From IMG/VR virus record IMGVR_UViG_3300044797_000113, positions 1 to 62,517 of that record: 62,517 bases of DNA; one strand, written 5' to 3'. Position numbers and translations under genes: made by a program. Each line of letters starts with the position of its first letter. Within the stretch, counting starts at the first letter, position 1. The notes below the pieces were generated by a model. The model ran no database searches. It worked only from the letters and a program-made list of their open reading frames with translations, and was not told where the DNA came from. The stretch comes from a virus (taxonomy: Duplodnaviria > Caudoviricetes). Shown in pieces: positions 1-62,517 of this stretch.

Positions 1-127
1 CGGCCTCGGCGCGTTCGGCGCGGGCTTGGGCGGCGGCAAGTTCGTCCATCGTCTTCTTGCGGTCACTCAGTTCCTCGCGCCAGCCGGGAATGAACACATC
101 TAGTTCGGTGTCGCCAAATCCTCCACG
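1..127. repeat. 127-bp direct terminal repeat (identical to 62391-62517), circular-assembly overlap
   Basis: The first 127 nt match the last 127 nt exactly. 127 is a common assembler k-mer, and an ORF runs in frame through the join. Confidence 0.95.
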
Positions 128-559
128 GCACCACCCCTCAATCAAGGCGGGTTGTGCGCCGAACCTTTTGCAGTACGCATCATAGGCCCGCAGGTGCATT
201 TCCCAAGGGATGCCGGGTCCGTATCCCTGAACCGGAGCCATGCGCTGTTCCTTTGGCTTCTTCAGCGACGCCAGTTCCTCCCTCGCCCTTTTCAGGTCGG
301 AGGTGAGGGAGGCGGTGGCGCGGTCGATGGCGCATTGGATGATCTTGCCCACCGGAATTGCCGTTTTGCTGTTGTTGTCGATGGCGAGGCACAGTTTGTC
401 GGCTATCTCGATCACGGCGAGTTGAGCGGCGTCGCAGACCTTTGAGGGCGCCTCGTTCTGCGCGGTTGCCCCGGCGCGAGGGTCGGACTCTTTGCCGGGG
501 CTGCTCTGGCCCGGTGGGTTCGGTTGGATCGGATTGAACGGGTCTATTGCGGGCTGCAT
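1..559 (-). CDS. Hypothetical phage protein, 5' part (continues across the join to 62176; about 257 aa)
   Basis: ATG at 559 with GGAGG upstream. The frame (MQPAIDPF...APVQGYGPGIPWEMHLRAYDAY...RGGFGDTELDVFIPGWREEL) runs off the left edge and is in frame with ORF 62176..62487. Confidence 0.75.
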   Translation of the reverse strand, partial: MQPAIDPFNPIQPNPPGQSSPGKESDPRAGATAQNEAPSKVCDAAQLAVIEIADKLCLAIDNNSKTAIPVGKIIQCAIDRATASLTSDLKRAREELASLKKPKEQRMAPVQGYGPGIPWEMHLRAYDAYCKRFGAQPALIEGWCRGGFGDTELDVFIPGWREELSDRKKTMDELAAAQARAERAEA

Positions 560-1072
560 TACATCACCTCCTTTCGGTGAAAGTGCGCGAGGTTCGGGGG
601 ATGGGGTGGGGGTGGTGTCGGTGGTTATGGAGAAATTGTGCCGGTCTTTCCCGGCTGTCACCTTTGAACAGGCTTTTGCGTTGGGTTCGCGCATTTTCGG
701 ATGCTTACCTGCTTACGCCCCGTGCCTTCCCATCGTGTTGCGGGGATCGTTCTGCCGAGTCCGGGCGATACGTGAATACCGCCTAAGCCGATGGTGCGAG
801 AAAGTGTTGATTGGTTCCGTCCTCCCCTCCTTGTCGTTGGGCGGGGTCATGGCTTGTCCCTTTGTTTTGCGGCTGCTTTGCGAAATGCGATCAGTTCCCA
901 CGCTTTGAAGCGATCGATTGGGCGGCTATGCTGTCGGCACACGGCTATCTCTTGGCCGAAATGCGTGGTGACAAACACAACCGCCTTCTTGTCGCAAGGC
1001 TCCAAGGGGGAGATAATTCCATGCTGGCAACGGCTCATCCTTCGTCCTTTCCTTGGGTTGGCGGGGTGGCTG

Positions 1073-1567
1073 TTACGGGAGTTTTATTGGGAATCTGAAC
1101 CGCGAGAAAACCTGCGGCCATTGTTCCTTCGCGGCTTGAAGCAACTGTTCCGCCGTAACTTCTGCTTCAACCAAGAAAACGCTGTGAGAGCCGGGACGAC
1201 TGTCTACGGTTCTGTCGGACCATCCGATAGCGGTCCATCCTTCGCGCCGCGATAGCATCGCCACGCCCTGTTGGTCTTGGGGGTCTAACGCCCCATCCAA
1301 AGAGTTGCCCCAAGGGGTAGAATCATACCGTCGTTGCGGGTTGAGCTTGTCGTGTAGGTAATGACCCGAGCCGCCAATGCAGCCAAAATAAAGGACGTTC
1401 GCGTTGACGATAAACGCAGGCTTCTTGAGCGCGGCAATCTCTGCGTCCCTCTCGCTTAGGGCGGTGAGGAGGTCGGAAACGTCCGCACTCCATACGTTGT
1501 GCGGCATCCTTGACCGAATCTCCGCGATGCGTTCCGCCGACACGCTGGGCTGGGGGTGGGTGCTCAT
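1073..1567 (-). CDS. Hypothetical phage protein
   Basis: ATG overlaps the upstream stop (ATGA); globular C-terminal domain (LYFGC...GHYLH...DRTVDSRPGSHSVF). Confidence 0.65.
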   Translation of the reverse strand: MSTHPQPSVSAERIAEIRSRMPHNVWSADVSDLLTALSERDAEIAALKKPAFIVNANVLYFGCIGGSGHYLHDKLNPQRRYDSTPWGNSLDGALDPQDQQGVAMLSRREGWTAIGWSDRTVDSRPGSHSVFLVEAEVTAEQLLQAAKEQWPQVFSRFRFPIKLP

Positions 1568-2463
1568 ACGCCGCACATCCCTTCGCACTCGTTGCCGAAT
1601 CCGGCAAGCATCCCCTGGCCGCGCTCCGTGTCGGTGGAGAGGTCAACTTGGTCGAGGGGGACGCAGGATCGGTGAACGTAGCACTTGGCGCGGACCTTGT
1701 TTATCCCGGTGCGGATCGCCCGGTCGAACTCCACGGCCTGCTGCCATGCGCTCGGGCCAGCCGAACGGTCCCCGTCTCGAATGGATTTGTCGTGCTCATA
1801 TTTCATCTTCCTCCATGTGGCGTTTGAGTGATGCGGGCAATAGACGCAGGCCGAACGTGGCGGCGTTTCAAATCCGGCCCTCTCAATCCATCGCAAGCAA
1901 TCGTGGCGCGTCAGCTCCATTTCAATGAGCGGGAAGCGGTGGGTGCTATATTTCACCCTGCTGGACTTCATGCGCTGTACTTCATCTAGGCTTATCCCAA
2001 TCCACTGAATAACCGCTTTGGCCTTTGCCTCTCTCATTACCCGCCTAACCTCCCGCTGAATGGGAGCCACCTTGAAATCCCGCGTACAGTCTCGGGTTAG
2101 TATTCCTTCCGGCCCGATATGCGCTGGAACTTCGTAGGGCTCGTCTCCATTGTCGGGCTCGACAATATGCGCTGGAACGGGCTGTGGCTCCGTGAACAAC
2201 GGAGGCTTGCTAACCCTCCGTTGTTCACGGATGGCCTTGAAGATGTGACCGGACAGGCTCCCCGCCGTCACCCTATGCACTGGGAACGGCAACTGCTTTT
2301 CCAGCCAGTCTAGCCAGCGATAGACCGAGGCCGGTTCATCCTGCGTATCCGCGAAGATTGCGCAATGCGGCATGGGCGTGATCTCGCCCGCAGCGGCCAT
2401 GAGAGCCATCGTGGAGGATTGGACCCCGGCCCCAAGGCTGATGATGTGCAGTGGTTCGCTCAT
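1564..2463 (-). CDS. PAPS-reductase-like / adenine-nucleotide alpha-hydrolase family phage protein
   Basis: PP-loop-like ISLGAGVQS, IFADT, CTRDFK, WIGISLDE, RFPLI, PPRSACVYCP and C-terminal ECEGMC. Confidence 0.8.
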   Translation of the reverse strand: MSEPLHIISLGAGVQSSTMALMAAAGEITPMPHCAIFADTQDEPASVYRWLDWLEKQLPFPVHRVTAGSLSGHIFKAIREQRRVSKPPLFTEPQPVPAHIVEPDNGDEPYEVPAHIGPEGILTRDCTRDFKVAPIQREVRRVMREAKAKAVIQWIGISLDEVQRMKSSRVKYSTHRFPLIEMELTRHDCLRWIERAGFETPPRSACVYCPHHSNATWRKMKYEHDKSIRDGDRSAGPSAWQQAVEFDRAIRTGINKVRAKCYVHRSCVPLDQVDLSTDTERGQGMLAGFGNECEGMCGV

Positions 2464-2464
2464 G

Positions 2465-2878
2465 CTATCGTCCCTCCTCATCCCCCGGTGACGCGGGGCT
2501 CCCGTCGCGGGGGGCGTGCGCGGCGCGGAGCGCGAGGCAGATTGCCCTTGGGAGCGTCGTGGCGCGTCCACTGAACCTATCTTCGCTGATATTCTCCCCG
2601 TCCTCCATGACTGTGTTCACACCGATGCTGCAAAAGTATTCGTCGCTGAAAGCAGACCGCCCCATGTTGAATTGCCAGTTATCCTGCTTAGCAAGCAGCG
2701 CGATCCCCGCGTCGGCGCAGTGCAGGTAGTCGGGGATTTGGCAACGAGGGCCGCCCAAAGGATGGGCTCCCACTGGCCTCCCGGTGCCATAATCGACAAT
2801 CTCCTGCCACCCATCAAACGCAGCCACCGCCGCGTTCAGTTCGGCATCCGTCATCTTGGAATAATCGGGGGGGCTCAT
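2465..2878 (-). CDS. NinX / phage ABA-sandwich-like protein
   Basis: MTDAELNAAVA...PDYL...AICLAAL pattern; translationally coupled start. Confidence 0.55.
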   Translation of the reverse strand: MSPPDYSKMTDAELNAAVAAFDGWQEIVDYGTGRPVGAHPLGGPRCQIPDYLHCADAGIALLAKQDNWQFNMGRSAFSDEYFCSIGVNTVMEDGENISEDRFSGRATTLPRAICLALRAAHAPRDGSPASPGDEEGR

Positions 2879-3774
2879 GGCTGCTTCAGTCGATCCAGCT
2901 TCTGCTTGTTGAGGAGTAGATTCCGCTCGCAATCGGCCACGGATTTCTCTGCTTGGGCTAACGCGGTTTCTTTAATCCATGCCGTTATCGGCTCGGGAAC
3001 TGGAATCTTATGTGAGACGCAGAACGTCGCCATTCTCTCAAGTCCGCTGTGGTAGTTTCCCCTTTCCAATGCTGTTGAGAAATAGGCTTGGGCGAGTTTG
3101 GCCGCCTCCGCAACCGCCTCCTCATAAGAGCAGCAGGGTATGCAGTCGGGTGACGATCCAGACCCGTCGTGATACTCGGAGAGCTTCCAGTCTAGAGCGT
3201 CAGGCTTGTTCCAACTCACAGTCATTGATAATTTAAGCAGGCGAAACTCCTTTGAATATCCTGATCTGGTCTTGGCCTCCTTAACCTCGATGATGGATAG
3301 ATGCTCGTATTCAACTTGAACAAAGTGGGTGATCTTCCCTTGGAGAAAGAGGTCCAACATCTTTAGCTTGTCGTGAGCCATTACGCGCTCTTTGCGCTCT
3401 CGGATTTCTTTTTCGACAGCGGCCTGATCCTCGCGGGCTTTTTGCGTCTTGGCCTGCAACTCGCCTATCTGCTTAGTAAGAGCCGCAACCTCGTCATGCA
3501 GGACCGCGACAGGCGGCGACAGAAAGTATTCGTGCCAAGTTGCCACCGCTTCGAATGTCTCCACGTCACCGCCGTCTTCATCGTAACAGGGAACCATTAT
3601 CGCCGGGTGGACGTAATGCACCTTCCCATCAGCCGATGAAGTTGCGTATTTCGCTTTTTCTCCCGCTCGGTTATACACGAGCGTTCCGGGCTTTGGTTGT
3701 ATTTTTATTTTGCTGGAATGTCGTAGTAGTCGCTCATCCGCATCGCCCCTCCCTGCGTGGTCAGGCGCGCTCAT
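2875..3774 (-). CDS. Hypothetical phage protein with central coiled coil
   Basis: 299-aa ORF with ATGA coupling at both ends. Confidence 0.7.
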   Translation of the reverse strand: MSAPDHAGRGDADERLLRHSSKIKIQPKPGTLVYNRAGEKAKYATSSADGKVHYVHPAIMVPCYDEDGGDVETFEAVATWHEYFLSPPVAVLHDEVAALTKQIGELQAKTQKAREDQAAVEKEIRERKERVMAHDKLKMLDLFLQGKITHFVQVEYEHLSIIEVKEAKTRSGYSKEFRLLKLSMTVSWNKPDALDWKLSEYHDGSGSSPDCIPCCSYEEAVAEAAKLAQAYFSTALERGNYHSGLERMATFCVSHKIPVPEPITAWIKETALAQAEKSVADCERNLLLNKQKLDRLKQP

Positions 3775-4442
3775 GGGCGTATCCTCCGAAACGTGATGGC
3801 CCACACCCAAGGGTTGACCGCCCAGCCGAAGCCGCGCTTGGCGTTGATCGAGTCCCAGAGTATTTCGTATGGGCGACGATACATCCTTCCATCTACGACG
3901 CTGGGCCGGTGGCCCTCTACCCCCTCCGCAATCGCGTCCTCCTCGCTGATCTCCTGCACCCGCTGCACCCGCACCTCCGTAACCTCAAGCTGGATGCGGG
4001 AGGCGGCACGCGGCATGAAGATCGAGGGCGTCCATTTGCCGTCGTCGGAAGGACATCCGATCCATCCATCGTCGCGGAAAGCAATTTTGTCGCCGTCTTT
4101 GCAGAACGTCTCCTTCACCCAAAGCTGGTCGCCGGCAACCCCGTAGGGGCAGAACACACGGTTGACTCGGCCATCCGGTCCATCTGCGGGATGCTCGCAG
4201 GGCACCTTCAGGTATGGACCCGGACCCCAAATATCGGTGCCTCCTGGATCTATCCACGCTTTCGAGAAATCAGGAACCAGGGGTTTGAGCGACCACTTCA
4301 CCACCCTCCGCGTCTGCGTCTTTCGACCGTCCAGAATGGCCCGGACCATCGGCCCGCTGAAAAGGATCGGTCGCTCACGAATATGTGCAGGCACGCTCAT
4401 GGGCGGGGCTCCTCTCTCTCGGGCGTTGTCGGGGGTGGTCAT
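3771..4442 (-). CDS. ASCH/PUA-like phage protein (ERPILFSGPMVRAILDGRKTQTRR family)
   Basis: Family motifs GRKTQTRR, CPYG..GDQLWVKET, WTPSIFMPRAASRI and NPWVW. Confidence 0.85.
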   Translation of the reverse strand: MTTPDNARERGAPPMSVPAHIRERPILFSGPMVRAILDGRKTQTRRVVKWSLKPLVPDFSKAWIDPGGTDIWGPGPYLKVPCEHPADGPDGRVNRVFCPYGVAGDQLWVKETFCKDGDKIAFRDDGWIGCPSDDGKWTPSIFMPRAASRIQLEVTEVRVQRVQEISEEDAIAEGVEGHRPSVVDGRMYRRPYEILWDSINAKRGFGWAVNPWVWAITFRRIRP

Positions 4443-4678
4443 GGCTGCGACGATTTGCTGACCTTGCGCTGCTCGCGGGTGAGCTTCTGCCGTGGAATCG
4501 GTCGGAAGCAGCATACTCCTCCGTCGATGGTTGGAATGTACTCGATTTCAAGGGAGGCAATCGCTTCATCGCGCACGTCCTGAACCTCCACGCTGAGAGC
4601 CGCTGCGCACTCACGCAGGGAACGATGCCCGTTCCAGCCGCCTTGATGTTCGGCAAGATACCGGGTCAACGCGCTCAT
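4439..4678 (-). CDS. Small hypothetical protein
   Basis: ATGA-coupled to both neighbours. Confidence 0.5.
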   Translation of the reverse strand: MSALTRYLAEHQGGWNGHRSLRECAAALSVEVQDVRDEAIASLEIEYIPTIDGGVCCFRPIPRQKLTREQRKVSKSSQP

Positions 4679-5010
4679 TTCCCCCTCCCTCCGATGATGC
4701 CGAGGCTGCGCAGGACGGCCCGGGCCTGTGCCTTGAATCCTCCGTTGTGGCCGTAGTTCGACGGATTCTCCAGTATCGCCTCCGCCACCTGCTCGACCAG
4801 CGCTGCCTCGTCGGATACGTCGAGCACGGCGACGCGGCGAACCCGATTAGGGTCTTTCCAAATGAAGCCGGCGGCGCTCATCTCAGCCAACTCCCTATCG
4901 CCCGTGACGGAGAACGTGCGTTCCTTGGCTCCAGCGTGGTAGCCCCAAACGCGCCTCGCCCTGACCGCCTTCGGGCGCGATGGGCTGCGGGGGGTGGCGG
5001 GTGTGCTCAT
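4675..5010 (-). CDS. Hypothetical protein
   Basis: Start at MSTPATP is coupled to the upstream stop. Confidence 0.5.
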   Translation of the reverse strand: MSTPATPRSPSRPKAVRARRVWGYHAGAKERTFSVTGDRELAEMSAAGFIWKDPNRVRRVAVLDVSDEAALVEQVAEAILENPSNYGHNGGFKAQARAVLRSLGIIGGRGK

Positions 5011-5243
5011 GTTGAAATCGCTCCCGCGGACCTCGCCGCAAGTTCCTTCTCTGCTGCATCCTTCATCCGTTCCTTGATTGCTTCCAGGTCGCCGTGAGGG
5101 AACACGGTCGCATCCCGGACCGATTGAATCATCCGGAGCTCGGAGTACGGCACGCCAGGATAGAGCGTCGCCGCATAATCCAAGAGATCCCGGACGCGGT
5201 CCTGGGTGTCGCAACGGGCGGAGGGTTCGGGGAGGGTTGTCAT
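5007..5243 (-). CDS. Small hypothetical protein
   Basis: Part of the tightly packed minus-strand array. Confidence 0.5.
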   Translation of the reverse strand: MTTLPEPSARCDTQDRVRDLLDYAATLYPGVPYSELRMIQSVRDATVFPHGDLEAIKERMKDAAEKELAARSAGAIST

Positions 5244-5245
5244 GG

Positions 5246-5467
5246 TTAATAAAGGCAGAACAGTTCAACATGCTCCCATTTTTCAATAGCCTTCAATACC
5301 TCGTCAGCTCCTTTAACGCCGCCGGCTTTCAACCCGCGAAACAGAGGAACGTCTGACTCGTCGAATATACGGTCGATTCGCTCCTGGGCTCTCTCCAAGG
5401 CATAGCGTAGTTCATCCGGCAATGTTGTGCCGCGGTCAGCCGGCCGCATTTTAAGTGTGGCGCTCAT
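5246..5467 (-). CDS. Small hypothetical protein
   Basis: Part of the tightly packed minus-strand array. Confidence 0.5.
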   Translation of the reverse strand: MSATLKMRPADRGTTLPDELRYALERAQERIDRIFDESDVPLFRGLKAGGVKGADEVLKAIEKWEHVELFCLY

Positions 5468-5997
5468 TTAGCTGTGATCCCGAGATACTTGTCCGCAAGG
5501 GCGATTGCTTTTTCATGTCGAGACCAAGTTTGGTCGGATACCTGCGCGTATTCCTTTAGCCAGTCGGCCATTGTCCTGAGATCGTCCCGGGACACCCAAA
5601 CGCAGTCCGGATTCGCCAATGATTTTTCCGGCCCATCAACCTGTTTGCCTGCCGTCGGCGTATGCAAACGGGCGGCAAGCATGGCGTCGGCCTGCTGGTA
5701 AGACCATTCGGCGGCCGTCTGCGGAGACCCGCCAAACCGCACGGCCCCTACTGCAAGCGCCGCCATCGCGAAACGGTCGCGAAGGTCGGCGTCATTCAGC
5801 TGTTCGTTGATCGCTTTGGTCCTGCTGAATAGATCATTCCAGCTGTCGACGATGTATTGCGCCCGGCTTTCAGGCATCGGCGGCTCAAAAGCATAATCCT
5901 GGCCGCGGTAGGTGAGCACGTAACGCTCTATAACAGCGCCTGTCGCGTCTCGGGCTTCTATCTTACGATGCGCCCAGGGTCTTTCGTTCGTCGGCAT
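5464..5997 (-). CDS. Hypothetical phage protein (LRDxFAMAAL...ADAMLAAR motif)
   Basis: Contains the widespread phage motif DLRDRFAMAAL...SYQQADAMLAAR. Confidence 0.7.
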   Translation of the reverse strand: MPTNERPWAHRKIEARDATGAVIERYVLTYRGQDYAFEPPMPESRAQYIVDSWNDLFSRTKAINEQLNDADLRDRFAMAALAVGAVRFGGSPQTAAEWSYQQADAMLAARLHTPTAGKQVDGPEKSLANPDCVWVSRDDLRTMADWLKEYAQVSDQTWSRHEKAIALADKYLGITAK

Positions 5998-6040
5998 GGG
6001 TGTCAGTTTGGGCCCGGTCGCTGTCCCGGGCCCGGGTTGG

Positions 6041-6499
6041 TTAGGTGGTCACAGGATCCTTGAAGTGCGCGTCGTTAGCCGCGTAAATCTTTGTCAGGAT
6101 GGTTTCGCCGTCTTTGTCGGGCTGGAAATACGGGTGTGTCCGGATTGCGTCGAGCATCAGAATCAGGCCCTTTTCAGCCAAGTTACCGCTGGGAATGTGG
6201 CGGATCTCGGTTGCCCCCTCTCCGCGCTTCACGATGAAAACACCGTTGTCACCGTTGTCTGTGTTGAGATTTGCCAGGCTCTCAACGCCAACGGAGCAAG
6301 TTCCGCCGAAGAAGTTGGCGATTAGTTGCGCGACTCTTGCGACCTGGTAGGCGTTGTGGTTATTTCCTCGGATCTTGTAATGGTCCGCGGCGTCCATGAA
6401 CGCAACAACGCTCTCTGGACCTCCGTTCCAATGCAGGTAGATGCCGACCGAATTATCGGTGGGCTTCTCGTCGAATGTAATGACTGCTCTGTTTCCCAT
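6041..6499 (-). CDS. Conserved phage hypothetical protein (MGNRA...YLHWNGG)
   Basis: MGNRAVI, GIYLHWNGG and DNGVF motifs; AGGAG upstream. Confidence 0.75.
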   Translation of the reverse strand: MGNRAVITFDEKPTDNSVGIYLHWNGGPESVVAFMDAADHYKIRGNNHNAYQVARVAQLIANFFGGTCSVGVESLANLNTDNGDNGVFIVKRGEGATEIRHIPSGNLAEKGLILMLDAIRTHPYFQPDKDGETILTKIYAANDAHFKDPVTT

Positions 6500-7099
6500 G
6501 GGGTGATCTCCTGTTGTGGTTTTCTTTCGCCGGCTGGTTTTTCCGGCGTCTTAAAATAGGTTCATCTGTCCGGCGCTCGGGACGCATTCAAGCTGCGTTT
6601 CGTGCTCCTGGCGGATCAGCGGTTCCCTCATCCCAACTGCGAGCTGCAGGCGCGCGGCTTCTCGGGTCTCCCATGCAACCGCCGATGAGTCGCGCAACGT
6701 CTCGAGGATCCGCCTATCGGTCTGGCTGGCGATTGTCTGCGCGGTGTTCACTGCTTCTCCTCCCAAATTCTCCGGATCCAGTCCGGCACACTCGAAGCTG
6801 GCGCCTCAAATTTCCCGTAGCACGTCCGCGCGGGCCCGGAGATAATCCGGATCGCGACAATAAACGGGTGAATCTTCACGGCCCGGGTTGTCATGCGTAG
6901 ACGCTCCGCAGTTCGTCCACCTCTTCGCGGTCGTCTTTCTCGGCCTGCCTCTCGTCCGCGCAGTCCGGGCAAATACGCTCCAGGCCGTCCGGGATCAGGG
7001 AAACAATCGGAAACAGAAACCCACAGCAGCCGCATTCTGCCTCCACGGGTGAGCGCGGATGGATCAGCGGTGCCGTAATTCGGCTGATGGCGTCGACGT

Positions 7100-7339
7100 T
7101 CATGCCGCGCCCTCCTTCGCCGGTCCCGTCCAAATCAGTTCATGGGCGCGCTCCTCAAGCACTCCGGCGCCCTTCAAAATGTCCAAAATCTTCGTGAATG
7201 TCGGCAAGTCGACGCTGCCGCAGATCCTGGCGTAAAACTCTCCGGCCGGAACCCGGCCAAGTTCGCGGATCGCTTCGGCGACGGCCAGCGTTGCGCCGAC
7301 TGCAGCCCGGATCTGTGTGGGGGTGATCTGTGGGTTCAT
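7100..7339 (-). CDS. Small hypothetical protein, possibly winged-helix-like
   Basis: 79 aa with a helical pattern; coupled to the downstream ORF. Confidence 0.5.
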   Translation of the reverse strand: MNPQITPTQIRAAVGATLAVAEAIRELGRVPAGEFYARICGSVDLPTFTKILDILKGAGVLEERAHELIWTGPAKEGAA

Positions 7340-7410
7340 GGGTGAAATTTCGCGGCTGGCGGTGCTCCTCGCACTTGCGGCGCCAGTCCTACGATGGAAG
7401 TTGTAATGTG

Positions 7411-7923
7411 TCAGCTGGACTCGGGGTGGGGTAAAGTCGGGTAGTGCTTCTTGACGATTTCAGCGCAGAGTTTCAGCACACGCTCGCGATCGTCGGCGGC
7501 GACGGCGACGGCGATGGCGGCGAGGGCGGCGGCGTCGGCGGCGAGGGCGGCGTCGGCGGCGAGGGCGGCGTAGGCGGCGTAGGCGGCGGCGGCTCTTGCT
7601 TTTCGCACCTCATCAATCCCAACCTCACCGCGAGTCCATGCCTCCGTTGTATCGAGGCAGACCCGCACGCGCTTGTCGTTGGGAAACTGCTTTTCGAAGA
7701 TGGGCAGGGCAAGCCTCGCGCACTCGACCGCGCAGAGGACAACCTTCTTGCGGGCCTTGGTGGTCGGTCCACCGGATACGCGGGCGGCGTACCATAGGAG
7801 CCAGCTCGGATCATCACAGGAGATCCACGCGCTTTCGAGGTCCGGGAACTTGCCAGCCGTGACCCAATCGCGGGCGGACGGGCACGAGCCGATTTCGGAA
7901 AGACAGGAGATTGGCGTGCTCAC
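7411..7923 (-). CDS. Imm5-like protein with Ala-rich repeat tail
   Basis: WLLW...CAVECARLALPIFEK..PNDKRVR...AAAAYAAYAA pattern. Confidence 0.65.
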   Translation of the reverse strand: MSTPISCLSEIGSCPSARDWVTAGKFPDLESAWISCDDPSWLLWYAARVSGGPTTKARKKVVLCAVECARLALPIFEKQFPNDKRVRVCLDTTEAWTRGEVGIDEVRKARAAAAYAAYAALAADAALAADAAALAAIAVAVAADDRERVLKLCAEIVKKHYPTLPHPESS

Positions 7924-8315
7924 GACGCCCTCCCTTCGGCGCGGGTGAGCGCCCGCACTGCTTCCTGTGCCGCGTCAAAGCGGGCGACCCTGCGGGGATC
8001 CCGTGTGTCGTAGGCCACGCTGGCCTCAGCGAGGCGTAACTCCCATCGAGCCATACGGAGCGTCTCCCGCCTCTCCGTCTCAGTCTCACCATCAGCCACG
8101 GAGTTGCCGGCGTGGTCGAAAATCTCCCACTTACCGACCGCCGCCCCTGGAGCCATGCCCCAGTCGGTGGTCTCTCCGTTAAAGTTCCGGCGGATCCGCT
8201 TCCGCAGCCGGCGCAGGTTGGTGTCCTCGGCGGTCGCTGACGAGCCATCAGTCCAATCGACTGTGGCGAGGTACTTGTGCGCTACCGGCGCACTCGGTTG
8301 TGTCTGTGCGAACAT
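7920..8315 (-). CDS. Hypothetical protein
   Basis: ORF directly downstream of tandem palindromes; start uncertain. Confidence 0.5.
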   Translation of the reverse strand: MFAQTQPSAPVAHKYLATVDWTDGSSATAEDTNLRRLRKRIRRNFNGETTDWGMAPGAAVGKWEIFDHAGNSVADGETETERRETLRMARWELRLAEASVAYDTRDPRRVARFDAAQEAVRALTRAEGRAS

Positions 8316-8359
8316 CGTAGGTTTTTGCCAGGGCCTAATTGCCCGGCGCAAACACCCTA

Positions 8360-8398
8360 CGGCAACCGCTTGCCGAAACTCAATCGCAATCGCTTGCG
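8360..8398. promoter_or_regulatory. Two tandem palindromic operator-like sites GCAA(C/T)CGCTTGC
   Basis: cggcaaccgcttgccg at 8360-8375 and cgcaatcgcttgcg at 8385-8398, in an intergenic gap. Confidence 0.55.
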
Positions 8399-8413
8399 GT
8401 TACTCGACGAACC

Positions 8414-8620
8414 TTATACCCCAACACCTTGCGCGTTTCTTTCCTTCGCCGCCCTCTCTCGATTCGCCGCAATACGGGCCGCAACTCCCAGCCTTGAAAT
8501 CCGCTTGTAGTGCGCCGGTATCCGTCTTTTTGATACGCCTTTCACTCGTCCTCCGAGCCTTCCAAGTTCGACGGCGGCCGGGTTCTTTTCGTGAGTTATT
8601 TCCTGGGCTGAATCGCTCAT
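8414..8620 (-). CDS. Small basic protein with KNPAAVxLGRLGG motif (probable DNA-binding)
   Basis: KNPAAVELGRLGGRVKG motif; TTGACG about 35 nt upstream of the ATG. Confidence 0.6.
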   Translation of the reverse strand: MSDSAQEITHEKNPAAVELGRLGGRVKGVSKRRIPAHYKRISRLGVAARIAANRERAAKERNAQGVGV

Positions 8621-8741
8621 CCCGCAAACGCTGGCCGTCCCACGTGGAACGTCAAGCGCCCAATCCGTCAACCCTTCTATCGGCCATCCATCCCAGGCAT
8701 CAATCCACCGAGACTCATTCCAGACAGGCATCAATCCATCC

Positions 8742-8811
8742 ATTCACTTTACCGTCAAGTAACCCTCCGGTACTCTCGACACTTGACAGTCAAGTGAATC
8801 GTTACCATATC
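8742..8811. promoter_or_regulatory. Divergent sigma70-like promoter pair inside 19-bp inverted repeats
   Basis: Plus strand TTGACA 8783-8788, 17-nt spacer, CATATC. Minus strand TTGACG within 8742-8760. Palindrome cacttgac-a-gtcaagtg at 8780-8796. Confidence 0.6.
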
Positions 8812-8833
8812 GTGATTCACGCCCCCTAAAATT

Positions 8834-9397
8834 ATGCCTGTAATCGTTACCGAAAAACGAGTTAGAGATTGGGAACCCGTTAGAAAGGCTTTTATTGAGG
8901 ACGCTGAACGGCCTACGCATGCTGAGCTTGCGGAGCGGTTCTCGATTCCATTGTCGTCGATTTCCACGATCGCCGCGGATGAGGGGTGGGCTTACCTTCG
9001 GGCACAACGCCTCGAGCTGGAACTGCGCAAGGGTGACGCCGTCGGAACATTGCTCTCCGTCGCAAAAAATGAGTCCATCCTAACAACTCGACTGCGTGAG
9101 TTTGCGGTGGTCGCTCTGCAGGTCTTGACTGTGGAGCTCGCCAAGCTTCCGGATAAGCAGGGCCCTAGGCTTAACGCGGTTCAAACCGCGTCCTTCGCCG
9201 TGCTGAACGTCTGCAACAGCCTGAAGGCGGCCGGCGTCTTTGGGATCCCGAAGGAACTCCGTGAGCGCCTAGCGGGCGAGCCTGGTGGTGAAGGATGGAA
9301 AGGCGCTATGCGTGACCTGAACGTCATGCTCAAGGTGGACGTCGGTGGATCTGGGCCGGTGAAAGTTACGGAAGTTACTGCGACTCCCAAAACGTGA
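8834..9397 (+). CDS. Probable terminase small subunit (N-terminal HTH)
   Basis: DWEPVRKAFI...ELAERFSI...ISTIAADEGW resembles the TerS N-terminal HTH; 187 aa, helical. Confidence 0.6.
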   Translation: MPVIVTEKRVRDWEPVRKAFIEDAERPTHAELAERFSIPLSSISTIAADEGWAYLRAQRLELELRKGDAVGTLLSVAKNESILTTRLREFAVVALQVLTVELAKLPDKQGPRLNAVQTASFAVLNVCNSLKAAGVFGIPKELRERLAGEPGGEGWKGAMRDLNVMLKVDVGGSGPVKVTEVTATPKT

Positions 9398-9409
9398 TTT
9401 TGGGACATT

Positions 9410-9422
9410 TATCAACGACTTA
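9410..9422 (+). promoter_or_regulatory. IHF-binding consensus
   Basis: TATCAACGACTTA is an exact match to WATCAANNNNTTR. Confidence 0.55.
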
Positions 9423-9493
9423 CGAAACGGCTTGGGTTTCAGGCTGATTTGAGACTTTCGTAACCAGTTTAGTTTACGTGTGTTGCGTGCCAT

Positions 9494-9521
9494 TCGTCGC
9501 GCAATAGTTATTATGTTAACC
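9494..9521 (+). other. dif-like XerC/XerD recombination site
   Basis: TCGTCGCGCAA-TAGTTA-TTATGTTAACC in 11-6-11 geometry. The right arm matches the XerD arm TTATGTTAAAT at 9/11; the left arm is degenerate. Confidence 0.6.
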
Positions 9522-9872
9522 TTCTGTAAGTCGTGCGCGTCGGTCGTCGACCCCTGAAAAAACCGGCCTTTCCTTTCGATTTGCGGGGCGATCGCCTACA
9601 GGTGGCTAGTGGAAGTCCTCGCCGGCCCCAGATCGTTTGCCAGCGCTTAACGGGCGGCGGCCGTGCGCCGTCCTGGCGGCGTCTCAACCCCTCCTGCGCT
9701 GATCCAGGTAGGACCCAGGCGCCGGCCGGCGGAGCTCGGTGCGCGTCCCAGCGGCCGTGGTTTCAACTCTCCGCGCGGCTCGGACCCCTGGCCTGGATCA
9801 TCCCAGCGGCGGACCCTATACCACCCCCGCGCCAGGTCCGGACACCCTGGGTGTGGTCTCGGAGATGGCTAC

Positions 9873-10120
9873 AAAATTTTTTCTATTATCGAAAAAATGG
9901 GATAAAATTCCGGGCTGGAAAATGGGACAAAAAACGGGCCAAAAACATGGTCCGATTTTGTGGCTTATTTTTGAGGTGTTTTTTTGACCAAGTTGGCGCC
10001 GGTCGGCGAAGAACTCACGCCACGCGCCAACCCCTAAAGGGGTTTGGCGCTGGCGCGAGTTTTCGGCCACGCCATGTTCGCGCCTGGCGTGAACAGTGGC
10101 GCGAGTTTGGCGCGAACATA
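9873..10120. other. Candidate replication origin (A/T tracts, TGGCG[C/T] iteron-like repeats, hairpin)
   Basis: Serial A- and T-tracts 9873-9985; about ten TGGCGY copies in both orientations 9994-10118; hairpin around CCCCTAAAGGGG 10024-10050; directly downstream of the replication ATPase gene. Confidence 0.55.
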
Positions 10121-10123
10121 CAA

Positions 10124-11797
10124 TTACTCGCTAACTGGTTTATTACCTAACTTATAGGTACCACGCTTCTTACCTTGTCTCAAGTACCCTCCATCAACAG
10201 CCGAAGAAATGAGGCGCTGGAGCGTGCGAAAAGGTATACCTGTTTCCTTCATTGCCTCCGAAATGGCCGAAGTGCTGATTTCGTCGCCAGAAAAGGGCAA
10301 ATTTTCAGCCACAACTTCAATGATTTCTTTGATAGAAAAAAGGCTCTTTTTTCGCTTGCCGGCGACGTCGTCCCGCCAGGCATCCAAATCGAAGTCAAAG
10401 TCGAGGTCGTAGCGAAAAGTTTCAGGGTCGAAGAGGACGCCGCGGGTAGTGAATTTCTGGGTGTTGTTGGCTTTGCCGCAGGCCAGGACGAGGCGGTTGG
10501 GGTCGTCTCGGTCCTGGGGGGCGAGTTGTAATTCGCAACGCACTTTGGAAAACAGAGCCTTGGATCCGCGGCCGAAGTTACCGGCGTTGTAGTTGTCGCC
10601 GGCCTGGGCGACGTTGACCGCACCGGTGCGGGCGTGGTGGATGATCAGGATGGCGGCTTCTGGGCAGGCGGAGGAGGTTAGGCGGCGGAGGGTTTGGAGG
10701 GTCTGGACAAGGTCGGTGGTTTTATTCTCGTCACCATCAACCATATCTGCGAACGGGTCGAAGATGACGAGTCCCGGGGCTGGCCGGGAAGAAAGGGTGG
10801 CGTGGAGCCGGGTGACGGTTTCAGGGATTCCGAGGTTAAGGTCAGCATCGTCCTTGGCGGTGAGGGCTTGGATACGAAGATGGGATTCGAGTTTGGTTTG
10901 GGATGCTGGCGGAAGGTTGGTGTAGAATTTCTCGATGTCGGATTTCCAGCGGCGCAGGCCGTTCTCGGTTGAAAGGATGATGGTGTGCTGTGGGACGGCC
11001 TTAGTGGGGATACCAAGGAACTCACGGCCAATGATTTGGCAGATTGCGAAGTAAAGCGCCAGGCGGGTTTTGCCGAGGCCGCCTATGCCGACAAGGGATG
11101 TCCATTCGCCTTTTTCGATAAACCCGTCGCCAAGGAGGCAGTTGGATGGGTCTGGGGTGTGGGCGATGAATTGGGAAGGGCGCCAAAGGTCGAAGGGTCG
11201 GGATCGGGTAGAGGGAGCCGGCTGGAAGGCGATTCGGGCCCGGTCGATCAGGTCGTCAGGATCCTGGCCTTCGGAGAGGCCGGTGATTAGGGATTGGGCG
11301 GCATGGACGGCGGAGCGGCGACGCTCGAGCGTCTGGAGGGTGGTGATGAGCGACGGGGCCGCAAGGGTGGTTGTGGCCTGGTTGTTGAGCTCGGAGAGCC
11401 TGGTGATCAGGGGTGGTGTGAGGCGACCCTGGGTCTGCAGGTTTGAGGCGACCAGGGACGGGTCGGCTGGCTCGTGGTTGCGGCGCAGGTCCAAGACGGT
11501 CTCAAAGATCAGACGGTTGGAGGGGTCAGTGAAGGCGTGGGGCGAAAGGGAGGTGGCGAGGTCGGCGGTCTGGGGTGTGGCGTCGATCAGGATGCACGAA
11601 AGGAGGGATGATTCGGCGGCTGGGGAGGATAGGCCGACTGACTCGGGGTGGGGTTCGGATGGCGCGTGGACGCCGTTGGAAGGCGGGAGCGAGGCGGCGG
11701 GCGGCTGGGCGCGGGACTGGATCTCGTTGGCGGCCGGTATCGACTCGAACGGGACGTCGGGTTCTTCGGTTGCTGGTTGTTCGGAGTCGGGATTCAT
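10124..11797 (-). CDS. Replication protein: DnaB-like N-terminal domain + AAA_25 (RepA/RecA-family) ATPase
   Basis: AAESSLLSCIL...AFTDPSNRLIFE (DnaB-N); Walker A GIGGLGKT; Walker B LVIFDPF; IIHHAR and FGRGS. Start is ATGA-coupled. Confidence 0.8.
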   Translation of the reverse strand: MNPDSEQPATEEPDVPFESIPAANEIQSRAQPPAASLPPSNGVHAPSEPHPESVGLSSPAAESSLLSCILIDATPQTADLATSLSPHAFTDPSNRLIFETVLDLRRNHEPADPSLVASNLQTQGRLTPPLITRLSELNNQATTTLAAPSLITTLQTLERRRSAVHAAQSLITGLSEGQDPDDLIDRARIAFQPAPSTRSRPFDLWRPSQFIAHTPDPSNCLLGDGFIEKGEWTSLVGIGGLGKTRLALYFAICQIIGREFLGIPTKAVPQHTIILSTENGLRRWKSDIEKFYTNLPPASQTKLESHLRIQALTAKDDADLNLGIPETVTRLHATLSSRPAPGLVIFDPFADMVDGDENKTTDLVQTLQTLRRLTSSACPEAAILIIHHARTGAVNVAQAGDNYNAGNFGRGSKALFSKVRCELQLAPQDRDDPNRLVLACGKANNTQKFTTRGVLFDPETFRYDLDFDFDLDAWRDDVAGKRKKSLFSIKEIIEVVAENLPFSGDEISTSAISEAMKETGIPFRTLQRLISSAVDGGYLRQGKKRGTYKLGNKPVSE

Positions 11798-12147
11798 GGA
11801 ATGGATAGGAGGGCGCGGGCCTCGTCGACGGACCGCACGATGCCTGCAATGCCGCCGGCCCGGAGCACGTTGTCGCGCCAGATGAGTTGTTCGATGGATG
11901 GCCGGCCGCGGGGGCCCTTGACTTCGATCGAAAGAAATCTGGGGCCGTACCAGCCGATAAGGTCCGCGCACCCGGTGGTTAGGCCGGCGTGCAGGGGTCG
12001 GGCGTGACGGAGGATAACTGTGCCATCGGGCGACTTGGAAACGAGCTGGCCCGCCCATCCGGTCCCTGAGTTGCAGCGAAACAGCCGGACTTTGGGGTCG
12101 CGCGTGAGTTCGCGCAGGATGGCGGATTGGATGGCCGCCTCACTCAT
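11794..12147 (-). CDS. VRR-NUC domain nuclease
   Basis: SEAAIQ, LFRCNSG, GCADLIG, IEVK...GRPS.EQ and GGIAGIVRSV. Confidence 0.9.
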   Translation of the reverse strand: MSEAAIQSAILRELTRDPKVRLFRCNSGTGWAGQLVSKSPDGTVILRHARPLHAGLTTGCADLIGWYGPRFLSIEVKGPRGRPSIEQLIWRDNVLRAGGIAGIVRSVDEARALLSIP

Positions 12148-13550
12148 ACCTCAATCTCCTGTTGTTCCGGCGCCTGAACCTTCGGTGTTTTCCTCCACCG
12201 CCGGTGTTTCCACTGGATGTAAGCCCAGGTAGGTTTGTAGCCGCGCTGTTTGCCAATCGCGATCAAGGCTTCAAGGGTTTCGGCCCGGCCGACTTCTTGG
12301 CGGGCTCTCACGCGAGCGACTTCCGCGGCGGTGATTTGCTCAAGTGTTCCGTCGGTCTGGCGGATGTCTCGGGATTCGATGGGGTAGACGTGGCCGCATT
12401 GTGGACAGGCGAGGGCGAATCGGTGAACGCGGTAGCAAGCTGGACACTGGCGGTTTGGAAAAACCTTCTCGGTCTGGCGGCGAGGCTTGGACTGGTCGAG
12501 AGTCCATTCGATCGGTTCCTCGGCAAATCCGTGCCGCATGGTGTTTCCGGCGTGGTCAAGAATTGTGGCCTGGGTTTTGCCGGGTGCTGGCCGAAGGATT
12601 CGGCCGACGTGCTGCCTCCAAAGCGCGAGGGATGCCGTGGGGCGAAGCATGATCCCGACTGAGGCTCCTGGTGCGTCGTAGCCTTCGCCCAAGAGGTCAA
12701 CTGAAACAAGAATCTGGATACATCCTTCGCGGAAGCCGTCGGTCAGGCGGCGGCGTTCCTCGTCGTCCATAGTGCCGTCGATCATCTCCGCGCGGTATCC
12801 ATGCAGCCGAAACTCGTCGGTGACGGCGTGCGCGTGTTTCAGCGATACACAAAACACGAGCGCAGGCTGACCTTCGCATAGGCGCCCGTAATGCTCGATC
12901 GCGTCGCCAGTGATTTTAGGGACGTCCATCGCAAACTCGGATTCCTTCCGGTTGTAGTCGCCGGCAACGATATGGAGTTTGGATGGTCCGGCCGACGGCG
13001 CGTAGTAAACCGGGCGGGCAAGGAACCACTGGTCGATCAGTGATTGAACGGTCGGTCCAAGTATCAGCGAATCGAATACATCTCCAAGGCCGCGGCCGTC
13101 GAGCCGGGACGGGGTGGCTGTGACTCCAAGGCGGGGAACAGCCGGCCAAGCGTCGAAGATGCGCCGGTAGGACTCCGAGGTTGAATGATGCCCCTCGTCG
13201 ACGATCAGGAAATCCGGGGGCTGGATTGCACCGAGCCTGCGCGTGAGCGACTGAACACTGGCGACATGGGTGTGTAGATGCGGCGAGGGTCGATGACCTG
13301 AGAAAATGATTCCGTGCGGAACGTCGAAGGAAGTGAGTGCATTGGAGATTTGCCGAATAAGTTCCTGGCGGTGGACCATGATAACGACCTGGTTGCCTTT
13401 GGCCTGGGCGCCCTGGGCCATGTAGGAGAACGTGACGGTCTTGCCGGATCCTGTGGGAGCCACGTAAAGCGGCGCCCGTTTGCCCGCGCGGAAGGCTTCG
13501 CGGATGGCGGTGACGGCGGAGAGCTGGTAGGGACGGAGTGATATACTCAC
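12144..13550 (-). CDS. SF2 DEAD/DEAH-box helicase with C-terminal Zn ribbon
   Basis: LRPYQ, APTGSGKT, VDEGHH, TATP, EGYD, QHVGRILR and CPAC...CPQC. GTG start overlaps the upstream stop. Confidence 0.92.
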   Translation of the reverse strand: MSISLRPYQLSAVTAIREAFRAGKRAPLYVAPTGSGKTVTFSYMAQGAQAKGNQVVIMVHRQELIRQISNALTSFDVPHGIIFSGHRPSPHLHTHVASVQSLTRRLGAIQPPDFLIVDEGHHSTSESYRRIFDAWPAVPRLGVTATPSRLDGRGLGDVFDSLILGPTVQSLIDQWFLARPVYYAPSAGPSKLHIVAGDYNRKESEFAMDVPKITGDAIEHYGRLCEGQPALVFCVSLKHAHAVTDEFRLHGYRAEMIDGTMDDEERRRLTDGFREGCIQILVSVDLLGEGYDAPGASVGIMLRPTASLALWRQHVGRILRPAPGKTQATILDHAGNTMRHGFAEEPIEWTLDQSKPRRQTEKVFPNRQCPACYRVHRFALACPQCGHVYPIESRDIRQTDGTLEQITAAEVARVRARQEVGRAETLEALIAIGKQRGYKPTWAYIQWKHRRWRKTPKVQAPEQQEIEV

Positions 13551-13849
13551 AGCGTAAAGTAGCGTCGCGCCATTTCGTCGGTCACTTGGATGCATCGGCA
13601 GTTGGGGGGAAGTTTGATCGGGACTGCGACCCCTGTGATAGTGATTCCCATTTTACGCGGAACCGCCGGGCCGACATCGAGCGGGAATCCAACCGTGTCC
13701 TTGCGATGCGCCATTCCCCGAATCCAAAGTTCTAGATTCCCGGTAGGCCGGTTGGTCTCTAAGTCGATCGACGGCGCCGGTTGGATCTGGATAATTCCAA
13801 TTGGTGTCTGGTCGGGATCGTCAGTTTGTGGCAGTAGTGCGAAGTTCAT
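13547..13849 (-). CDS. Hypothetical protein
   Basis: Coupled to the helicase start. Confidence 0.55.
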   Translation of the reverse strand: MNFALLPQTDDPDQTPIGIIQIQPAPSIDLETNRPTGNLELWIRGMAHRKDTVGFPLDVGPAVPRKMGITITGVAVPIKLPPNCRCIQVTDEMARRYFTL

Positions 13850-14030
13850 AAAATCTGGCGGGCGCCGCACGCCCCTCCGGCCAGTAGATGAAAGTCCATC
13901 GCAAGCGACAGCTCACACCCTCGTCGAGACGTGCGGGCCCTTGCCGGAGGCAAAACAGGTAAGATGGCGGAGTCTCGGTGATCGCTACTGGCGGAGCGAT
14001 GCGTTTGTGACGGGACCGTGACGAATGTGT

Positions 14031-14049
14031 GCCTACGCAAAAAGCGCAA
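14031..14049. promoter_or_regulatory. Operator copy GCCTACGCAAAAAGCGCAA
   Basis: Shares 16 identical nt with the reverse complement of the 59568-59586 copy; lies upstream of the helicase operon. Confidence 0.6.
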
Positions 14050-14083
14050 GAAGAAATTGCGCGATCGACGAATTATCGATCAC

Positions 14084-14320
14084 TCAGAGCAAGGATTCCG
14101 CGTCCGCGATCGCGGCCTCGAGCTGTTCACGCTGGTTCCCGACAAGTCCTTTGATGATCTCGATGCGCTTGCTCCGCTCGATCACGAGAACGGAGGTCAG
14201 TCGGATAATCGGAATGAAAGGATCTTGCGTGCCTGGGCAAACGATTTCTCCAGTCACCTCGCATTTCATCGGCGGATTCACGTAGCCCGGAAGAGTCGTG
14301 CTGACGGTCACGGAACGCAT
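14084..14320 (-). CDS. Small hypothetical protein
   Basis: Plausible composition with a coiled-coil end. Confidence 0.45.
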   Translation of the reverse strand: MRSVTVSTTLPGYVNPPMKCEVTGEIVCPGTQDPFIPIIRLTSVLVIERSKRIEIIKGLVGNQREQLEAAIADAESLL

Positions 14321-14333
14321 TTCAGGTTACGGA

Positions 14334-15065
14334 TTATTTTCGCCAGAAGCGAATCCGTGTTCTGGCCGCGCGCAGCCATCGCGCCCAGAAGCCGGCGGTC
14401 GCGGGTTGGGACGGCAAAGAAACAGCGGCGGCAGAGGAAGCGGACGTTTCGTTCAACGGTGCCACAGGCGGGGCATGTAAATGCGACAGGTTCTGCGCCC
14501 CCACGGGGCCCCACGTCACGGGAATCTCCTGCGGTGATGGTGCCGACTGTTGCAACCGTGGCCTCGTCGAGTTTTCGGAGTGCTCTCCGGAGCGGGTCCT
14601 GAATCGTGCGATGGATAGGCGCGGGTCGGACTGGCGGTCCTTCTTGTGATGGGACCGCTTGGGCGCCGGGATCTCTTTGGTTTTCTTTCCAGACAGTTTC
14701 TTTTGCGATTTCGGAGTTGGCATGGGACATGGATGACGGGTTACGAGGTTCCACCAGATTGAGCCGTCTGGATTACGGCGTTCGCTGACCATGATGTCGC
14801 GGTAAGACTGGCCGGTCGCTTCGGCGAAGGCGGATACTGCCGCGTCGCGAACCTGGTTGAATAGGCCGTGCTCCGAGTAGAAGCTGGTGCCTCCATCACT
14901 GTCCGGCTGTTGCTCGGAAGCCTCGGCTGCTTTCTTGGCCGTTGCGCCATCAAACGAAAACCAAAGGCTTATCAAATGCCCGGACGGGATCTGCTGAATC
15001 GCCATCTCGCGCGGTATCTCGGCGACGGAATTGGCTGTCAGTGGACTGAGCGCGGCGGAAGGCAT
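14334..15065 (-). CDS. Hypothetical protein (3' half ambiguous; an overlapping frame has CxxC...CxxC)
   Basis: The N-terminal ~110 aa look globular. The alternative frame 14308..14754 carries FTCPACG...LCRRC. Confidence 0.4.
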   Translation of the reverse strand: MPSAALSPLTANSVAEIPREMAIQQIPSGHLISLWFSFDGATAKKAAEASEQQPDSDGGTSFYSEHGLFNQVRDAAVSAFAEATGQSYRDIMVSERRNPDGSIWWNLVTRHPCPMPTPKSQKKLSGKKTKEIPAPKRSHHKKDRQSDPRLSIARFRTRSGEHSENSTRPRLQQSAPSPQEIPVTWGPVGAQNLSHLHAPPVAPLNETSASSAAAVSLPSQPATAGFWARWLRAARTRIRFWRK

Positions 15066-15144
15066 AAATTGTCCCGACCGCTCCGCGAGACAAACGCCGA
15101 ATAGGCGGCCTGCTTAACGATCGGGTGGCTGTGTTAGAGCCAAC

Positions 15145-15163
15145 GCCTACGCAAATAGCGTAA
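15145..15163. promoter_or_regulatory. Operator copy GCCTACGCAAATAGCGTAA
   Basis: Intergenic; core identical to the 24075-24093 palindrome. Confidence 0.65.
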
Positions 15164-15189
15164 GCCGGCAAAAGAACGCAAGAGGAAAA

Positions 15190-15372
15190 TCAGTAGACCG
15201 CCCCGCCAGCGTTTCCGCCGATGCGATTCAGCCTGGGGTTTTTCTTGCGAGCGAGGGGCCCTGCCTTGCGTCCTGCCGATGCGAGGATCGCGCCAGCCGC
15301 CTTCTTGGAGACGCCTTCCTTCTTCTGGATGCCTGCTGCGACCTTGGCAAATCCTGGATGCTTCGAAGCCAT
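15190..15372 (-). CDS. Small Lys/Ala-rich basic phage protein
   Basis: MASKHPGFAKVAAGIQKKEGVSKKAAGAILA...KKNPRL; starts 1 nt after the TerL stop. Confidence 0.7.
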   Translation of the reverse strand: MASKHPGFAKVAAGIQKKEGVSKKAAGAILASAGRKAGPLARKKNPRLNRIGGNAGGAVY

Positions 15373-15373
15373 G

Positions 15374-17380
15374 TCAATCCTTTTGGGAGAACGCCGTCAC
15401 TTCGTCAAATCCTTTTATGTCGCTGCTTCCCAAGCTCTGCATCTCCAGCCCGAATCCGCCCTCCCGCGGCGGTTCGTCGCCTTTCTCGGTGTCCTTAGCG
15501 CGCGGCATCAGGTTCGCGGTCCCAAGCCTTGCCAGATGCACGACGCCTGTTACAGCGTCCGCCAAGTCAGGCGACGGGTTTCCGGTCCTGGACTTGTAGA
15601 CCTCCTTGGATTCGACGACCAGTTTCTTGGCCTTCCCCGTAGGTCGGCTCCCGCGGCGGCTTCCGAGCTCCTGAAATGTCTTCGGGTCCACCATCCGGCC
15701 AATCCCAATGATGTCGAACTCGCACAGTTTTCCGAACGCGTACCAGACCTCGGTCGCGATGCCGTCGTACATGTCGCACGGAAGCTGGCTGTCCTCCTCG
15801 GCAATTCTGGTGGACGTCGCGGACTTTCCGAAATGGATCCCGTAGGTCGGCGCAAAGTTGTCCCGGGTGTCGAATCCCTCCGTGGTTTCCAACTCGTCCA
15901 GGTCCGCCATGTTGAACGCGCCTACTTTCTGTTTCCACTGCCGGCGCACGATGTCGTGGGGTCCGGCGCCAAGACCGGTCATGTCGTCGCCGTAGTGGTG
16001 GGGTTTGATCGAAAGGTTTTTGTTCCGCTCCAGGACTTCATCGGCGAGCGACTGCGTGTCTCCGCGCTCCATGACGGCAGCTAGGTCGATCTGAATTTTC
16101 ATCGCCGGCTGGTCCAGCTTGTGTTCCTCACCATCGTATCCGCGCCAAGCGATTGCCCGGCCGGACCTCGCCACGCCGTAGGTCGGGCGGTCCCCGGTGA
16201 ACGCGTAGTCCGAGAAAGCAAACGTCTCCGTGGGCCCGTCGAAAATCCACTCGCGCTCCGAGCGTTGAAGATCCTTCAGGGCCACGATCGCCCGGGACGT
16301 TCCCTGCGGCGGGAATTTCCCGTAGACGTAGGTGTACATGTCCGGGTGCTCGGGGTCGCCGGAACACGCCTCCAGCCAATTCTTCACGCCCTCATGGGTG
16401 ACAAAGCCCGGGAAGATAACCCTCCGGGCGACGACATTCTCGTGAACCATCGCATTCAGGCTCACAACCCACCAACCGCGTTCAGAGCGCCATGCCTCGT
16501 CAGCCATGCTGATCGAGTCCCATCCTTTGATCGGTTTGCAGTTCTGGCCGAATGGAGAGTACGGGTCTTTGGGATTTGCGCAGACGATGAATTTGATGTG
16601 CTCAACGTCGCCTTCCATCACGGTCGAAAATCGGTTTGGTATCTCCGAGAACACGTTCTGGGCGACTTCCTGGCCCTCGTCGATAAGCGCCCGGACGCGC
16701 GACCGGGTTCCGAACATCGGATGCTCGGGCCGGGGTTTCGTGTGAACGCCTCGGATTTTGCCCTTCGACTGCGGACCGCCGGGAATCGTCAGTAGGAAAA
16801 TCCCCATGCCGCGTTTCTTGTCGAGCGAGATGGATTCGGCGTCGACGACGCCCGGGAGCGGCAAGACTGACTCAGAGTGCAGCCGAACCATGTCGGCATA
16901 GAGGTTTTTCTTCAGGTGGTCTTCGGTGTTTGACGAAATCTGCACGCGGGTCCACTCGGGGTCCAATACCCAGTCAAGTAATAGCCAGGCGCTTGGACTA
17001 AAGGTTTTTCCCAGCCCGCCGCCGCCAATGAAAACCATCATCCTTTCCGTGAAAAGCGAGTTCCACATTGACTGGACTCCGTGCGGCTCCGGCGTGAACA
17101 CGTCCTTCCCCCAAAGCATCAGCGCCGCGGACACGTAGTCGCGCCTGCCGAGGTGGTAATACAGGCAGGTCATCATCATCCCCACGAGGTCGCCGGTAGA
17201 CTGCAGTGGTTTCCCGTTCCGCGTCCTGGCGAACGCATGCCGGAATCCCTGATCCTCAAGTGCCGCGGAGGCTGCCGCCTCGATCGCCGGCGCGGATCCC
17301 GACTCCTTGAACTCGGCGAGTTTCGAATTGATCCTGCGAAGCCTCGAAAGGCTGGTCGCGTCAGGCATGAGCAGTGGCAC
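15374..17380 (-). CDS. terL: Terminase large subunit
   Basis: Walker A GGGGLGKT, Walker B ALIDEGQ, coupling motif CANP, YGKFP, and nuclease DYAFTGD...SPDLADA. Confidence 0.88.
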   Translation of the reverse strand: MPLLMPDATSLSRLRRINSKLAEFKESGSAPAIEAAASAALEDQGFRHAFARTRNGKPLQSTGDLVGMMMTCLYYHLGRRDYVSAALMLWGKDVFTPEPHGVQSMWNSLFTERMMVFIGGGGLGKTFSPSAWLLLDWVLDPEWTRVQISSNTEDHLKKNLYADMVRLHSESVLPLPGVVDAESISLDKKRGMGIFLLTIPGGPQSKGKIRGVHTKPRPEHPMFGTRSRVRALIDEGQEVAQNVFSEIPNRFSTVMEGDVEHIKFIVCANPKDPYSPFGQNCKPIKGWDSISMADEAWRSERGWWVVSLNAMVHENVVARRVIFPGFVTHEGVKNWLEACSGDPEHPDMYTYVYGKFPPQGTSRAIVALKDLQRSEREWIFDGPTETFAFSDYAFTGDRPTYGVARSGRAIAWRGYDGEEHKLDQPAMKIQIDLAAVMERGDTQSLADEVLERNKNLSIKPHHYGDDMTGLGAGPHDIVRRQWKQKVGAFNMADLDELETTEGFDTRDNFAPTYGIHFGKSATSTRIAEEDSQLPCDMYDGIATEVWYAFGKLCEFDIIGIGRMVDPKTFQELGSRRGSRPTGKAKKLVVESKEVYKSRTGNPSPDLADAVTGVVHLARLGTANLMPRAKDTEKGDEPPREGGFGLEMQSLGSSDIKGFDEVTAFSQKD

Positions 17381-17441
17381 GGTTGCTGGGCCTACAACTC
17401 TTTCGGCTTGCTGTCAAAGCCGGTTGCGGTCAGGTGAGGCC

Positions 17442-17624
17442 ATGCCTATTGTCGGTGGACCCATCCCGCAGGCGAACATCTTCAGCCGGCCGCTTGCGCC
17501 GAAGAACCCGGCAGCGGTTGCTGGCGCCAAGGCTTCGGCAATCACAGCGCCCGGCCAAGGGGTTCAGCAGTTTTCGCGGGACAAGAGCAGGCTGTTTGCT
17601 TCCAAGAAGCGGAGGAAATCGTGA
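17442..17624 (+). CDS. Small basic hypothetical protein
   Basis: MPIVGGPI...KKRRKS; stop overlaps the next GTG. Confidence 0.5.
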   Translation: MPIVGGPIPQANIFSRPLAPKNPAAVAGAKASAITAPGQGVQQFSRDKSRLFASKKRRKS

Positions 17625-18223
17625 TCCTGCCGCGGGGACGTGTTCCGCCAGGCCAATGGCATTTTCCGGTTTCCCCGGGAGTCGAGCTGAAAGCCGTCAC
17701 CGAGGAAAAGCTCTACGCAGCTATCCACGAGTACCGGGTTCGGAACAACGTCCCGATTGGCGACATAGAGCGGGACGTGAACGACTTTTACTGCACGACC
17801 TACCCATCGGCGTGCGTGAAGGAGTCCCACGAGTACGGAAACCAGCGCAGGGACTTCCCGCACTCCGAATCCATGCTGAACCGGGTATCCCGCTGGGCGT
17901 CGGGACTGTTGCGCGGCGCGCCGGCCGGCGGTTACTTTTTGGTCAGTCCGGAAGAGGCCGCGAGCCGGGCCCGGGTGTGCATGAACTGTCCGAAGAATGT
18001 TCCGTGGCGCGGAGGGTGCGCCGGCTGTTCAAAGTCCACGATCACAGTCCTCTACCAGATTCGGAAAACGAACCGGACGCCGTATGACGGGGCGTTGCAG
18101 GCGTGCTCGGTCCTTGGGTGGGAGAATTGCACCAGCGTTTGGTTGAGGGAAGGCACGATCCCGATTACCGACCAGCAGCGGCTGGCTGTTCCGACAAACT
18201 GCTGGCGGAGGGGGCTGCCGTGA
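17621..18223 (+). CDS. Cys-rich hypothetical protein
   Basis: CMNCP, CAGC, ACSVLG and TNCW. Confidence 0.75.
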   Translation: MILPRGRVPPGQWHFPVSPGVELKAVTEEKLYAAIHEYRVRNNVPIGDIERDVNDFYCTTYPSACVKESHEYGNQRRDFPHSESMLNRVSRWASGLLRGAPAGGYFLVSPEEAASRARVCMNCPKNVPWRGGCAGCSKSTITVLYQIRKTNRTPYDGALQACSVLGWENCTSVWLREGTIPITDQQRLAVPTNCWRRGLP

Positions 18224-18492
18224 AATTCGGATGGCGGATGATCCCGAATGCCGCGCGCGCGGCGTATCACGCGGGGGTGTACCTGTTTGCTGGGAGGCCG
18301 GTGTTGGCGCCGAAGGCCATCCGGGAGTTCCGAGAAAAGAAGTGTTTGGCGTGCAAATTTTACTGCGAGGGACAATGCTTGAAGTGTTTATGCGTCGCGG
18401 ACCTGAAGTGCGCCGTCGCATCGGAATCGTGCCCTGTATCGAAGTGGCTTGCCTTGACATCCGGGCAAGATAAGGCCACTAGCGAAGGCTAA
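18220..18492 (+). CDS. Cys-rich DUF6171-like protein
   Basis: REKKCLACKF...CLKCLC...KC....ESCPVSKW pattern. Confidence 0.65.
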   Translation: MKFGWRMIPNAARAAYHAGVYLFAGRPVLAPKAIREFREKKCLACKFYCEGQCLKCLCVADLKCAVASESCPVSKWLALTSGQDKATSEG

Positions 18493-18503
18493 TCGCCTAT
18501 CAA

Positions 18504-20831
18504 ATGGCCGACGACGACACCGTTACCATAGAAGCCCAGAGCGACGCGGGCTCTGCGAATCCCATGCCGACAAGTGGGGCTGCGACGATCAACGCGCCCC
18601 AATTCGATGAGGCCGGGAATGAACTGAAGCTCGAGGCGAAGTCGATTTCAACAACCGCGCAAGCCTGGCAGATTTGCACAACTCTTGAGCAGAACAACCG
18701 TCAGCGCGCTCTCCGGACGGCGCAGATTCAGGCGATCCATGATGGCGAACCCCCAAAGTCCGCGGGCGCCCAGTCCGAGAAAGCCAAATCATGGGAGTCG
18801 AATTTCTCAAGCCAGTGGCTTGCAGGGATAGTCGGCCGCCAGGCCCAGCGTTTTGTCAACGCGATCATCCAGCAAATCTACCTGACCTATTCGCGGTTGC
18901 CTGACTCATACCCGGACGCGAAGTCGAAGTCGGACTTCATGCAGGCAAAGTTCACGCGGCTGGTGCGCTGTCAGCCGACGTACACGACGACGATCAACAC
19001 CCTTGCCGTGGAAAACGTCCTTCAGGGGTACACGTATGCCGTGTTTCTGGACCCGATCACCTCGAAGCCCAGGATGTTCAAGCAGGACCGTCTGTTTCTG
19101 CCCGAGCTGGCGCCGATGCACGCGAACGAATTGCAATTCTTCTGCTGCAAGGAGGATTACCGGCTCGACCAGTTCCTCGACCTGATTTCCGACGAAGAGG
19201 CCGCAAAGGACGCCGGGTACGATCTGGACAACTGCATGACGGCCGCGAACACGGCGACCATGCAGGATCCGCGCGAGGACGCGACGACTACCCAATACCG
19301 GAAGTGGGCGGACATGATCAACGAGGGGACGCTCGGCCTGTCCTACTCGAACACCGGGGAACGCGTCGTGAAGGTCTGGCTGCTGTTTTATCGGGAGTAC
19401 GACGGAAGCGTTTCGTTCTACATGATCCAAAGGGACAACGGCCTGAAGCTCCGGTTCTCCTTTAAGCTGTTCAAGAAAATGCAGGACGTGCTGGTGATGT
19501 TTTCGTTCGAGCCGGGCAACGGGTGTATCCATTCATCGAAGGGTCTTGGCCGGAAGCTGGCCGCGCTCGCGATGGTTAAGGAGCTGTTCCGGTGCGGCAT
19601 CGTCGACCTTGCCCGCGTGCAAATGCTGCTGGTCGTGATGACGGACGCGAAGGACCGGAACAAGATGGCGCCGCAGCTCATGTCGCCGTTTATCTACATG
19701 GACAAGTCGAACGCGATTTCCGTGACACAGTTTCCGGGCAACGCGCAGGACGCCAAGGTCGTCGACCAGCTTATCGACAACTGGGCGGAGCAGGCGGTAG
19801 GGGCATTCCTCGCTTCCCAGACCCAGGACCGGACGCCGGACAAGACGGCGACCCAGGTGAACATCGAGGCCAAGCGTGAGCAGGAAGCAGCCGACATTCA
19901 GCTTCGCCGCTGGCTGGACCAGTATTTCAGCCTCACGCAAGCCCAGCAAATTCGCGCGTTTTCGGATGAGAACATAGATCGCGCGGAGGGCATCGCGGAG
20001 AAAATCGCGAAGGACCCGACCGAGGATAAGCCCGAGATTTACGAAGGGTTTGAAGGGACCGAGCCGGAGATTCTTCGGACGCTGGTGGAAATTCTTCGCG
20101 GGCCGTATGATATTGACGGCGACCAGATCAAGGTCTGGCGGAGCACGCCGGCCAGCGTGTTCGCCCATGTTTCCGATGCGGTGATCCAGCAGGGGATCGA
20201 GGCCGTGTACGCTCAGTTCAAGGGCGACCCCAACGTGAACCAGCCAAAGCTGATCCAGAAAGTGATCGAGGGCCGGGTGGGTGCCGACGACGCGTCGGAG
20301 CTCGTCATTCCATCCGCGGACCAGACCGTCGTGTCGGAGGCATCGAATTTGCAGTACATGGAGGCGACGGCGATGCAGGCAAGCGGGTTCCCCATCAAGG
20401 CGAGCGCCCGGGACAACCACCTCATCCACGGCGCCGTTTGCCAGGACCTGCTGACGAAGCTCGCTCCGATTCTGTCGGCCATGGTGAAGCCGGACCCGCA
20501 CGAAATGCTGACGACCCAGCTCATCTACAACCACTTGGGCCAGCATCTCGAATTTGCCGCCCAGGGCATCGATGCAAAGAACCCGGCGTTCATCGAGTTG
20601 GAGAAATTCTGGAAAGGCTTCGGAAAGCAGCTTCGGCAGGTGATCCAGATTCAACAGCAAGCGGCGGTAGCTTCCGCCGTTGTCCACGCCAAGATTGCCG
20701 ACGAACGAGGACTGCTTCCTGTGGTTGGGCAGCCTGGCGGCGTGCAGCCTCCTGCGGGTGCTCAGGCGCCCGTTACCCCGATAGCCCAACAGCAGGCGGC
20801 GCAGCCCGCTCCGGTCCAAGCCGCAGCCTGA
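18504..20831 (+). CDS. Portal protein (podovirus/P22-like)
   Basis: 775 aa, first large structural gene; KTATQV motif; Gln-rich C-terminal tail; TTGACA at 18454. Confidence 0.75.
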   Translation: MADDDTVTIEAQSDAGSANPMPTSGAATINAPQFDEAGNELKLEAKSISTTAQAWQICTTLEQNNRQRALRTAQIQAIHDGEPPKSAGAQSEKAKSWESNFSSQWLAGIVGRQAQRFVNAIIQQIYLTYSRLPDSYPDAKSKSDFMQAKFTRLVRCQPTYTTTINTLAVENVLQGYTYAVFLDPITSKPRMFKQDRLFLPELAPMHANELQFFCCKEDYRLDQFLDLISDEEAAKDAGYDLDNCMTAANTATMQDPREDATTTQYRKWADMINEGTLGLSYSNTGERVVKVWLLFYREYDGSVSFYMIQRDNGLKLRFSFKLFKKMQDVLVMFSFEPGNGCIHSSKGLGRKLAALAMVKELFRCGIVDLARVQMLLVVMTDAKDRNKMAPQLMSPFIYMDKSNAISVTQFPGNAQDAKVVDQLIDNWAEQAVGAFLASQTQDRTPDKTATQVNIEAKREQEAADIQLRRWLDQYFSLTQAQQIRAFSDENIDRAEGIAEKIAKDPTEDKPEIYEGFEGTEPEILRTLVEILRGPYDIDGDQIKVWRSTPASVFAHVSDAVIQQGIEAVYAQFKGDPNVNQPKLIQKVIEGRVGADDASELVIPSADQTVVSEASNLQYMEATAMQASGFPIKASARDNHLIHGAVCQDLLTKLAPILSAMVKPDPHEMLTTQLIYNHLGQHLEFAAQGIDAKNPAFIELEKFWKGFGKQLRQVIQIQQQAAVASAVVHAKIADERGLLPVVGQPGGVQPPAGAQAPVTPIAQQQAAQPAPVQAAA

Positions 20832-20832
20832 C

Positions 20833-21147
20833 ATGGCCGACGAATCACAGCAACCAGATAAGCCCCGCGAGGAACGTGAGCGGCAGTTGCATCCAAACTT
20901 TGCGGCTCCGGCCTTGGAGTTCGTCAACAGCCCGCTATGGCGGGAGTTCAAGCGCGTCCTGATCGTTCGCCGGCCGCAGGGCCCCGACCCCTCGGAGGCG
21001 GTCCATACCCAGGCCGCGCGCGGATTTCAGGTTCAGGCGATCCTGGACGTGATTGAACTTATCGACAGGCTGCCGCTTGAAATGGCTCAAATTGCTCCGT
21101 CTCTTGGAGATTTGATGCCGAAGGAACTCCTTGACCCGAAGGACTGA
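20833..21147 (+). CDS. Small conserved post-portal protein
   Basis: Position and size typical of podovirus portal-scaffold linker genes. Confidence 0.6.
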   Translation: MADESQQPDKPREERERQLHPNFAAPALEFVNSPLWREFKRVLIVRRPQGPDPSEAVHTQAARGFQVQAILDVIELIDRLPLEMAQIAPSLGDLMPKELLDPKD

Positions 21148-21167
21148 CGCCTTCGACGACCCATCTT

Positions 21168-22667
21168 ATGCCCTCAAGAATCCAAGTTGCAGGAGAGTTT
21201 GACGCAGCCGGGTTTGAATCCGGACTTGCCGATCTAATCACCAAAGCTAATCCCGATTTCGACCTCGAAGCCACGCAGCAGGACGGTGCGCAATCTGACG
21301 CCGCCGCCGCCGAAGAGGCCGCGCGGAAGATCGTCGAGGAGGGAGCCGTCCTCAAGGATAAGCTCGATGACAAACCGGCCGCCACGCAACCCGAAGGCGA
21401 AACCGAGGGAGCGAAGGCCGAACGTGAGGCCGCCGAGGAAGCCGCCCGCGTCGCAGCCGAATCTGAAACCCCAGAGGCCAAGGCGGAACGCGAGCGCGTT
21501 GCAGCCGAGGAAAAAGCCAAGGCCGACAAGGCGAAGGAGGACGACCCCGACAAGGACCTGGAGTCCAGGACGAAGGAGCTCACCGATGGCCCGCACGTCC
21601 GCCCGAAGACGAAGCAGCTTGCCGAATTTCTGAAGGGCGAGGCGAAAACCGCCCGGGCGGCCCAGCGCGCACTTGCGAAGGAGAAAGCCATCCTCGAAGC
21701 CCGTTTGGCTGAAGCCGAGAAAGCCCGGCCAGCGACCGCCGAGGTTCCGAAGGAGATCACCGAGGAATTGGCCCAACTCCGATCCCGCGTCCAAGAGTTG
21801 GACGCCACACAGGATCCCGCCCTGGTCGCGAAGTTCGACAAGCCTGTTGAACGGAACCGACTGGCGATCATCGACACTCTGAAGCAATACGGATTGGGCA
21901 AGACGGAAGACGGGCAGGACGATCCGCAGGCCGTTACCGATTTGCAGGCGGCCGGACTGAGCTTCAAGACCCTCAAGCCGTTTCTGGACAAGATGGACGC
22001 CGAAGGGGAGGTCGACGCCGCCGAGGCTATTCGCGACGCCCTCCGGGAGAACATCCGGCTTTCTCGGGACAAGGTTGCCGAGATTCAGGCTATCAAGGGC
22101 AACGCGTCCCAGCGCATCCAGGCGCGCACCGAGGAGCAGCAAGCCCAGATCGAAGGCCAGACCAAGCGAATCACCGAGTATGCGAAGGTCGCCCTGGCCG
22201 CTGACCTTGACGCCATCAAGAAGGACTTCCCGGAGATGGATCCACCACCCAAGCCGTTGCCGACGGACTCGGTCGAGGTCGCGAACGCGAAGAAGGCGGC
22301 AATCGCCGCCTACGACCGCGAGCAAGCAGCGATCGGAGAAACCGTGAAGGGGTTCAGTACGGGCGGCCGCCAGGGCGAGGATCTGGTCAAGGCGCATGGC
22401 CGTCAGGTTGCCATGGCCGTACAGGCTGCGATTCTCAGCAAGCGCGTGGTCCCGCGGCTGCAGGCCACGATCAAGTCTCAGCTTGCCGAACTGACTTCCC
22501 TGCGCGAGCAAGTGAACAAGGGCCGGAAGGCCGCAGGAATCACCCGGGCCCATTCCGTTGCCGTGGGGTCCGGAACCGCGAAGGAAGGCGAGTTCACGAC
22601 TAAAGCCGAGGAATCGACCGCCGACGCTCTCGCCCGGTTCGCCAGGGGTCAAGGCCACGCCGCCTAG
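21168..22667 (+). CDS. Probable capsid scaffolding protein
   Basis: Acidic Glu/Ala/Lys-rich coiled coil after the portal. Confidence 0.6.
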   Translation: MPSRIQVAGEFDAAGFESGLADLITKANPDFDLEATQQDGAQSDAAAAEEAARKIVEEGAVLKDKLDDKPAATQPEGETEGAKAEREAAEEAARVAAESETPEAKAERERVAAEEKAKADKAKEDDPDKDLESRTKELTDGPHVRPKTKQLAEFLKGEAKTARAAQRALAKEKAILEARLAEAEKARPATAEVPKEITEELAQLRSRVQELDATQDPALVAKFDKPVERNRLAIIDTLKQYGLGKTEDGQDDPQAVTDLQAAGLSFKTLKPFLDKMDAEGEVDAAEAIRDALRENIRLSRDKVAEIQAIKGNASQRIQARTEEQQAQIEGQTKRITEYAKVALAADLDAIKKDFPEMDPPPKPLPTDSVEVANAKKAAIAAYDREQAAIGETVKGFSTGGRQGEDLVKAHGRQVAMAVQAAILSKRVVPRLQATIKSQLAELTSLREQVNKGRKAAGITRAHSVAVGSGTAKEGEFTTKAEESTADALARFARGQGHAA

Positions 22668-22669
22668 CC

Positions 22670-23575
22670 ATGCTCGACCTAGTAGCGTTGCCGAAACGCT
22701 ATCTCGAGCAGATGGGTAGGCCGAGAGTTGCCGAGATAGCCGGGGTATCGGAAGCCGTGCTTTCCATGTGGCTCAAGCGGGAGGATTTTCCGCTGGCCGC
22801 AGTGCAGAAATTGCTCGAGGCGGACCCGACGCCTCTCCATGAGATTCAGCCGTTTTACACAAATCCGGTCCGGCATCCGAAGCTGCTGATCATCGTGCCG
22901 TGTATCCTGCCGCCGTTCATCGCGACGACGATGTGCCTGACGAAGATGCTGGACCCGGACATGCAAATCGAGACGGCGTCATGGAACTCGTTGTACCACG
23001 TTCGGAACATGGCGGCATCAAAGTTCGAGCGATCAGGCGCCGAATGGTCGTTCTGGTCGGATTCCGACATGATCCATCCCTGCGGCAACGCAGCTTGGTT
23101 CAAGGAAACAACGGAGAACCCCGGCATCCCTGACATGTTCGCCGGACTTCATACGATCTACCGGCTACTCAGCCACAAGAAGACATTAGTCAGCGTGGCC
23201 TATATCGGGAAGAAGCGGTTTGGACCGGCGCAGTTCCAAGGCGGCGGAACGCCGGAAGGCCAGCAATCGGTTGCCCGCGGACCGCAAAACCTACTGGTCA
23301 AAAAGGACTGGTCAGGCTTCGGCGGGATCCTCGTTCACCGGAGCGTCTTTGCTGCCATCCGGAACAAATTTCCCGAGCTTGAAGTCAAAGTGCCCCACAT
23401 CCGCGAGAAGCTGGGGTACGACTTCAGCTTTTTCAACCCCGTTGAGCAGGACTTTGGGGACGACATTTCCTTCTGTGCCCGCGCCAAAACTGCCGGTCAC
23501 GATCTTTTCGTCGATCTGGCCGTCATGTCCGAGCACATCGGGCTGCGGAGTTTCGGGTACAAGGATCTTCGATAG
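22670..23575 (+). CDS. HTH + GT-A (GT2-like) glycosyltransferase fusion
   Basis: N-terminal RVAEIAGVSEAVLSMW; FWSDSDM (DxD); GFGGILVHRSVF; GDDISFC; EHIG. Confidence 0.75.
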   Translation: MLDLVALPKRYLEQMGRPRVAEIAGVSEAVLSMWLKREDFPLAAVQKLLEADPTPLHEIQPFYTNPVRHPKLLIIVPCILPPFIATTMCLTKMLDPDMQIETASWNSLYHVRNMAASKFERSGAEWSFWSDSDMIHPCGNAAWFKETTENPGIPDMFAGLHTIYRLLSHKKTLVSVAYIGKKRFGPAQFQGGGTPEGQQSVARGPQNLLVKKDWSGFGGILVHRSVFAAIRNKFPELEVKVPHIREKLGYDFSFFNPVEQDFGDDISFCARAKTAGHDLFVDLAVMSEHIGLRSFGYKDLR

Positions 23576-24073
23576 CACGGTCGCGACTTCGCGGGGCAGG
23601 CTGGGGTTCCTGATCGGGGATGAGATCCATTCAGGAGGTATGAATCCGCAGAATACGTGCCATTCGTTTGGATTCCCTAGGTCGAGATTGATTTCGTCCT
23701 CCATCTTGGAATCCAGTTTGAAAAGCTGGTTCCCCTCAAAGTACCCTCCTTCGATCATGTGCCGCGCGAACGTCCGCCAGTCCGGCGTGTTCCGCCTGAA
23801 CTCCGGAGGGATCGAAACGGTCACGCGGTAAGCCGCCTTCCTGCCCGGGTACAGGCTGCTTCTGGGAGGGCCCATCGGCGAGTCCATGGGGATGAAATGC
23901 TTGTTTGTTGTCAGCCACTGGATGCCCCGCATATGCTTGAACGTATTCCGCTTCAAGTTGTGCGCGTCCGGGATCACCGCCAGGGCGAGTACGCCGTTTG
24001 CGATTCCAGTTTGTCTTGCGTCGATCAGATCGGCTTCGGAAAGGAAGTGGTAGAACGTCCAGGGTTTCGGCAT
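23312..24073 (-). CDS. Hypothetical protein with ADP-ribosyltransferase-fold-like motifs
   Basis: FYHF...GI, WLTT and WHVFCGFIPPEWI. The 3' end overlaps the GT gene antisense by 264 nt. Confidence 0.55.
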   Translation of the reverse strand: MPKPWTFYHFLSEADLIDARQTGIANGVLALAVIPDAHNLKRNTFKHMRGIQWLTTNKHFIPMDSPMGPPRSSLYPGRKAAYRVTVSIPPEFRRNTPDWRTFARHMIEGGYFEGNQLFKLDSKMEDEINLDLGNPNEWHVFCGFIPPEWISSPIRNPSLPREVATVLSKILVPETPQPDVLGHDGQIDEKIVTGSFGAGTEGNVVPKVLLNGVEKAEVVPQLLADVGHFDFKLGKFVPDGSKDAPVNEDPAEA

Positions 24074-24074
24074 G

Positions 24075-24104
24075 GTTACGCAAATAGCGTAACGACTCTT
24101 GACA
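24075..24104. promoter_or_regulatory. Perfect palindromic operator GTTACGC-AAATA-GCGTAAC plus TTGACA -35 in a divergent gap
   Basis: Palindrome 24075-24093; TTGACA 24099-24104, 37 nt before the HTH start. Confidence 0.7.
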
Positions 24105-24135
24105 GGGCAAGAGAAATTCGACAACTCTCGCACCA

Positions 24136-24348
24136 GTGACTCCCGAAGAGATCATCAACAAACGCTGCCTGCTTGGCCTTTCGCGTGCGGCATTTGCAAG
24201 GAAACTTGGCGTTTCCAAGCGAACGGTTGAGGGATGGGAGAGCGGTCGAATACCTTCCCGGACGGCCATCCTGTGCATCCGTCAGCTATTGCGTGACGCG
24301 AAACGGATCGCTGACGCCAAAGCGAGACAGAGCGCCGTCGCGCGATAA
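24136..24348 (+). CDS. Cro/CI-type (XRE) HTH regulator
   Basis: LGLSRAAFARKLGVSKRTVEGWESG. Confidence 0.85.
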   Translation: MTPEEIINKRCLLGLSRAAFARKLGVSKRTVEGWESGRIPSRTAILCIRQLLRDAKRIADAKARQSAVAR

Positions 24349-24353
24349 ATCTT

Positions 24354-26189
24354 ATGTCCAACATCCCAGGCAGCCGCCCGCCTCCTCCCCCGGGCTTTCA
24401 GTACATGGGCGCCCGCCTTGTGCGGTCGAATCCATTCGGAGAAGTCACCGCCCCGGTCCAGAAACTTCTGGTCGTCGTCCCGTACTATGAGGGAGACAAG
24501 GCCGACGCCGAGGCCATGCTTGGGCTCGTCTGCGATCTGGAGCGCGTGAAAATCAAGGAGGCGGATCTGTTCCTCGAAGCGCGCGCCGATGCGCTGCCGT
24601 TGTCCGATTCCCTCATGCAGCGCCTGCGCGAACGCTTCGACAAGGTTCATTTGAACACCTGCCGGCGCCGGGACGGGGTCGGCCATCCGTTCGGGGCGAA
24701 CCAGATGTTTTTCGACGTGCTGACGCTGTTCGGCCAGGTTCCGAGCTGGAACCAGTCGTACTACGCATTTCTCTTCATGGAACCGGACTGCGTGCCCACG
24801 CGGCCCGGATGGATCAAGGAGTTGGCTGAAGCCTACGTAGCGGCCAAGGAGAAGCGCAACAAGTCGGTGATCGGGTTCATTCACGGCAACCCGGTGATGC
24901 ACGTGAACGGGGTCGCGGTCTACTCGACGCAGCTCTACAAGCTGTTTCCTGGCGACAAGATGGGCGGCGGCAATCCGCAGAAGGCTTTCGACATCGACAA
25001 GGCGCCGGAGATTCTTTCGGTCGGTGAGGCGACGCCGCTGATCAAGTTTGAGTACCGGAAGGCGACGATCACGCCTGCGGAACTGTTTGCGCCGGCTCAA
25101 TTCGGAGTCGTTCCCTGCCTGTTTCACGGCGTCAAGGACGGTTCGGCGCGTGCCGCGGTGCGGGCCAGGCATATCACATTTTCCGAGAAATCCGTCACGC
25201 TCCGGCCGACGGTCTACACGTACTACCAGACGATCCCGGACTCCACTACGCAACTCGAGGATCAGTCGATCCTTCGCCTGTGGAGCGAAGCGTGGAAGGG
25301 CCGCGGGTTCAACCCGGTCATCCTGACGGCCAAGGAAGCCGTGAAGAACAAGTTCTATGCGGCCTATGCGGCTGCCTGCGACGGTCTGCCGGCCGCTGTC
25401 CGGAAGGAAACCCAGATGAACCGGTTCCTTCGTTGGATCGCCCTGGATACTGCTGGCGGCGGCCTGCTGACCGATTACGACGTCATCCCTGGCAGGCTTA
25501 CGCCCGAGGTCCTGGGGTCGCTGTCTGGATTCCATCTTGCTAGGCCGCGCGAGATTCCAGCCCTGGTCATGGCGTTCGTCGACAAGTCTGCGCTTCCTCT
25601 CTGGCTGGACAGGATCCAGAACTACCATCCCCGCGATGAGGACATGCTGGGTGACCGCCGGAACGTCACGGACATCAACGTCGTACATGGGTGCGCCCTG
25701 GACGACGGCGTGATTCCCGAGGACTGGGTCCGGAACTTCGGAGAACCGGGCTGGCAGGACGCGCTGGCGGTCCATTTTACGGCTGCGGCGATTGCCAAGT
25801 CGCCTGACCGCGCGCTCCGGAAAAGCCAACTGATCGAACGGTTCCTGGGCGGAGAAACGGCTGCGTCGACGGTTTCGGGGATGGCTCCCATTACGCCTGC
25901 TGTCGACGCCATCGCGCCAATCACGGTTTCGGAGCATGAGCAGACCCCGTTGCCGCCGCCGGAACCCGTCGACAATTCGGACATCGTTCAGGAAGTGACA
26001 GCCGAGAACGAGAGCCTGAAATCGCAGATTGAGGCGCTGAAGACGCAGATTGCGGAAATGCAGCGTGCGCCGGTTCCCCCGCCGTCCGCGTTACCACCCG
26101 AAGCGTCCGTTACGCCGGTCGCGCCGGTGAAGAACAAAGGTGGCCGTCCTCGCAAGCATCCTCTTCCCGCGCCTGCGACGGTGGCGTGA
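24354..26189 (+). CDS. Two-domain glycosyltransferase-like protein with coiled-coil and AT-hook-like tail
   Basis: FLFMEPDCVP...HVNGVAVY...FHGVKD (domain 1); RWIAL...GGLLTDYDV (domain 2); KGGRPRK near the C-terminus. Confidence 0.65.
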   Translation: MSNIPGSRPPPPPGFQYMGARLVRSNPFGEVTAPVQKLLVVVPYYEGDKADAEAMLGLVCDLERVKIKEADLFLEARADALPLSDSLMQRLRERFDKVHLNTCRRRDGVGHPFGANQMFFDVLTLFGQVPSWNQSYYAFLFMEPDCVPTRPGWIKELAEAYVAAKEKRNKSVIGFIHGNPVMHVNGVAVYSTQLYKLFPGDKMGGGNPQKAFDIDKAPEILSVGEATPLIKFEYRKATITPAELFAPAQFGVVPCLFHGVKDGSARAAVRARHITFSEKSVTLRPTVYTYYQTIPDSTTQLEDQSILRLWSEAWKGRGFNPVILTAKEAVKNKFYAAYAAACDGLPAAVRKETQMNRFLRWIALDTAGGGLLTDYDVIPGRLTPEVLGSLSGFHLARPREIPALVMAFVDKSALPLWLDRIQNYHPRDEDMLGDRRNVTDINVVHGCALDDGVIPEDWVRNFGEPGWQDALAVHFTAAAIAKSPDRALRKSQLIERFLGGETAASTVSGMAPITPAVDAIAPITVSEHEQTPLPPPEPVDNSDIVQEVTAENESLKSQIEALKTQIAEMQRAPVPPPSALPPEASVTPVAPVKNKGGRPRKHPLPAPATVA

Positions 26190-26195
26190 GTCGTC

Positions 26196-27638
26196 ATGGC
26201 CGGGCCCCGCAAGGTCTATCTATGTTTGGGACGATACGGGGACATCGCAAATCTCCTGCCGCTAATGCTTCACGAATCCCAAGTCGGTCAGCGCCCAATT
26301 CTGTGCGTTTCCAGGGACTTTGAGTCAATCTTGGATGGCGTGTCCTACGTCGACAGAATCGTGTACCAGGGAGCCTACAACGAGGTCGACAAGGCATCGC
26401 GCTGGCTTCAGCAACAGTTCCAGGGCCGTGAAATCACGATAGCGCAGTACCACCGGCATCCTTACGACAACAAGCGAGTCACCGAATCCTACCAGAAAGA
26501 AAACTGGCGCCTGGCTGGTTCGCTCAGTGAGTTTGGAAAACACCCGCTTGTTTTCGATCAACGCGACGCCGCCCGGGATGCCGCTATTTCAAGGCTACCC
26601 GGGACCGACGGGATGCGCCATATCCTGCTAGCGACAGGGAGCGTTTCGTCGCCGTTCAAACAGGCTGGCGAACTCAAGCAAGCCCTGCTCAACGCCTTCC
26701 CAAACTGCGTCCTGTATGATCTGTCCGGCGTCCACGCAGAACGGATTTATGACCTGGTGGCGCTTTACGACAAGGCACTTTGCATGGTATCGGTCGACAC
26801 CGTCCATCTCCACCTTGCGCGGGCTGCTCGCGTTCCCGTCGTTTCTATCATCAATGACGGATTCTTTGGGTCAATCCCTCCGCCGGCCTCGGTCGCGGCA
26901 ATTCGGTATTCGGACCCCGACCTGGTTCATCAAGTCGTCGAGGCTGTCCGTCACGTAGTCGACGCTCAGGACCAGTACCGATTTGTGATCCAGACCGTGA
27001 ACATGCACGGCGACACCCCGCGCCACAAACGCGCTCAGGCCACCTGGCCGGCCGCCTTCGGGGATGAGTCGATCGTCGACTGCTTCCAGGACAAGTGGAC
27101 TTACGATGCGCGGAGGATTGACGACCCGCGCTCCGTTCCGACCGTCCAGTCCATGTTTCAGGATGCAATCAACCGAGCGACATCGCCGGACGACGTGATA
27201 CTGTTCCACAATTCGGACGTTGGTCTGCTGCCTGGGTGCGTGAAACACATGCGCAGGCACGCCGCCGTGTTTGGCGCCTTCTCCATGCGAAGGGTCGAGC
27301 CCGGAGCGACATATACGCATATCGGCCGGGATCTGTTTGCTTTCCGGGCGGACTGGCTGGCTGAACATCTTCCGAGTTTTCCGATCTTCTACATGGGTTG
27401 CCCGTATTTCGACTTGGTCATTGCGGCGATCATCCGAAAGGACCGCGGCATCGTCAGTACGATCAAGAACATGGAGGTGGACTTCTACCCCTGCGAAATG
27501 GCGCCCGGGATGGCGACGCACGAGCCGCATAAGTCGGCGTGGGTCGAGGATGGCGAGCATACGCTGCCCGGGAACCTGTTCAACCGGCGTGCGGCGATGC
27601 GTTGGTGCCGGGATAATATGCCGAGCCTTGTGCTATGA
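26196..27638 (+). CDS. GT9-like (GT-B) glycosyltransferase fused to a GT-A-like domain
   Basis: LGRYGDI and VSVDTVHLHLARA, followed by VILFHNSDV and GRDLFAF. Confidence 0.7.
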   Translation: MAGPRKVYLCLGRYGDIANLLPLMLHESQVGQRPILCVSRDFESILDGVSYVDRIVYQGAYNEVDKASRWLQQQFQGREITIAQYHRHPYDNKRVTESYQKENWRLAGSLSEFGKHPLVFDQRDAARDAAISRLPGTDGMRHILLATGSVSSPFKQAGELKQALLNAFPNCVLYDLSGVHAERIYDLVALYDKALCMVSVDTVHLHLARAARVPVVSIINDGFFGSIPPPASVAAIRYSDPDLVHQVVEAVRHVVDAQDQYRFVIQTVNMHGDTPRHKRAQATWPAAFGDESIVDCFQDKWTYDARRIDDPRSVPTVQSMFQDAINRATSPDDVILFHNSDVGLLPGCVKHMRRHAAVFGAFSMRRVEPGATYTHIGRDLFAFRADWLAEHLPSFPIFYMGCPYFDLVIAAIIRKDRGIVSTIKNMEVDFYPCEMAPGMATHEPHKSAWVEDGEHTLPGNLFNRRAAMRWCRDNMPSLVL

Positions 27639-28084
27639 AACTCCACCTTGCATGCGGGGAAACGCGCCTTGACGGATGGGAGAACCACGATGCGGACCTG
27701 GATCTCTACATACTGCCGTTACCGTATTCCACTGGATCGGTCGAACGGATACTACTTGAACATTTTTCGGAACACTGTGACAGCCCTCAGTTACTTAGGT
27801 TGTTGGACGAATTGTACCGCATCCTGAAACCCGGCGGCGTCCTTCGGATGCTCTGTCCGGTCATAGACAATCGCCTGACGATCGAGCACGCCCGGGACTT
27901 GGCCCTTAATCATGGGCATCGCCAAGTTCTCAATTCGTCGTCCATGCGTGCCTTCCTGTGGATGGCTGGATTCCGGGATGATCGGATTTTCATTTCGACT
28001 CGGGCCCCGGAGGACTCGCATTGGCGCGCGATCGGCGTCGAGAAGGACGATTTGGAAACCTGCAGGATGGTGGCGACAAAATAG
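27635..28084 (+). CDS. Class I SAM-dependent methyltransferase (Methyltransf_11-like)
   Basis: KLHLACG, GWENHD, EH and ELYRILKPGG. Confidence 0.8.
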   Translation: MKLHLACGETRLDGWENHDADLDLYILPLPYSTGSVERILLEHFSEHCDSPQLLRLLDELYRILKPGGVLRMLCPVIDNRLTIEHARDLALNHGHRQVLNSSSMRAFLWMAGFRDDRIFISTRAPEDSHWRAIGVEKDDLETCRMVATK

Positions 28085-28086
28085 TC

Positions 28087-28773
28087 ATGTCCAGATTCAT
28101 CATCGGCAGCTCCTACTTTGACGGCGGAAAACCCTTCAGCAAGGAGTTTTCTCGGATCTGGCATTGGAACACGCTGGCTACGGATCCCAAGCCGTCCCGG
28201 GTGATCATCGTTGCGGAGGGAGGCGGACAGATTCCGCTGATCTCTCCAGCGACGGACGTTATTCACCTGACCGGGGACTTGGGGCATATCGGTCAACACA
28301 TGTCCGGCGAGAAAACCCACGAGTTTACCGGCTGGTCGTCGTCGATGCTGGCTGGTGCGATGCTCGCCTATTCCGAATGTGCCGACTTCATCTACAAGGA
28401 AGAGGACTGCCTAGCGTTCGGCCCCTGGGTTGCCCAAATGTACGCTGATGCCGGCGACAGGCAATTCGTGTTCGGGCGGCGAATGACGTCTCCTCCGTGG
28501 CAGCTCTGTTCGCAATCGCTTTTCATGGTTCGCCACGCATGGATGCCGACGTTTGTCCGCGAGTACCTGGCGCTCGGCAAGGACGGGCAATCCGACAACA
28601 TGGGGGAACATAAATTTTGGAAGATCGAGCAGAAGTATGGTTCCTCCGTCGTAGCTCGTCTGTCGTTCGGCGTGGACAGAGAGCGCCCTATCCCGTGGGA
28701 TGATCCGGTGTGGTTTGCCCAGCAATGGACTTCGGAGGAACTTGACGAAGCGCGCCGGCGAAACCTTATTTGA
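28087..28773 (+). CDS. Hypothetical protein, possible GT-A-fold enzyme
   Basis: FIYKEEDCL acidic motif; cluster context. Confidence 0.55.
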   Translation: MSRFIIGSSYFDGGKPFSKEFSRIWHWNTLATDPKPSRVIIVAEGGGQIPLISPATDVIHLTGDLGHIGQHMSGEKTHEFTGWSSSMLAGAMLAYSECADFIYKEEDCLAFGPWVAQMYADAGDRQFVFGRRMTSPPWQLCSQSLFMVRHAWMPTFVREYLALGKDGQSDNMGEHKFWKIEQKYGSSVVARLSFGVDRERPIPWDDPVWFAQQWTSEELDEARRRNLI

Positions 28774-28776
28774 CCC

Positions 28777-29358
28777 ATGGAACTGCTCCCCAAACGAATC
28801 GACCTCTTCAAACGTCTTCCACGGGGCGCTCTGGTTGCCGAGATTGGCACATGGCGAGGCTATTTTGCCGTCGAGATTCTGAACACCTGCCCCATCGGCA
28901 AACTGTTCTGCGTGGACCCTTGGACCGGGCAGTCAGGCAGCTATGGGCCAACCGAGAAAACCGAGGCCGAGCATGAAGAGGATCTTGCCGAGTGCCGGCA
29001 TCATCTTCGCGGGCATCTTCCTGGAGGCCGGGTCGAAATCATCCGCGGGTTCTCGGTGGATGTCGCGAAGAACAATACGACGATTCCTTTGCTGGACGCC
29101 GTTTACGTGGATGCCGCCCACGACTACGAGAACGTATTTGCGGACCTCGTTGCATGGTCCGGGCGCCTGAAGCCAGGCGGAGTTCTCATGGGCCATGATT
29201 GGACGGACAACGCCATGGCCCGGGAGAACGGCTGGGGCGTGAAACGCGCCGTCGCCGACTTTTGCCAGAAATACGGCTGGGCACTGACCGCCGTCACCAG
29301 CGAGGATTTCGCGTCGTTCCAGATCAACCGGGACAACTGGACCGGCGCCGAGCTGTGA
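28777..29358 (+). CDS. Class I SAM-dependent methyltransferase (Methyltransf_24-like)
   Basis: AEIGTWRG, VDPW, VYVDAAHDYE and LKPGGVLMGHD. Confidence 0.88.
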   Translation: MELLPKRIDLFKRLPRGALVAEIGTWRGYFAVEILNTCPIGKLFCVDPWTGQSGSYGPTEKTEAEHEEDLAECRHHLRGHLPGGRVEIIRGFSVDVAKNNTTIPLLDAVYVDAAHDYENVFADLVAWSGRLKPGGVLMGHDWTDNAMARENGWGVKRAVADFCQKYGWALTAVTSEDFASFQINRDNWTGAEL

Positions 29359-29978
29359 GCATACCCCGCATCATTCATTACGCGCTTTGCGGCGGATGGA
29401 AACTCTCTGATCTGGACGAACGGTGCATCGCCACCTGGCGCGCGGTGCTGCCGGATTACGAACTGCACCTATGGACGGATGAGAACGGTCCGAAGGATCG
29501 CCCGTTCTTCCGGGACGCGTGTCGGCTGCGGCCGGTGAACGCGAGCAACTACATCAAGTTCTGGGCGCTGAACGAGTTTGGCGGGATTTTTTTGGACAAC
29601 GACGTCGAGGTCGTGCGGCCATTCGATTTGTCGCCGGCGTGCTTCGTGGCGTTTCAGCGCGACGACGTGATCGACGACTGCATTAATACGGCGGTCATCG
29701 GCTCCGAACCGAAGCATCCGTTTATTCTTTCGTGCCTACGCCGACTCGATTCAGACCAGGCTGACACCTGGCCGATTTGGCCGGGTTGCGGGCTTCCGAC
29801 GGAAGAACTTCGATTCCGCGGTCTGCGCGGGCTGAATGTCGAGCAGGTAGTAGAAGGAGTCACGGTGTACGATAAGGAACGGTTTTACCCTTGGCGGTGG
29901 GATGAGCAGCCGGACAGGTCCCGAGTCACCGATAGAACCTTTGCGATTCATCACTGGGCGTCATCCTGGGCAAAATGA
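29355..29978 (+). CDS. GT32 (Gly_transf_sug/OCH1-like) glycosyltransferase
   Basis: IPRIIHY, CIATW...PDYE..LW, GGIFLDNDV, PKHPF and AIHHWASSW. Confidence 0.88.
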   Translation: MSIPRIIHYALCGGWKLSDLDERCIATWRAVLPDYELHLWTDENGPKDRPFFRDACRLRPVNASNYIKFWALNEFGGIFLDNDVEVVRPFDLSPACFVAFQRDDVIDDCINTAVIGSEPKHPFILSCLRRLDSDQADTWPIWPGCGLPTEELRFRGLRGLNVEQVVEGVTVYDKERFYPWRWDEQPDRSRVTDRTFAIHHWASSWAK

Positions 29979-30925
29979 AAAACGTCTTCGTAGCCGGCGG
30001 GGCAGGATTCATCGGGTCGGCGCTTGTTCGCCGCCTTTCTCTGCGCAAGGACGTGGCGTCGATCGTGATTTACGACAACCTGTCGTGCGGGACATTCAGC
30101 CGGATTCAGAGTGCTTTGGAGCCAAACCGGGTCGAGTTCCTGAAGGATGAGCTGTCCGATTTGGCTCCGCTGACCGCGGCCATGTTCGGCTGTGACACCG
30201 TTTTCTGCCTAGCGGCCAATCCGGACATTTCTAAGTCCGTCACCGATCCGTCCGTTGACTTCTGGCAGGGAACCCGGCTCGTTCAAAATGTCCTCGAGGC
30301 GGCCCGGGTGATCGGCGTCAAGCGGTTCTTCTTGCCTTCAGGGAGCGGGGTATACGGAGAACGGCCAGGCCACGCGTTTCCGGAGGACTACGGGCCCTGC
30401 CTGCCTATCTCTCCCTACGGTGCCTCCAAGCTCGCCTGCGAGGCCCTTGTTTGTGCGTACAGCCACATGTTTGGGATCGAGGGTCGGGTGTTCCGATTCG
30501 CGAACGTGGTCGGCCCCAGGCAGACACACGGTGTCGGCAGGGACTTCATTACCCGGCTCACCGTTGACCAGAAACACCTCCGCATCCTTGGCGACGGAAC
30601 CCAGCTAAAATCGTACATTCACGTCGACGATGTCCTGGACGCCGTCTTCATGGTGGCTGCGGCGGCCGGACTACCGAAATACGACGTTTTCAACGTGGCG
30701 AGCGAGGACACGATGAGCGTCACGGATGTTGCGGTGATGGCTTCCCGGATCGTGCCGCACGCGAGCCAGGTCCAGTTCGAGTACACCGGAGGGGATCGAG
30801 GTTGGAAAGGCGACGTTCCGAAGGTTATTTTCGACTGTACGAAGATTCGACGCTTGGGATGGGCACCGAAACACACCTCACGCCAGGCGATGTCAGGGGC
30901 CCTAAAAGCCATGCTGTGCGAGTGA
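29975..30925 (+). CDS. NAD-dependent sugar-nucleotide epimerase/dehydratase (GalE-like)
   Basis: GGAGFIGS, YDNLS.G, YGASK, RFANVVGP and GDGTQ.KSYIHV. Confidence 0.92.
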   Translation: MKNVFVAGGAGFIGSALVRRLSLRKDVASIVIYDNLSCGTFSRIQSALEPNRVEFLKDELSDLAPLTAAMFGCDTVFCLAANPDISKSVTDPSVDFWQGTRLVQNVLEAARVIGVKRFFLPSGSGVYGERPGHAFPEDYGPCLPISPYGASKLACEALVCAYSHMFGIEGRVFRFANVVGPRQTHGVGRDFITRLTVDQKHLRILGDGTQLKSYIHVDDVLDAVFMVAAAAGLPKYDVFNVASEDTMSVTDVAVMASRIVPHASQVQFEYTGGDRGWKGDVPKVIFDCTKIRRLGWAPKHTSRQAMSGALKAMLCE

Positions 30926-30929
30926 CTCC

Positions 30930-31709
30930 ATGACTGTACGGATATTTACCATCGTTTTGGACGGGATGCCCTGGGTCACGCATCACCTTCCGGTTTTCAA
31001 CCGCCTGACGATTCCCTGGACTTGGACGATCGCGCACGGCGTCTCCAAGAATGTCCGGGACACGCGATGGATCCGGGCGCAGGAGCCGCGTCTGTCGAAC
31101 GACGGGACGACCGAATACCTGGCTTCGATTTACCGGCATCCCCGTGTGCGGATTTTTAATGCCCCTGTCTGGGAAGGGAAAATCGAGATGGTCAACGCCT
31201 GCTTGGACGGCGTTCAGGAAGGCGACGTTCTGATTGAGGTCGACGTCGACGAGCTCTGGACGGCGGATCAAATCGAGACGATTACCAAGGTTTTTGCAGG
31301 GCATCCAGGCGTCGATGCCATGCAGTTCTGGTGCCGGTATTTTCTCGGCCCAAACATCGTCATTGGCCCGAGGGACGGAAACTCCTATGGCTGCCGGCAA
31401 ACCGAATGGACGCGCGCCTGGCGCATCAAGTCGCCCGCCCAGCGGTTTCTCACCCATGAGCCGCCCGTCATGCCAGAAGTCCGGCATCTCATGCTGCGAG
31501 ACGAAACTCTCGGCTACGGCCTAGAGTTCGACCATTATGCCTACGCGACGAAGGCCCAGTTGCAGTATAAGCAGAACGTCTACGGGTACGAAGGTGCCGT
31601 TCACGGTTGGGAAAGGCTGCAGGCGAACAAGGAATGGCCGGTTAAACGGCTGAAACTGTTCCTGCCGTGGGTGGACGAGAAGTCGACGGCGGACTTGTGC
31701 GTGCGATGA
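30930..31709 (+). CDS. GT2-like glycosyltransferase
   Basis: SNDGTTEYL, EVDVDELW and FDHYAY. Confidence 0.72.
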   Translation: MTVRIFTIVLDGMPWVTHHLPVFNRLTIPWTWTIAHGVSKNVRDTRWIRAQEPRLSNDGTTEYLASIYRHPRVRIFNAPVWEGKIEMVNACLDGVQEGDVLIEVDVDELWTADQIETITKVFAGHPGVDAMQFWCRYFLGPNIVIGPRDGNSYGCRQTEWTRAWRIKSPAQRFLTHEPPVMPEVRHLMLRDETLGYGLEFDHYAYATKAQLQYKQNVYGYEGAVHGWERLQANKEWPVKRLKLFLPWVDEKSTADLCVR

Positions 31710-31879
31710 GCGGTCCGTCAGAAGGCTCGCACGACACGGAAGGGCTTCGGGAAGACATGAACCGAATCATAACAAATTACCCCAGCCTGACCGTCGTGGA
31801 AACCCTTGGCGTACTCGAGCTCCTGAAGGCCGAATTGATCGAGCGAGTGCGGACTAGCGGGCCTGAGACTGACCGATGA
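31706..31879 (+). CDS. Small hypothetical protein
   Basis: ATGA-coupled at both ends. Confidence 0.5.
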   Translation: MSGPSEGSHDTEGLREDMNRIITNYPSLTVVETLGVLELLKAELIERVRTSGPETDR

Positions 31880-32271
31880 ACATCCTCTTCACCGAAGGTT
31901 ACGACGCCCAGGACTTCAACTGGGTGGTTCCTGCACTCCAGGCCGAGTATTTTGGCGCCAATCGGACCCGCGACGACATCATGATCACGGCCCGCGCCTG
32001 CCATTGCTTCGGGGTACGTGATCAGGATTCAAACAGGCAGATCGCCTACGCTCGGGCCCTGAGCGACGAATGCGAGTTTTCGTGGATCGCGGATGTTGTC
32101 GTCGATCGGTCAGTCAGGCTAATGGGAGTCGGGACGTTCTTAATGAGGGAAATCCTGCGTCATCCGCTCATAAGGCCCACGGTAGCTACTCTGAGCACCA
32201 AGGACGCCCATGGATTTTACAGGCGAATGCGGTTCACGGAGAGTCTGGTTTTGTGCAGGTCGAAGGGGTGA
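31876..32271 (+). CDS. GNAT N-acetyltransferase
   Basis: IADVVVDRSVRLMGVGTFL and DAHGFYRRMRF. Confidence 0.85.
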   Translation: MNILFTEGYDAQDFNWVVPALQAEYFGANRTRDDIMITARACHCFGVRDQDSNRQIAYARALSDECEFSWIADVVVDRSVRLMGVGTFLMREILRHPLIRPTVATLSTKDAHGFYRRMRFTESLVLCRSKG

Positions 32272-32311
32272 ATATGGGTAGCTGGGTATTTTAGGATGCC
32301 AAAATATCCGG

Positions 32312-32550
32312 TTGACACGCCGCCAGCTTCGTACCAAGTGAAGTCAACCGGCGGTTAATAGCGTTGAGCTTGGCCCGCCGCAGCTCGCAAGGGACTGCGG
32401 ATCACACCGACCGGGGGCCGATGGTCGTAAAGAGCGAGGAGCTCCCAAAAGAGGACGCCGACTAATCATCGGTCGCCGAAAACACCAGAGCAAGTCTGGC
32501 TGCTGTATTCAGTCAGCAGATACACAAACAATCATGTTTTCCTTCCTCTC
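32312..32550 (+). promoter_or_regulatory. Promoter (TTGACA 32312) and structured 5' leader of the major capsid gene
   Basis: 279-nt non-coding gap with several hairpins, including a GCAA tetraloop. Confidence 0.5.
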
Positions 32551-33795
32551 ATGTCGTGTACTCCGATCAGCCCATCACTCGCGAATCAATTCTTCTCGAA
32601 TGATCCGACGAGGCTTTACGGCCCGATTGCCAAGTCTTTGGCGCTTGCTGTGCCGTACATCGCGTGCCTGAAGTCAGGCACCTTCCCAGCCAGCGTTTCC
32701 GCTGTGCTCCAGTCGGTCGCCCAAGGTCGTCCCTATCTCGGGACTTCAATGGCGAATCCCTCTTTCACCCCGATGCTGAACCTCTGCGGTTCCTGCTCGG
32801 TGCCGATCGACCAGAACGGCACGAACCAGTACAGCTACAACGCCAGCATCGCGAACGGAATCTCGGACAAGATCTGCTTGAACCAGGGCTTCTCGGCGTT
32901 TCTCGGATCGCTGATGGCTCAGCTCGAAGCCTACCAGGAGGGCATCGTGGAGTTGGTGAACGCCGACATCCGATGGTCGCTCTTCCAGGCATGCGGGATC
33001 AAGTGCGTTGTGCAGCCGGGCGTGTCCGTCGCCAGCATGATCTCGGGCGGTGAGTATTCGTATAACACGCCGGTCCCGGCGGTTGAGGCGGAGGCCACCG
33101 TTCCGTTTGCGCTGCTGCAGGCGCTGAACCGCTACCTGCGGACCGTTCCGCGGTGCGTCCCGTTCGGCTCCGGCATGGACAGGCACGCCAAGTTCATCGG
33201 TTCCCCGGACCTGCTCGACTCGCTGAGGAATGACCTCGGCGGCGCGGCTGGCCCCGGCGGGGTCGGTGGTGGCCCGGTCGTTCCCTTGGGCTACCCGACG
33301 GCGGGCGGAAACAAGGAGACCATGGCGGCGATCACGTCGTACATGTTCGAGCCCACGTACCGCGGCATCAAGTTCGGTGAGGATCCGCAGCCGCTGCGCC
33401 TCAACTGGACGGGTGGCCAGTATGTTCCCGTCGACCCGAACTCGCCGTACTCGGCCACGGTCGGCACGGTGTCGATCGCGAGCCAGGCGTGGATCGCCGC
33501 CTCCCATGAGGTGTCGTTCCTCATGTACGACAAGTCCTTTGAGCGGCAGGTGCCGGCGCCTTGGACGGGCGAGGGCAAGGCCAAGTTCGAGCGCCAGATG
33601 TTCGGCGGGGAGATTCAGTTCAAGAACCACCCCGACATGGCGGCGAACCTGTGGGGCGACTGGGGCGTGATGGCGTGGCGTATCGGCCGCGCGTACCGCC
33701 CGATCTACCCCTGGAACATAACGGCCATCATCAGCAAGCGTTGCGTCGAGAACGACAACGTCGTTATCTGCACGGGTGTTACCGGCCTGACCTGA
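32551..33795 (+). CDS. Major capsid protein
   Basis: 414 aa, strongly C/G-ending codons, own promoter/leader and downstream hairpins, position ahead of tail genes. Confidence 0.75.
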   Translation: MSCTPISPSLANQFFSNDPTRLYGPIAKSLALAVPYIACLKSGTFPASVSAVLQSVAQGRPYLGTSMANPSFTPMLNLCGSCSVPIDQNGTNQYSYNASIANGISDKICLNQGFSAFLGSLMAQLEAYQEGIVELVNADIRWSLFQACGIKCVVQPGVSVASMISGGEYSYNTPVPAVEAEATVPFALLQALNRYLRTVPRCVPFGSGMDRHAKFIGSPDLLDSLRNDLGGAAGPGGVGGGPVVPLGYPTAGGNKETMAAITSYMFEPTYRGIKFGEDPQPLRLNWTGGQYVPVDPNSPYSATVGTVSIASQAWIAASHEVSFLMYDKSFERQVPAPWTGEGKAKFERQMFGGEIQFKNHPDMAANLWGDWGVMAWRIGRAYRPIYPWNITAIISKRCVENDNVVICTGVTGLT

Positions 33796-33820
33796 TCAGG
33801 CCGGTTGGTGTTGGGCATAA

Positions 33821-33856
33821 GTTGGTGCGCTTGGTCACGGGGCCAAGTGCACCAAC
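33821..33856 (+). terminator. 16-bp hairpin after the major capsid gene (terminator/processing site; weak U tract)
   Basis: gttggtgcgcttggtc-acgg-ggccaagtgcaccaac. Confidence 0.5.
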
Positions 33857-33882
33857 GCCACTTTCAGAAAACAAACTAACCT

Positions 33883-35193
33883 ATGGGCGGACTTCCCGGA
33901 TGTTGCGGACCTAGCATTTGCCCGCCCGGGCCCGTGCAGACGTTCTTTCTGGCGGGGCCTCCTTCGCCTTCCGGGACATGGCCTCTGGCGCAGGGTCAAG
34001 TGACAGGGTCCGTGGTTTTCAACCCTCCTTTGGCTCAGGTTCCGACGTTGGTAATGGCGTGGGTCGAGATGCCGGATATTAATGGCGCCGTTATCGGCGC
34101 TGCGGTAGACCGGTCATCCATCACAGCCAATGGGTTTAATTTTGCGCTGGCAGGTCCGCCTCCTGACGCAAACCACATTCTGGTTTTCGCGATCAACCCG
34201 GCTGTCGTGAACTTTGGGGGTCCGCCTGGTCCTCCGGGATTGACCGGTCCGGCTGGTCCACCGGGTCCATCGGGCCCAACTGGTCCCGCTGGGACCAATG
34301 GAGCCGTTGGCGCAGCAGGCCCTCGGGGGAATGTTGGCCCGGCCTACGTGTACGCGGGCGACTACATTTCGACCGGCACGTATTACTGCACGGCTACGCT
34401 TGTCTCGATCGTGTCGTACATGGGGCGCTTCTATCTTGCCGCCAACGGAGAAAAAAGCGGCTTGGCAAACTGGGGCCTCCCGATCACGTCGGACTGGACC
34501 ATCATGGGGGTCCAGTATCAGTCGATTGCAACAGGACTCCTGCTGACCCAGGATGCCGTCGTCACCCAGATTCTCACCCTCGGGCAATCCGGAAGCAACG
34601 TAGGGATCATCCAGTCTGCTAACTATGTCCCGGGATCGGTTGGATTCAAGATCACGGCTGCCGGGTATGCGGAGTTTAACGGAGCCGTGTTCACGGGGTC
34701 CATTTCGGCGGCCCTGATCGGCGTTGGAACGGTGGCGTTCAATCCGGTTTCATACTCGGCAAATACGTTTCCAATCACCGGGAACGTTGCTGCCACAAAC
34801 ACCACGGGAACAACGATTTCTTCGGTGAAGATCATCGACGTTGTCACCGTAGAAGGATGGGGTGTCGGAGGCGCTGGATTTGCCGCCAACCGGTACGGAC
34901 AGTCCGCCATGGTGTTCAAGGTGGACGTTTCCGGGGACTACACGATTCCCACCCAGACGGTCGTCACGGACCTTGTGTACTCGCTGGACTCAGGGGCTAG
35001 TTGGACCGTGTTTCCCGGGGAGTGGGAGGAGATTTCCAGTTCCGAGATCCATTCTTTCGGAATGTCTATTTCCCTGACACTGACCGGTCTTTTGGCCACT
35101 GGAACCATCCACTTCGGAATTAAGTGTACCGCCGGGGATCCGACTTCTGTGTACAACGCATGCACAATGAACGTGACATGCTTTAACCTGTGA
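33883..35193 (+). CDS. Collagen-like fibre/decoration protein
   Basis: Cys-rich N-terminus, small beta domain, G-X-Y repeat run, beta-rich C-terminus. Confidence 0.75.
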
Positions 35194-35603
35194 CGCCTCG
35201 GCAAACAGTTCCGCCTATCGGTAGGCCGACGTCCAGTCCTCTTGTGGGCCCACAGGGACCCGCGGGGCCGCAGGGGACGACTGGTTCTACCGGTGCTGCC
35301 GGGAGTACCGGCCCAACCGGTCCTCAAGGGCGACAGGGCGCTCAAGGAGTCACCGGTCCGACCGGTCCCGCTGGTCCGATTGTCGGTCCAAGCCAAAAGG
35401 GACAATTCACGGCAAACGGGGCGTCCACCGTAACCGTCGCGAACTCACTTGTGACAGCCACCTCCTGCATCGTTCCCACGGTCAATACTCCCTCAGGAAC
35501 CGTTCATGGAGCCTTTGTGACTACAAAGACTCCGGGGACCGGATTTACTATCGTCAGCGTGGCCGGGGATGCGTCTCTTTACGACTACGCCGTCATAGGA
35601 TGA
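35190..35603 (+). CDS. Short collagen-like fibre protein
   Basis: [16 protein letters not shown]... repeats plus a C-terminal beta domain. Confidence 0.75.
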
Positions 35604-35785
35604 ACCCGACCAATTCCAAGCCACTGTACGCGCGCAATGGGTCCGTGACCCATCCGGCCAAGATTCATCGGACTCCGGTTGTTCAACTGTCGGCAATTGG
35701 AGGAGTTTTGAAGGCGAAGGCCGGGTTTCATGTGTCAATCTCCAAGACAGGTCGAGTCATGATGCCCGGAGGGAGGGTTAACTAA
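35600..35785 (+). CDS. Small basic hypothetical protein
   Basis: Coupled at both ends. Confidence 0.5.
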
Positions 35786-36465
35786 TGAGCTGCCCGGCCT
35801 CGAATCCGTGCTTGCCCGAAGGACCGGTCGGAACGTGCCAAGCTCCGCAGTGTTGCCCGCCGATTCTGAACGGGACTACGGCCGCTTCAGGGTTCATCGA
35901 ATTGCCGACCGGAGGCGTTGGAGGCACCGTCACCTTTCCTTCACCGATCGTTCCTGCTCCATCCCTGATTTTCCCTTGGGTTGTGAGTTCTGGTCCGGCC
36001 GGTTCCGTGATACTGGCCTGTGTCCTTGCAGGAACGATCAATGAAACCGGGTTCCAGTACGCTTTGAGCGGTCCCCCTCCTGACGGGAATCACCTGCTGT
36101 ACTACATGGTTAATCCGGCCACTACGGTTGCGGCTGGTCCGCAGGGGATTCCTGGCCCGGTCGGTCCGCAGGGCCCCCAGGGCGTTCCCGGGCCAAGCGT
36201 TACGGGCCCAATCGGACCGCAGGGTCCTGCTGGCCCGACTGGGTCCCAAGGGGCCCAAGGGCCGGCCGGGAATTATACGACCGGGACGATAATTCGGCTG
36301 ACCCCCTACACGGTGGACGCGCTTCCCGCAGCGGCTACGGCTGGGGCCGGGTCCGTTGCCTGTGTCTCGGACGCTACGGTCACAACTCCTTACACGACAG
36401 TAGCCGGCGGAGGATCGAACGTCGTCGTCGTTCTCAGCAACGCATCGAATTGGGTGATCATCTAA
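35785..36465 (+). CDS. Collagen-like fibre protein, paralogous N-terminal half to 33883..35193
   Basis: [21 protein letters not shown] versus [21 protein letters not shown]; G-X-Y repeats. Confidence 0.75.
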
Positions 36466-36478
36466 GGAACATCGAACC

Positions 36479-36901
36479 ATGGATACTGAAAACGAATACG
36501 ATAAATACTTCCCCACGCATGTGGATTTGGGGACCCAGCAGCCCGATTACGGTTCGCCCACGGTCGAATCTCCTCTGAAGTCTGCCAAGAAGAAAACCGT
36601 CTACCCGACGCTATACATTTCCGATGCCCCGGATGAATTGGCGAAGCTCCCAAAGACGGGTTGCGCACTGATCGAGTTTGACCGGCGCAGCATCAAGATT
36701 GGGAAGTCGACCGATGCCGACGGCAAGGAAACCCAGACCGTCACGGTGGAACTCGACATCAAGCGCATCTGCCTGCCAGAAGGCGAGTCCGGCGACCTGG
36801 CCTCGGACTTCGCGAAATTCGCCGCGAAGGCTGGTCGCAAGGATGCTCCGGCTGGTAACGCAGAACCCGAGGACGAACCCGAGGAGAAAGAGGAGTCCTG
36901 A
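36479..36901 (+). CDS. Acidic hypothetical protein
   Basis: Clean ORF within the operon. Confidence 0.65.
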   Translation: MDTENEYDKYFPTHVDLGTQQPDYGSPTVESPLKSAKKKTVYPTLYISDAPDELAKLPKTGCALIEFDRRSIKIGKSTDADGKETQTVTVELDIKRICLPEGESGDLASDFAKFAAKAGRKDAPAGNAEPEDEPEEKEES

Positions 36902-36904
36902 CGC

Positions 36905-37927
36905 ATGTCTCTAGTTACTCTAGGCCGCGTCATTTTTGGCTCACAGTCAAACGACTGTTTGGGCATCAGCGCGTCCACGCCGTTTGGCCGCCAGCAGATT
37001 ATTTCGTACATCGAGCGCGCGATCGAGCTCGCCGCCGCAGAGGCAAATTGGCTGATCGAGATTGGCACACTGGACATGTGCTGCGACGCGCTTGGAGTCG
37101 TGACGCTGCCATATTTTGTGGGCACAGTCCTGGCGATCAACGTCAACGGGCTACCGACGTATTACAGAAACTCATGGTACGAGTTTCATATCAACGGACT
37201 TGGAGACAGGCGGAGAAACCAAGGTCAAGGCGGGGGCTGCGGCCAGGGATGCGGATGGTACTCCGACGACCTGCTGTGGACTCCGACGATCCGGGACCTG
37301 ACCGAATACAGCATGGTCGTGGCGGTGTGCGAGGATCCCGTCGATGGAAACTCCGGACTGAATCTCATTGTTCAAGGCGAGACGATGGACAAGTACGGGA
37401 ACCAGAAGGAGGCGTTGACGATTCCTGCGACCGGTCCTTCGCAGCCCGGGGTCATCATTCCCCTGATCAACAATTACGCGTCGACCGATCAGGCGTTCAC
37501 AATGTTCAAAAAGATCACGCAGGTAACGAAGCCAGTGACCCGCGGGTATGTGAAACTCCTCGGAATCAATCCTGCGACAAATCAGCCGGGCGTGGTTCTC
37601 GGGTACTACGCTCCCAACGAGTGCAATCCGAGGTATCGCCGAATCCGCGTGCAGAACAAGTGCGCCAACGTCCGTGTGAGGTATCGGCGCGCGGAAGTTC
37701 CGTATCAATGGGACTACGAAATTCTTCCCATCGCTTCCTACCAAGCCATTTTGGATATGCTGCGCGTGGTCCGTTACAGGGAAGTGAACCGCGGAGACGA
37801 TGCCGACAAGATGATGGCACGGGTCGTTGACCTGCTCACGAAGATCGAGGCGATCGAGCAGGGTCCGGCCGTTGCTCCGTTGCAGGTCGATCCTTCTTTC
37901 GGTGTGGGCACAATCGATCCTCGCTGA
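36905..37927 (+). CDS. Probable head-tail adaptor / tail tubular protein A-like
   Basis: Position, size and helical N- and C-termini. Confidence 0.55.
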   Translation: MSLVTLGRVIFGSQSNDCLGISASTPFGRQQIISYIERAIELAAAEANWLIEIGTLDMCCDALGVVTLPYFVGTVLAINVNGLPTYYRNSWYEFHINGLGDRRRNQGQGGGCGQGCGWYSDDLLWTPTIRDLTEYSMVVAVCEDPVDGNSGLNLIVQGETMDKYGNQKEALTIPATGPSQPGVIIPLINNYASTDQAFTMFKKITQVTKPVTRGYVKLLGINPATNQPGVVLGYYAPNECNPRYRRIRVQNKCANVRVRYRRAEVPYQWDYEILPIASYQAILDMLRVVRYREVNRGDDADKMMARVVDLLTKIEAIEQGPAVAPLQVDPSFGVGTIDPR

Positions 37928-37929
37928 CC

Positions 37930-40002
37930 ATGGCCCAAGCAACTCCAACCAAGCGCATCAATCTGGACGGCGGGACCGACCAGGGAAAGATCGTCGGATT
38001 CGTCGACGGCGTGGACTCGTATAGTCATCCGGCGATGGTCAAACCCACTCAGGCTCGCTGGCTGGAGAACGCTGTAACGCGCGGGGCCATCGTTCAGGTT
38101 CGGCCTGGATACGATCAGCGTTTTGAGTTCGACCTGACCGAAGGAACGCCGTTCTACCTTTGGTGGGTTTCGGTCGGGAGGCCGATCATTCACCCGCAGA
38201 TGTTTCAGAAGTTCCAGCCGAACGGAGGTCGCCCTCAGGTCGTTTTTTCAATCAGCGGCTCGCTCTGGTTTGCTGAGGTGTATTATGACGGGTCTTTCTC
38301 TGACCCTGTTCTGATTTCGTCGAACCTGTTCTCGCCAAACACGGACCAGATTTGCGGATGCCCCTGTGTTCAAACCGGGTCCATTGCCGGGGCAGGAGTG
38401 TACGTGAACAACATCCAGCCAAGGAACATCCTGGTGATTCAGGACGGCGTGAACCGCGCTGCTATTTGGGACGGCAACGGGCTTCAGGTGATGAACCCAG
38501 GAAAGCTCGTCACCGTGGATTCAACCGGTAATACGCTGTTCCCAGTAGGGTACAACGAGACGATCATCGGCCAGTGGATGGCTTGGTCCGGCAATCGGCT
38601 TTGGGTCGGCAATGGTCCGATCGGCCGAGCTTCCGACTTGGGGGATCCTACCCACTTTACGGAGGAAATGAACACGTCGTCCGGCGGGGCGTGGGTGTTT
38701 CCTCAGGACATTACGGGGATGATCGATAGGGGCATCAGCGGGACGATCAACTCGGCATTGTTTGTGTTCACCCGTGATACGACGTGGGCCATGGCAACCG
38801 GGGTCCTGCAACGGCTGGAGAACTCGTCCGGCGCCGGAGGCTGGGCGCAGACGCCAGACTTCCAGACTCAGATGTTTTCCGGCGTTGGTTGTGTCGCAGG
38901 CAAGTCCCCGATCGTTCACCGCGGGCTTTTGTACTGGATGTCGCAGGACGGAATAGTGGTTTTCGATTCCAGCGGGACGGTGTTTTCCACGCAGAATCTT
39001 CCGCCGATCGATCAGGAAATGTCCTACTCGAAGTGCAGGATGTCGCCGAATATGACCGGGGCTTGTTCCGGGTATCGGGACTCCTATGTGTTTTGGGGCG
39101 TTCCCGTAGGATCGGTGACAAACGGGAGGGCGTACAATGGCCATCTTCAGGTTTTGGACCGACAGACTACGGTCGTGCATACCCTAGGGCTGAACGGCCC
39201 ATACACCTATGGGACCATCGGATGGCAGGGCGTCTGGACGGGGATTCGTCCGATCGAGTGGCAGACGTTCGACGTTTCCGGGACGATTCGACCCTACGCC
39301 ATGTCCATGGACCAAGACGGGGTCGTTAGAATTTGGGAAGCGTTCCAGGGGAACCGTTCGGACAACGGACAACCGATTCCTTGGTCATTTGAAACCCGGC
39401 GCCACCCGGCTGCCGCGACGATGTTTGAAACCTCAGTATTCAAGTTCGCCCGGGTCATCCTCGAGCAGATGCTTGGGAATGTATCGGTCACGATCTCGTA
39501 CAAGGGTATGCGCGGGATATACAAACAGATTTTCTCAGGCACGTACACGGCTACGCCGGGATCGGTTCTTGCGGGGATGGCTCCGTGGAATACCGGGGAC
39601 AATTCCACTCCAGGCGAGAGTTTCACGGTACAGACCCGAGATGTTTCTACCCCTCAGGATCTCGGCCCCCAGGACGGTTGCTCGTCCGGCGGCGTTGAAT
39701 CTCCGTGGGAGGACTCGCGGGACCATGCGTTCAATCTTCTGATTCGGGTGACGGGGCGCGCGGCATTGGTTGGATACCGCATGGCAGTCGACGAGAGCCA
39801 GGCTGATATGAACGAGGGGGACGGAGCCCCTGTGGCCGAAACCGGGTTCCATATCCTTCCGGAGAACGACTGCCCGCAGATTTTATCAGTCGGAACGACT
39901 CCGCCGGCCTACGTCGCCGCTACATCCTTGCAACGTAACGCGTTCGTGCCATACGTCGCTGACTATCCAGACGCCGTGCTGTACCAAGCCCCAACCCTAT
40001 GA
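37930..40002 (+). CDS. Probable tail tubular protein B / P22 gp10-like nozzle
   Basis: 690-aa beta-propeller-like sequence (WSGNRLWV, ASDLGDP, GVGCVA...LYWMSQDG). Confidence 0.65.
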   Translation: MAQATPTKRINLDGGTDQGKIVGFVDGVDSYSHPAMVKPTQARWLENAVTRGAIVQVRPGYDQRFEFDLTEGTPFYLWWVSVGRPIIHPQMFQKFQPNGGRPQVVFSISGSLWFAEVYYDGSFSDPVLISSNLFSPNTDQICGCPCVQTGSIAGAGVYVNNIQPRNILVIQDGVNRAAIWDGNGLQVMNPGKLVTVDSTGNTLFPVGYNETIIGQWMAWSGNRLWVGNGPIGRASDLGDPTHFTEEMNTSSGGAWVFPQDITGMIDRGISGTINSALFVFTRDTTWAMATGVLQRLENSSGAGGWAQTPDFQTQMFSGVGCVAGKSPIVHRGLLYWMSQDGIVVFDSSGTVFSTQNLPPIDQEMSYSKCRMSPNMTGACSGYRDSYVFWGVPVGSVTNGRAYNGHLQVLDRQTTVVHTLGLNGPYTYGTIGWQGVWTGIRPIEWQTFDVSGTIRPYAMSMDQDGVVRIWEAFQGNRSDNGQPIPWSFETRRHPAAATMFETSVFKFARVILEQMLGNVSVTISYKGMRGIYKQIFSGTYTATPGSVLAGMAPWNTGDNSTPGESFTVQTRDVSTPQDLGPQDGCSSGGVESPWEDSRDHAFNLLIRVTGRAALVGYRMAVDESQADMNEGDGAPVAETGFHILPENDCPQILSVGTTPPAYVAATSLQRNAFVPYVADYPDAVLYQAPTL

Positions 40003-40715
40003 GCCAAACCGTTCCAATCGTTCTTGTTTGGAGTCCCGTAGGAACCGGGGTGTCGTACACGGACATCAACTCTTTGGGAGGAATTATCGCCGCTCAGTTG
40101 GCGGCGAATATCGAGGCCAACGTGACGTTCTGTTGGGTGGGACCGTCCACTCCTTCCTCGTTTGAAACCAACCTGATTTTCAACACCTCGGAGGGCGTAT
40201 GGTTGTATTGGGATTCCGCTGGCAGTGGTCGGTATATCCCTGTCACTCAGTTCAATGTCGGCGACATCAAGTGGACTTTCAACGCAGGGGACGCACCGAC
40301 CCAGGGATGGATCGTTTGCGACGGTCGACTGATCACGGCGATTCCGAATCTGTCTCAGTATCAGGTTGCGGCGCTGGAAACGCTGTTCGGTACAGGAGGA
40401 TCCCTGCCAACGGTTTCTCCAGTTCAATCGCTCGCCGGGCTGCCGCCGACGCAGTCGTTTGCTTCAATCAAGAACCCTTCGATACTGCCGTCTACGGGTA
40501 CGTTTTCCGGGCTCACGATTAACAATCCCCCGGCGCAGGCCGACGTGCAGGCTGTGGCAACCAACTCGGAGACCCTGGACGTTTCCGTACAGGGCCTGCA
40601 GCAGGCGTTGGCCCAGGTGATTCAACAGTCGGAAAACATGCTGGACTCCCTGCAGAACTCGGGGTCGACGACAGCGCCGACGATGTATGCTCAGGTTTTC
40701 TGCGGATTCCCGTGA
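39999..40715 (+). CDS. Tail collar-domain / needle-like protein
   Basis: GDIKW...PTQGWIVCDG tail-collar motif; C-terminal coiled coil. Confidence 0.6.
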   Translation: MSQTVPIVLVWSPVGTGVSYTDINSLGGIIAAQLAANIEANVTFCWVGPSTPSSFETNLIFNTSEGVWLYWDSAGSGRYIPVTQFNVGDIKWTFNAGDAPTQGWIVCDGRLITAIPNLSQYQVAALETLFGTGGSLPTVSPVQSLAGLPPTQSFASIKNPSILPSTGTFSGLTINNPPAQADVQAVATNSETLDVSVQGLQQALAQVIQQSENMLDSLQNSGSTTAPTMYAQVFCGFP

Positions 40716-41575
40716 CAATGATACACGTCCCGGAAATTGCCGGCCTACCCGACCTGGACTCCATCGAGTCCAGAATGCTTCGTCATCCAGCCGCCGACAT
40801 AGGCGGCAAGGTACTCTGTCAACTATCGCATCATTTTGGACCCCATGTGTACGTCAGAAAATTGAATCGTCCTGCGGACTGCTATATCCTCGGTCACGCC
40901 CACAAGACGGAGCATTTGAATGTCCTGATCTCCGGAAGGCTATCGGTCATCATGGATGGAAAACTCAGGGTGATCGAGGCTGGGACAGTGTTCCTTTCAG
41001 AAGCCGGGGTTCGAAAGCTGACCTACGCGCATGTGGAATCGACTCTTATTACGATTCACCCGACCGATGAAACCGACATCGACAAGCTGGAAGATGAACT
41101 TGTGGTGAAGTCCGGGGAGTTTCTTAGGTCCGAAGCCGGTTTGGACTTCAAACGGATGCAGGCCGAGTCTGATCGCCAGGACTACCTGGCGTTCGTCGAG
41201 GAAACCTGCATGAATCATTCTGACATTCGGGCCATCATGGAGGACGAGTCGGACATGGTGCCGCTCGCAGCGGGATCGGTTAGGTGCGGAGTGTTTCCGT
41301 CGAGCATTCACGGGCGGGGCGTGTTCGCCATGGACGACATTGGGATCGGCGAGGTTGTGGCTCCAGCTAGGATCCTAGATAAAAGAACCCCTGTAGGCCG
41401 TTACACCAATCATTCGGCATCCCCCAACGCTGAAATGTTTCCATTGGAGGACGGGGGCATAAACTTGGTTGCCATGAGGCCAATATCGAGTGGCGAAGAG
41501 GTGACGGTTAACTATCGACAAGCGAGGTCAGCAAACATTTCCGCAACTCGTAATCTGATGGAGGCAGGCACATGA
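40712..41575 (+). CDS. Cupin-like domain + SET-domain methyltransferase fusion
   Basis: HHFG..VYVR...GHAHKTEH (cupin); SSIHGRGVFA, RYTNHS..PNA and GEEVTVNY (SET). Confidence 0.85.
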   Translation: MTMIHVPEIAGLPDLDSIESRMLRHPAADIGGKVLCQLSHHFGPHVYVRKLNRPADCYILGHAHKTEHLNVLISGRLSVIMDGKLRVIEAGTVFLSEAGVRKLTYAHVESTLITIHPTDETDIDKLEDELVVKSGEFLRSEAGLDFKRMQAESDRQDYLAFVEETCMNHSDIRAIMEDESDMVPLAAGSVRCGVFPSSIHGRGVFAMDDIGIGEVVAPARILDKRTPVGRYTNHSASPNAEMFPLEDGGINLVAMRPISSGEEVTVNYRQARSANISATRNLMEAGT

Positions 41576-42342
41576 GCTTCGTTGCCGTAGCGGTTATCGG
41601 AGGCGCTGTGATCGGAGCTGGAACTTCCATCTACGAAGGCTCACAGACCCAGAAGGCCATCAAGTCAGATCAGGATCTGCTGAATAACCTGACCTACCAG
41701 CCGATCGACATTCCTTCGCTCCAAGCTGCCGCCACCCAAGCTTCGATCACGGATGCTCAAAACTCTCTCGCGCTGCAGACGGCCTTGCAGCCGAACGTCG
41801 TCAAGGCGAACAACGAGACCGCCGCGAGCATCGCCGGTCAGATTGCCCAGGGCGGGAATCTAGGCTCGGACATTTCTGATCAGGTGGAGGAGGCGGGGCG
41901 CACGGCAGGCGGAGCAACCGGAAATCTCGGGAACGCCGCACCGTACACCGCTGGGCTGATAGGGACAAATGCGCTGGCGTTGCTTCAGCAGAGGCAGAAC
42001 GCCGGGCTTGCGTTGGGGGCGGCGAACCCTGCGCCGGCAGTTGGGTTGTCCGCTCAGGACGTGGCTTCAGCAACCGAGGCCAACAGCAACGCGATCAACC
42101 AGTTTAATATCGCAAAGGCCGGCGGTCAGGCGAATTTGATCAATTCCCAGGCGCAGGCGAACTCAGCTTTGGCGGGGGGGATAGGGAGTAGTTTGACCCA
42201 AGCCGCGTCTCTACTTGCGCTGACCAATAGTTCCAAGGGTTCAGGGTCCACAACAGTTGTTAACCCAGGGGCATCTGGCACAGGTGTGTCAGGCCCAGTG
42301 CCGGCCACGACTTCGGGTTCCAATATCGGAGGATTTTCTTAA
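41572..42342 (+). CDS. Probable DNA-ejection/pilot protein
   Basis: Gly/Ala hydrophobic N-terminus MSFVAVAVIGGAVIGAG; Q/A/N-rich body. Confidence 0.65.
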   Translation: MSFVAVAVIGGAVIGAGTSIYEGSQTQKAIKSDQDLLNNLTYQPIDIPSLQAAATQASITDAQNSLALQTALQPNVVKANNETAASIAGQIAQGGNLGSDISDQVEEAGRTAGGATGNLGNAAPYTAGLIGTNALALLQQRQNAGLALGAANPAPAVGLSAQDVASATEANSNAINQFNIAKAGGQANLINSQAQANSALAGGIGSSLTQAASLLALTNSSKGSGSTTVVNPGASGTGVSGPVPATTSGSNIGGFS

Positions 42343-42343
42343 A

Positions 42344-43645
42344 ATGGCGATCAATACTGGCAGTTTGGCGAGCGCCGCCCCGGAGCAGGTCTATGCGAAG
42401 GCTCCGGACTTTCCGTCGAACCTCGGAAAGCTGGACGTTGGTGCGATTTATGATGCGGTTAAGGCGGGGGCGGCTGTACCGCAGGACATGGTTTCCGCTG
42501 CCCGATCGGGCGCTATCGCGAATGCCTTGGCCAAGCCACAGACGCAAGAAGCGCAGGCACAAGCTCAGGCAGGGACGGCGGGGGCTGAACTGCAGTCGAC
42601 TCGGGCAAACTTCCTTGCCGGACTGAATCCGTACGCTCGGGAGAATGTTCTGGCCGGCAGGGTGCCGGGATCCAAGGTAACAAAGACCACTTACGATCCG
42701 GGCACTCAATCTATTCTTTCGACCGAGACCACCGAGGTTCCCGGGGCGACTCGAGGGTCTGCGCCTCAGCCGTTCGAGACCAGCACGAACAGCACTTTCT
42801 CTCCCCGCCAGATTGAGACTTTCCGCGAGCACACGGACACGAACGGAAACATCGTGACGAACACCGGGACATGGCGCGTGCTTGACGCCACGAAGCCCGC
42901 GTTTTCGTTCAACGAGAAGACCGGGGAAATTACGCCGATTCTCGGGCCGGACGGAAATCCGGTGAACGCAACCCTGGTCGGTTCGGCTGGCACGGCTGTC
43001 CGTGGTACGTTCCCGGGGTCAGGGGTTGGCGGAGACGCTGCGCATATTGCGAATCTGCAAGAGGCGATCACGGAGCATCCGGACCTTGCTCCGACTCTTC
43101 AGCCGCTCATTGACCAGATCAAGGCAGGGATTACCGGTCAGAACGCAAAGCTGGGCGCACAGACCGATGCGCTGAAAGGAACGAACGCCAAGCCTGGAAC
43201 GCCCGAATGGGATCAGGCCAAGATCGACGATTTGACGGCGGAGATAGGTCGGGCGACGCTGGCCGGAAACACGGCCTTGGCGGCGCAGCTCACCGGAACC
43301 GTTAAGGCGTATCAGGACATTCAAAAGGCCAGGACGGAGGGCCTTACCACAAAGCTGTCCGGGAAGGTCGGCGGAGGGTCAGACCTATCCAACTACGTCC
43401 CACCGGCAAATCCGGGAGGGCAGCCCGGGGTGACTCCGGTCGCACCGGCCGCGAAGCCCGCTGGCCCGACCTTGGCACCGACGGACAAGGCGGCGTACGA
43501 CGCCCTTCCGCCCGGTTCCGCCTACTACGTCTCGGGCAATCCGAACGTGTTCTTCAAGGGGAACGCAACTCCGCCTCCTGCCGCTGCTGCCGCTGCTCCG
43601 GCCAATCCGACGCCAGACCAATCCGGAGGGCCGCAGGGCCAGTAA
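42344..43645 (+). CDS. Probable internal virion (ejection) protein
   Basis: Middle gene of the small-medium-large ejection triad. Confidence 0.6.
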   Translation: MAINTGSLASAAPEQVYAKAPDFPSNLGKLDVGAIYDAVKAGAAVPQDMVSAARSGAIANALAKPQTQEAQAQAQAGTAGAELQSTRANFLAGLNPYARENVLAGRVPGSKVTKTTYDPGTQSILSTETTEVPGATRGSAPQPFETSTNSTFSPRQIETFREHTDTNGNIVTNTGTWRVLDATKPAFSFNEKTGEITPILGPDGNPVNATLVGSAGTAVRGTFPGSGVGGDAAHIANLQEAITEHPDLAPTLQPLIDQIKAGITGQNAKLGAQTDALKGTNAKPGTPEWDQAKIDDLTAEIGRATLAGNTALAAQLTGTVKAYQDIQKARTEGLTTKLSGKVGGGSDLSNYVPPANPGGQPGVTPVAPAAKPAGPTLAPTDKAAYDALPPGSAYYVSGNPNVFFKGNATPPPAAAAAAPANPTPDQSGGPQGQ

Positions 43646-43648
43646 GAT

Positions 43649-46600
43649 ATGGCCGCAGCCCCGGCAGTCGCCCCGGAGATCCCTGGCGCGCAAGCCGGTA
43701 GCTTGCCGACAGCGACGGTCGTCGCCCCGGAGGTGACGGATAACGTGTCCCCATTCGGGGATCATGCAGCCCCGTTGGCTGCGCCGGCGGTTTCTCCGTT
43801 TGGGGATAAGGCGGTCGCGCAAGGTTCGGTCCAATCGCCGTTTGGAGACACCGCGACGGATGTCCAGATTCCAACGCTGCGCGCGATGACGTGGCGCGAG
43901 AACCTTCAGGACCGACTCCATGATTTGTGGGTGAAGGCGAATACAGGGCCGTTCGATCTTCGGCAGTCTCATAGCGACATGGTAGACATTGCGTCCCAGC
44001 TCGGGAACGTGCAGCGGGAGCTTATTAATGGGGCGCTGTCTCCGGTGAGCACGGCTATGCTGGCGACTACCGGAGGGCTTGGTCAGGCTGCAAAAGAGGG
44101 TTCCGCGGTCGCACAAGTTGCAGCGCCTCTGGCGAATAAGGCAATTTTGTCAGCGGCTACCATACCCGCGGTTCTAAGGCTGCAGACAGCTCTTGAGGGA
44201 CTGAAGGATAACACGAAGTCGGCTGGTCAAAGAGCCGCAGCTATCATCGAGCCGATGATTCCTATTATCCTTGCCGGTCTTCAGGGTGGATTCGGGGAAG
44301 CGACGCGGACTGCGGGAGCCGAACCTGTCGACGTTGCTGGCTTGAAGAACGTCACTCATTCAGTGGCGGAGACGCCGGCAATTGCCGAGGCTCCTTCCGT
44401 CTCGCCGTTTGGCGATCGTGCCGCAGAACCAGCGCCCGGTCCGGCTGCGCCGTCTGCTCCCGTCTCAGAAGCAATCGTCCCGCAGGCTCCCGGTGGCGCC
44501 GTCGAGCAACCGATCGAGGGAGGCGTCGTGAAGCCTGGTGGCGGAGGATATCCGGGCACGCCAGAACCGATTCCGCATGAAGCGCCGCCTGTAACGGTCG
44601 CGCCTCCGGTGGGGTCACCGTTTGGTGATAAGGCGGCGGAGATTCAGCCGGTTGGGCAGGCGGGCGCGGTGCCGGTCGTGGCGCAGCCTCCGCCGGGTTC
44701 AACGTCCGCGCCTCCATCTCTGCCGTTTGATGAAGTCAAAAAGCAGTACATTGACGCCTTTGCGCAATCGAACAAGTACACGCCTGATCAGGTTGGCGGC
44801 AAGGACGCGATTGACAAGATGGCGGCACTTGCTGACGCCTACCCCGACTTCATTGAACATATCGACAACGGGACGGAACCGCCGGTTCTTCCCGGCGGCG
44901 GCATTGTAGGCCCAGAAGTCATTGAGCAACCGACTGCCGAACCGCGCTCTCCGCCGGGTCCGCGCTGGACTTTGGATCCCGGGGCGATCCCTGGAGAGCC
45001 GTCGTACTTTCTGGATGTCCCCGGGGGCGGTGCTTTGGACGAAGCGAAGGCCGCAATAACCGAGCGGGAGGTTCCCGGTAAGGGGGTTCTGTTTGATGCG
45101 ACGACGGCCGGCGGAGAATCAATTGGAACGTTCTCTACGCTGGGTCAGGTCGCCAAGGCTGCGGAGGCTTCTGTTGGACACGGATTGGATGCTGAGAACC
45201 ATCCGCTGAATGTTCTTCCAAACGGGGAATGGATGGATCTACCAGCAATCGGAGGTGCGGCCGTTAGGGTACGAAGATCGAACAATAAGATTTGGGTTGA
45301 AGCGTCAAAACCACAAGGGGTTTTCGAGAGAAGGGGAATTGCATATATTCATTTTGAAAAGGATGGGACAATGACTCCTGGGATTGGGGGGGATCCAGAG
45401 CTGCAGGAAACGGCGCGAATGGCGCTTCAAGATCTTGTAGACAAAACCAGCCCGAAGGGAAATCCAATCAATGAAGGCGTGGGGGCTGCGTTAGGCTCAG
45501 GGGAACCAGAAACTCACAGCCCGCTGCCCCCCGAAGCCCCGACCGAATCCGAGGCTGCCAACGCTCCGCTTGCCGAACCAACTCCCCCCGAACCGGAGGC
45601 ACCTGGGGAGTCCGCAAAGTCCGTCCAGCAACTTCGTCAGGAGGGTTCCGCGATAACTCCGCGCGAGGCAGTCCGAACGGTTTCCCGCATTTCGGCCATC
45701 GACAAGGAAGTCGACAAGCTCCTGAACGAAAGGTCGAATCTGGCTGGCAACGACAAGCGGACGTGGGCGCGCCGGAGCGACCTGACGGACCAGGCGAACG
45801 CTCTTCTTGAAGAGCGCCTTGAGCATCAGATTCGACTTGGAGACAAGGATGCGGAGGCCGCGTTGCAGAGGTGGCACATGCGATCGGAGTCCGGGGCAAA
45901 CATGCCGTCGGCCGATGCCATTATTCTGAAGTTCCTTCAGAAGAACAAACTGCCGTCGGCCAAAGCACTCGAAATGCGGGCGGAGCGCACGGGAGGCAAG
46001 TGGTCCGGAATGTCTGGCGAACTCCGGCAGCTGGACGCTCCGAAGAAGTTCTTCATGAAGGACAAGGATGCGTTGGCTGGGGGCCTCAGCAACACCAGCC
46101 TTGAGCGTTGGAATATGAGGTTGGCGGACGAGTTGTTGGGCAACCTGGGGCCTAACCCGGACGTGGATCCGGAGACCGGGACATTGGCGGCCGGAGAAGA
46201 TGCCGGTATACAACTTGTCGGACGGGCCCTTGCGGCACAGAACTCCGGCGCTTTAGACAGGCGTCTGGGCGAGACGGCGCCGCAGTTGCCGCTCAAGGAA
46301 ACGCCGCTCTTGTCAAAGGCCCGAGAACTGCGCCGGCAGGCCGGATTTATCTACGTTCCCAATTTTGGGACTGGGCGTGTTTCGTATGCGGCACGTAGGG
46401 CGATCGGAGAACTGAACGCAGAACGCCAGAAGATCGTGAATTACTGGAAGGCAGGCGACGTCCGGCAGGCCATGGCTATGACGCGGGATGTGGCGGAAAA
46501 CAAATCCAAATTATATGCAAGGCAGAGTTCAAATGACTTCCGCGGAGACCTGGAGCGAACCTACGGAAAGGATAAGGACCTTGCTTTGGATGCGTTGACC

Positions 46601-49303
46601 GCGGTCGTAGAGGCGGGCCAGGGTCCCCTTACCGGCCAGCAACAGATCGGTGCCCCGAAGGATGTTTGGGGCAAGGAATCGCTAAAGGCTATGAAGGCCG
46701 ACCTGGAAGCGTCTACAAAGGCCGATCCTTATTGGAAGAATCGCGATCTAGCCGCTATCGACTTTGCCATAAAGAATTACGAGTATCTGAGTAGTCTCGC
46801 CGACGACTACAACGCCGTACAGGATGCAGAACACTCCACGGAGAACGCTTCTGGTGTCGAGTCGCCTACTTTTCAGCGGTACGTGTTTCATCCCCAGGAC
46901 GTAGACCAGGAAATCTCGGCCCCGTCACTCATGGGCGGCGGTACGGGGAACGCGCAGTTCCGACAGATGCGCGTCTACCCGAATTATGCAGCCTCGATTG
47001 CCGCAGGGGTAAATCCCTACACGTTGAACGCCGCGGACCTCATGGAGACGCGCCTTCGCATCGGCGCGAACATGGTCAACAACCGCGCGTGGCTGGAGTC
47101 CCTGCATGACATTGTCGACCCTACCAACGGCCAGCCTGTGGCGGCGCCGATGGAGGTCGTTAAGCGTCCGGATGGCTCCACGTACACCAAGGCTCCGGAC
47201 GGGTATCACGCGGAGACCATGGGCGGCCAGCAAGTCGCGGTACAGAACGGATACGCCGGGATTTTCAGCGCGCTCTCGGATCCAAGCCGGTTTGCCGACG
47301 GGACCTGGGGACGGCTGATTCAGCGCGGAAACGCGACGGCTAAGTCCATGGCGCTGCTGTTCGACACGTTCCACCTTGGCCGCGTGGCTTTTTGGTCCGG
47401 GATCATCCGTTCTCCGCTTGCCGGCCTGACTGGGTCGTCCCTCACCGGCCCGTCGTTTGCCCGGGGTGTGGCGATGCTTGACCTGTCCCCGCAGGAGTTT
47501 CAAAGGCGGATCGCGTCAGGTGATATACCGGCACGCTTCCAGAAACAACTGATTCAGGACAAGTACCACTTGGACAAGGTGATCGACCACGGCCTGAACG
47601 TGGGGCGGATCGCGGACTCGCTGCACCAGGAATGGGTGCGCGCGGTTCCCGGTATCGGACATTTCAACAAGTGGGTGTTTGAGGACGTGCAGCGCGGTGC
47701 TATGGCGGAGATCGCCATGATCGAGTTCAAGCGTCAGGCGAAGGCGAACCCGGAGTGGAGCGAGGATCAAGTCGCGGCGAACGTTGCACGCGAAATCAAC
47801 ACCCGATTTGGAAGTCTTGGCCGCCAGGGGTGGATCAAGTCCCAAACCGGCCAGGACATCGCCCGACTGCTCGCGTTGGCGCCTCAGTGGAACGAGGGTC
47901 TTGTGAAGTCCGAATTCCAAGGCGCATGGAACACGGCGAGTGCCGCGGCAAAGAAAGTCCTTGGTAGACAGGCCGCGGTCGGGCTTTTGGGTCGGTCTGT
48001 GATGGCGGCCGGAATCGCGCTCTTTGCCGCCAACCAACTCATCAACCTTTACACCCGGGGGCATCCCACTTGGAAGAATCCGGAGAAGACCTTTGGTGCA
48101 AAAATCTCGGCATGGATACCGGACTACATCGGGCGCGCCATGGGGCATGAGGGCCCAGGCTTCTTTCTGAATCCAATGAGCCTTCCGGCTGAGATTTCCC
48201 ACGTTGCACTGACGGCATACGAACGAACGCATGACTGGCCGGAAGCGGCGAACGACCTTCTGCGGGGACGCGCGTCGATATTTATGCGGGCAATCCTGAC
48301 GGCGATCACGGGGAAGAATAACCTTGGGCGCCCGACTCGGCCGGGGCACAGGATTGCTCCGATTCTGGCGTCCCTCAGTCCGGCTCCGTTGGCAAGCCCT
48401 GCGCTGGTCAACGCAGTCCGCGGTATTGCCGGCGGAGGCAACCGGGAAGCGTTCCCGGGCCAGTTTCAGAAACAGCTCATGCAGTCGTTTGGAATCCGGA
48501 CCGATCAGGCACCGTCGAAGGAGCAACGCATCTACGGGCTGGCGGAGGAGTTCAACCGGACCAAGGGGATCCAGCCCTCTGCCGAGTTCTACCAGGGCGA
48601 CTACCAGCCGATTGTCCACGCGCTTGAGACCGGGAATAATGCCGACGCGAAAGACGCAATGACTGCGCTGCTGCACACTAAGACGCCGGATCAGGTGTTC
48701 GATCATTTGACCCGCTGGCCGTTGTTCCCGTTTACCGGGCAGGCTCGGCGCGAAGCCGGATTTGTCCAGACCTTGAACCCGGAGGAGAAGCAGGCATACG
48801 ACCAGGCTGTTGAGAATCGCGAAGCCGTGGCGCATCAGGCGATCGACCTTCTGCATGAGGTGAATCCAAACGCGCCGACGATCTCCGGGCCTGAGTACGA
48901 CCGCCTTATGGGTGTCATGAAAGCCGACAAGGTTGCGTCGTTGCAGTCTTCCGAGGACCGGGAGGCGGCAAAGGGCGAGCTCCAACGAATCCTGGCGTTG
49001 CCTCCTGCCGAACGCGGGCCCGAACTGGAAAAACTGAAACAGGACCCGGTTTTGGACGAGGAGGTAAATCGGCAGTTCAAGGAGCAGACCCGCGGGCTGA
49101 CCGTCGTCGAGAAGCATATCCAGTCCCTTCCTGTGGCGACCGGCGCCCGGGCGGAGTACATTTTCAACGAGGCAACGAAGATTCCGGCGGGCCCGGAGCG
49201 CGCGGCGTACATTCAAAACCTCAAGGAAAAGAACATCTGGAACGACCGCATCGAGGGCCAAATCGGAGAGCTCATGCAGGGTCGACCGGCGGTGGGTCGC
49301 TGA
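43649..49303 (+). CDS. Very large internal virion / polyvalent protein (1884 aa)
   Basis: Size, position, Pro/Ala-rich linkers and helical C-terminal region. Confidence 0.7.
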   Translation: MAAAPAVAPEIPGAQAGSLPTATVVAPEVTDNVSPFGDHAAPLAAPAVSPFGDKAVAQGSVQSPFGDTATDVQIPTLRAMTWRENLQDRLHDLWVKANTGPFDLRQSHSDMVDIASQLGNVQRELINGALSPVSTAMLATTGGLGQAAKEGSAVAQVAAPLANKAILSAATIPAVLRLQTALEGLKDNTKSAGQRAAAIIEPMIPIILAGLQGGFGEATRTAGAEPVDVAGLKNVTHSVAETPAIAEAPSVSPFGDRAAEPAPGPAAPSAPVSEAIVPQAPGGAVEQPIEGGVVKPGGGGYPGTPEPIPHEAPPVTVAPPVGSPFGDKAAEIQPVGQAGAVPVVAQPPPGSTSAPPSLPFDEVKKQYIDAFAQSNKYTPDQVGGKDAIDKMAALADAYPDFIEHIDNGTEPPVLPGGGIVGPEVIEQPTAEPRSPPGPRWTLDPGAIPGEPSYFLDVPGGGALDEAKAAITEREVPGKGVLFDATTAGGESIGTFSTLGQVAKAAEASVGHGLDAENHPLNVLPNGEWMDLPAIGGAAVRVRRSNNKIWVEASKPQGVFERRGIAYIHFEKDGTMTPGIGGDPELQETARMALQDLVDKTSPKGNPINEGVGAALGSGEPETHSPLPPEAPTESEAANAPLAEPTPPEPEAPGESAKSVQQLRQEGSAITPREAVRTVSRISAIDKEVDKLLNERSNLAGNDKRTWARRSDLTDQANALLEERLEHQIRLGDKDAEAALQRWHMRSESGANMPSADAIILKFLQKNKLPSAKALEMRAERTGGKWSGMSGELRQLDAPKKFFMKDKDALAGGLSNTSLERWNMRLADELLGNLGPNPDVDPETGTLAAGEDAGIQLVGRALAAQNSGALDRRLGETAPQLPLKETPLLSKARELRRQAGFIYVPNFGTGRVSYAARRAIGELNAERQKIVNYWKAGDVRQAMAMTRDVAENKSKLYARQSSNDFRGDLERTYGKDKDLALDALTAVVEAGQGPLTGQQQIGAPKDVWGKESLKAMKADLEASTKADPYWKNRDLAAIDFAIKNYEYLSSLADDYNAVQDAEHSTENASGVESPTFQRYVFHPQDVDQEISAPSLMGGGTGNAQFRQMRVYPNYAASIAAGVNPYTLNAADLMETRLRIGANMVNNRAWLESLHDIVDPTNGQPVAAPMEVVKRPDGSTYTKAPDGYHAETMGGQQVAVQNGYAGIFSALSDPSRFADGTWGRLIQRGNATAKSMALLFDTFHLGRVAFWSGIIRSPLAGLTGSSLTGPSFARGVAMLDLSPQEFQRRIASGDIPARFQKQLIQDKYHLDKVIDHGLNVGRIADSLHQEWVRAVPGIGHFNKWVFEDVQRGAMAEIAMIEFKRQAKANPEWSEDQVAANVAREINTRFGSLGRQGWIKSQTGQDIARLLALAPQWNEGLVKSEFQGAWNTASAAAKKVLGRQAAVGLLGRSVMAAGIALFAANQLINLYTRGHPTWKNPEKTFGAKISAWIPDYIGRAMGHEGPGFFLNPMSLPAEISHVALTAYERTHDWPEAANDLLRGRASIFMRAILTAITGKNNLGRPTRPGHRIAPILASLSPAPLASPALVNAVRGIAGGGNREAFPGQFQKQLMQSFGIRTDQAPSKEQRIYGLAEEFNRTKGIQPSAEFYQGDYQPIVHALETGNNADAKDAMTALLHTKTPDQVFDHLTRWPLFPFTGQARREAGFVQTLNPEEKQAYDQAVENREAVAHQAIDLLHEVNPNAPTISGPEYDRLMGVMKADKVASLQSSEDREAAKGELQRILALPPAERGPELEKLKQDPVLDEEVNRQFKEQTRGLTVVEKHIQSLPVATGARAEYIFNEATKIPAGPERAAYIQNLKEKNIWNDRIEGQIGELMQGRPAVGR

Positions 49304-49370
49304 CATGGACTTGCAATTTAAGAACCAACCCTGTATCGGAAACCTGCTTCTGGCATAACTCACTCTGACC

Positions 49371-49841
49371 ATGGCTTATACCTACATGACCGGGACGATC
49401 AACCCCGGCGACACAGACTTTCAAAAATGGGCCAAGCTGCAAGGTGCCGCGTGGCTCGCGTGTTCAAATGCCGGAATCTCCATAAATACCGTGAGCAATC
49501 CACTACTACTTCCCTTGGCTCCTGGCGCAAACGAATGGCAGAAATTTGCCTCAGTCCAGGCCATGCTGACCAATCTCAGCAGCGGCCTTTCCCCGGCCGC
49601 CTCCGGCGTACAGTCCGGCAACCAGGCGGTCACGACCTCTGCAACCAGTCAAGTGATTGCCTTCGCAACGGGATTCGCTGCGGCTCCGGCTGTGGTCGCT
49701 TCGCTGGTCGCTCCCGGCGGCGGGGCGACAGTCCTCGAAAACGTGACCGGAATTTCCGCGACCGGATTCACGGCCAACTGGGGTTTTGCAATACCATCCG
49801 GGTACTCGCTGTCCTGGATCGCCACGCCAAAGACGCAGTGA
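49371..49841 (+). CDS. Small fibre/adaptor protein with H-lectin-like C-terminal domain
   Basis: IAFATGFAAAPAVVAS...ISATGF...SWIA; internal repeat FQKWA/WQKFA. Confidence 0.6.
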   Translation: MAYTYMTGTINPGDTDFQKWAKLQGAAWLACSNAGISINTVSNPLLLPLAPGANEWQKFASVQAMLTNLSSGLSPAASGVQSGNQAVTTSATSQVIAFATGFAAAPAVVASLVAPGGGATVLENVTGISATGFTANWGFAIPSGYSLSWIATPKTQ

Positions 49842-49851
49842 ATTTCCAACC

Positions 49852-52320
49852 ATGAATAAATTCCTCACAGGTTTGATTTTGAACGTCGCCCTGATCGGCG
49901 GCCCGTATGTCTCCCAGGCTTCCACGACCCCACTGAACAACGCCGTGTTCACGGCGCCTGCGAGCGTCGCTGCGCTCCGGGCCATTCCGGTCACGGCGGG
50001 CATGAACGGCTACCAGATTTCCACGCTTGGATATTGGACTTCCGGAGATGGCGGCGGAAACACGTTCATTTACAATTCCGCAAGCGGTCTGTCGGACAAC
50101 GGAGGCACCGTGATTGTCCCTTCGGCCGGGGGCGGGGCTTGGATTTCCACGAGCACCAACTACGACTGGAAGAGGTTCGGGGCGAATGGCAATTCCTTGG
50201 CGGTGCGCCTCCCGACTACGATCGGTCTTGGGTCGAACGTCCTGACGCTCAACGGTGCTTCGTTCGCGGCAACCGACGTCGGGAAGTCAATCGTGGTCGG
50301 CGGGGCCGGATCCGCCGGGGCTGGACTCTATGGCACGATCACCGGCTACACCTCGTCCAGCCAAGTGACCTTGAGCGTCACCGCTGCCACGGCGGTCACG
50401 GGCACCACGGAAATCAGCATCTATGGCACCGATGACACGACTGCGATCCAGAACGCACTCACCGCGGCGGGCAACGTGCCCTACTTCCAGACGAGCTATC
50501 CTTCCGCGGGGCTGTACTTCATCTCGCGGACCTTGAACCTGCCGCCGGGCGTCAGCATCCACGGCATCGGCGACCAAGCCACCTTTGCCTCGACCCAGTA
50601 CGGGACGCAGCTTGTCGGCTACCTCACGGGCTACGTGATCCAGCAGGCTTACGGTTCCCCGACCGAATCTTATAGCCACATCGACAACCTCTCCATCAAC
50701 GTCAACTGCACACTCGGATGCCTCTACTTCGAGAACGCGAACGAATGGGAGGTCGGCAACTGCACGCTCTACGGCGGCACATCGGTCGCGGACCTGACGA
50801 TTGACGGAAACCCCGGCTGCATCAACCCGCTGATCCAGAACAATATTTTCTTCGGGCACACGACCTACGGCATCCAGATCATTGGGGATAACCACACGAA
50901 CGTGTGCTTCTTCCACAACTACATCACCCCGGTCTGCACGGCGGGTTTGTACATCCATTGCACGCAGGGCGACTTCACATCCTACTCGGACATTTTCGAG
51001 AACAACGCCACAGGCGTGCTCGTGGATGGCGACGTTGCCTCGGCTGGCGGCGTGCCGAAGTTTTACAGCTTCAGCGATTACTTCGAGGGCGAGAGCACCG
51101 CATGTTACTCGGTGAACCCGGACGGGTACACGAACTTGGAGCCCATCGTGACGATCCGAAACGCGCACGAAAGCGGGAACTCGATCACGCCGAACTTCCT
51201 GCTCTACGGCCCCTGCAAGAACCTCGACGTGCAGGACGCTCAAATCACCGGGGAAACGGGCGCCTCGTTCGTCATGGGGACCATGACAGGGGTGACGGAC
51301 CCGGTGAGCCTCAAGGGTATCACGAGCACGGCACCGTACACGAGCAGCCCAATCGTTTCCTCGACGCCCTCCACGGTCAACACGACCGACTACGTTTGGC
51401 GGAGCGGCTACAATGGCTGGGGCGGAACGGGCGGGGTGGGCGGCCAAAGCCTGATCGCAGGATGGGAAGTGGCTCCCACCTATTCCGGCTCGGCCTATGG
51501 GATCTTTGACGAACCTCAATTCACGGCGACAGCCAATTCGCAGCAATTCTACGGTATGGAAACGCTGCCTTCGATTGCGACCGGCACATACTCGTCGCTC
51601 ATCTACCGCGGCGGCTACATCCCCACCCCCACGGTCACGGGCTCGGGCCTCGGGTCCGCCTACCAGATGATCGTAGACAACGGCGGGGCCTTCACGAACT
51701 TGGCGGGTTTGGCGATCAACAGCCAGACGAACGGCCTCACCAACAACACGGACCTCCTGTTTGGGACGCTCACGATTCCGAGCGGCACGTTCGGCCTGTA
51801 CCAAGGGGACAGCTATGCAAATTCGCTCGGGGGCAGCCTCACCCTTCGCGGCAACGGGGCGGGGGCCTTGGTGTCCAGCTCGGCGGGCCTCATTTCGGCG
51901 CAGACGAACGACTACCAAGCCGATCTTACCGGGACCGCCTACACGCTCACGGCCTCCAATGCCGCCATCACGGGGGGGACGACTTCGCCCACGATCACGC
52001 TAGGCGCCGCTGGCACCTACATCATCACGGCTGGAATCAATTGCCTCTACAGTGGGGCAACGTATGCCGCGACCCAGAACGTCACGTTTTCGCTCTACCG
52101 GACGAATAACACGCCGGCAAGCATCTACAACGGAACCTTCATCCTGCGGACGATCACGACCACGAGCGACACCGCCTGCACGCCGACCCTCAAGTACATT
52201 TACACGACCACCAACAGCAATGACGTGGTGACGATCTACGGGCAGCTATCCGCAACCCCGTCGGCCGGCTCGGTTCAGATCCAGAACCCGACCTACATCG
52301 TCGCCCAAAGAATCTACTGA
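49852..52320 (+). CDS. Tailspike-like beta-helix (pectate-lyase-like) protein with signal-peptide-like N-terminus
   Basis: GYWTSGDGGG...DNGGTVI, FGANG, GTDDTTAIQNAL and beta-helix repeats. Confidence 0.8.
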   Translation: MNKFLTGLILNVALIGGPYVSQASTTPLNNAVFTAPASVAALRAIPVTAGMNGYQISTLGYWTSGDGGGNTFIYNSASGLSDNGGTVIVPSAGGGAWISTSTNYDWKRFGANGNSLAVRLPTTIGLGSNVLTLNGASFAATDVGKSIVVGGAGSAGAGLYGTITGYTSSSQVTLSVTAATAVTGTTEISIYGTDDTTAIQNALTAAGNVPYFQTSYPSAGLYFISRTLNLPPGVSIHGIGDQATFASTQYGTQLVGYLTGYVIQQAYGSPTESYSHIDNLSINVNCTLGCLYFENANEWEVGNCTLYGGTSVADLTIDGNPGCINPLIQNNIFFGHTTYGIQIIGDNHTNVCFFHNYITPVCTAGLYIHCTQGDFTSYSDIFENNATGVLVDGDVASAGGVPKFYSFSDYFEGESTACYSVNPDGYTNLEPIVTIRNAHESGNSITPNFLLYGPCKNLDVQDAQITGETGASFVMGTMTGVTDPVSLKGITSTAPYTSSPIVSSTPSTVNTTDYVWRSGYNGWGGTGGVGGQSLIAGWEVAPTYSGSAYGIFDEPQFTATANSQQFYGMETLPSIATGTYSSLIYRGGYIPTPTVTGSGLGSAYQMIVDNGGAFTNLAGLAINSQTNGLTNNTDLLFGTLTIPSGTFGLYQGDSYANSLGGSLTLRGNGAGALVSSSAGLISAQTNDYQADLTGTAYTLTASNAAITGGTTSPTITLGAAGTYIITAGINCLYSGATYAATQNVTFSLYRTNNTPASIYNGTFILRTITTTSDTACTPTLKYIYTTTNSNDVVTIYGQLSATPSAGSVQIQNPTYIVAQRIY

Positions 52321-52336
52321 AAAGGATCCGCCACCT

Positions 52337-54244
52337 ATGAACAAAACGCTCGCACTCATTTTCGCGCTCGCGCTGCCGTGCGCCGCCTTCGGTCAGCAGA
52401 CCGTTGGGACGCTGAACTTCGTGCAGAGCAGCGCGCCGGCAGCGCCGACAAGCGGGGTGACCGGATACGCGAACTCAAGAAATGAGCTGAACTGGGTATT
52501 CCCAACGGGGCCTAACTTCGCCGTGGCACCGCTGTCGTCTGGCGGGATATTGAATCCTTTTTCGGCGCCGATCCAGTTTGGATTCACGGCCCAGTCGGCC
52601 ACGTCGTTTGTGTACGATGATTTTCAGTCGCCGTTATACACGACGGGCACTCTTCTGAACGGCCTTGTTTGTCCAACTGGCCAAACGTGGTCGGTTTCAG
52701 GTGCGGGAGTAGCTACCACCACGATTTCCGGGAATGGATTTGTCACTGCTGAATCCTCAATCAGCAATACGTCTTACAGCTTTTTGAATTACGGGGCGCT
52801 AATACCTGAAATAAAAGTCGGGTTTGTAATGAAGACTCCGGCCGATTTTGTGCCGAGCCAAACGGTAACATTTCTGGTCCTTATAGCCGCTCAGGACACA
52901 AGCATCCAGAAGATGCTGCACTTGCAGATCACCCCAACTACTTGGGCTTTTCAAAAGACCTTGAGCGGCGGCGGCGGTTTGGTCACACTGCTCGCTGGCA
53001 CCCACCAATTACAGCCCGGCGTTCAGTACACATGCGGATACACAATTAACTGGGCGGCTGGAACGGCTACCGTTTATCCGCCAATGGGGCTTCCTCAGAC
53101 CTGTGCGGCGGATCCTGATATTACGACGATTGCCGGGCAGCAAGGCTGTTGGGAATTGACGAACCCTGGAACCTTCGGAGGACACTACAATGCAACCATA
53201 AATTATGCCAGCATGGGGCCAACCCAAGGTTCAAAATCGGTTGACTCTGGATATGCAACTCACACCGCCGACATGGGCCTTGTTCGCGGCAGCGACCTCT
53301 TGGGGCTCCCGGTTTGGCACCGAGTGACGTTTTCAATTCCATCGGGAACTGCGGCGGGATGGTACACGGTAGCCATAGGAGCGTCTGCGGAAGGGGTGAG
53401 GATTCATGGAACCGTGGCGGTTTCAGCAGATGACGGAACGTATTACACGCGCTGGCTTGGATATGTTGACGCCGTGCAAACCGGAACACCGACAATAATC
53501 ACGAATTGGGTGAGTGATAATTCGGGGGCAACTCAACTGAGATTGTCGAATCTCACATCTCCACCGAGTGCGCAACTGGACGTGTATCTTAACGGTCCAG
53601 CATCGACCCCTCCCAAGAACGTAACTGTGGATATTTTTGGTGACTCGATCCCGTATAATCCAGCGATTGGGACAAGCGCTTCGCCTTTGGGCGGAACCGT
53701 GACGACGACGCCTATCACGGGTCAACTGGCCCCGTTAATGGCCGCCAGCAATTTAGCGACGGCCTCCATGCAGTCCGGAGTGGCGCTAGCGGCAAACGCA
53801 AGCAACGGCAACACCGAGCCTGCCATCAAGTGGACAAATATCAATACCAGCAACTCCGTCGGAGCCGCAATCGACGCAATCAGGACCGGCGCAGGATACG
53901 CCCACTCACTTAGGTTTTGGACGGCAATTAACGGGAGCGGCGGCACGCTGACTCAAGCCGGGTACTTTGACACAAGCCAAAACTTTTTCGTGACCGGGAT
54001 CGCGTCGGCGGCCGGTCTTGCTCTAACTGGTGCAACCTTTGCGGGAACTGTCACGCTCTCGTCCGGAGCCGGAACGATTACGTCCGCAGCGATCTCAACC
54101 ACGAGCACCGTGATTTTGACCCAAGTCACGGCAAGCGGGACGGCAGGAACCTATGAACCGCTTGTCAAGGCCGGATCTGGGTCAGCGACCGTCACTGGGT
54201 TGGCCACCGACAACTCAACCTACAACTGGCGCGTCATCCAGTAG
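52337..54244 (+). CDS. Fibre/receptor-binding-like protein with Sec signal peptide
   Basis: MNKTLALIFALALPCAAFG-QQ; Thr/Gly/Ser beta-rich body; C-terminal domain similar to that of 35190..35603. Confidence 0.7.
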   Translation: MNKTLALIFALALPCAAFGQQTVGTLNFVQSSAPAAPTSGVTGYANSRNELNWVFPTGPNFAVAPLSSGGILNPFSAPIQFGFTAQSATSFVYDDFQSPLYTTGTLLNGLVCPTGQTWSVSGAGVATTTISGNGFVTAESSISNTSYSFLNYGALIPEIKVGFVMKTPADFVPSQTVTFLVLIAAQDTSIQKMLHLQITPTTWAFQKTLSGGGGLVTLLAGTHQLQPGVQYTCGYTINWAAGTATVYPPMGLPQTCAADPDITTIAGQQGCWELTNPGTFGGHYNATINYASMGPTQGSKSVDSGYATHTADMGLVRGSDLLGLPVWHRVTFSIPSGTAAGWYTVAIGASAEGVRIHGTVAVSADDGTYYTRWLGYVDAVQTGTPTIITNWVSDNSGATQLRLSNLTSPPSAQLDVYLNGPASTPPKNVTVDIFGDSIPYNPAIGTSASPLGGTVTTTPITGQLAPLMAASNLATASMQSGVALAANASNGNTEPAIKWTNINTSNSVGAAIDAIRTGAGYAHSLRFWTAINGSGGTLTQAGYFDTSQNFFVTGIASAAGLALTGATFAGTVTLSSGAGTITSAAISTTSTVILTQVTASGTAGTYEPLVKAGSGSATVTGLATDNSTYNWRVIQ

Positions 54245-54245
54245 C

Positions 54246-54275
54246 TTGACGCCGCACCCGTTCCCGTTCTATACC
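54246..54275 (+). promoter_or_regulatory. sigma70-like promoter (probably leaderless transcript)
   Basis: TTGACG-18 nt-TATACC, ending 6 nt before the ATG at 54282. Confidence 0.5.
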
Positions 54276-54281
54276 GCCCCC

Positions 54282-54533
54282 ATGACAAAGAGCCGCGCAA
54301 ATTGGCACTCACTGGTCGCCGTCGCCGCCGTCGTGGGGGCCGAACTCGAAGGCTTGAAGGGCGAGACCTACCAGCAGCTTGCCTCGCACACGATCATCTT
54401 CTGGGTGTGCCTCTTTTGCGCGATCATCGTCGGCTACGGCAACTCGGTGATTTCGACCAAGCCGACAGAGCCCGCCGCACCCTCCAATGCGACTCCTGCT
54501 TCCCCTCTCCCTCCTGCTGCTCCTGCTCCTTGA
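54282..54533 (+). CDS. Holin-like membrane protein
   Basis: 83 aa with one or two hydrophobic segments; heads the post-tail cassette. Confidence 0.5.
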   Translation: MTKSRANWHSLVAVAAVVGAELEGLKGETYQQLASHTIIFWVCLFCAIIVGYGNSVISTKPTEPAAPSNATPASPLPPAAPAP

Positions 54534-54629
54534 CGGCTGCATTGCCGTCAGGGAACGCCCCGGCGACCCGTACACGGTGCTCGCTCCGGGCCAGCAGGCT
54601 TGCGGTATCAAAAACACGACCCTTTTCCC

Positions 54630-55067
54630 ATGAAAATCCAAAGCCTGATCCTCCTCCCGGTGCTTCTCATTTTGAGCGCCTGCCAGCTACCCCAGATCGA
54701 AGCCTCCGCCACCTACATTGGAGCCGAAGCCGCGACGGCGGCCCTGCTTCAAAAGCAGCCGCAGGCGCTTTTGCCGCTACAATCCCTTGTCGCGGACTGG
54801 CACAAGTACCAGCTCGGTACGCTGACGACCTCCGATGAGGCCGTGCTCCTTCAGCAGATCACCACGGCGACGAAGGCCAAACTGGACCCAGTTGCCGCTG
54901 CGACCCTCGACGGCGCCGTGCAGCAGATCCTCGCCAATGTGAATACGACCGCACCTACACCGCTCGGGGGTGCAGCCGCCGCAATCATCACCGACCTGAT
55001 GAACGGAGTGGCCCGCGAACTGACGGTTTACGTGCCGCCATCCTCGACCGCCGCGACCTCCCCCTGA
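54630..55067 (+). CDS. Lipoprotein
   Basis: MKIQSLILLPVLLILSA-C lipobox. Confidence 0.75.
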   Translation: MKIQSLILLPVLLILSACQLPQIEASATYIGAEAATAALLQKQPQALLPLQSLVADWHKYQLGTLTTSDEAVLLQQITTATKAKLDPVAAATLDGAVQQILANVNTTAPTPLGGAAAAIITDLMNGVARELTVYVPPSSTAATSP

Positions 55068-55516
55068 TGCTTCAAGTCCTGCTCTTTCGCGGCACCGGGG
55101 CATTCTCCCGCCTGATCGAGTGGCAGACGCGCGGGCCGTACAGCCATGCGGCCCTGCTTCTGCCGGACGGGAGGCAGATCGAGGCATGGTCGGACGGGGT
55201 GGACATCAGGCCGCACTTTGAGGACCACGGGAGCCGCGTGGACCGCTTCACGGTGGCCGCGACCAAACAGCAGGTTGTCAAGGTTGCGAACTTCGCGCGC
55301 GGCGAGGTAGGATGCGCCTATGATTGGTACGCCGATTTCTGCTTCGTAACAAGGATGCGTCCCCCGCGTTCGGACAAGGCGTGGTTTTGCTCGGAGCTGG
55401 TGTATGCCTCCCTTGAGGCCGGCGGCATCAACCTGTTCCGGGGAACAGAAGCCTATGAGGTCAGTCCGTCCATGCTCGCCCGGTCTCCGCTTCTCACAAA
55501 GCAACATATCGCATGA
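55067..55516 (+). CDS. Permuted papain-like amidase (YaeF/YiiX, NlpC/P60 superfamily)
   Basis: YSHAAL, G..YDW and WFCSELV (His precedes Cys). Confidence 0.85.
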   Translation: MLQVLLFRGTGAFSRLIEWQTRGPYSHAALLLPDGRQIEAWSDGVDIRPHFEDHGSRVDRFTVAATKQQVVKVANFARGEVGCAYDWYADFCFVTRMRPPRSDKAWFCSELVYASLEAGGINLFRGTEAYEVSPSMLARSPLLTKQHIA

Positions 55517-55569
55517 CTTGCATTGCACGCCACGAAGTAAGGAAAAGCGGAATCCTCTAAACTCGACCG

Positions 55570-55992
55570 ATGATCGAAGACTGCCTAACTTTCCTGGACA
55601 AGTTCATGCCGACAGCGCGAGGCACAACAGTTTGGCGTTCCGCGATTACCCTGCTCGTAGTAGGGCTGTTTGGCATGGGCGCCCTTGCGTGGAAGCTGCT
55701 TCCGGCGAATGTGGATGCCGCGATCGACAACAACAAGACGATCCTGGCGCACTCGGCGGCGCTCGTTCAGGCTCAAACGGCGGTCGTCGATGCAAAGAAC
55801 GAGGCGCAGGAGGCCGCCAAGAAAGCCGATTCGCTATTGGCTACCCAGCTTCGGATATTCGATGCGTTGAAACAGGGGCATGACGACACCGAGAACGTAC
55901 TGTTGAAGGTGACGGCCACGAATCAGAGCCTCGACGACGTCAAGGAACGCCTGACGAGGATCGAGGCAAAACAGGACCAGGCGTCCCGGTAG
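55570..55992 (+). CDS. TM + coiled-coil protein (inner-spanin/holin-like)
   Basis: One TM helix then heptads ending RLTRIEAK. Confidence 0.55.
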   Translation: MIEDCLTFLDKFMPTARGTTVWRSAITLLVVGLFGMGALAWKLLPANVDAAIDNNKTILAHSAALVQAQTAVVDAKNEAQEAAKKADSLLATQLRIFDALKQGHDDTENVLLKVTATNQSLDDVKERLTRIEAKQDQASR

Positions 55993-56466
55993 TCACTCGC
56001 CCCCGAACGGTGCTTCGTTCTGCGGGTCGGCGACCGTCTCGGCAGGATCGGCAGGATCGGCCAGCGCCAGTTCCTTCTGCAACTCGGCTGGCGTCATCTG
56101 GTCGACGGAAACCGTCTCCGAGGTGTCGAGGCGCACGGTCGTCTTGATGCCGGGTTTGGGGTCGTCGAGGCGAACTTCGCACGTCACGGAACGGTACTCG
56201 AATCCGCTGGTGATGTTGCTGGAAAGCTCGCTGATCTTGGAGGTGACGCGCTCCGATCTGGCCTTGAACTGCGTCTTGACCGTGGCGAACTCGTTCTCGA
56301 TCTGTGCCGCCTCCTGGTGCGCCTCGGCGATCTGGCGTCCCTTCTCGAGCATTTCCTCCTTGGTGAAGAGGACGCGCAGTTGCAGGGAGATTTTCTTGGG
56401 CAGCGTGATGGCGGGCGCAGCGGCTTCGGCCGCGGTGGTGGCTGTGACTGTGGGTTTGGTGGGCAT
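55993..56466 (-). CDS. Conserved phage hypothetical protein
   Basis: Coiled coil followed by GFEYRSVTC...RLDT. Confidence 0.7.
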   Translation of the reverse strand: MPTKPTVTATTAAEAAAPAITLPKKISLQLRVLFTKEEMLEKGRQIAEAHQEAAQIENEFATVKTQFKARSERVTSKISELSSNITSGFEYRSVTCEVRLDDPKPGIKTTVRLDTSETVSVDQMTPAELQKELALADPADPAETVADPQNEAPFGGE

Positions 56467-56469
56467 AAA

Positions 56470-57456
56470 TTAAAATGGCTCGGGTTCGGGTGCTGTGGTG
56501 GACGTCGCGGCCGGAGCCTGAGTGGCCGGCTTCACGGCATCCTCTTTCCACTTCGCGAGTTTGTCCTTCAGCGCGACACGGTCGGACTTCGGCACAGTGT
56601 CCCACCAGGCTTTGAGGGCGTCGAGCCCCTGGCCGGCGGCGTTGGCGCCTTCGGCGGAGAAGTCGCGGTCGGCGGCAGCGGGCTTCCCCTGTGCCCATTC
56701 GGCGATTTTCTGTCCGATGTCCTCACTGAGAGGCTGAGGGTCCGCGAAAATGTCGGTGAACTGGCGGGCGGTCTTGATCATCATTTTCTCGCCCACCTCG
56801 TCGGACACCCATGTAGGAACTCCGCCGGCGTGTGGCATAAGGAGGCAGCAAGCGGTCATCTCGAACACGAGCTCGCTGCTTCCGATTGGCATGAAGCCGA
56901 TGTTTTCAATCTCGGTCTTCCCCTCGCGCTTCATGGGCTTCACCTTCTCCTTGGCGCGGAAGTTCATGATGAGGTTCGCCTTCAACTGAAGGATGCCGTC
57001 GATCATGGCTCGGCGCTCCTGGGATGGTTTGATGAAACTTGCGAGCTTGCATGCCTGGCGCTTCCCCCAGTTGTCGCCGGCCATGCGATCCAGCTCCGCT
57101 TCGGCGTATTCCAAATATCCACCGGCGCCGGAATGTTCATGGGTCATAGAGTCGACGACGATGGTGTTGACTCCCTTGTCGACAAAATGCCGGATGGCTG
57201 CGAGGTAGTCTAGCGACCGGAACGGCGCCTTGAAGTCCATATGCTGGAACTTGAAGTAGTCGGCGTAGTGGAGGGCGCGGCTGGCCTCGGTGTCTATCAC
57301 CCCGATCAGGCCGCCGGAAACACGTTGGATGCCCGTTGCGAGGCGAAGGGCGGACATGGTCTTGCCGCCGCCGGCTGGGCCCATGATTCCTAGAAGCACG
57401 GGCACGCTTTGGCGTGTGGCCAGCTTGTCTTCAAATGTACGCGGTGAGTTTGACAT
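56470..57456 (-). CDS. AAA_24 ATPase (Sak4-like recombination/annealing protein)
   Basis: GPAGGGKTMSALRLA, IDTE, VVDSMTHE and FEMT. Confidence 0.85.
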   Translation of the reverse strand: MSNSPRTFEDKLATRQSVPVLLGIMGPAGGGKTMSALRLATGIQRVSGGLIGVIDTEASRALHYADYFKFQHMDFKAPFRSLDYLAAIRHFVDKGVNTIVVDSMTHEHSGAGGYLEYAEAELDRMAGDNWGKRQACKLASFIKPSQERRAMIDGILQLKANLIMNFRAKEKVKPMKREGKTEIENIGFMPIGSSELVFEMTACCLLMPHAGGVPTWVSDEVGEKMMIKTARQFTDIFADPQPLSEDIGQKIAEWAQGKPAAADRDFSAEGANAAGQGLDALKAWWDTVPKSDRVALKDKLAKWKEDAVKPATQAPAATSTTAPEPEPF

Positions 57457-57459
57457 GGC

Positions 57460-58644
57460 TTAAATGGTTGAGGCTTTGTTCTCGATCCACAGGGCGAATT
57501 TCTCAGCCTGGTCGTGACAACTGGCGGCGGCGGCGCGACCGGCGTCGGTCACGCAATCGGGCGTCTGCAGGGCGCGGACAGATTGGGCGAACGCGGAGAT
57601 CTTCACGCGGTCGGGCGCCTTGGCTGCGGTTTGTCTGGCAAGTTCTTCGGCGGCCTTCCGGTCAGATTCCGCCTTGGCCGCATCGGCAATTCGCCTTGCC
57701 TCGGATTCCCTGGCTGCCCGGACCTCGGCTTCGGCCTTCTCGCGGGCCCTGGCTTCCTCGTTGGCCTTCTTCCATGCGGCCTCTTGGTCGGCTTTGGCTT
57801 TGGCTGCGGCTGCCTCGAGCTCTACGCGGGCAGCTTTCTCGATCTTCTCGGCCTTGGCCTGTGCCTCCGCGAGAATCGCGGCGCGTTCTGCGGCTGCTTT
57901 CGCCTCTGCTTCGGCCTTTTCCTTGGCAACCCGTTCACGCTCTGCCCGCGCAGCCTCCTCTGCCGCCTTCCGTTCGGCCGCTGCCTTGGCCTCGCGCTCC
58001 TCGGCTTCCTTCTTGAGCCGTTCGTTTTCCTCGCGCATGGCCTTCTCCCGGGCGAGCCGTTCGTTCTCCTGGCGGATTCTGTCCTCCTCGGCCTTTCGCT
58101 GGGCGTCAAGGCGCTGCTGGTGGGCCAGCTTTGTGTTATCGAGGAGCTGGTCGAACGACTCCCGGGACATTTCCCCCAGGCTGAAAAACGTCGTGTCGAC
58201 CTTGTAGACGGCCAGCTGAATCTCTCGTTCGGCCTTCAAGGCGGCCTTCCGCGCTGCTTCCTGCCGTTCCTCGAACTTCTCCTGGTCCTCCAAGTGCTGT
58301 TCGACCGGCTCGATCGTGCACTTGACCAGCGTTGCCATGGCGTCGATCGCCTTTCCGCGGCGCAGCGAGTCCTCTTTCAGCGTCTTTCGCTCAGACTCGA
58401 CCCGGCACCGAACGTCCTTCAGGGCGAGCCGGAGCGTCTTGACCAGCTTCTTGTCGGTCGGCGTGCTGGCCGCCGTGATATTGATGGACTTGGCCCGGTC
58501 GATCAACTGGCCGGCCTCGGCAAACAACGGCTGGAATCGGGACAGACAGGCTTGACGGCTCTGGGCCTCAAGCTGGTACGGCGCGACGGCTGCGGAAAGC
58601 GGCGATTCGTCGGCGACTTCTAGGGCGAGTGGTTCGGTGGACAT
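57460..58644 (-). CDS. Long coiled-coil protein
   Basis: RKTLKEDSLRRGKAID...EPVE..L, then E/A/R/K repeats. Confidence 0.75.
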   Translation of the reverse strand: MSTEPLALEVADESPLSAAVAPYQLEAQSRQACLSRFQPLFAEAGQLIDRAKSINITAASTPTDKKLVKTLRLALKDVRCRVESERKTLKEDSLRRGKAIDAMATLVKCTIEPVEQHLEDQEKFEERQEAARKAALKAEREIQLAVYKVDTTFFSLGEMSRESFDQLLDNTKLAHQQRLDAQRKAEEDRIRQENERLAREKAMREENERLKKEAEEREAKAAAERKAAEEAARAERERVAKEKAEAEAKAAAERAAILAEAQAKAEKIEKAARVELEAAAAKAKADQEAAWKKANEEARAREKAEAEVRAARESEARRIADAAKAESDRKAAEELARQTAAKAPDRVKISAFAQSVRALQTPDCVTDAGRAAAASCHDQAEKFALWIENKASTI

Positions 58645-58650
58645 AAGATT

Positions 58651-59520
58651 TCAGGTGGTGCTCATCATCTCCCGGTACTCCGCGTACTTCGGTGCCTCGA
58701 CGCGGACAACGCCGGTGGCGTAGGACGGCCATTTTCCGGTTCGCATCCCTTCTCCCCAGCGTTTCAGGGCCCGGTCGTAGCGGGTCTGGCCGATTGCCTG
58801 GTACATGCCGGTCATTTCGACGGGCGTGCAAAGGAACGGGAATTTGTTCTCGACGTACACGTAAATTACGCGTGTCCGTCCGATCGAATCGGGATGCGCC
58901 GCGGTCACGCCGGCCGAAAGGTGACAGGCTTTGATGTCGTACCCCATGTCGTAAATGTTCCGCGCCGCGAAGTCCGGATCGGAGGATCCTGAGATTTTCA
59001 AATCGAAGATCGTTGTCTGGTTCGCGCCCAGGGTGAGCCGGTCGACCCGGCAACGCGCGAATAGGTCGGGCTCCGGTTTCCAGATGCAAGTGACTTCGGA
59101 TTTTCCGTCGGCCCATTCGACCGCCAATCCGTATTCGCCCAGCCAGTTGAATGTCTCGTCGCGGAGTTTTTGGGCGTTGACGTAGGTCGGGCGAAGCACA
59201 GGGATCTTGCCAGCCTCCCGGGCCGAGTCGCGGAACTCCTTCGCGGCTTTGGTCGTAAAGTTGTCAAACTCGCCAATCTCGAAGTCCTGGCCTTTGCCGA
59301 GGATGAGCAGATGGCAGATTGATCCGAAGTCCATGATCTTGGATTCCTCCTCGGATGGAGCCTTGGACTTACCGAGCCTGACGTGCTGGTAGAACGCATG
59401 CCGCGGCGTCTCTGCGGCGAGCGTCACGGCTACGGAGCCGGAGAGGGAAGGGCCAGGGGCCGGGTCCGCATGGTAGAGGTCATGCGGGCAGTCGTCGTAC
59501 ATGCCGGGTTCAAGTGTCAT
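58651..59520 (-). CDS. PD-(D/E)XK exonuclease VIII / RecE-like (DUF3799-like)
   Basis: PGMY...YHAD...SLS.S, FGS..H, RCRVD, DLK and GYDI. Confidence 0.85.
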   Translation of the reverse strand: MTLEPGMYDDCPHDLYHADPAPGPSLSGSVAVTLAAETPRHAFYQHVRLGKSKAPSEEESKIMDFGSICHLLILGKGQDFEIGEFDNFTTKAAKEFRDSAREAGKIPVLRPTYVNAQKLRDETFNWLGEYGLAVEWADGKSEVTCIWKPEPDLFARCRVDRLTLGANQTTIFDLKISGSSDPDFAARNIYDMGYDIKACHLSAGVTAAHPDSIGRTRVIYVYVENKFPFLCTPVEMTGMYQAIGQTRYDRALKRWGEGMRTGKWPSYATGVVRVEAPKYAEYREMMSTT

Positions 59521-59567
59521 TGCGAAGAGGGACGGTTGGACGGTGGATGGGGCGACGCAAGCACAAT

Positions 59568-59586
59568 TTACGCTTTTTGCGTAGGC
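59568..59586. promoter_or_regulatory. Operator copy (reverse complement GCCTACGCAAAAAGCGTAA)
   Basis: Upstream of the RecE-like operon; matches the other three copies. Confidence 0.6.
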
Positions 59587-59764
59587 TGCAAATCGGGGTC
59601 GGGAATGAGTCGGGAAATGGCCTGGGCGTAATGCGCCGGGCATGGGCAATGGATCACGGGTATCTCGGCTCTGAGTGCCCACGCTGTGTCCGTGACCGAG
59701 TCCTCGCAAAGCTGGCAGATTTCGACAGCAATCCAGGACTCTCTAGTGCGAGATCGGGCGAAGG

Positions 59765-59992
59765 TCACGGTGCTTGCGGTTTGAACTCCCACAGTCCGAT
59801 TTCGTACTCGGCGTTTGTCCATTCAGGGTTCTGTACAGATACCCGTTCACCGTCCACGTCGACGGTCACGTATTGGGTTATTTCTTCGGAGTAGTCGCCT
59901 CGGTATAGGGCGGCCTCGGCTGCGGAGATCGTGTGAAACCGTCGGCCGATTACACACGATTCCACGCCTCGATCTTGGAACGCGTGACTCAT
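59765..59992 (-). CDS. Small hypothetical protein
   Basis: GTGA-coupled at both ends. Confidence 0.5.
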   Translation of the reverse strand: MSHAFQDRGVESCVIGRRFHTISAAEAALYRGDYSEEITQYVTVDVDGERVSVQNPEWTNAEYEIGLWEFKPQAP

Positions 59993-60448
59993 ACGCTAAC
60001 CCCATATCTCTGCCGCCTGTCAAACATGGCATGGCGGCCGTAAATCACCCTGTCGCCGGAGTCGCGCTGGCGGACCCAGGCGGCGCGGCGGGACATTTCG
60101 AAACGGCCCGCTGGCGTGAGTCGGTAAGACATACGAAAAACCGAAGGATCAAACCAACCGGTAAAGCTGTTTTCATGGCGGAACTCCCAAAATCGAGAAT
60201 CGCGGGGAGGCTGAATTTCTATGTATGGGCACTCTGTGCCCACGCTTGCCCAGCCCGTCTCCGGCGCCACCCCTTGCGAGGCAGCGCCGGAGTTGTCTGG
60301 AACACCGCCCGAGATCACCCCTGAGACCGGGCGGGTCGTCGTCTCGCCGGAACCAACCGGCGAAAGCGAAAGTGTCGATGCGACGTTGGATTGAGCGTCG
60401 ATTACTTGCCACATGAATCGGTCCATTTTGTCGAGTCCCGGGTGTTCG

Positions 60449-60859
60449 TCATTCATGGCTTATTTCCTCCCTGTAAAGGTTTCCGACTCTGACCGCACTC
60501 TCTGGAATCTTGCGATACCTGAGAATCTTGTCGATGCCGCCGGTGAGGCCCCATCTCCAGCAAGTCGCTAGGTGCTCGGGCGTGATGGCGATATTCCGCT
60601 GGGTGAGCTCCCGGACCAGCCATGCGAGGTGACGGTTCGCGCAGTCGGCGGCAAGACGATCAACCCCGCAGTATTTCAAGAAGCTTCGACCGAACATATA
60701 ATCCTGCCAGACAGCCTCCGAGATTTGCCACCGGGTTCGTTCGCCGCGGCGCCCGATCTTCTTGGGATCGTCTCCTGATTCTACCTCAGCGAGAGCGTGC
60801 AGGAATACGGCCGGCTCAAACGCTGGCGCGTGGATGGCTGGAACGTCAAGTGGGATCAT
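60449..60859 (-). CDS. Lysozyme-like / lytic transglycosylase-like protein
   Basis: ALAEVESG...G..GE...WQI...W catalytic-Glu pattern; WRWG...RV. Confidence 0.65.
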   Translation of the reverse strand: MIPLDVPAIHAPAFEPAVFLHALAEVESGDDPKKIGRRGERTRWQISEAVWQDYMFGRSFLKYCGVDRLAADCANRHLAWLVRELTQRNIAITPEHLATCWRWGLTGGIDKILRYRKIPESAVRVGNLYREEISHE

Positions 60860-61086
60860 GGGTCAATTTTCCCAGGCTTGGTGAATATCCGGTCCGATAC
60901 CATCGTGGTGATGCCGCCGGCGATGATCGGCCACAAAACGGCCGTAATGACGATGCTGGCGATTTGCAGAGCGACTGGCAGCGTCGCGCGGCGGATACCG
61001 GCCCGGACCTGGAACATCCTCTCGATCACCATGCCCAAGGCAAACAGCAACCCGATCGCGAGGTAGAATTTAACAAAGGGATTCAT
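60856..61086 (-). CDS. Small two-TM membrane protein
   Basis: MNPFVKFYLAIGLLFALG... and IASIVITAVLWPII. Confidence 0.55.
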   Translation of the reverse strand: MNPFVKFYLAIGLLFALGMVIERMFQVRAGIRRATLPVALQIASIVITAVLWPIIAGGITTMVSDRIFTKPGKIDP

Positions 61087-61584
61087 GGCACGTATTTGGT
61101 TCCGGTCCCGTTGCAGTCCGGACAACTGTGCGCCGTCGATCGCTCGCCGGCCTGTCCGAGTTGGTAGACTTTGCCTCGGCAATATGGGCATAGGACGTGA
61201 TGGCGGTCGCCGTCGTCTCTCCCCTCCGGATCTGGGTCGTTTGGGTCGTAGTCTTTCATGCGGTGCGTTGCTTGGTCCTGAACTTGTCTCGCGGGCCGAT
61301 CGCGTGCGCGGACTTGCCGACGCCGTTTCGACGCATGCGTTGACAGAAGTTCTCAATGCCCTTGTCTCCGAGCTCGCACGGCAGGCGGATCGCCCAGAGT
61401 ACGCCGGCGCGAATCAGCCGGTCGCGTTCGTCAACGGTAAGCGGTGAGATCATCGAGGGCGGCGCGGGCGTCGAGGGCTTCGGAGGCGTGGATAGCTGCC
61501 GGGGTCACCAGAGGATGCCGTTGTAGGCCGCCATCATCAGGGCGGAGGCCAGGAGGGCGCAGAGGTTGGACTTGGCGAGGTCGG

Positions 61585-61797
61585 TCATACCCCATCCTTC
61601 ATGTCGGCGTGGCTTGCGGCTGCCTTGAATTGCGGCCACCAGTAGGAGTTGAAGTCCATCCAAACGCCGCGGGTGTTATGGAAGCCCTGGCTGTCCTCGT
61701 GGACCGCCTTGAAACGCACGAATTGCACGTTCCGCTTGAACCGGTGACGACGGGCGGGTGAGCCGTTACAGGTGCCGTATTGCCAGAAAAAGCTCAT
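61585..61797 (-). CDS. Small hypothetical protein
   Basis: ATG directly after the 19-bp repeat. Confidence 0.5.
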   Translation of the reverse strand: MSFFWQYGTCNGSPARRHRFKRNVQFVRFKAVHEDSQGFHNTRGVWMDFNSYWWPQFKAAASHADMKDGV

Positions 61798-61798
61798 G

Positions 61799-62202
61799 GC
61801 TCGGGTTGGTTGGTGCTCAGGGCTTGGCCTGCTGCGTGGCGAGCCATTCAGCGCGGACTTCCTGGAAGCTGTTGGCGAGAGCGAACCAAAACTCGCGTGA
61901 GGCGCGGTCGGTCGGCATGTCCTTGGGAAGCGTCACCTTGCCGGTGGTGAAATTAATGTCGATCTGGCCTCCGCTTGGAATGGCGATGATCATGTGGGTG
62001 GCGGCGCCGTTGCTTGGATCAAGAATCAGATATGACATAGGCGTCACGGCGACAGTGAGTTTGTCCATCTTTAGGATCGGGCTTTCGCTGTATGGGCGCG
62101 GCGGATTCGGGGTGACGATGATCGGTGTTTGGGCACAAGCGAATGACGCCAGGGCGAAGAACAGGATGGCGGTTTTCATGGGTGCTCGGGTTGGTTGGTG
62201 CT
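61799..62202. repeat. 19-bp direct repeats GCTCGGGTTGGTTGGTGCT (61799-61817 and 62184-62202) flanking one gene
   Basis: Exact match of both copies. Confidence 0.85.
61817..62179 (-). CDS. Secreted hypothetical protein
   Basis: Signal peptide MKTAILFFALASFACA-Q. Confidence 0.7.
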   Translation of the reverse strand: MKTAILFFALASFACAQTPIIVTPNPPRPYSESPILKMDKLTVAVTPMSYLILDPSNGAATHMIIAIPSGGQIDINFTTGKVTLPKDMPTDRASREFWFALANSFQEVRAEWLATQQAKP

Positions 62203-62517
62203 GTGGCGGCCTGCGCGCTTCGTGTCCATGTCTTGAATAAGTCTCTTGGCGGCTTCGGACGCAAATTGCCCGAACTCAGCAGCATTCCAACTGATCCCCT
62301 CGATAAAGCCTCGATAGGTCGCCATTTCGATTCTGTCCAGCCCATGCACCTTGACGGCCTCGGCGCGTTCGGCGCGGAGTTGGGCAAGCTCGGCCTCGGC
62401 GCGTTCGGCGCGGGCTTGGGCGGCGGCAAGTTCGTCCATCGTCTTCTTGCGGTCACTCAGTTCCTCGCGCCAGCCGGGAATGAACACATCTAGTTCGGTG
62501 TCGCCAAATCCTCCACG
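62176..62517 (-). CDS. 3' part of the join-spanning gene that starts at 559
   Basis: In frame with 1..559 through the terminal overlap. Confidence 0.7.
   Translation of the reverse strand, partial: RGGFGDTELDVFIPGWREELSDRKKTMDELAAAQARAERAEAELAQLRAERAEAVKVHGLDRIEMATYRGFIEGISWNAAEFGQFASEAAKRLIQDMDTKRAGRHSTNQPEHP

Follow-up and report, generated by a model that had tools for sequence, protein, structure and literature searches.

Two adjacent spike- and fibre-like proteins of an uncultured phage, whose complete 62.5-kb genome is, at its full length of 62,517 nucleotides, the window analysed here, begin with the full Sec/SPase I layout, that is, n-, h- and c-regions with small residues at −3 and −1. 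The first, P0001 (49852–52320, + strand, like the other features given below with start and end; 822 aa), is a tailspike-type β-helix depolymerase-like protein, and the second, P0002 (52337–54244; 635 aa), is a fibre/lectin-like protein without detectable relatives. Because the two N-termini resemble genuine Sec signals, and leaders of altered sequence recur among homologues and elsewhere in phages, export is the best reading of these N-termini and, judged from sequence, both proteins are probably exported from the cytoplasm. The fuller explanation that we favour, namely export followed by action as free, glycan-acting helpers, is offered tentatively, its chance of being right as a whole lying somewhat below even.

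SPase I signals have a positive n-region, an h-region of about 7–15 residues, usually a helix breaker, and small uncharged residues at −3 and −1. From the ATG at 49852, P0001 starts with MNKFLTGLILNVALIGGPYVSQA, followed by STTPL, and its predicted signal peptide comprises 23 residues (49852–49920; cleavage after SQA). From the ATG at 52337, P0002 starts with MNKTLALIFALALPCAAFG, followed by QQTVG, and its predicted signal peptide comprises 19 residues (52337–52393; cleavage after AFG), a second possible cut after G24 also fitting. Both n-regions carry Lys3, with no acidic residue ahead of the h-region. The h-regions span residues 4–15 in P0001 (mean Kyte–Doolittle 2.37) and 5–18 in P0002 (2.51). 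The c-region of P0001, GGPYV-S-Q-A/S (slashes mark the predicted cuts), contains G16, G17 and P18 and has S at −3 and A at −1, while that of P0002, LPCA-A-F-G/Q, has A at −3, G at −1 and Gln at +1. The AF2 model of P0001 gave no structure for residues 1–33.

The leaders were evaluated with a strict n-h-c/(−3,−1) rule set, which consists of our own rules rather than a trained predictor. It was passed by 5 of the 65 ORFs (P0001, P0002, the lipoprotein at 54630, the holin-like protein at 54282 and a Rossmann protein at 29975) and by 30 of 13,023 internal positions (0.23%); a laxer rule passed 6/65 ORFs, 4/237 internal Met and 205/13,062 internal positions. The Sec signal peptides that a preliminary description had assigned to both proteins are thus borne out at the level of sequence, both showing the complete layout and passing the strict rule. 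A Tat signal was rejected, there being no twin arginine and no Arg at all in residues 1–23 of P0001 or 1–19 of P0002. A lipoprotein (SPase II) signal was rejected as well: the P0001 leader has no Cys, and Cys15 of P0002 is preceded by A-L-P, a poor fit to the lipobox consensus.

Could the hydrophobic N-termini instead be uncleaved signal anchors, tethering the proteins to the cytoplasmic membrane on its outer side, for example for superinfection exclusion or lysis-timing control? The N-terminal segment is the sole hydrophobic one in each protein, and the best 19-residue Kyte–Doolittle window of P0002 reaches 1.65, as an anchor would lead one to expect. However, the h-regions measure only 12–14 residues, with helix breakers and favourable SPase I sites behind them, and the best window of P0001 is only 1.29–1.39. 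With these lengths and windows, the h-regions fall short of a membrane anchor in both span and hydrophobicity, and we consider this explanation very unlikely.

The gene starts are exactly as previously quoted. The ATG of P0001 follows the upstream stop (TGA, 49839–49841) by 10 nt, and that of P0002 follows its own (TGA, 52318–52320) by 16 nt, within an operon with intergenic gaps of −4 to +20 nt, whose genes mostly lack a Shine–Dalgarno sequence and share similar ..ACC ATG contexts. The alternative in-frame starts are TTG codons 8 and 10 (within the leader), GTG codon 32 and ATG codon 51 in P0001, and GTG codons 29, 41 and 63 and TTG codon 72 in P0002, the first 80 codons of which hold no in-frame ATG. 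If translation began downstream, at the GTG at codon 32 of P0001 and those at codons 29 and 41 of P0002, the leader-like stretches would be untranslated. These GTGs, however, have no Shine–Dalgarno sequence, whereas the two ATGs stand close behind the stops before them, in a sequence context that is usual for the genome. Furthermore, the related protein P0010 aligns with P0001 from residue 1, and because similarity to relatives starts by residues 15–37 of P0001, a start at codon 51 would truncate a conserved domain. No downstream start keeps the conserved part whole; the earlier claim was that no nearby downstream ATG would skip the signal, and the first downstream ATG of P0001 is codon 51. 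A wrong start is highly improbable.

Behind its leader, P0001 is a probable tailspike-type β-helix module, a predicted glycan depolymerase, without a recognisable particle-binding domain. It matches phrog_32881 (E 4.6e-20) and, below the cut-off of 27, PF12708 (E 5e-5, 23.6 bits), and its residues 1–230 have 2256 homologues at E ≤ 1e-3. Residues 33–247 (up to 475) align to Acinetobacter phage Fri1 gp49 and CBA120 TSP2 with VIA Z scores of 8.8–8.9, and the 33–247 stretch corresponds to residues 252–469 of CBA120 TSP2 and 204–645 of Fri1 gp49, C-terminal of their anchors. The β-helix match to Fri1 gp49 (6c72; VIA Z 8.9) extends across residues 33–475, with model pLDDT below 50 past residue 240, and the Foldseek TM for the P0001 model is ≤0.2. 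CBA120 TSP2 (PDB 5w6p/6w4q), which is 27–28% identical to P0001 across 125–133 residues, and Fri1 gp49 have a pectate-lyase-like helix, as predicted for P0001, but their N-termini consist of a particle-binding domain ~200–250 residues long, with no signal peptide, whereas P0001 has only the leader there.

Two small domains could be delimited in P0001. The small N-domain (49951–50166; about residues 34–105; motif AALRAIP...GY..GDGGG..F...DNGGT) matches phrog_17640 at residues 37–120 (pLDDT 60–92). It also matches an internal part (residues about 225–331) of gp43, an appendage protein of the N4-like Achromobacter phage Axy04, and occurs as a tandem duplicate in P0010 and P0013. The inserted small β-barrel domain (50188–50466; about residues 113–205; motif F..xDVGKxIxVxGAG), after which YGTDDT marks the start of the helix, matches phrog_32881 at residues 106–222 (pLDDT 79–97), shows VIA Z scores of 6–7.5 to small barrels of phage tail and capsid proteins, and is present in 129 of 149 homologues.

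Mature P0001 begins about 13 residues ahead of a module that is sited after 165–265 residues in solved spikes (CBA120 TSP2, Fri1 gp49, the phage P1 tailspike, Depo32 and WceF; Z 7.7–8.9). The classic tailspike N-domain thought to follow the leader was not upheld, as residues 33–247 match the start of catalytic modules, past the anchors. A head-binding N-domain identity was rejected for the P0001 N-terminus, where the leader runs almost directly into the post-anchor module, and no particle-binding domain was detected in P0001 by Pfam, PHROGs or structural alignment to solved spikes. The missing long anchor is not decisive, because 40 of 123 leaderless homologues also begin the module early, within 60 residues of the N-terminus.

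For P0002, a word search of 5.8 billion clusters returned only P0002 itself, and a sequence search of the PDB gave no match. ESM Atlas features, which serve as leads only, pointed to DUF2793 and Mtd_N clusters, many of them viral (best 0.88), and the AF2 model was unusable (pLDDT 32.7). About 65 residues at the C-terminus (54041–54235) may form a K1-lyase_C-like domain: PF24146 K1-lyase_C matches residues 569–633 under its cut-off of 27 (E 7.5e-4, 20.3 bits), and PF24146.3 is the database's precomputed label. The proposed likeness to the C-terminus of the leaderless collagen-like fibre protein at 35190–35603 (Collagen E 6.5e-8; PF24146 E 4.7e-10) is real but weak (35% identity over 63 residues, BLASTP E 0.034). 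We propose that P0002 is a fibre/lectin-like binder. Neither P0001 nor P0002 matched Peptidase_S74 in Pfam at E ≤ 0.1.

Signal peptides evolve by keeping their kind, not their sequence. Among the 149 best homologues of P0001, strict-rule leaders were found in 26 and one more was recognised by eye; among viral loci in IMG/VR, 4 of 20 were leader-bearing by the strict rule, and the three of these four that were checked all lay within phage structural modules. P0010 has a leader unlike that of P0001 in sequence, followed by the same TPLNN mature start, and P0013 combines a leader with a P0001-like domain order. The signal thus recurs in homologues with a different sequence, and most of the best homologues (122/149) have none. 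Cys content shows no sign of oxidative folding, with medians of 1.10% in leader-bearing and 1.16% in leaderless homologues (p 0.74), and the leaderless proteins of this phage are just as Cys-rich as the leader-bearing ones.

These data bear on the possibility that the proteins are not exported and keep their hydrophobic N-termini, for example as a buried helix that serves trimerisation or docking, with cytoplasmic assembly as in textbook phages. The many leaderless homologues and the lack of Cys enrichment are consistent with it, as is the evident false positive of our rule set (the ORF at 29975, with a Rossmann GxxGxxG N-terminus; 1 in 65 ORFs). On the other hand, two adjacent genes have complete n-h-c layouts with proper −3/−1 residues against the low internal background, the P0010 leader is conserved in kind and not in sequence, and leaders recur on unrelated spike-like proteins of other phages. 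Retention in the cytoplasm is improbable.

Leader-bearing spike-like proteins are unusual, hardly studied and not unique. The strategy had been called unusual, which it is, but it has precedents in two cultured phages, namely Bcep781 gp49 and phi18:3 gp085–gp087. The record of Burkholderia phage Bcep781 gp49 (NC_004333; also Bcep43 gp48) notes a 'possible tail fiber; possible signal peptide domain'. Its N-terminus, MNMKKNKHVLFGVLLTACGLPAFA followed by Q, precedes a small domain similar to that of P0001 and a helix-like body, the similarity to P0001 being weak (32% in 106 residues, E 0.008). Bcep781 is contractile-tailed and, unlike in P0001, the leader and the module of gp49 are separated by ~110 fibre-like residues; a literature search found no study of its export. 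In Cellulophaga phage phi18:3 (NC_021794, Pachyviridae), whose host belongs to the Bacteroidota, the late proteins gp085–gp087 are encoded side by side, shortly before the endolysin region, and all three have a Sec-like leader followed by Gln at +1. They have no sequence similarity to P0001 and no Pfam match, and the record notes describe them as structural/tail 'based on experimental MS/MS proteomics'.

What would exported spikes do? Tailed-phage particles are built in the cytoplasm. We envisage that P0001 and P0002, translated from the two ATGs with cleavable Sec-type (SPase I) signals, would be carried unfolded across the cytoplasmic membrane by the host Sec system late in infection. Their leaders would be removed after SQA23 in P0001 and after AFG19 or G24 in P0002, and the proteins would fold and oligomerise outside the cytoplasm. 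They would then work particle-free on the host's own envelope glycan, both in the lysate and from the periplasm or cell surface. Trimming or masking of capsule, EPS or O-antigen might allow the progeny to escape without loss on debris, and might prevent superinfection of the infected cell. If the proteins are exported, such a free role has a slightly better than even chance, and docking on particles has a chance just short of even. Counted for free action were the anchorless P0001, the leaderless fibre candidates elsewhere and the WceF precedent; counted against it were the spike slot, the structural-like GC3 of P0001 and phi18:3 gp085–gp087.

Docking would mean that the spikes fold outside the cytoplasm and join the cytoplasm-built particles once lysis mixes the compartments, perhaps via the leaderless P0003 or another tail protein, P0001 and P0002 being true receptor-binding gear. 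In short-tailed phages, the fibre and spike genes lie in a slot flanked by the gene of a giant protein and by the lysis genes; P0001 and P0002 occupy this slot. Directly upstream lies a giant 1884-aa protein (43649–49303), a candidate internal/ejection protein by size and position only, with five SPFGD motifs, no Cys, and no Pfam or PHROG match. The two genes are also tightly coupled to that of P0003 (49371–49841; 156 aa), which has a lectin-like C-terminal domain (phrog_14469 tail fibre E 5.9e-4; H_lectin E 0.07, under the cut-off) and three homologues, which share 73, 54 and 46% identity with it and one of which is labelled PF09458 H_lectin by the database; P0003 may serve as a short fibre or an adaptor.

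Docking is further supported by the GC3 of P0001, which at 0.81 (0.61 in P0002) is as high as in the capsid and portal genes, and by family searches, which found no further enzyme-bearing spike in the genome; the other fibre candidates, at 33883, 35190 and 35785, are leaderless and collagen-like. The leader-bearing Bcep781 gp49 gene sits among baseplate genes, the leader-bearing spikes of loci L008, L009 and L015 end structural modules, and in phi18:3 leaders occur in 3/3 of gp085–gp087 and in 0/8 of the other MS-annotated proteins checked, which favours docking. Against it, P0001 lacks a recognisable particle-binding domain, MS detection in particle preparations may reflect co-purifying material (phi18:3 being known here from record notes), and our literature search found no described post-lysis docking of exported spikes. 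Overall, docking appears rather unlikely. If it is true, tailed-phage assembly would here end with an extracytoplasmic step, the spikes maturing in the periplasm; that such a step is common to Bcep781-like, phi18:3-like and many uncultured phages is doubtful.

Free action after export, the reading we prefer, has a precedent in Pantoea stewartii WceF (PDB 6tgf; PMC7949094), an exported, trimeric, tailspike-like β-helix glycanase acting on the bacterium's own exopolysaccharide. Its residues 167–336 align to 33–247 of P0001 (VIA Z 7.7, rmsd 3.4, 131 residues), but WceF is a bacterial EPS-cluster gene product with a Tat leader, exported folded, whereas P0001 is phage-encoded and has no twin arginine. 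The Bdellovibrio MAT fibres (PMC10769870), trimers that resemble phage tail fibres, likewise carry signal peptides and function outside the cytoplasm. They are products of chromosomal predator genes with a conserved, β-rich ~130-aa post-leader domain and often an S74 chaperone, of which the Pfam search found none in P0001 or P0002. Secreted and SAR endolysins (e.g., fOg44 Lys44) are phage late proteins that use host Sec via an N-terminal signal (review PMC6116005); these are lysis enzymes, whereas P0001 and P0002 are spike- or receptor-binding-like.

This phage uses host export signals elsewhere too, because the gene at 54630–55067 encodes a lipoprotein (MKIQSLILLPVLLILSAC followed by Q; lipobox-like LSAC). 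It belongs to the region behind P0002, where a small holin-like membrane protein (54282–54533) with hydrophobic segments and no family match, its role assigned from position, is probably the first of the lysis block. Further downstream are a permuted papain-like (YaeF/YiiX, C92) enzyme (55067–55516), a candidate endolysin matching PF05708 (E 0.0016), phrog_1128 (E 3.3e-29) and NF008552 (E 3e-5), all under curated cut-offs, and a putative spanin-like or holin-like protein (55570–55992) with an N-terminal membrane helix, a coiled coil and only a weak GspM-like match (E 0.0032).

Could phage proteins that resemble tailspikes and tail fibres be exported before they act? Tailed-phage particles are held to assemble wholly in the cytoplasm. 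Here, an 822-aa tailspike-type protein (P0001, 49852–52320, + strand) and a 635-aa fibre/lectin-like protein (P0002, 52337–54244, + strand) both begin with predicted Sec/SPase I leaders, and the N-termini re-read from the sequence at 49852 and 52337 are exactly those quoted in the preliminary description. Leaders were scored by our own rule set, not a trained predictor. The strict rule asked for a net positive charge ahead of an uncharged core (≥10 residues, mean Kyte-Doolittle value ≥2.0) and a cut 3–8 residues past the core, with A/G/S/C at −1, a −3 residue that is small or aliphatic, and proline barred from −3 to +1. The results show that 5 of 65 ORFs pass: P0001, P0002, a lipoprotein, a holin-like membrane protein and the 29975 product, the last being the one clear false positive among the 65, as it has a Rossmann N-terminus. 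The background was 30 of 13,023 internal positions; a laxer rule passed 6/65 ORFs, 4/237 internal methionines and 205/13,062 internal positions. Neither leader contains a twin arginine or a proper lipobox, and the AF2 model of P0001 leaves its leader without structure. A smaller rival reading is that the leaders stay uncleaved and serve as membrane anchors. Their hydrophobic cores span 12–14 residues and their best 19-residue windows score 1.29–1.39 (P0001) and 1.65 (P0002), values that, as sequence measures, fit cleavable signals better.

The leaders might also be artefacts of wrongly assigned starts, another of the smaller rivals. The ATG lies 10 nt (P0001) or 16 nt (P0002) after the preceding stop codon, in line with the operon spacing of −4 to +20 nt. 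Most late genes (17600–56000) are missing a Shine-Dalgarno sequence; their start codons sit in a ..ACC ATG context or right behind the stop of the gene before, which hints at a host with little reliance on Shine-Dalgarno pairing. The P0001 and P0002 starts are likewise without such a sequence, in an '..ACC ATG'-like context. Other in-frame starts are present in P0001 (TTG at codons 8 and 10, GTG at 32, ATG at 51) and P0002 (GTG at codons 29, 41 and 63, TTG at 72), and no ribosome-binding motif was found at any of them. Furthermore, the homology of P0001 to its relatives is already under way at residues 15–37.

An exhaustive search with P0001 residues 1–230 returned 2256 proteins at E ≤ 1e-3. 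Among the best 149 of these, 26 bear leaders by the strict rule, and one more (P0067) does so by eye. The closest architectural relative, P0010, aligns with P0001 from residue 1; its leader has MNK, a different hydrophobic core, a proline ahead of the cut and alanine at −1, and then the same TPLNN mature start follows. This leader is kept in kind, not in sequence, which is the pattern of functional signal peptides; that the hydrophobic N-termini have no function is a lesser possibility. The signal of P0001, taken for a Sec leader in the preliminary description, recurs to this extent among homologues.

We also examined viral loci, using the smaller alignment A2, as A1 was too diverse. Of 20 IMG/VR loci with P0001 homologues, 4 have a leader (L008, L009, L015 and L019), 15 have none and 1 has an unreadable start. 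Context was checked for three of the four leader-bearing loci: the spike has as neighbours a tail-fibre assembly protein and a major head protein in L008, follows baseplate and tail-fibre genes in L009, and in L015 comes after a DNA-ejection protein and a protein of 963 aa. In L019, two neighbouring proteins (333–1259 and 1885–4149) have similar leaders, MMRRIGWLAAAALLVGGATA and MRNRLGWLVAALIFLASPAWS, both leading into the same (S/T)T(Y/F)LGGG start. A genome scan gave 4 further loci, with a hydrophobic leader by eye in two (clear in L024, possible in L025) and none in two. IMG/VR scans using the giant protein encoded upstream, P0002 or the leader-bearing P0001 homologue P0013 found no close relatives with context, and two metagenome scans for close relatives found nothing.

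Behind its leader, P0001 consists of a small domain (~residues 34–105), an inserted beta-barrel (~residues 113–205) and a pectate-lyase-like body (phrog_32881, E 4.6e-20; PF12708, E 5e-5, below the cut-off). The AF2 model, built from 25 sequences, is confident for residues 34–240 only, so that disulphide and helix geometry are not readable in it. The confident part aligns to solved tailspike depolymerases where their catalytic modules start, past the particle-binding domains: CBA120 TSP2 (residues 252–469, Z 8.9, 27% identity), Fri1 gp49 (204–645, Z 8.9), the phage P1 tailspike (206–586, Z 8.0), Depo32 (201–415, Z 7.8) and WceF (167–336, Z 7.7), with Z values that are middling on the tool's own scale. 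All top structural matches are tailspike depolymerases, and Foldseek matches are weak and of the same protein kind. The small domain also occurs internally (~residues 225–331) in an 'appendage' protein of an N4-like Achromobacter phage. Because of this internal site, and because the aligned module comes after the anchors in solved tailspikes, the domain behind the leader is not a head- or tail-binding domain, and the earlier reading of it as a classic tailspike N-domain does not stand. As predicted from sequence and model, the leader of P0001 gives way almost at once to an enzyme module. Such a layout is no proof that P0001 is particle-free, given that the module also starts within 60 residues of the N-terminus in 40 of 123 leaderless homologues (later in 83 of 123). 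A protein database lists PF27114.1 for P0001 and for the protein P0005, a family that our Pfam search did not report.

P0002 has no relatives detectable by sequence, PDB sequence search included. Its C-terminus does resemble that of the collagen-like fibre at 35190, as had been proposed, through a common, weak K1-lyase_C-like end. Atlas features tie it loosely to tail-fibre families, and an AF2 model of P0002 alone was unusable (pLDDT 32.7). Its GC3 is lower (0.61), which suggests recent acquisition. A similar lectin-like C-terminal domain of ~65 residues is common to P0002 (54041–54235), the 35190 product (35400–35600) and the leaderless P0003 (49371–49841), a small protein with three homologues, of which P0158, encoded on a 7.5-kb contig, shares 73% identity with it; the matches are to H_lectin and K1-lyase_C, mostly below the cut-off, and among the three only P0002 has a leader. 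None of P0001, P0002 and P0003 had an NCBIfam match, and the PDB sequence searches returned nothing. P0003 showed no similarity to the gene preceding the L008 spike, and a search with its alignment gave only L027, an unrelated long-tailed phage. A complex prediction of three P0003 copies with three copies of P0001 residues 24–125 scored 0.01, which gives no verdict and counts as evidence neither way.

The 62,517-bp record is classified by IMG/VR as 100% complete with direct terminal repeats, and we confirmed a 127-bp terminal repeat. Its G+C content is ~60%, no tRNA genes were found in it, and only a few of its proteins have PHROGs or Pfam matches. The late genes form a long + strand block (~17.6 to 56 kb) that opens with the probable portal and capsid region, where sugar-modifying genes (22670–31709, +) separate the portal region from the capsid gene. 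Three collagen-like fibre proteins follow, then several tail-region proteins without an assigned role, the giant 1884-aa protein (43649–49303), P0003, P0001 and P0002, all on the + strand. Next comes a probable lysis block on the same strand, with the holin-like protein (54282), the lipoprotein (54630), a papain-like enzyme (55067) and a membrane/coiled-coil protein (55570). The window has no recognisable tail tube, sheath or tape-measure protein, and the phage is likely short-tailed. A scan of 43000–56500 found no promoters or terminators exceeding shuffled controls.

What would exported spikes do? It is quite probable that P0001 and P0002 are exported through Sec with leader cleavage. After export, they could act free of the particle on the host's own surface glycan, where they would trim or mask the receptor, ease release and spare progeny from debris. 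We slightly favour this free action because P0001 has no recognisable anchor, because the genome also encodes fibre candidates that are leaderless, and because WceF (PMC7949094) provides an example of an exported tailspike-like enzyme with that mode of action. The alternative, that the exported proteins dock on particles once the cell has lysed, has almost the same likelihood; the two roles are compatible, not exclusive. The gene slot and the codon usage speak for docking, as does the MS annotation of Cellulophaga phage phi18:3. Its neighbouring proteins gp085, gp086 and gp087 (L031 2892–8584; NC_021794 32891–38583), encoded immediately before the endolysin region, each begin with a Sec-like leader that has Gln at +1, and their annotation as structural or tail is 'based on experimental MS/MS proteomics'; a check of eight other MS-annotated phi18:3 proteins showed no leader. 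These three proteins have no homology to P0001. Burkholderia phage Bcep781 gp49 has, like P0001, a good leader and then a similar small domain.

Cysteine content was of no help to the export reading: median densities are alike in leader-bearing and leaderless homologues (1.10% vs 1.16%, p 0.74), and leaderless proteins of the same phage are equally Cys-rich. A spanin-like pair is a suggestive hint, and only that, on whether export ends in the periplasm or outside a single membrane. As to the host, searches of 401 Acidobacteriota genomes and of 4 genomes with homologues did not detect the capsid protein.

If spike-like late proteins exit the cytoplasm, they would form a class of phage-made, exported, glycan-acting helpers mistaken for virion spikes in annotation; alternatively, textbook schemes would be missing a post-lysis docking step. 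Either reading bears on the prediction, expression and engineering of receptor-binding proteins, and such spikes, if made recombinantly, might have to be expressed in the periplasm. The feature recurs: leaders are seen in 26 of the 149 best homologues, at 4 of the 20 viral loci and in two cultured phages. We found no paper on Sec signals of tail fibres or spikes in tailed phages; a signal on a tail-fibre protein was already remarked in at least one GenBank note, that of Bcep781 gp49 ('possible tail fiber; possible signal peptide domain'). The present case is a tailspike-type depolymerase and a fibre-like protein, both with predicted export signals. The nearest published parallels identified were WceF (PMC7949094), Bdellovibrio MAT fibres (PMC10769870) and secreted and SAR endolysins (PMC6116005).

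Other late products showed features of their own. The giant protein has five SPFGD motifs within its first 330 residues and zero cysteine, and close to the N-terminus of the 963-aa protein of L015 lie two NPFDQFD motifs; the two proteins may share a short motif for docking or ejection. The collagen-like fibres at 33883–35193 and 35785–36465 have leaderless, Cys- and Pro-rich N-termini that may form interchain knots. Among the genes of the sugar-modifying block are one that is glycosyltransferase-like and one that is epimerase-like, the latter with a Rossmann N-terminus. Finally, the 40712–41575 product matches families that PHROG calls short tail fibre or adhesin (E 2e-50 to 3e-25), names that may be wrong; its Pfam matches are to a cupin and to a SET domain (E 5e-11 for the latter).
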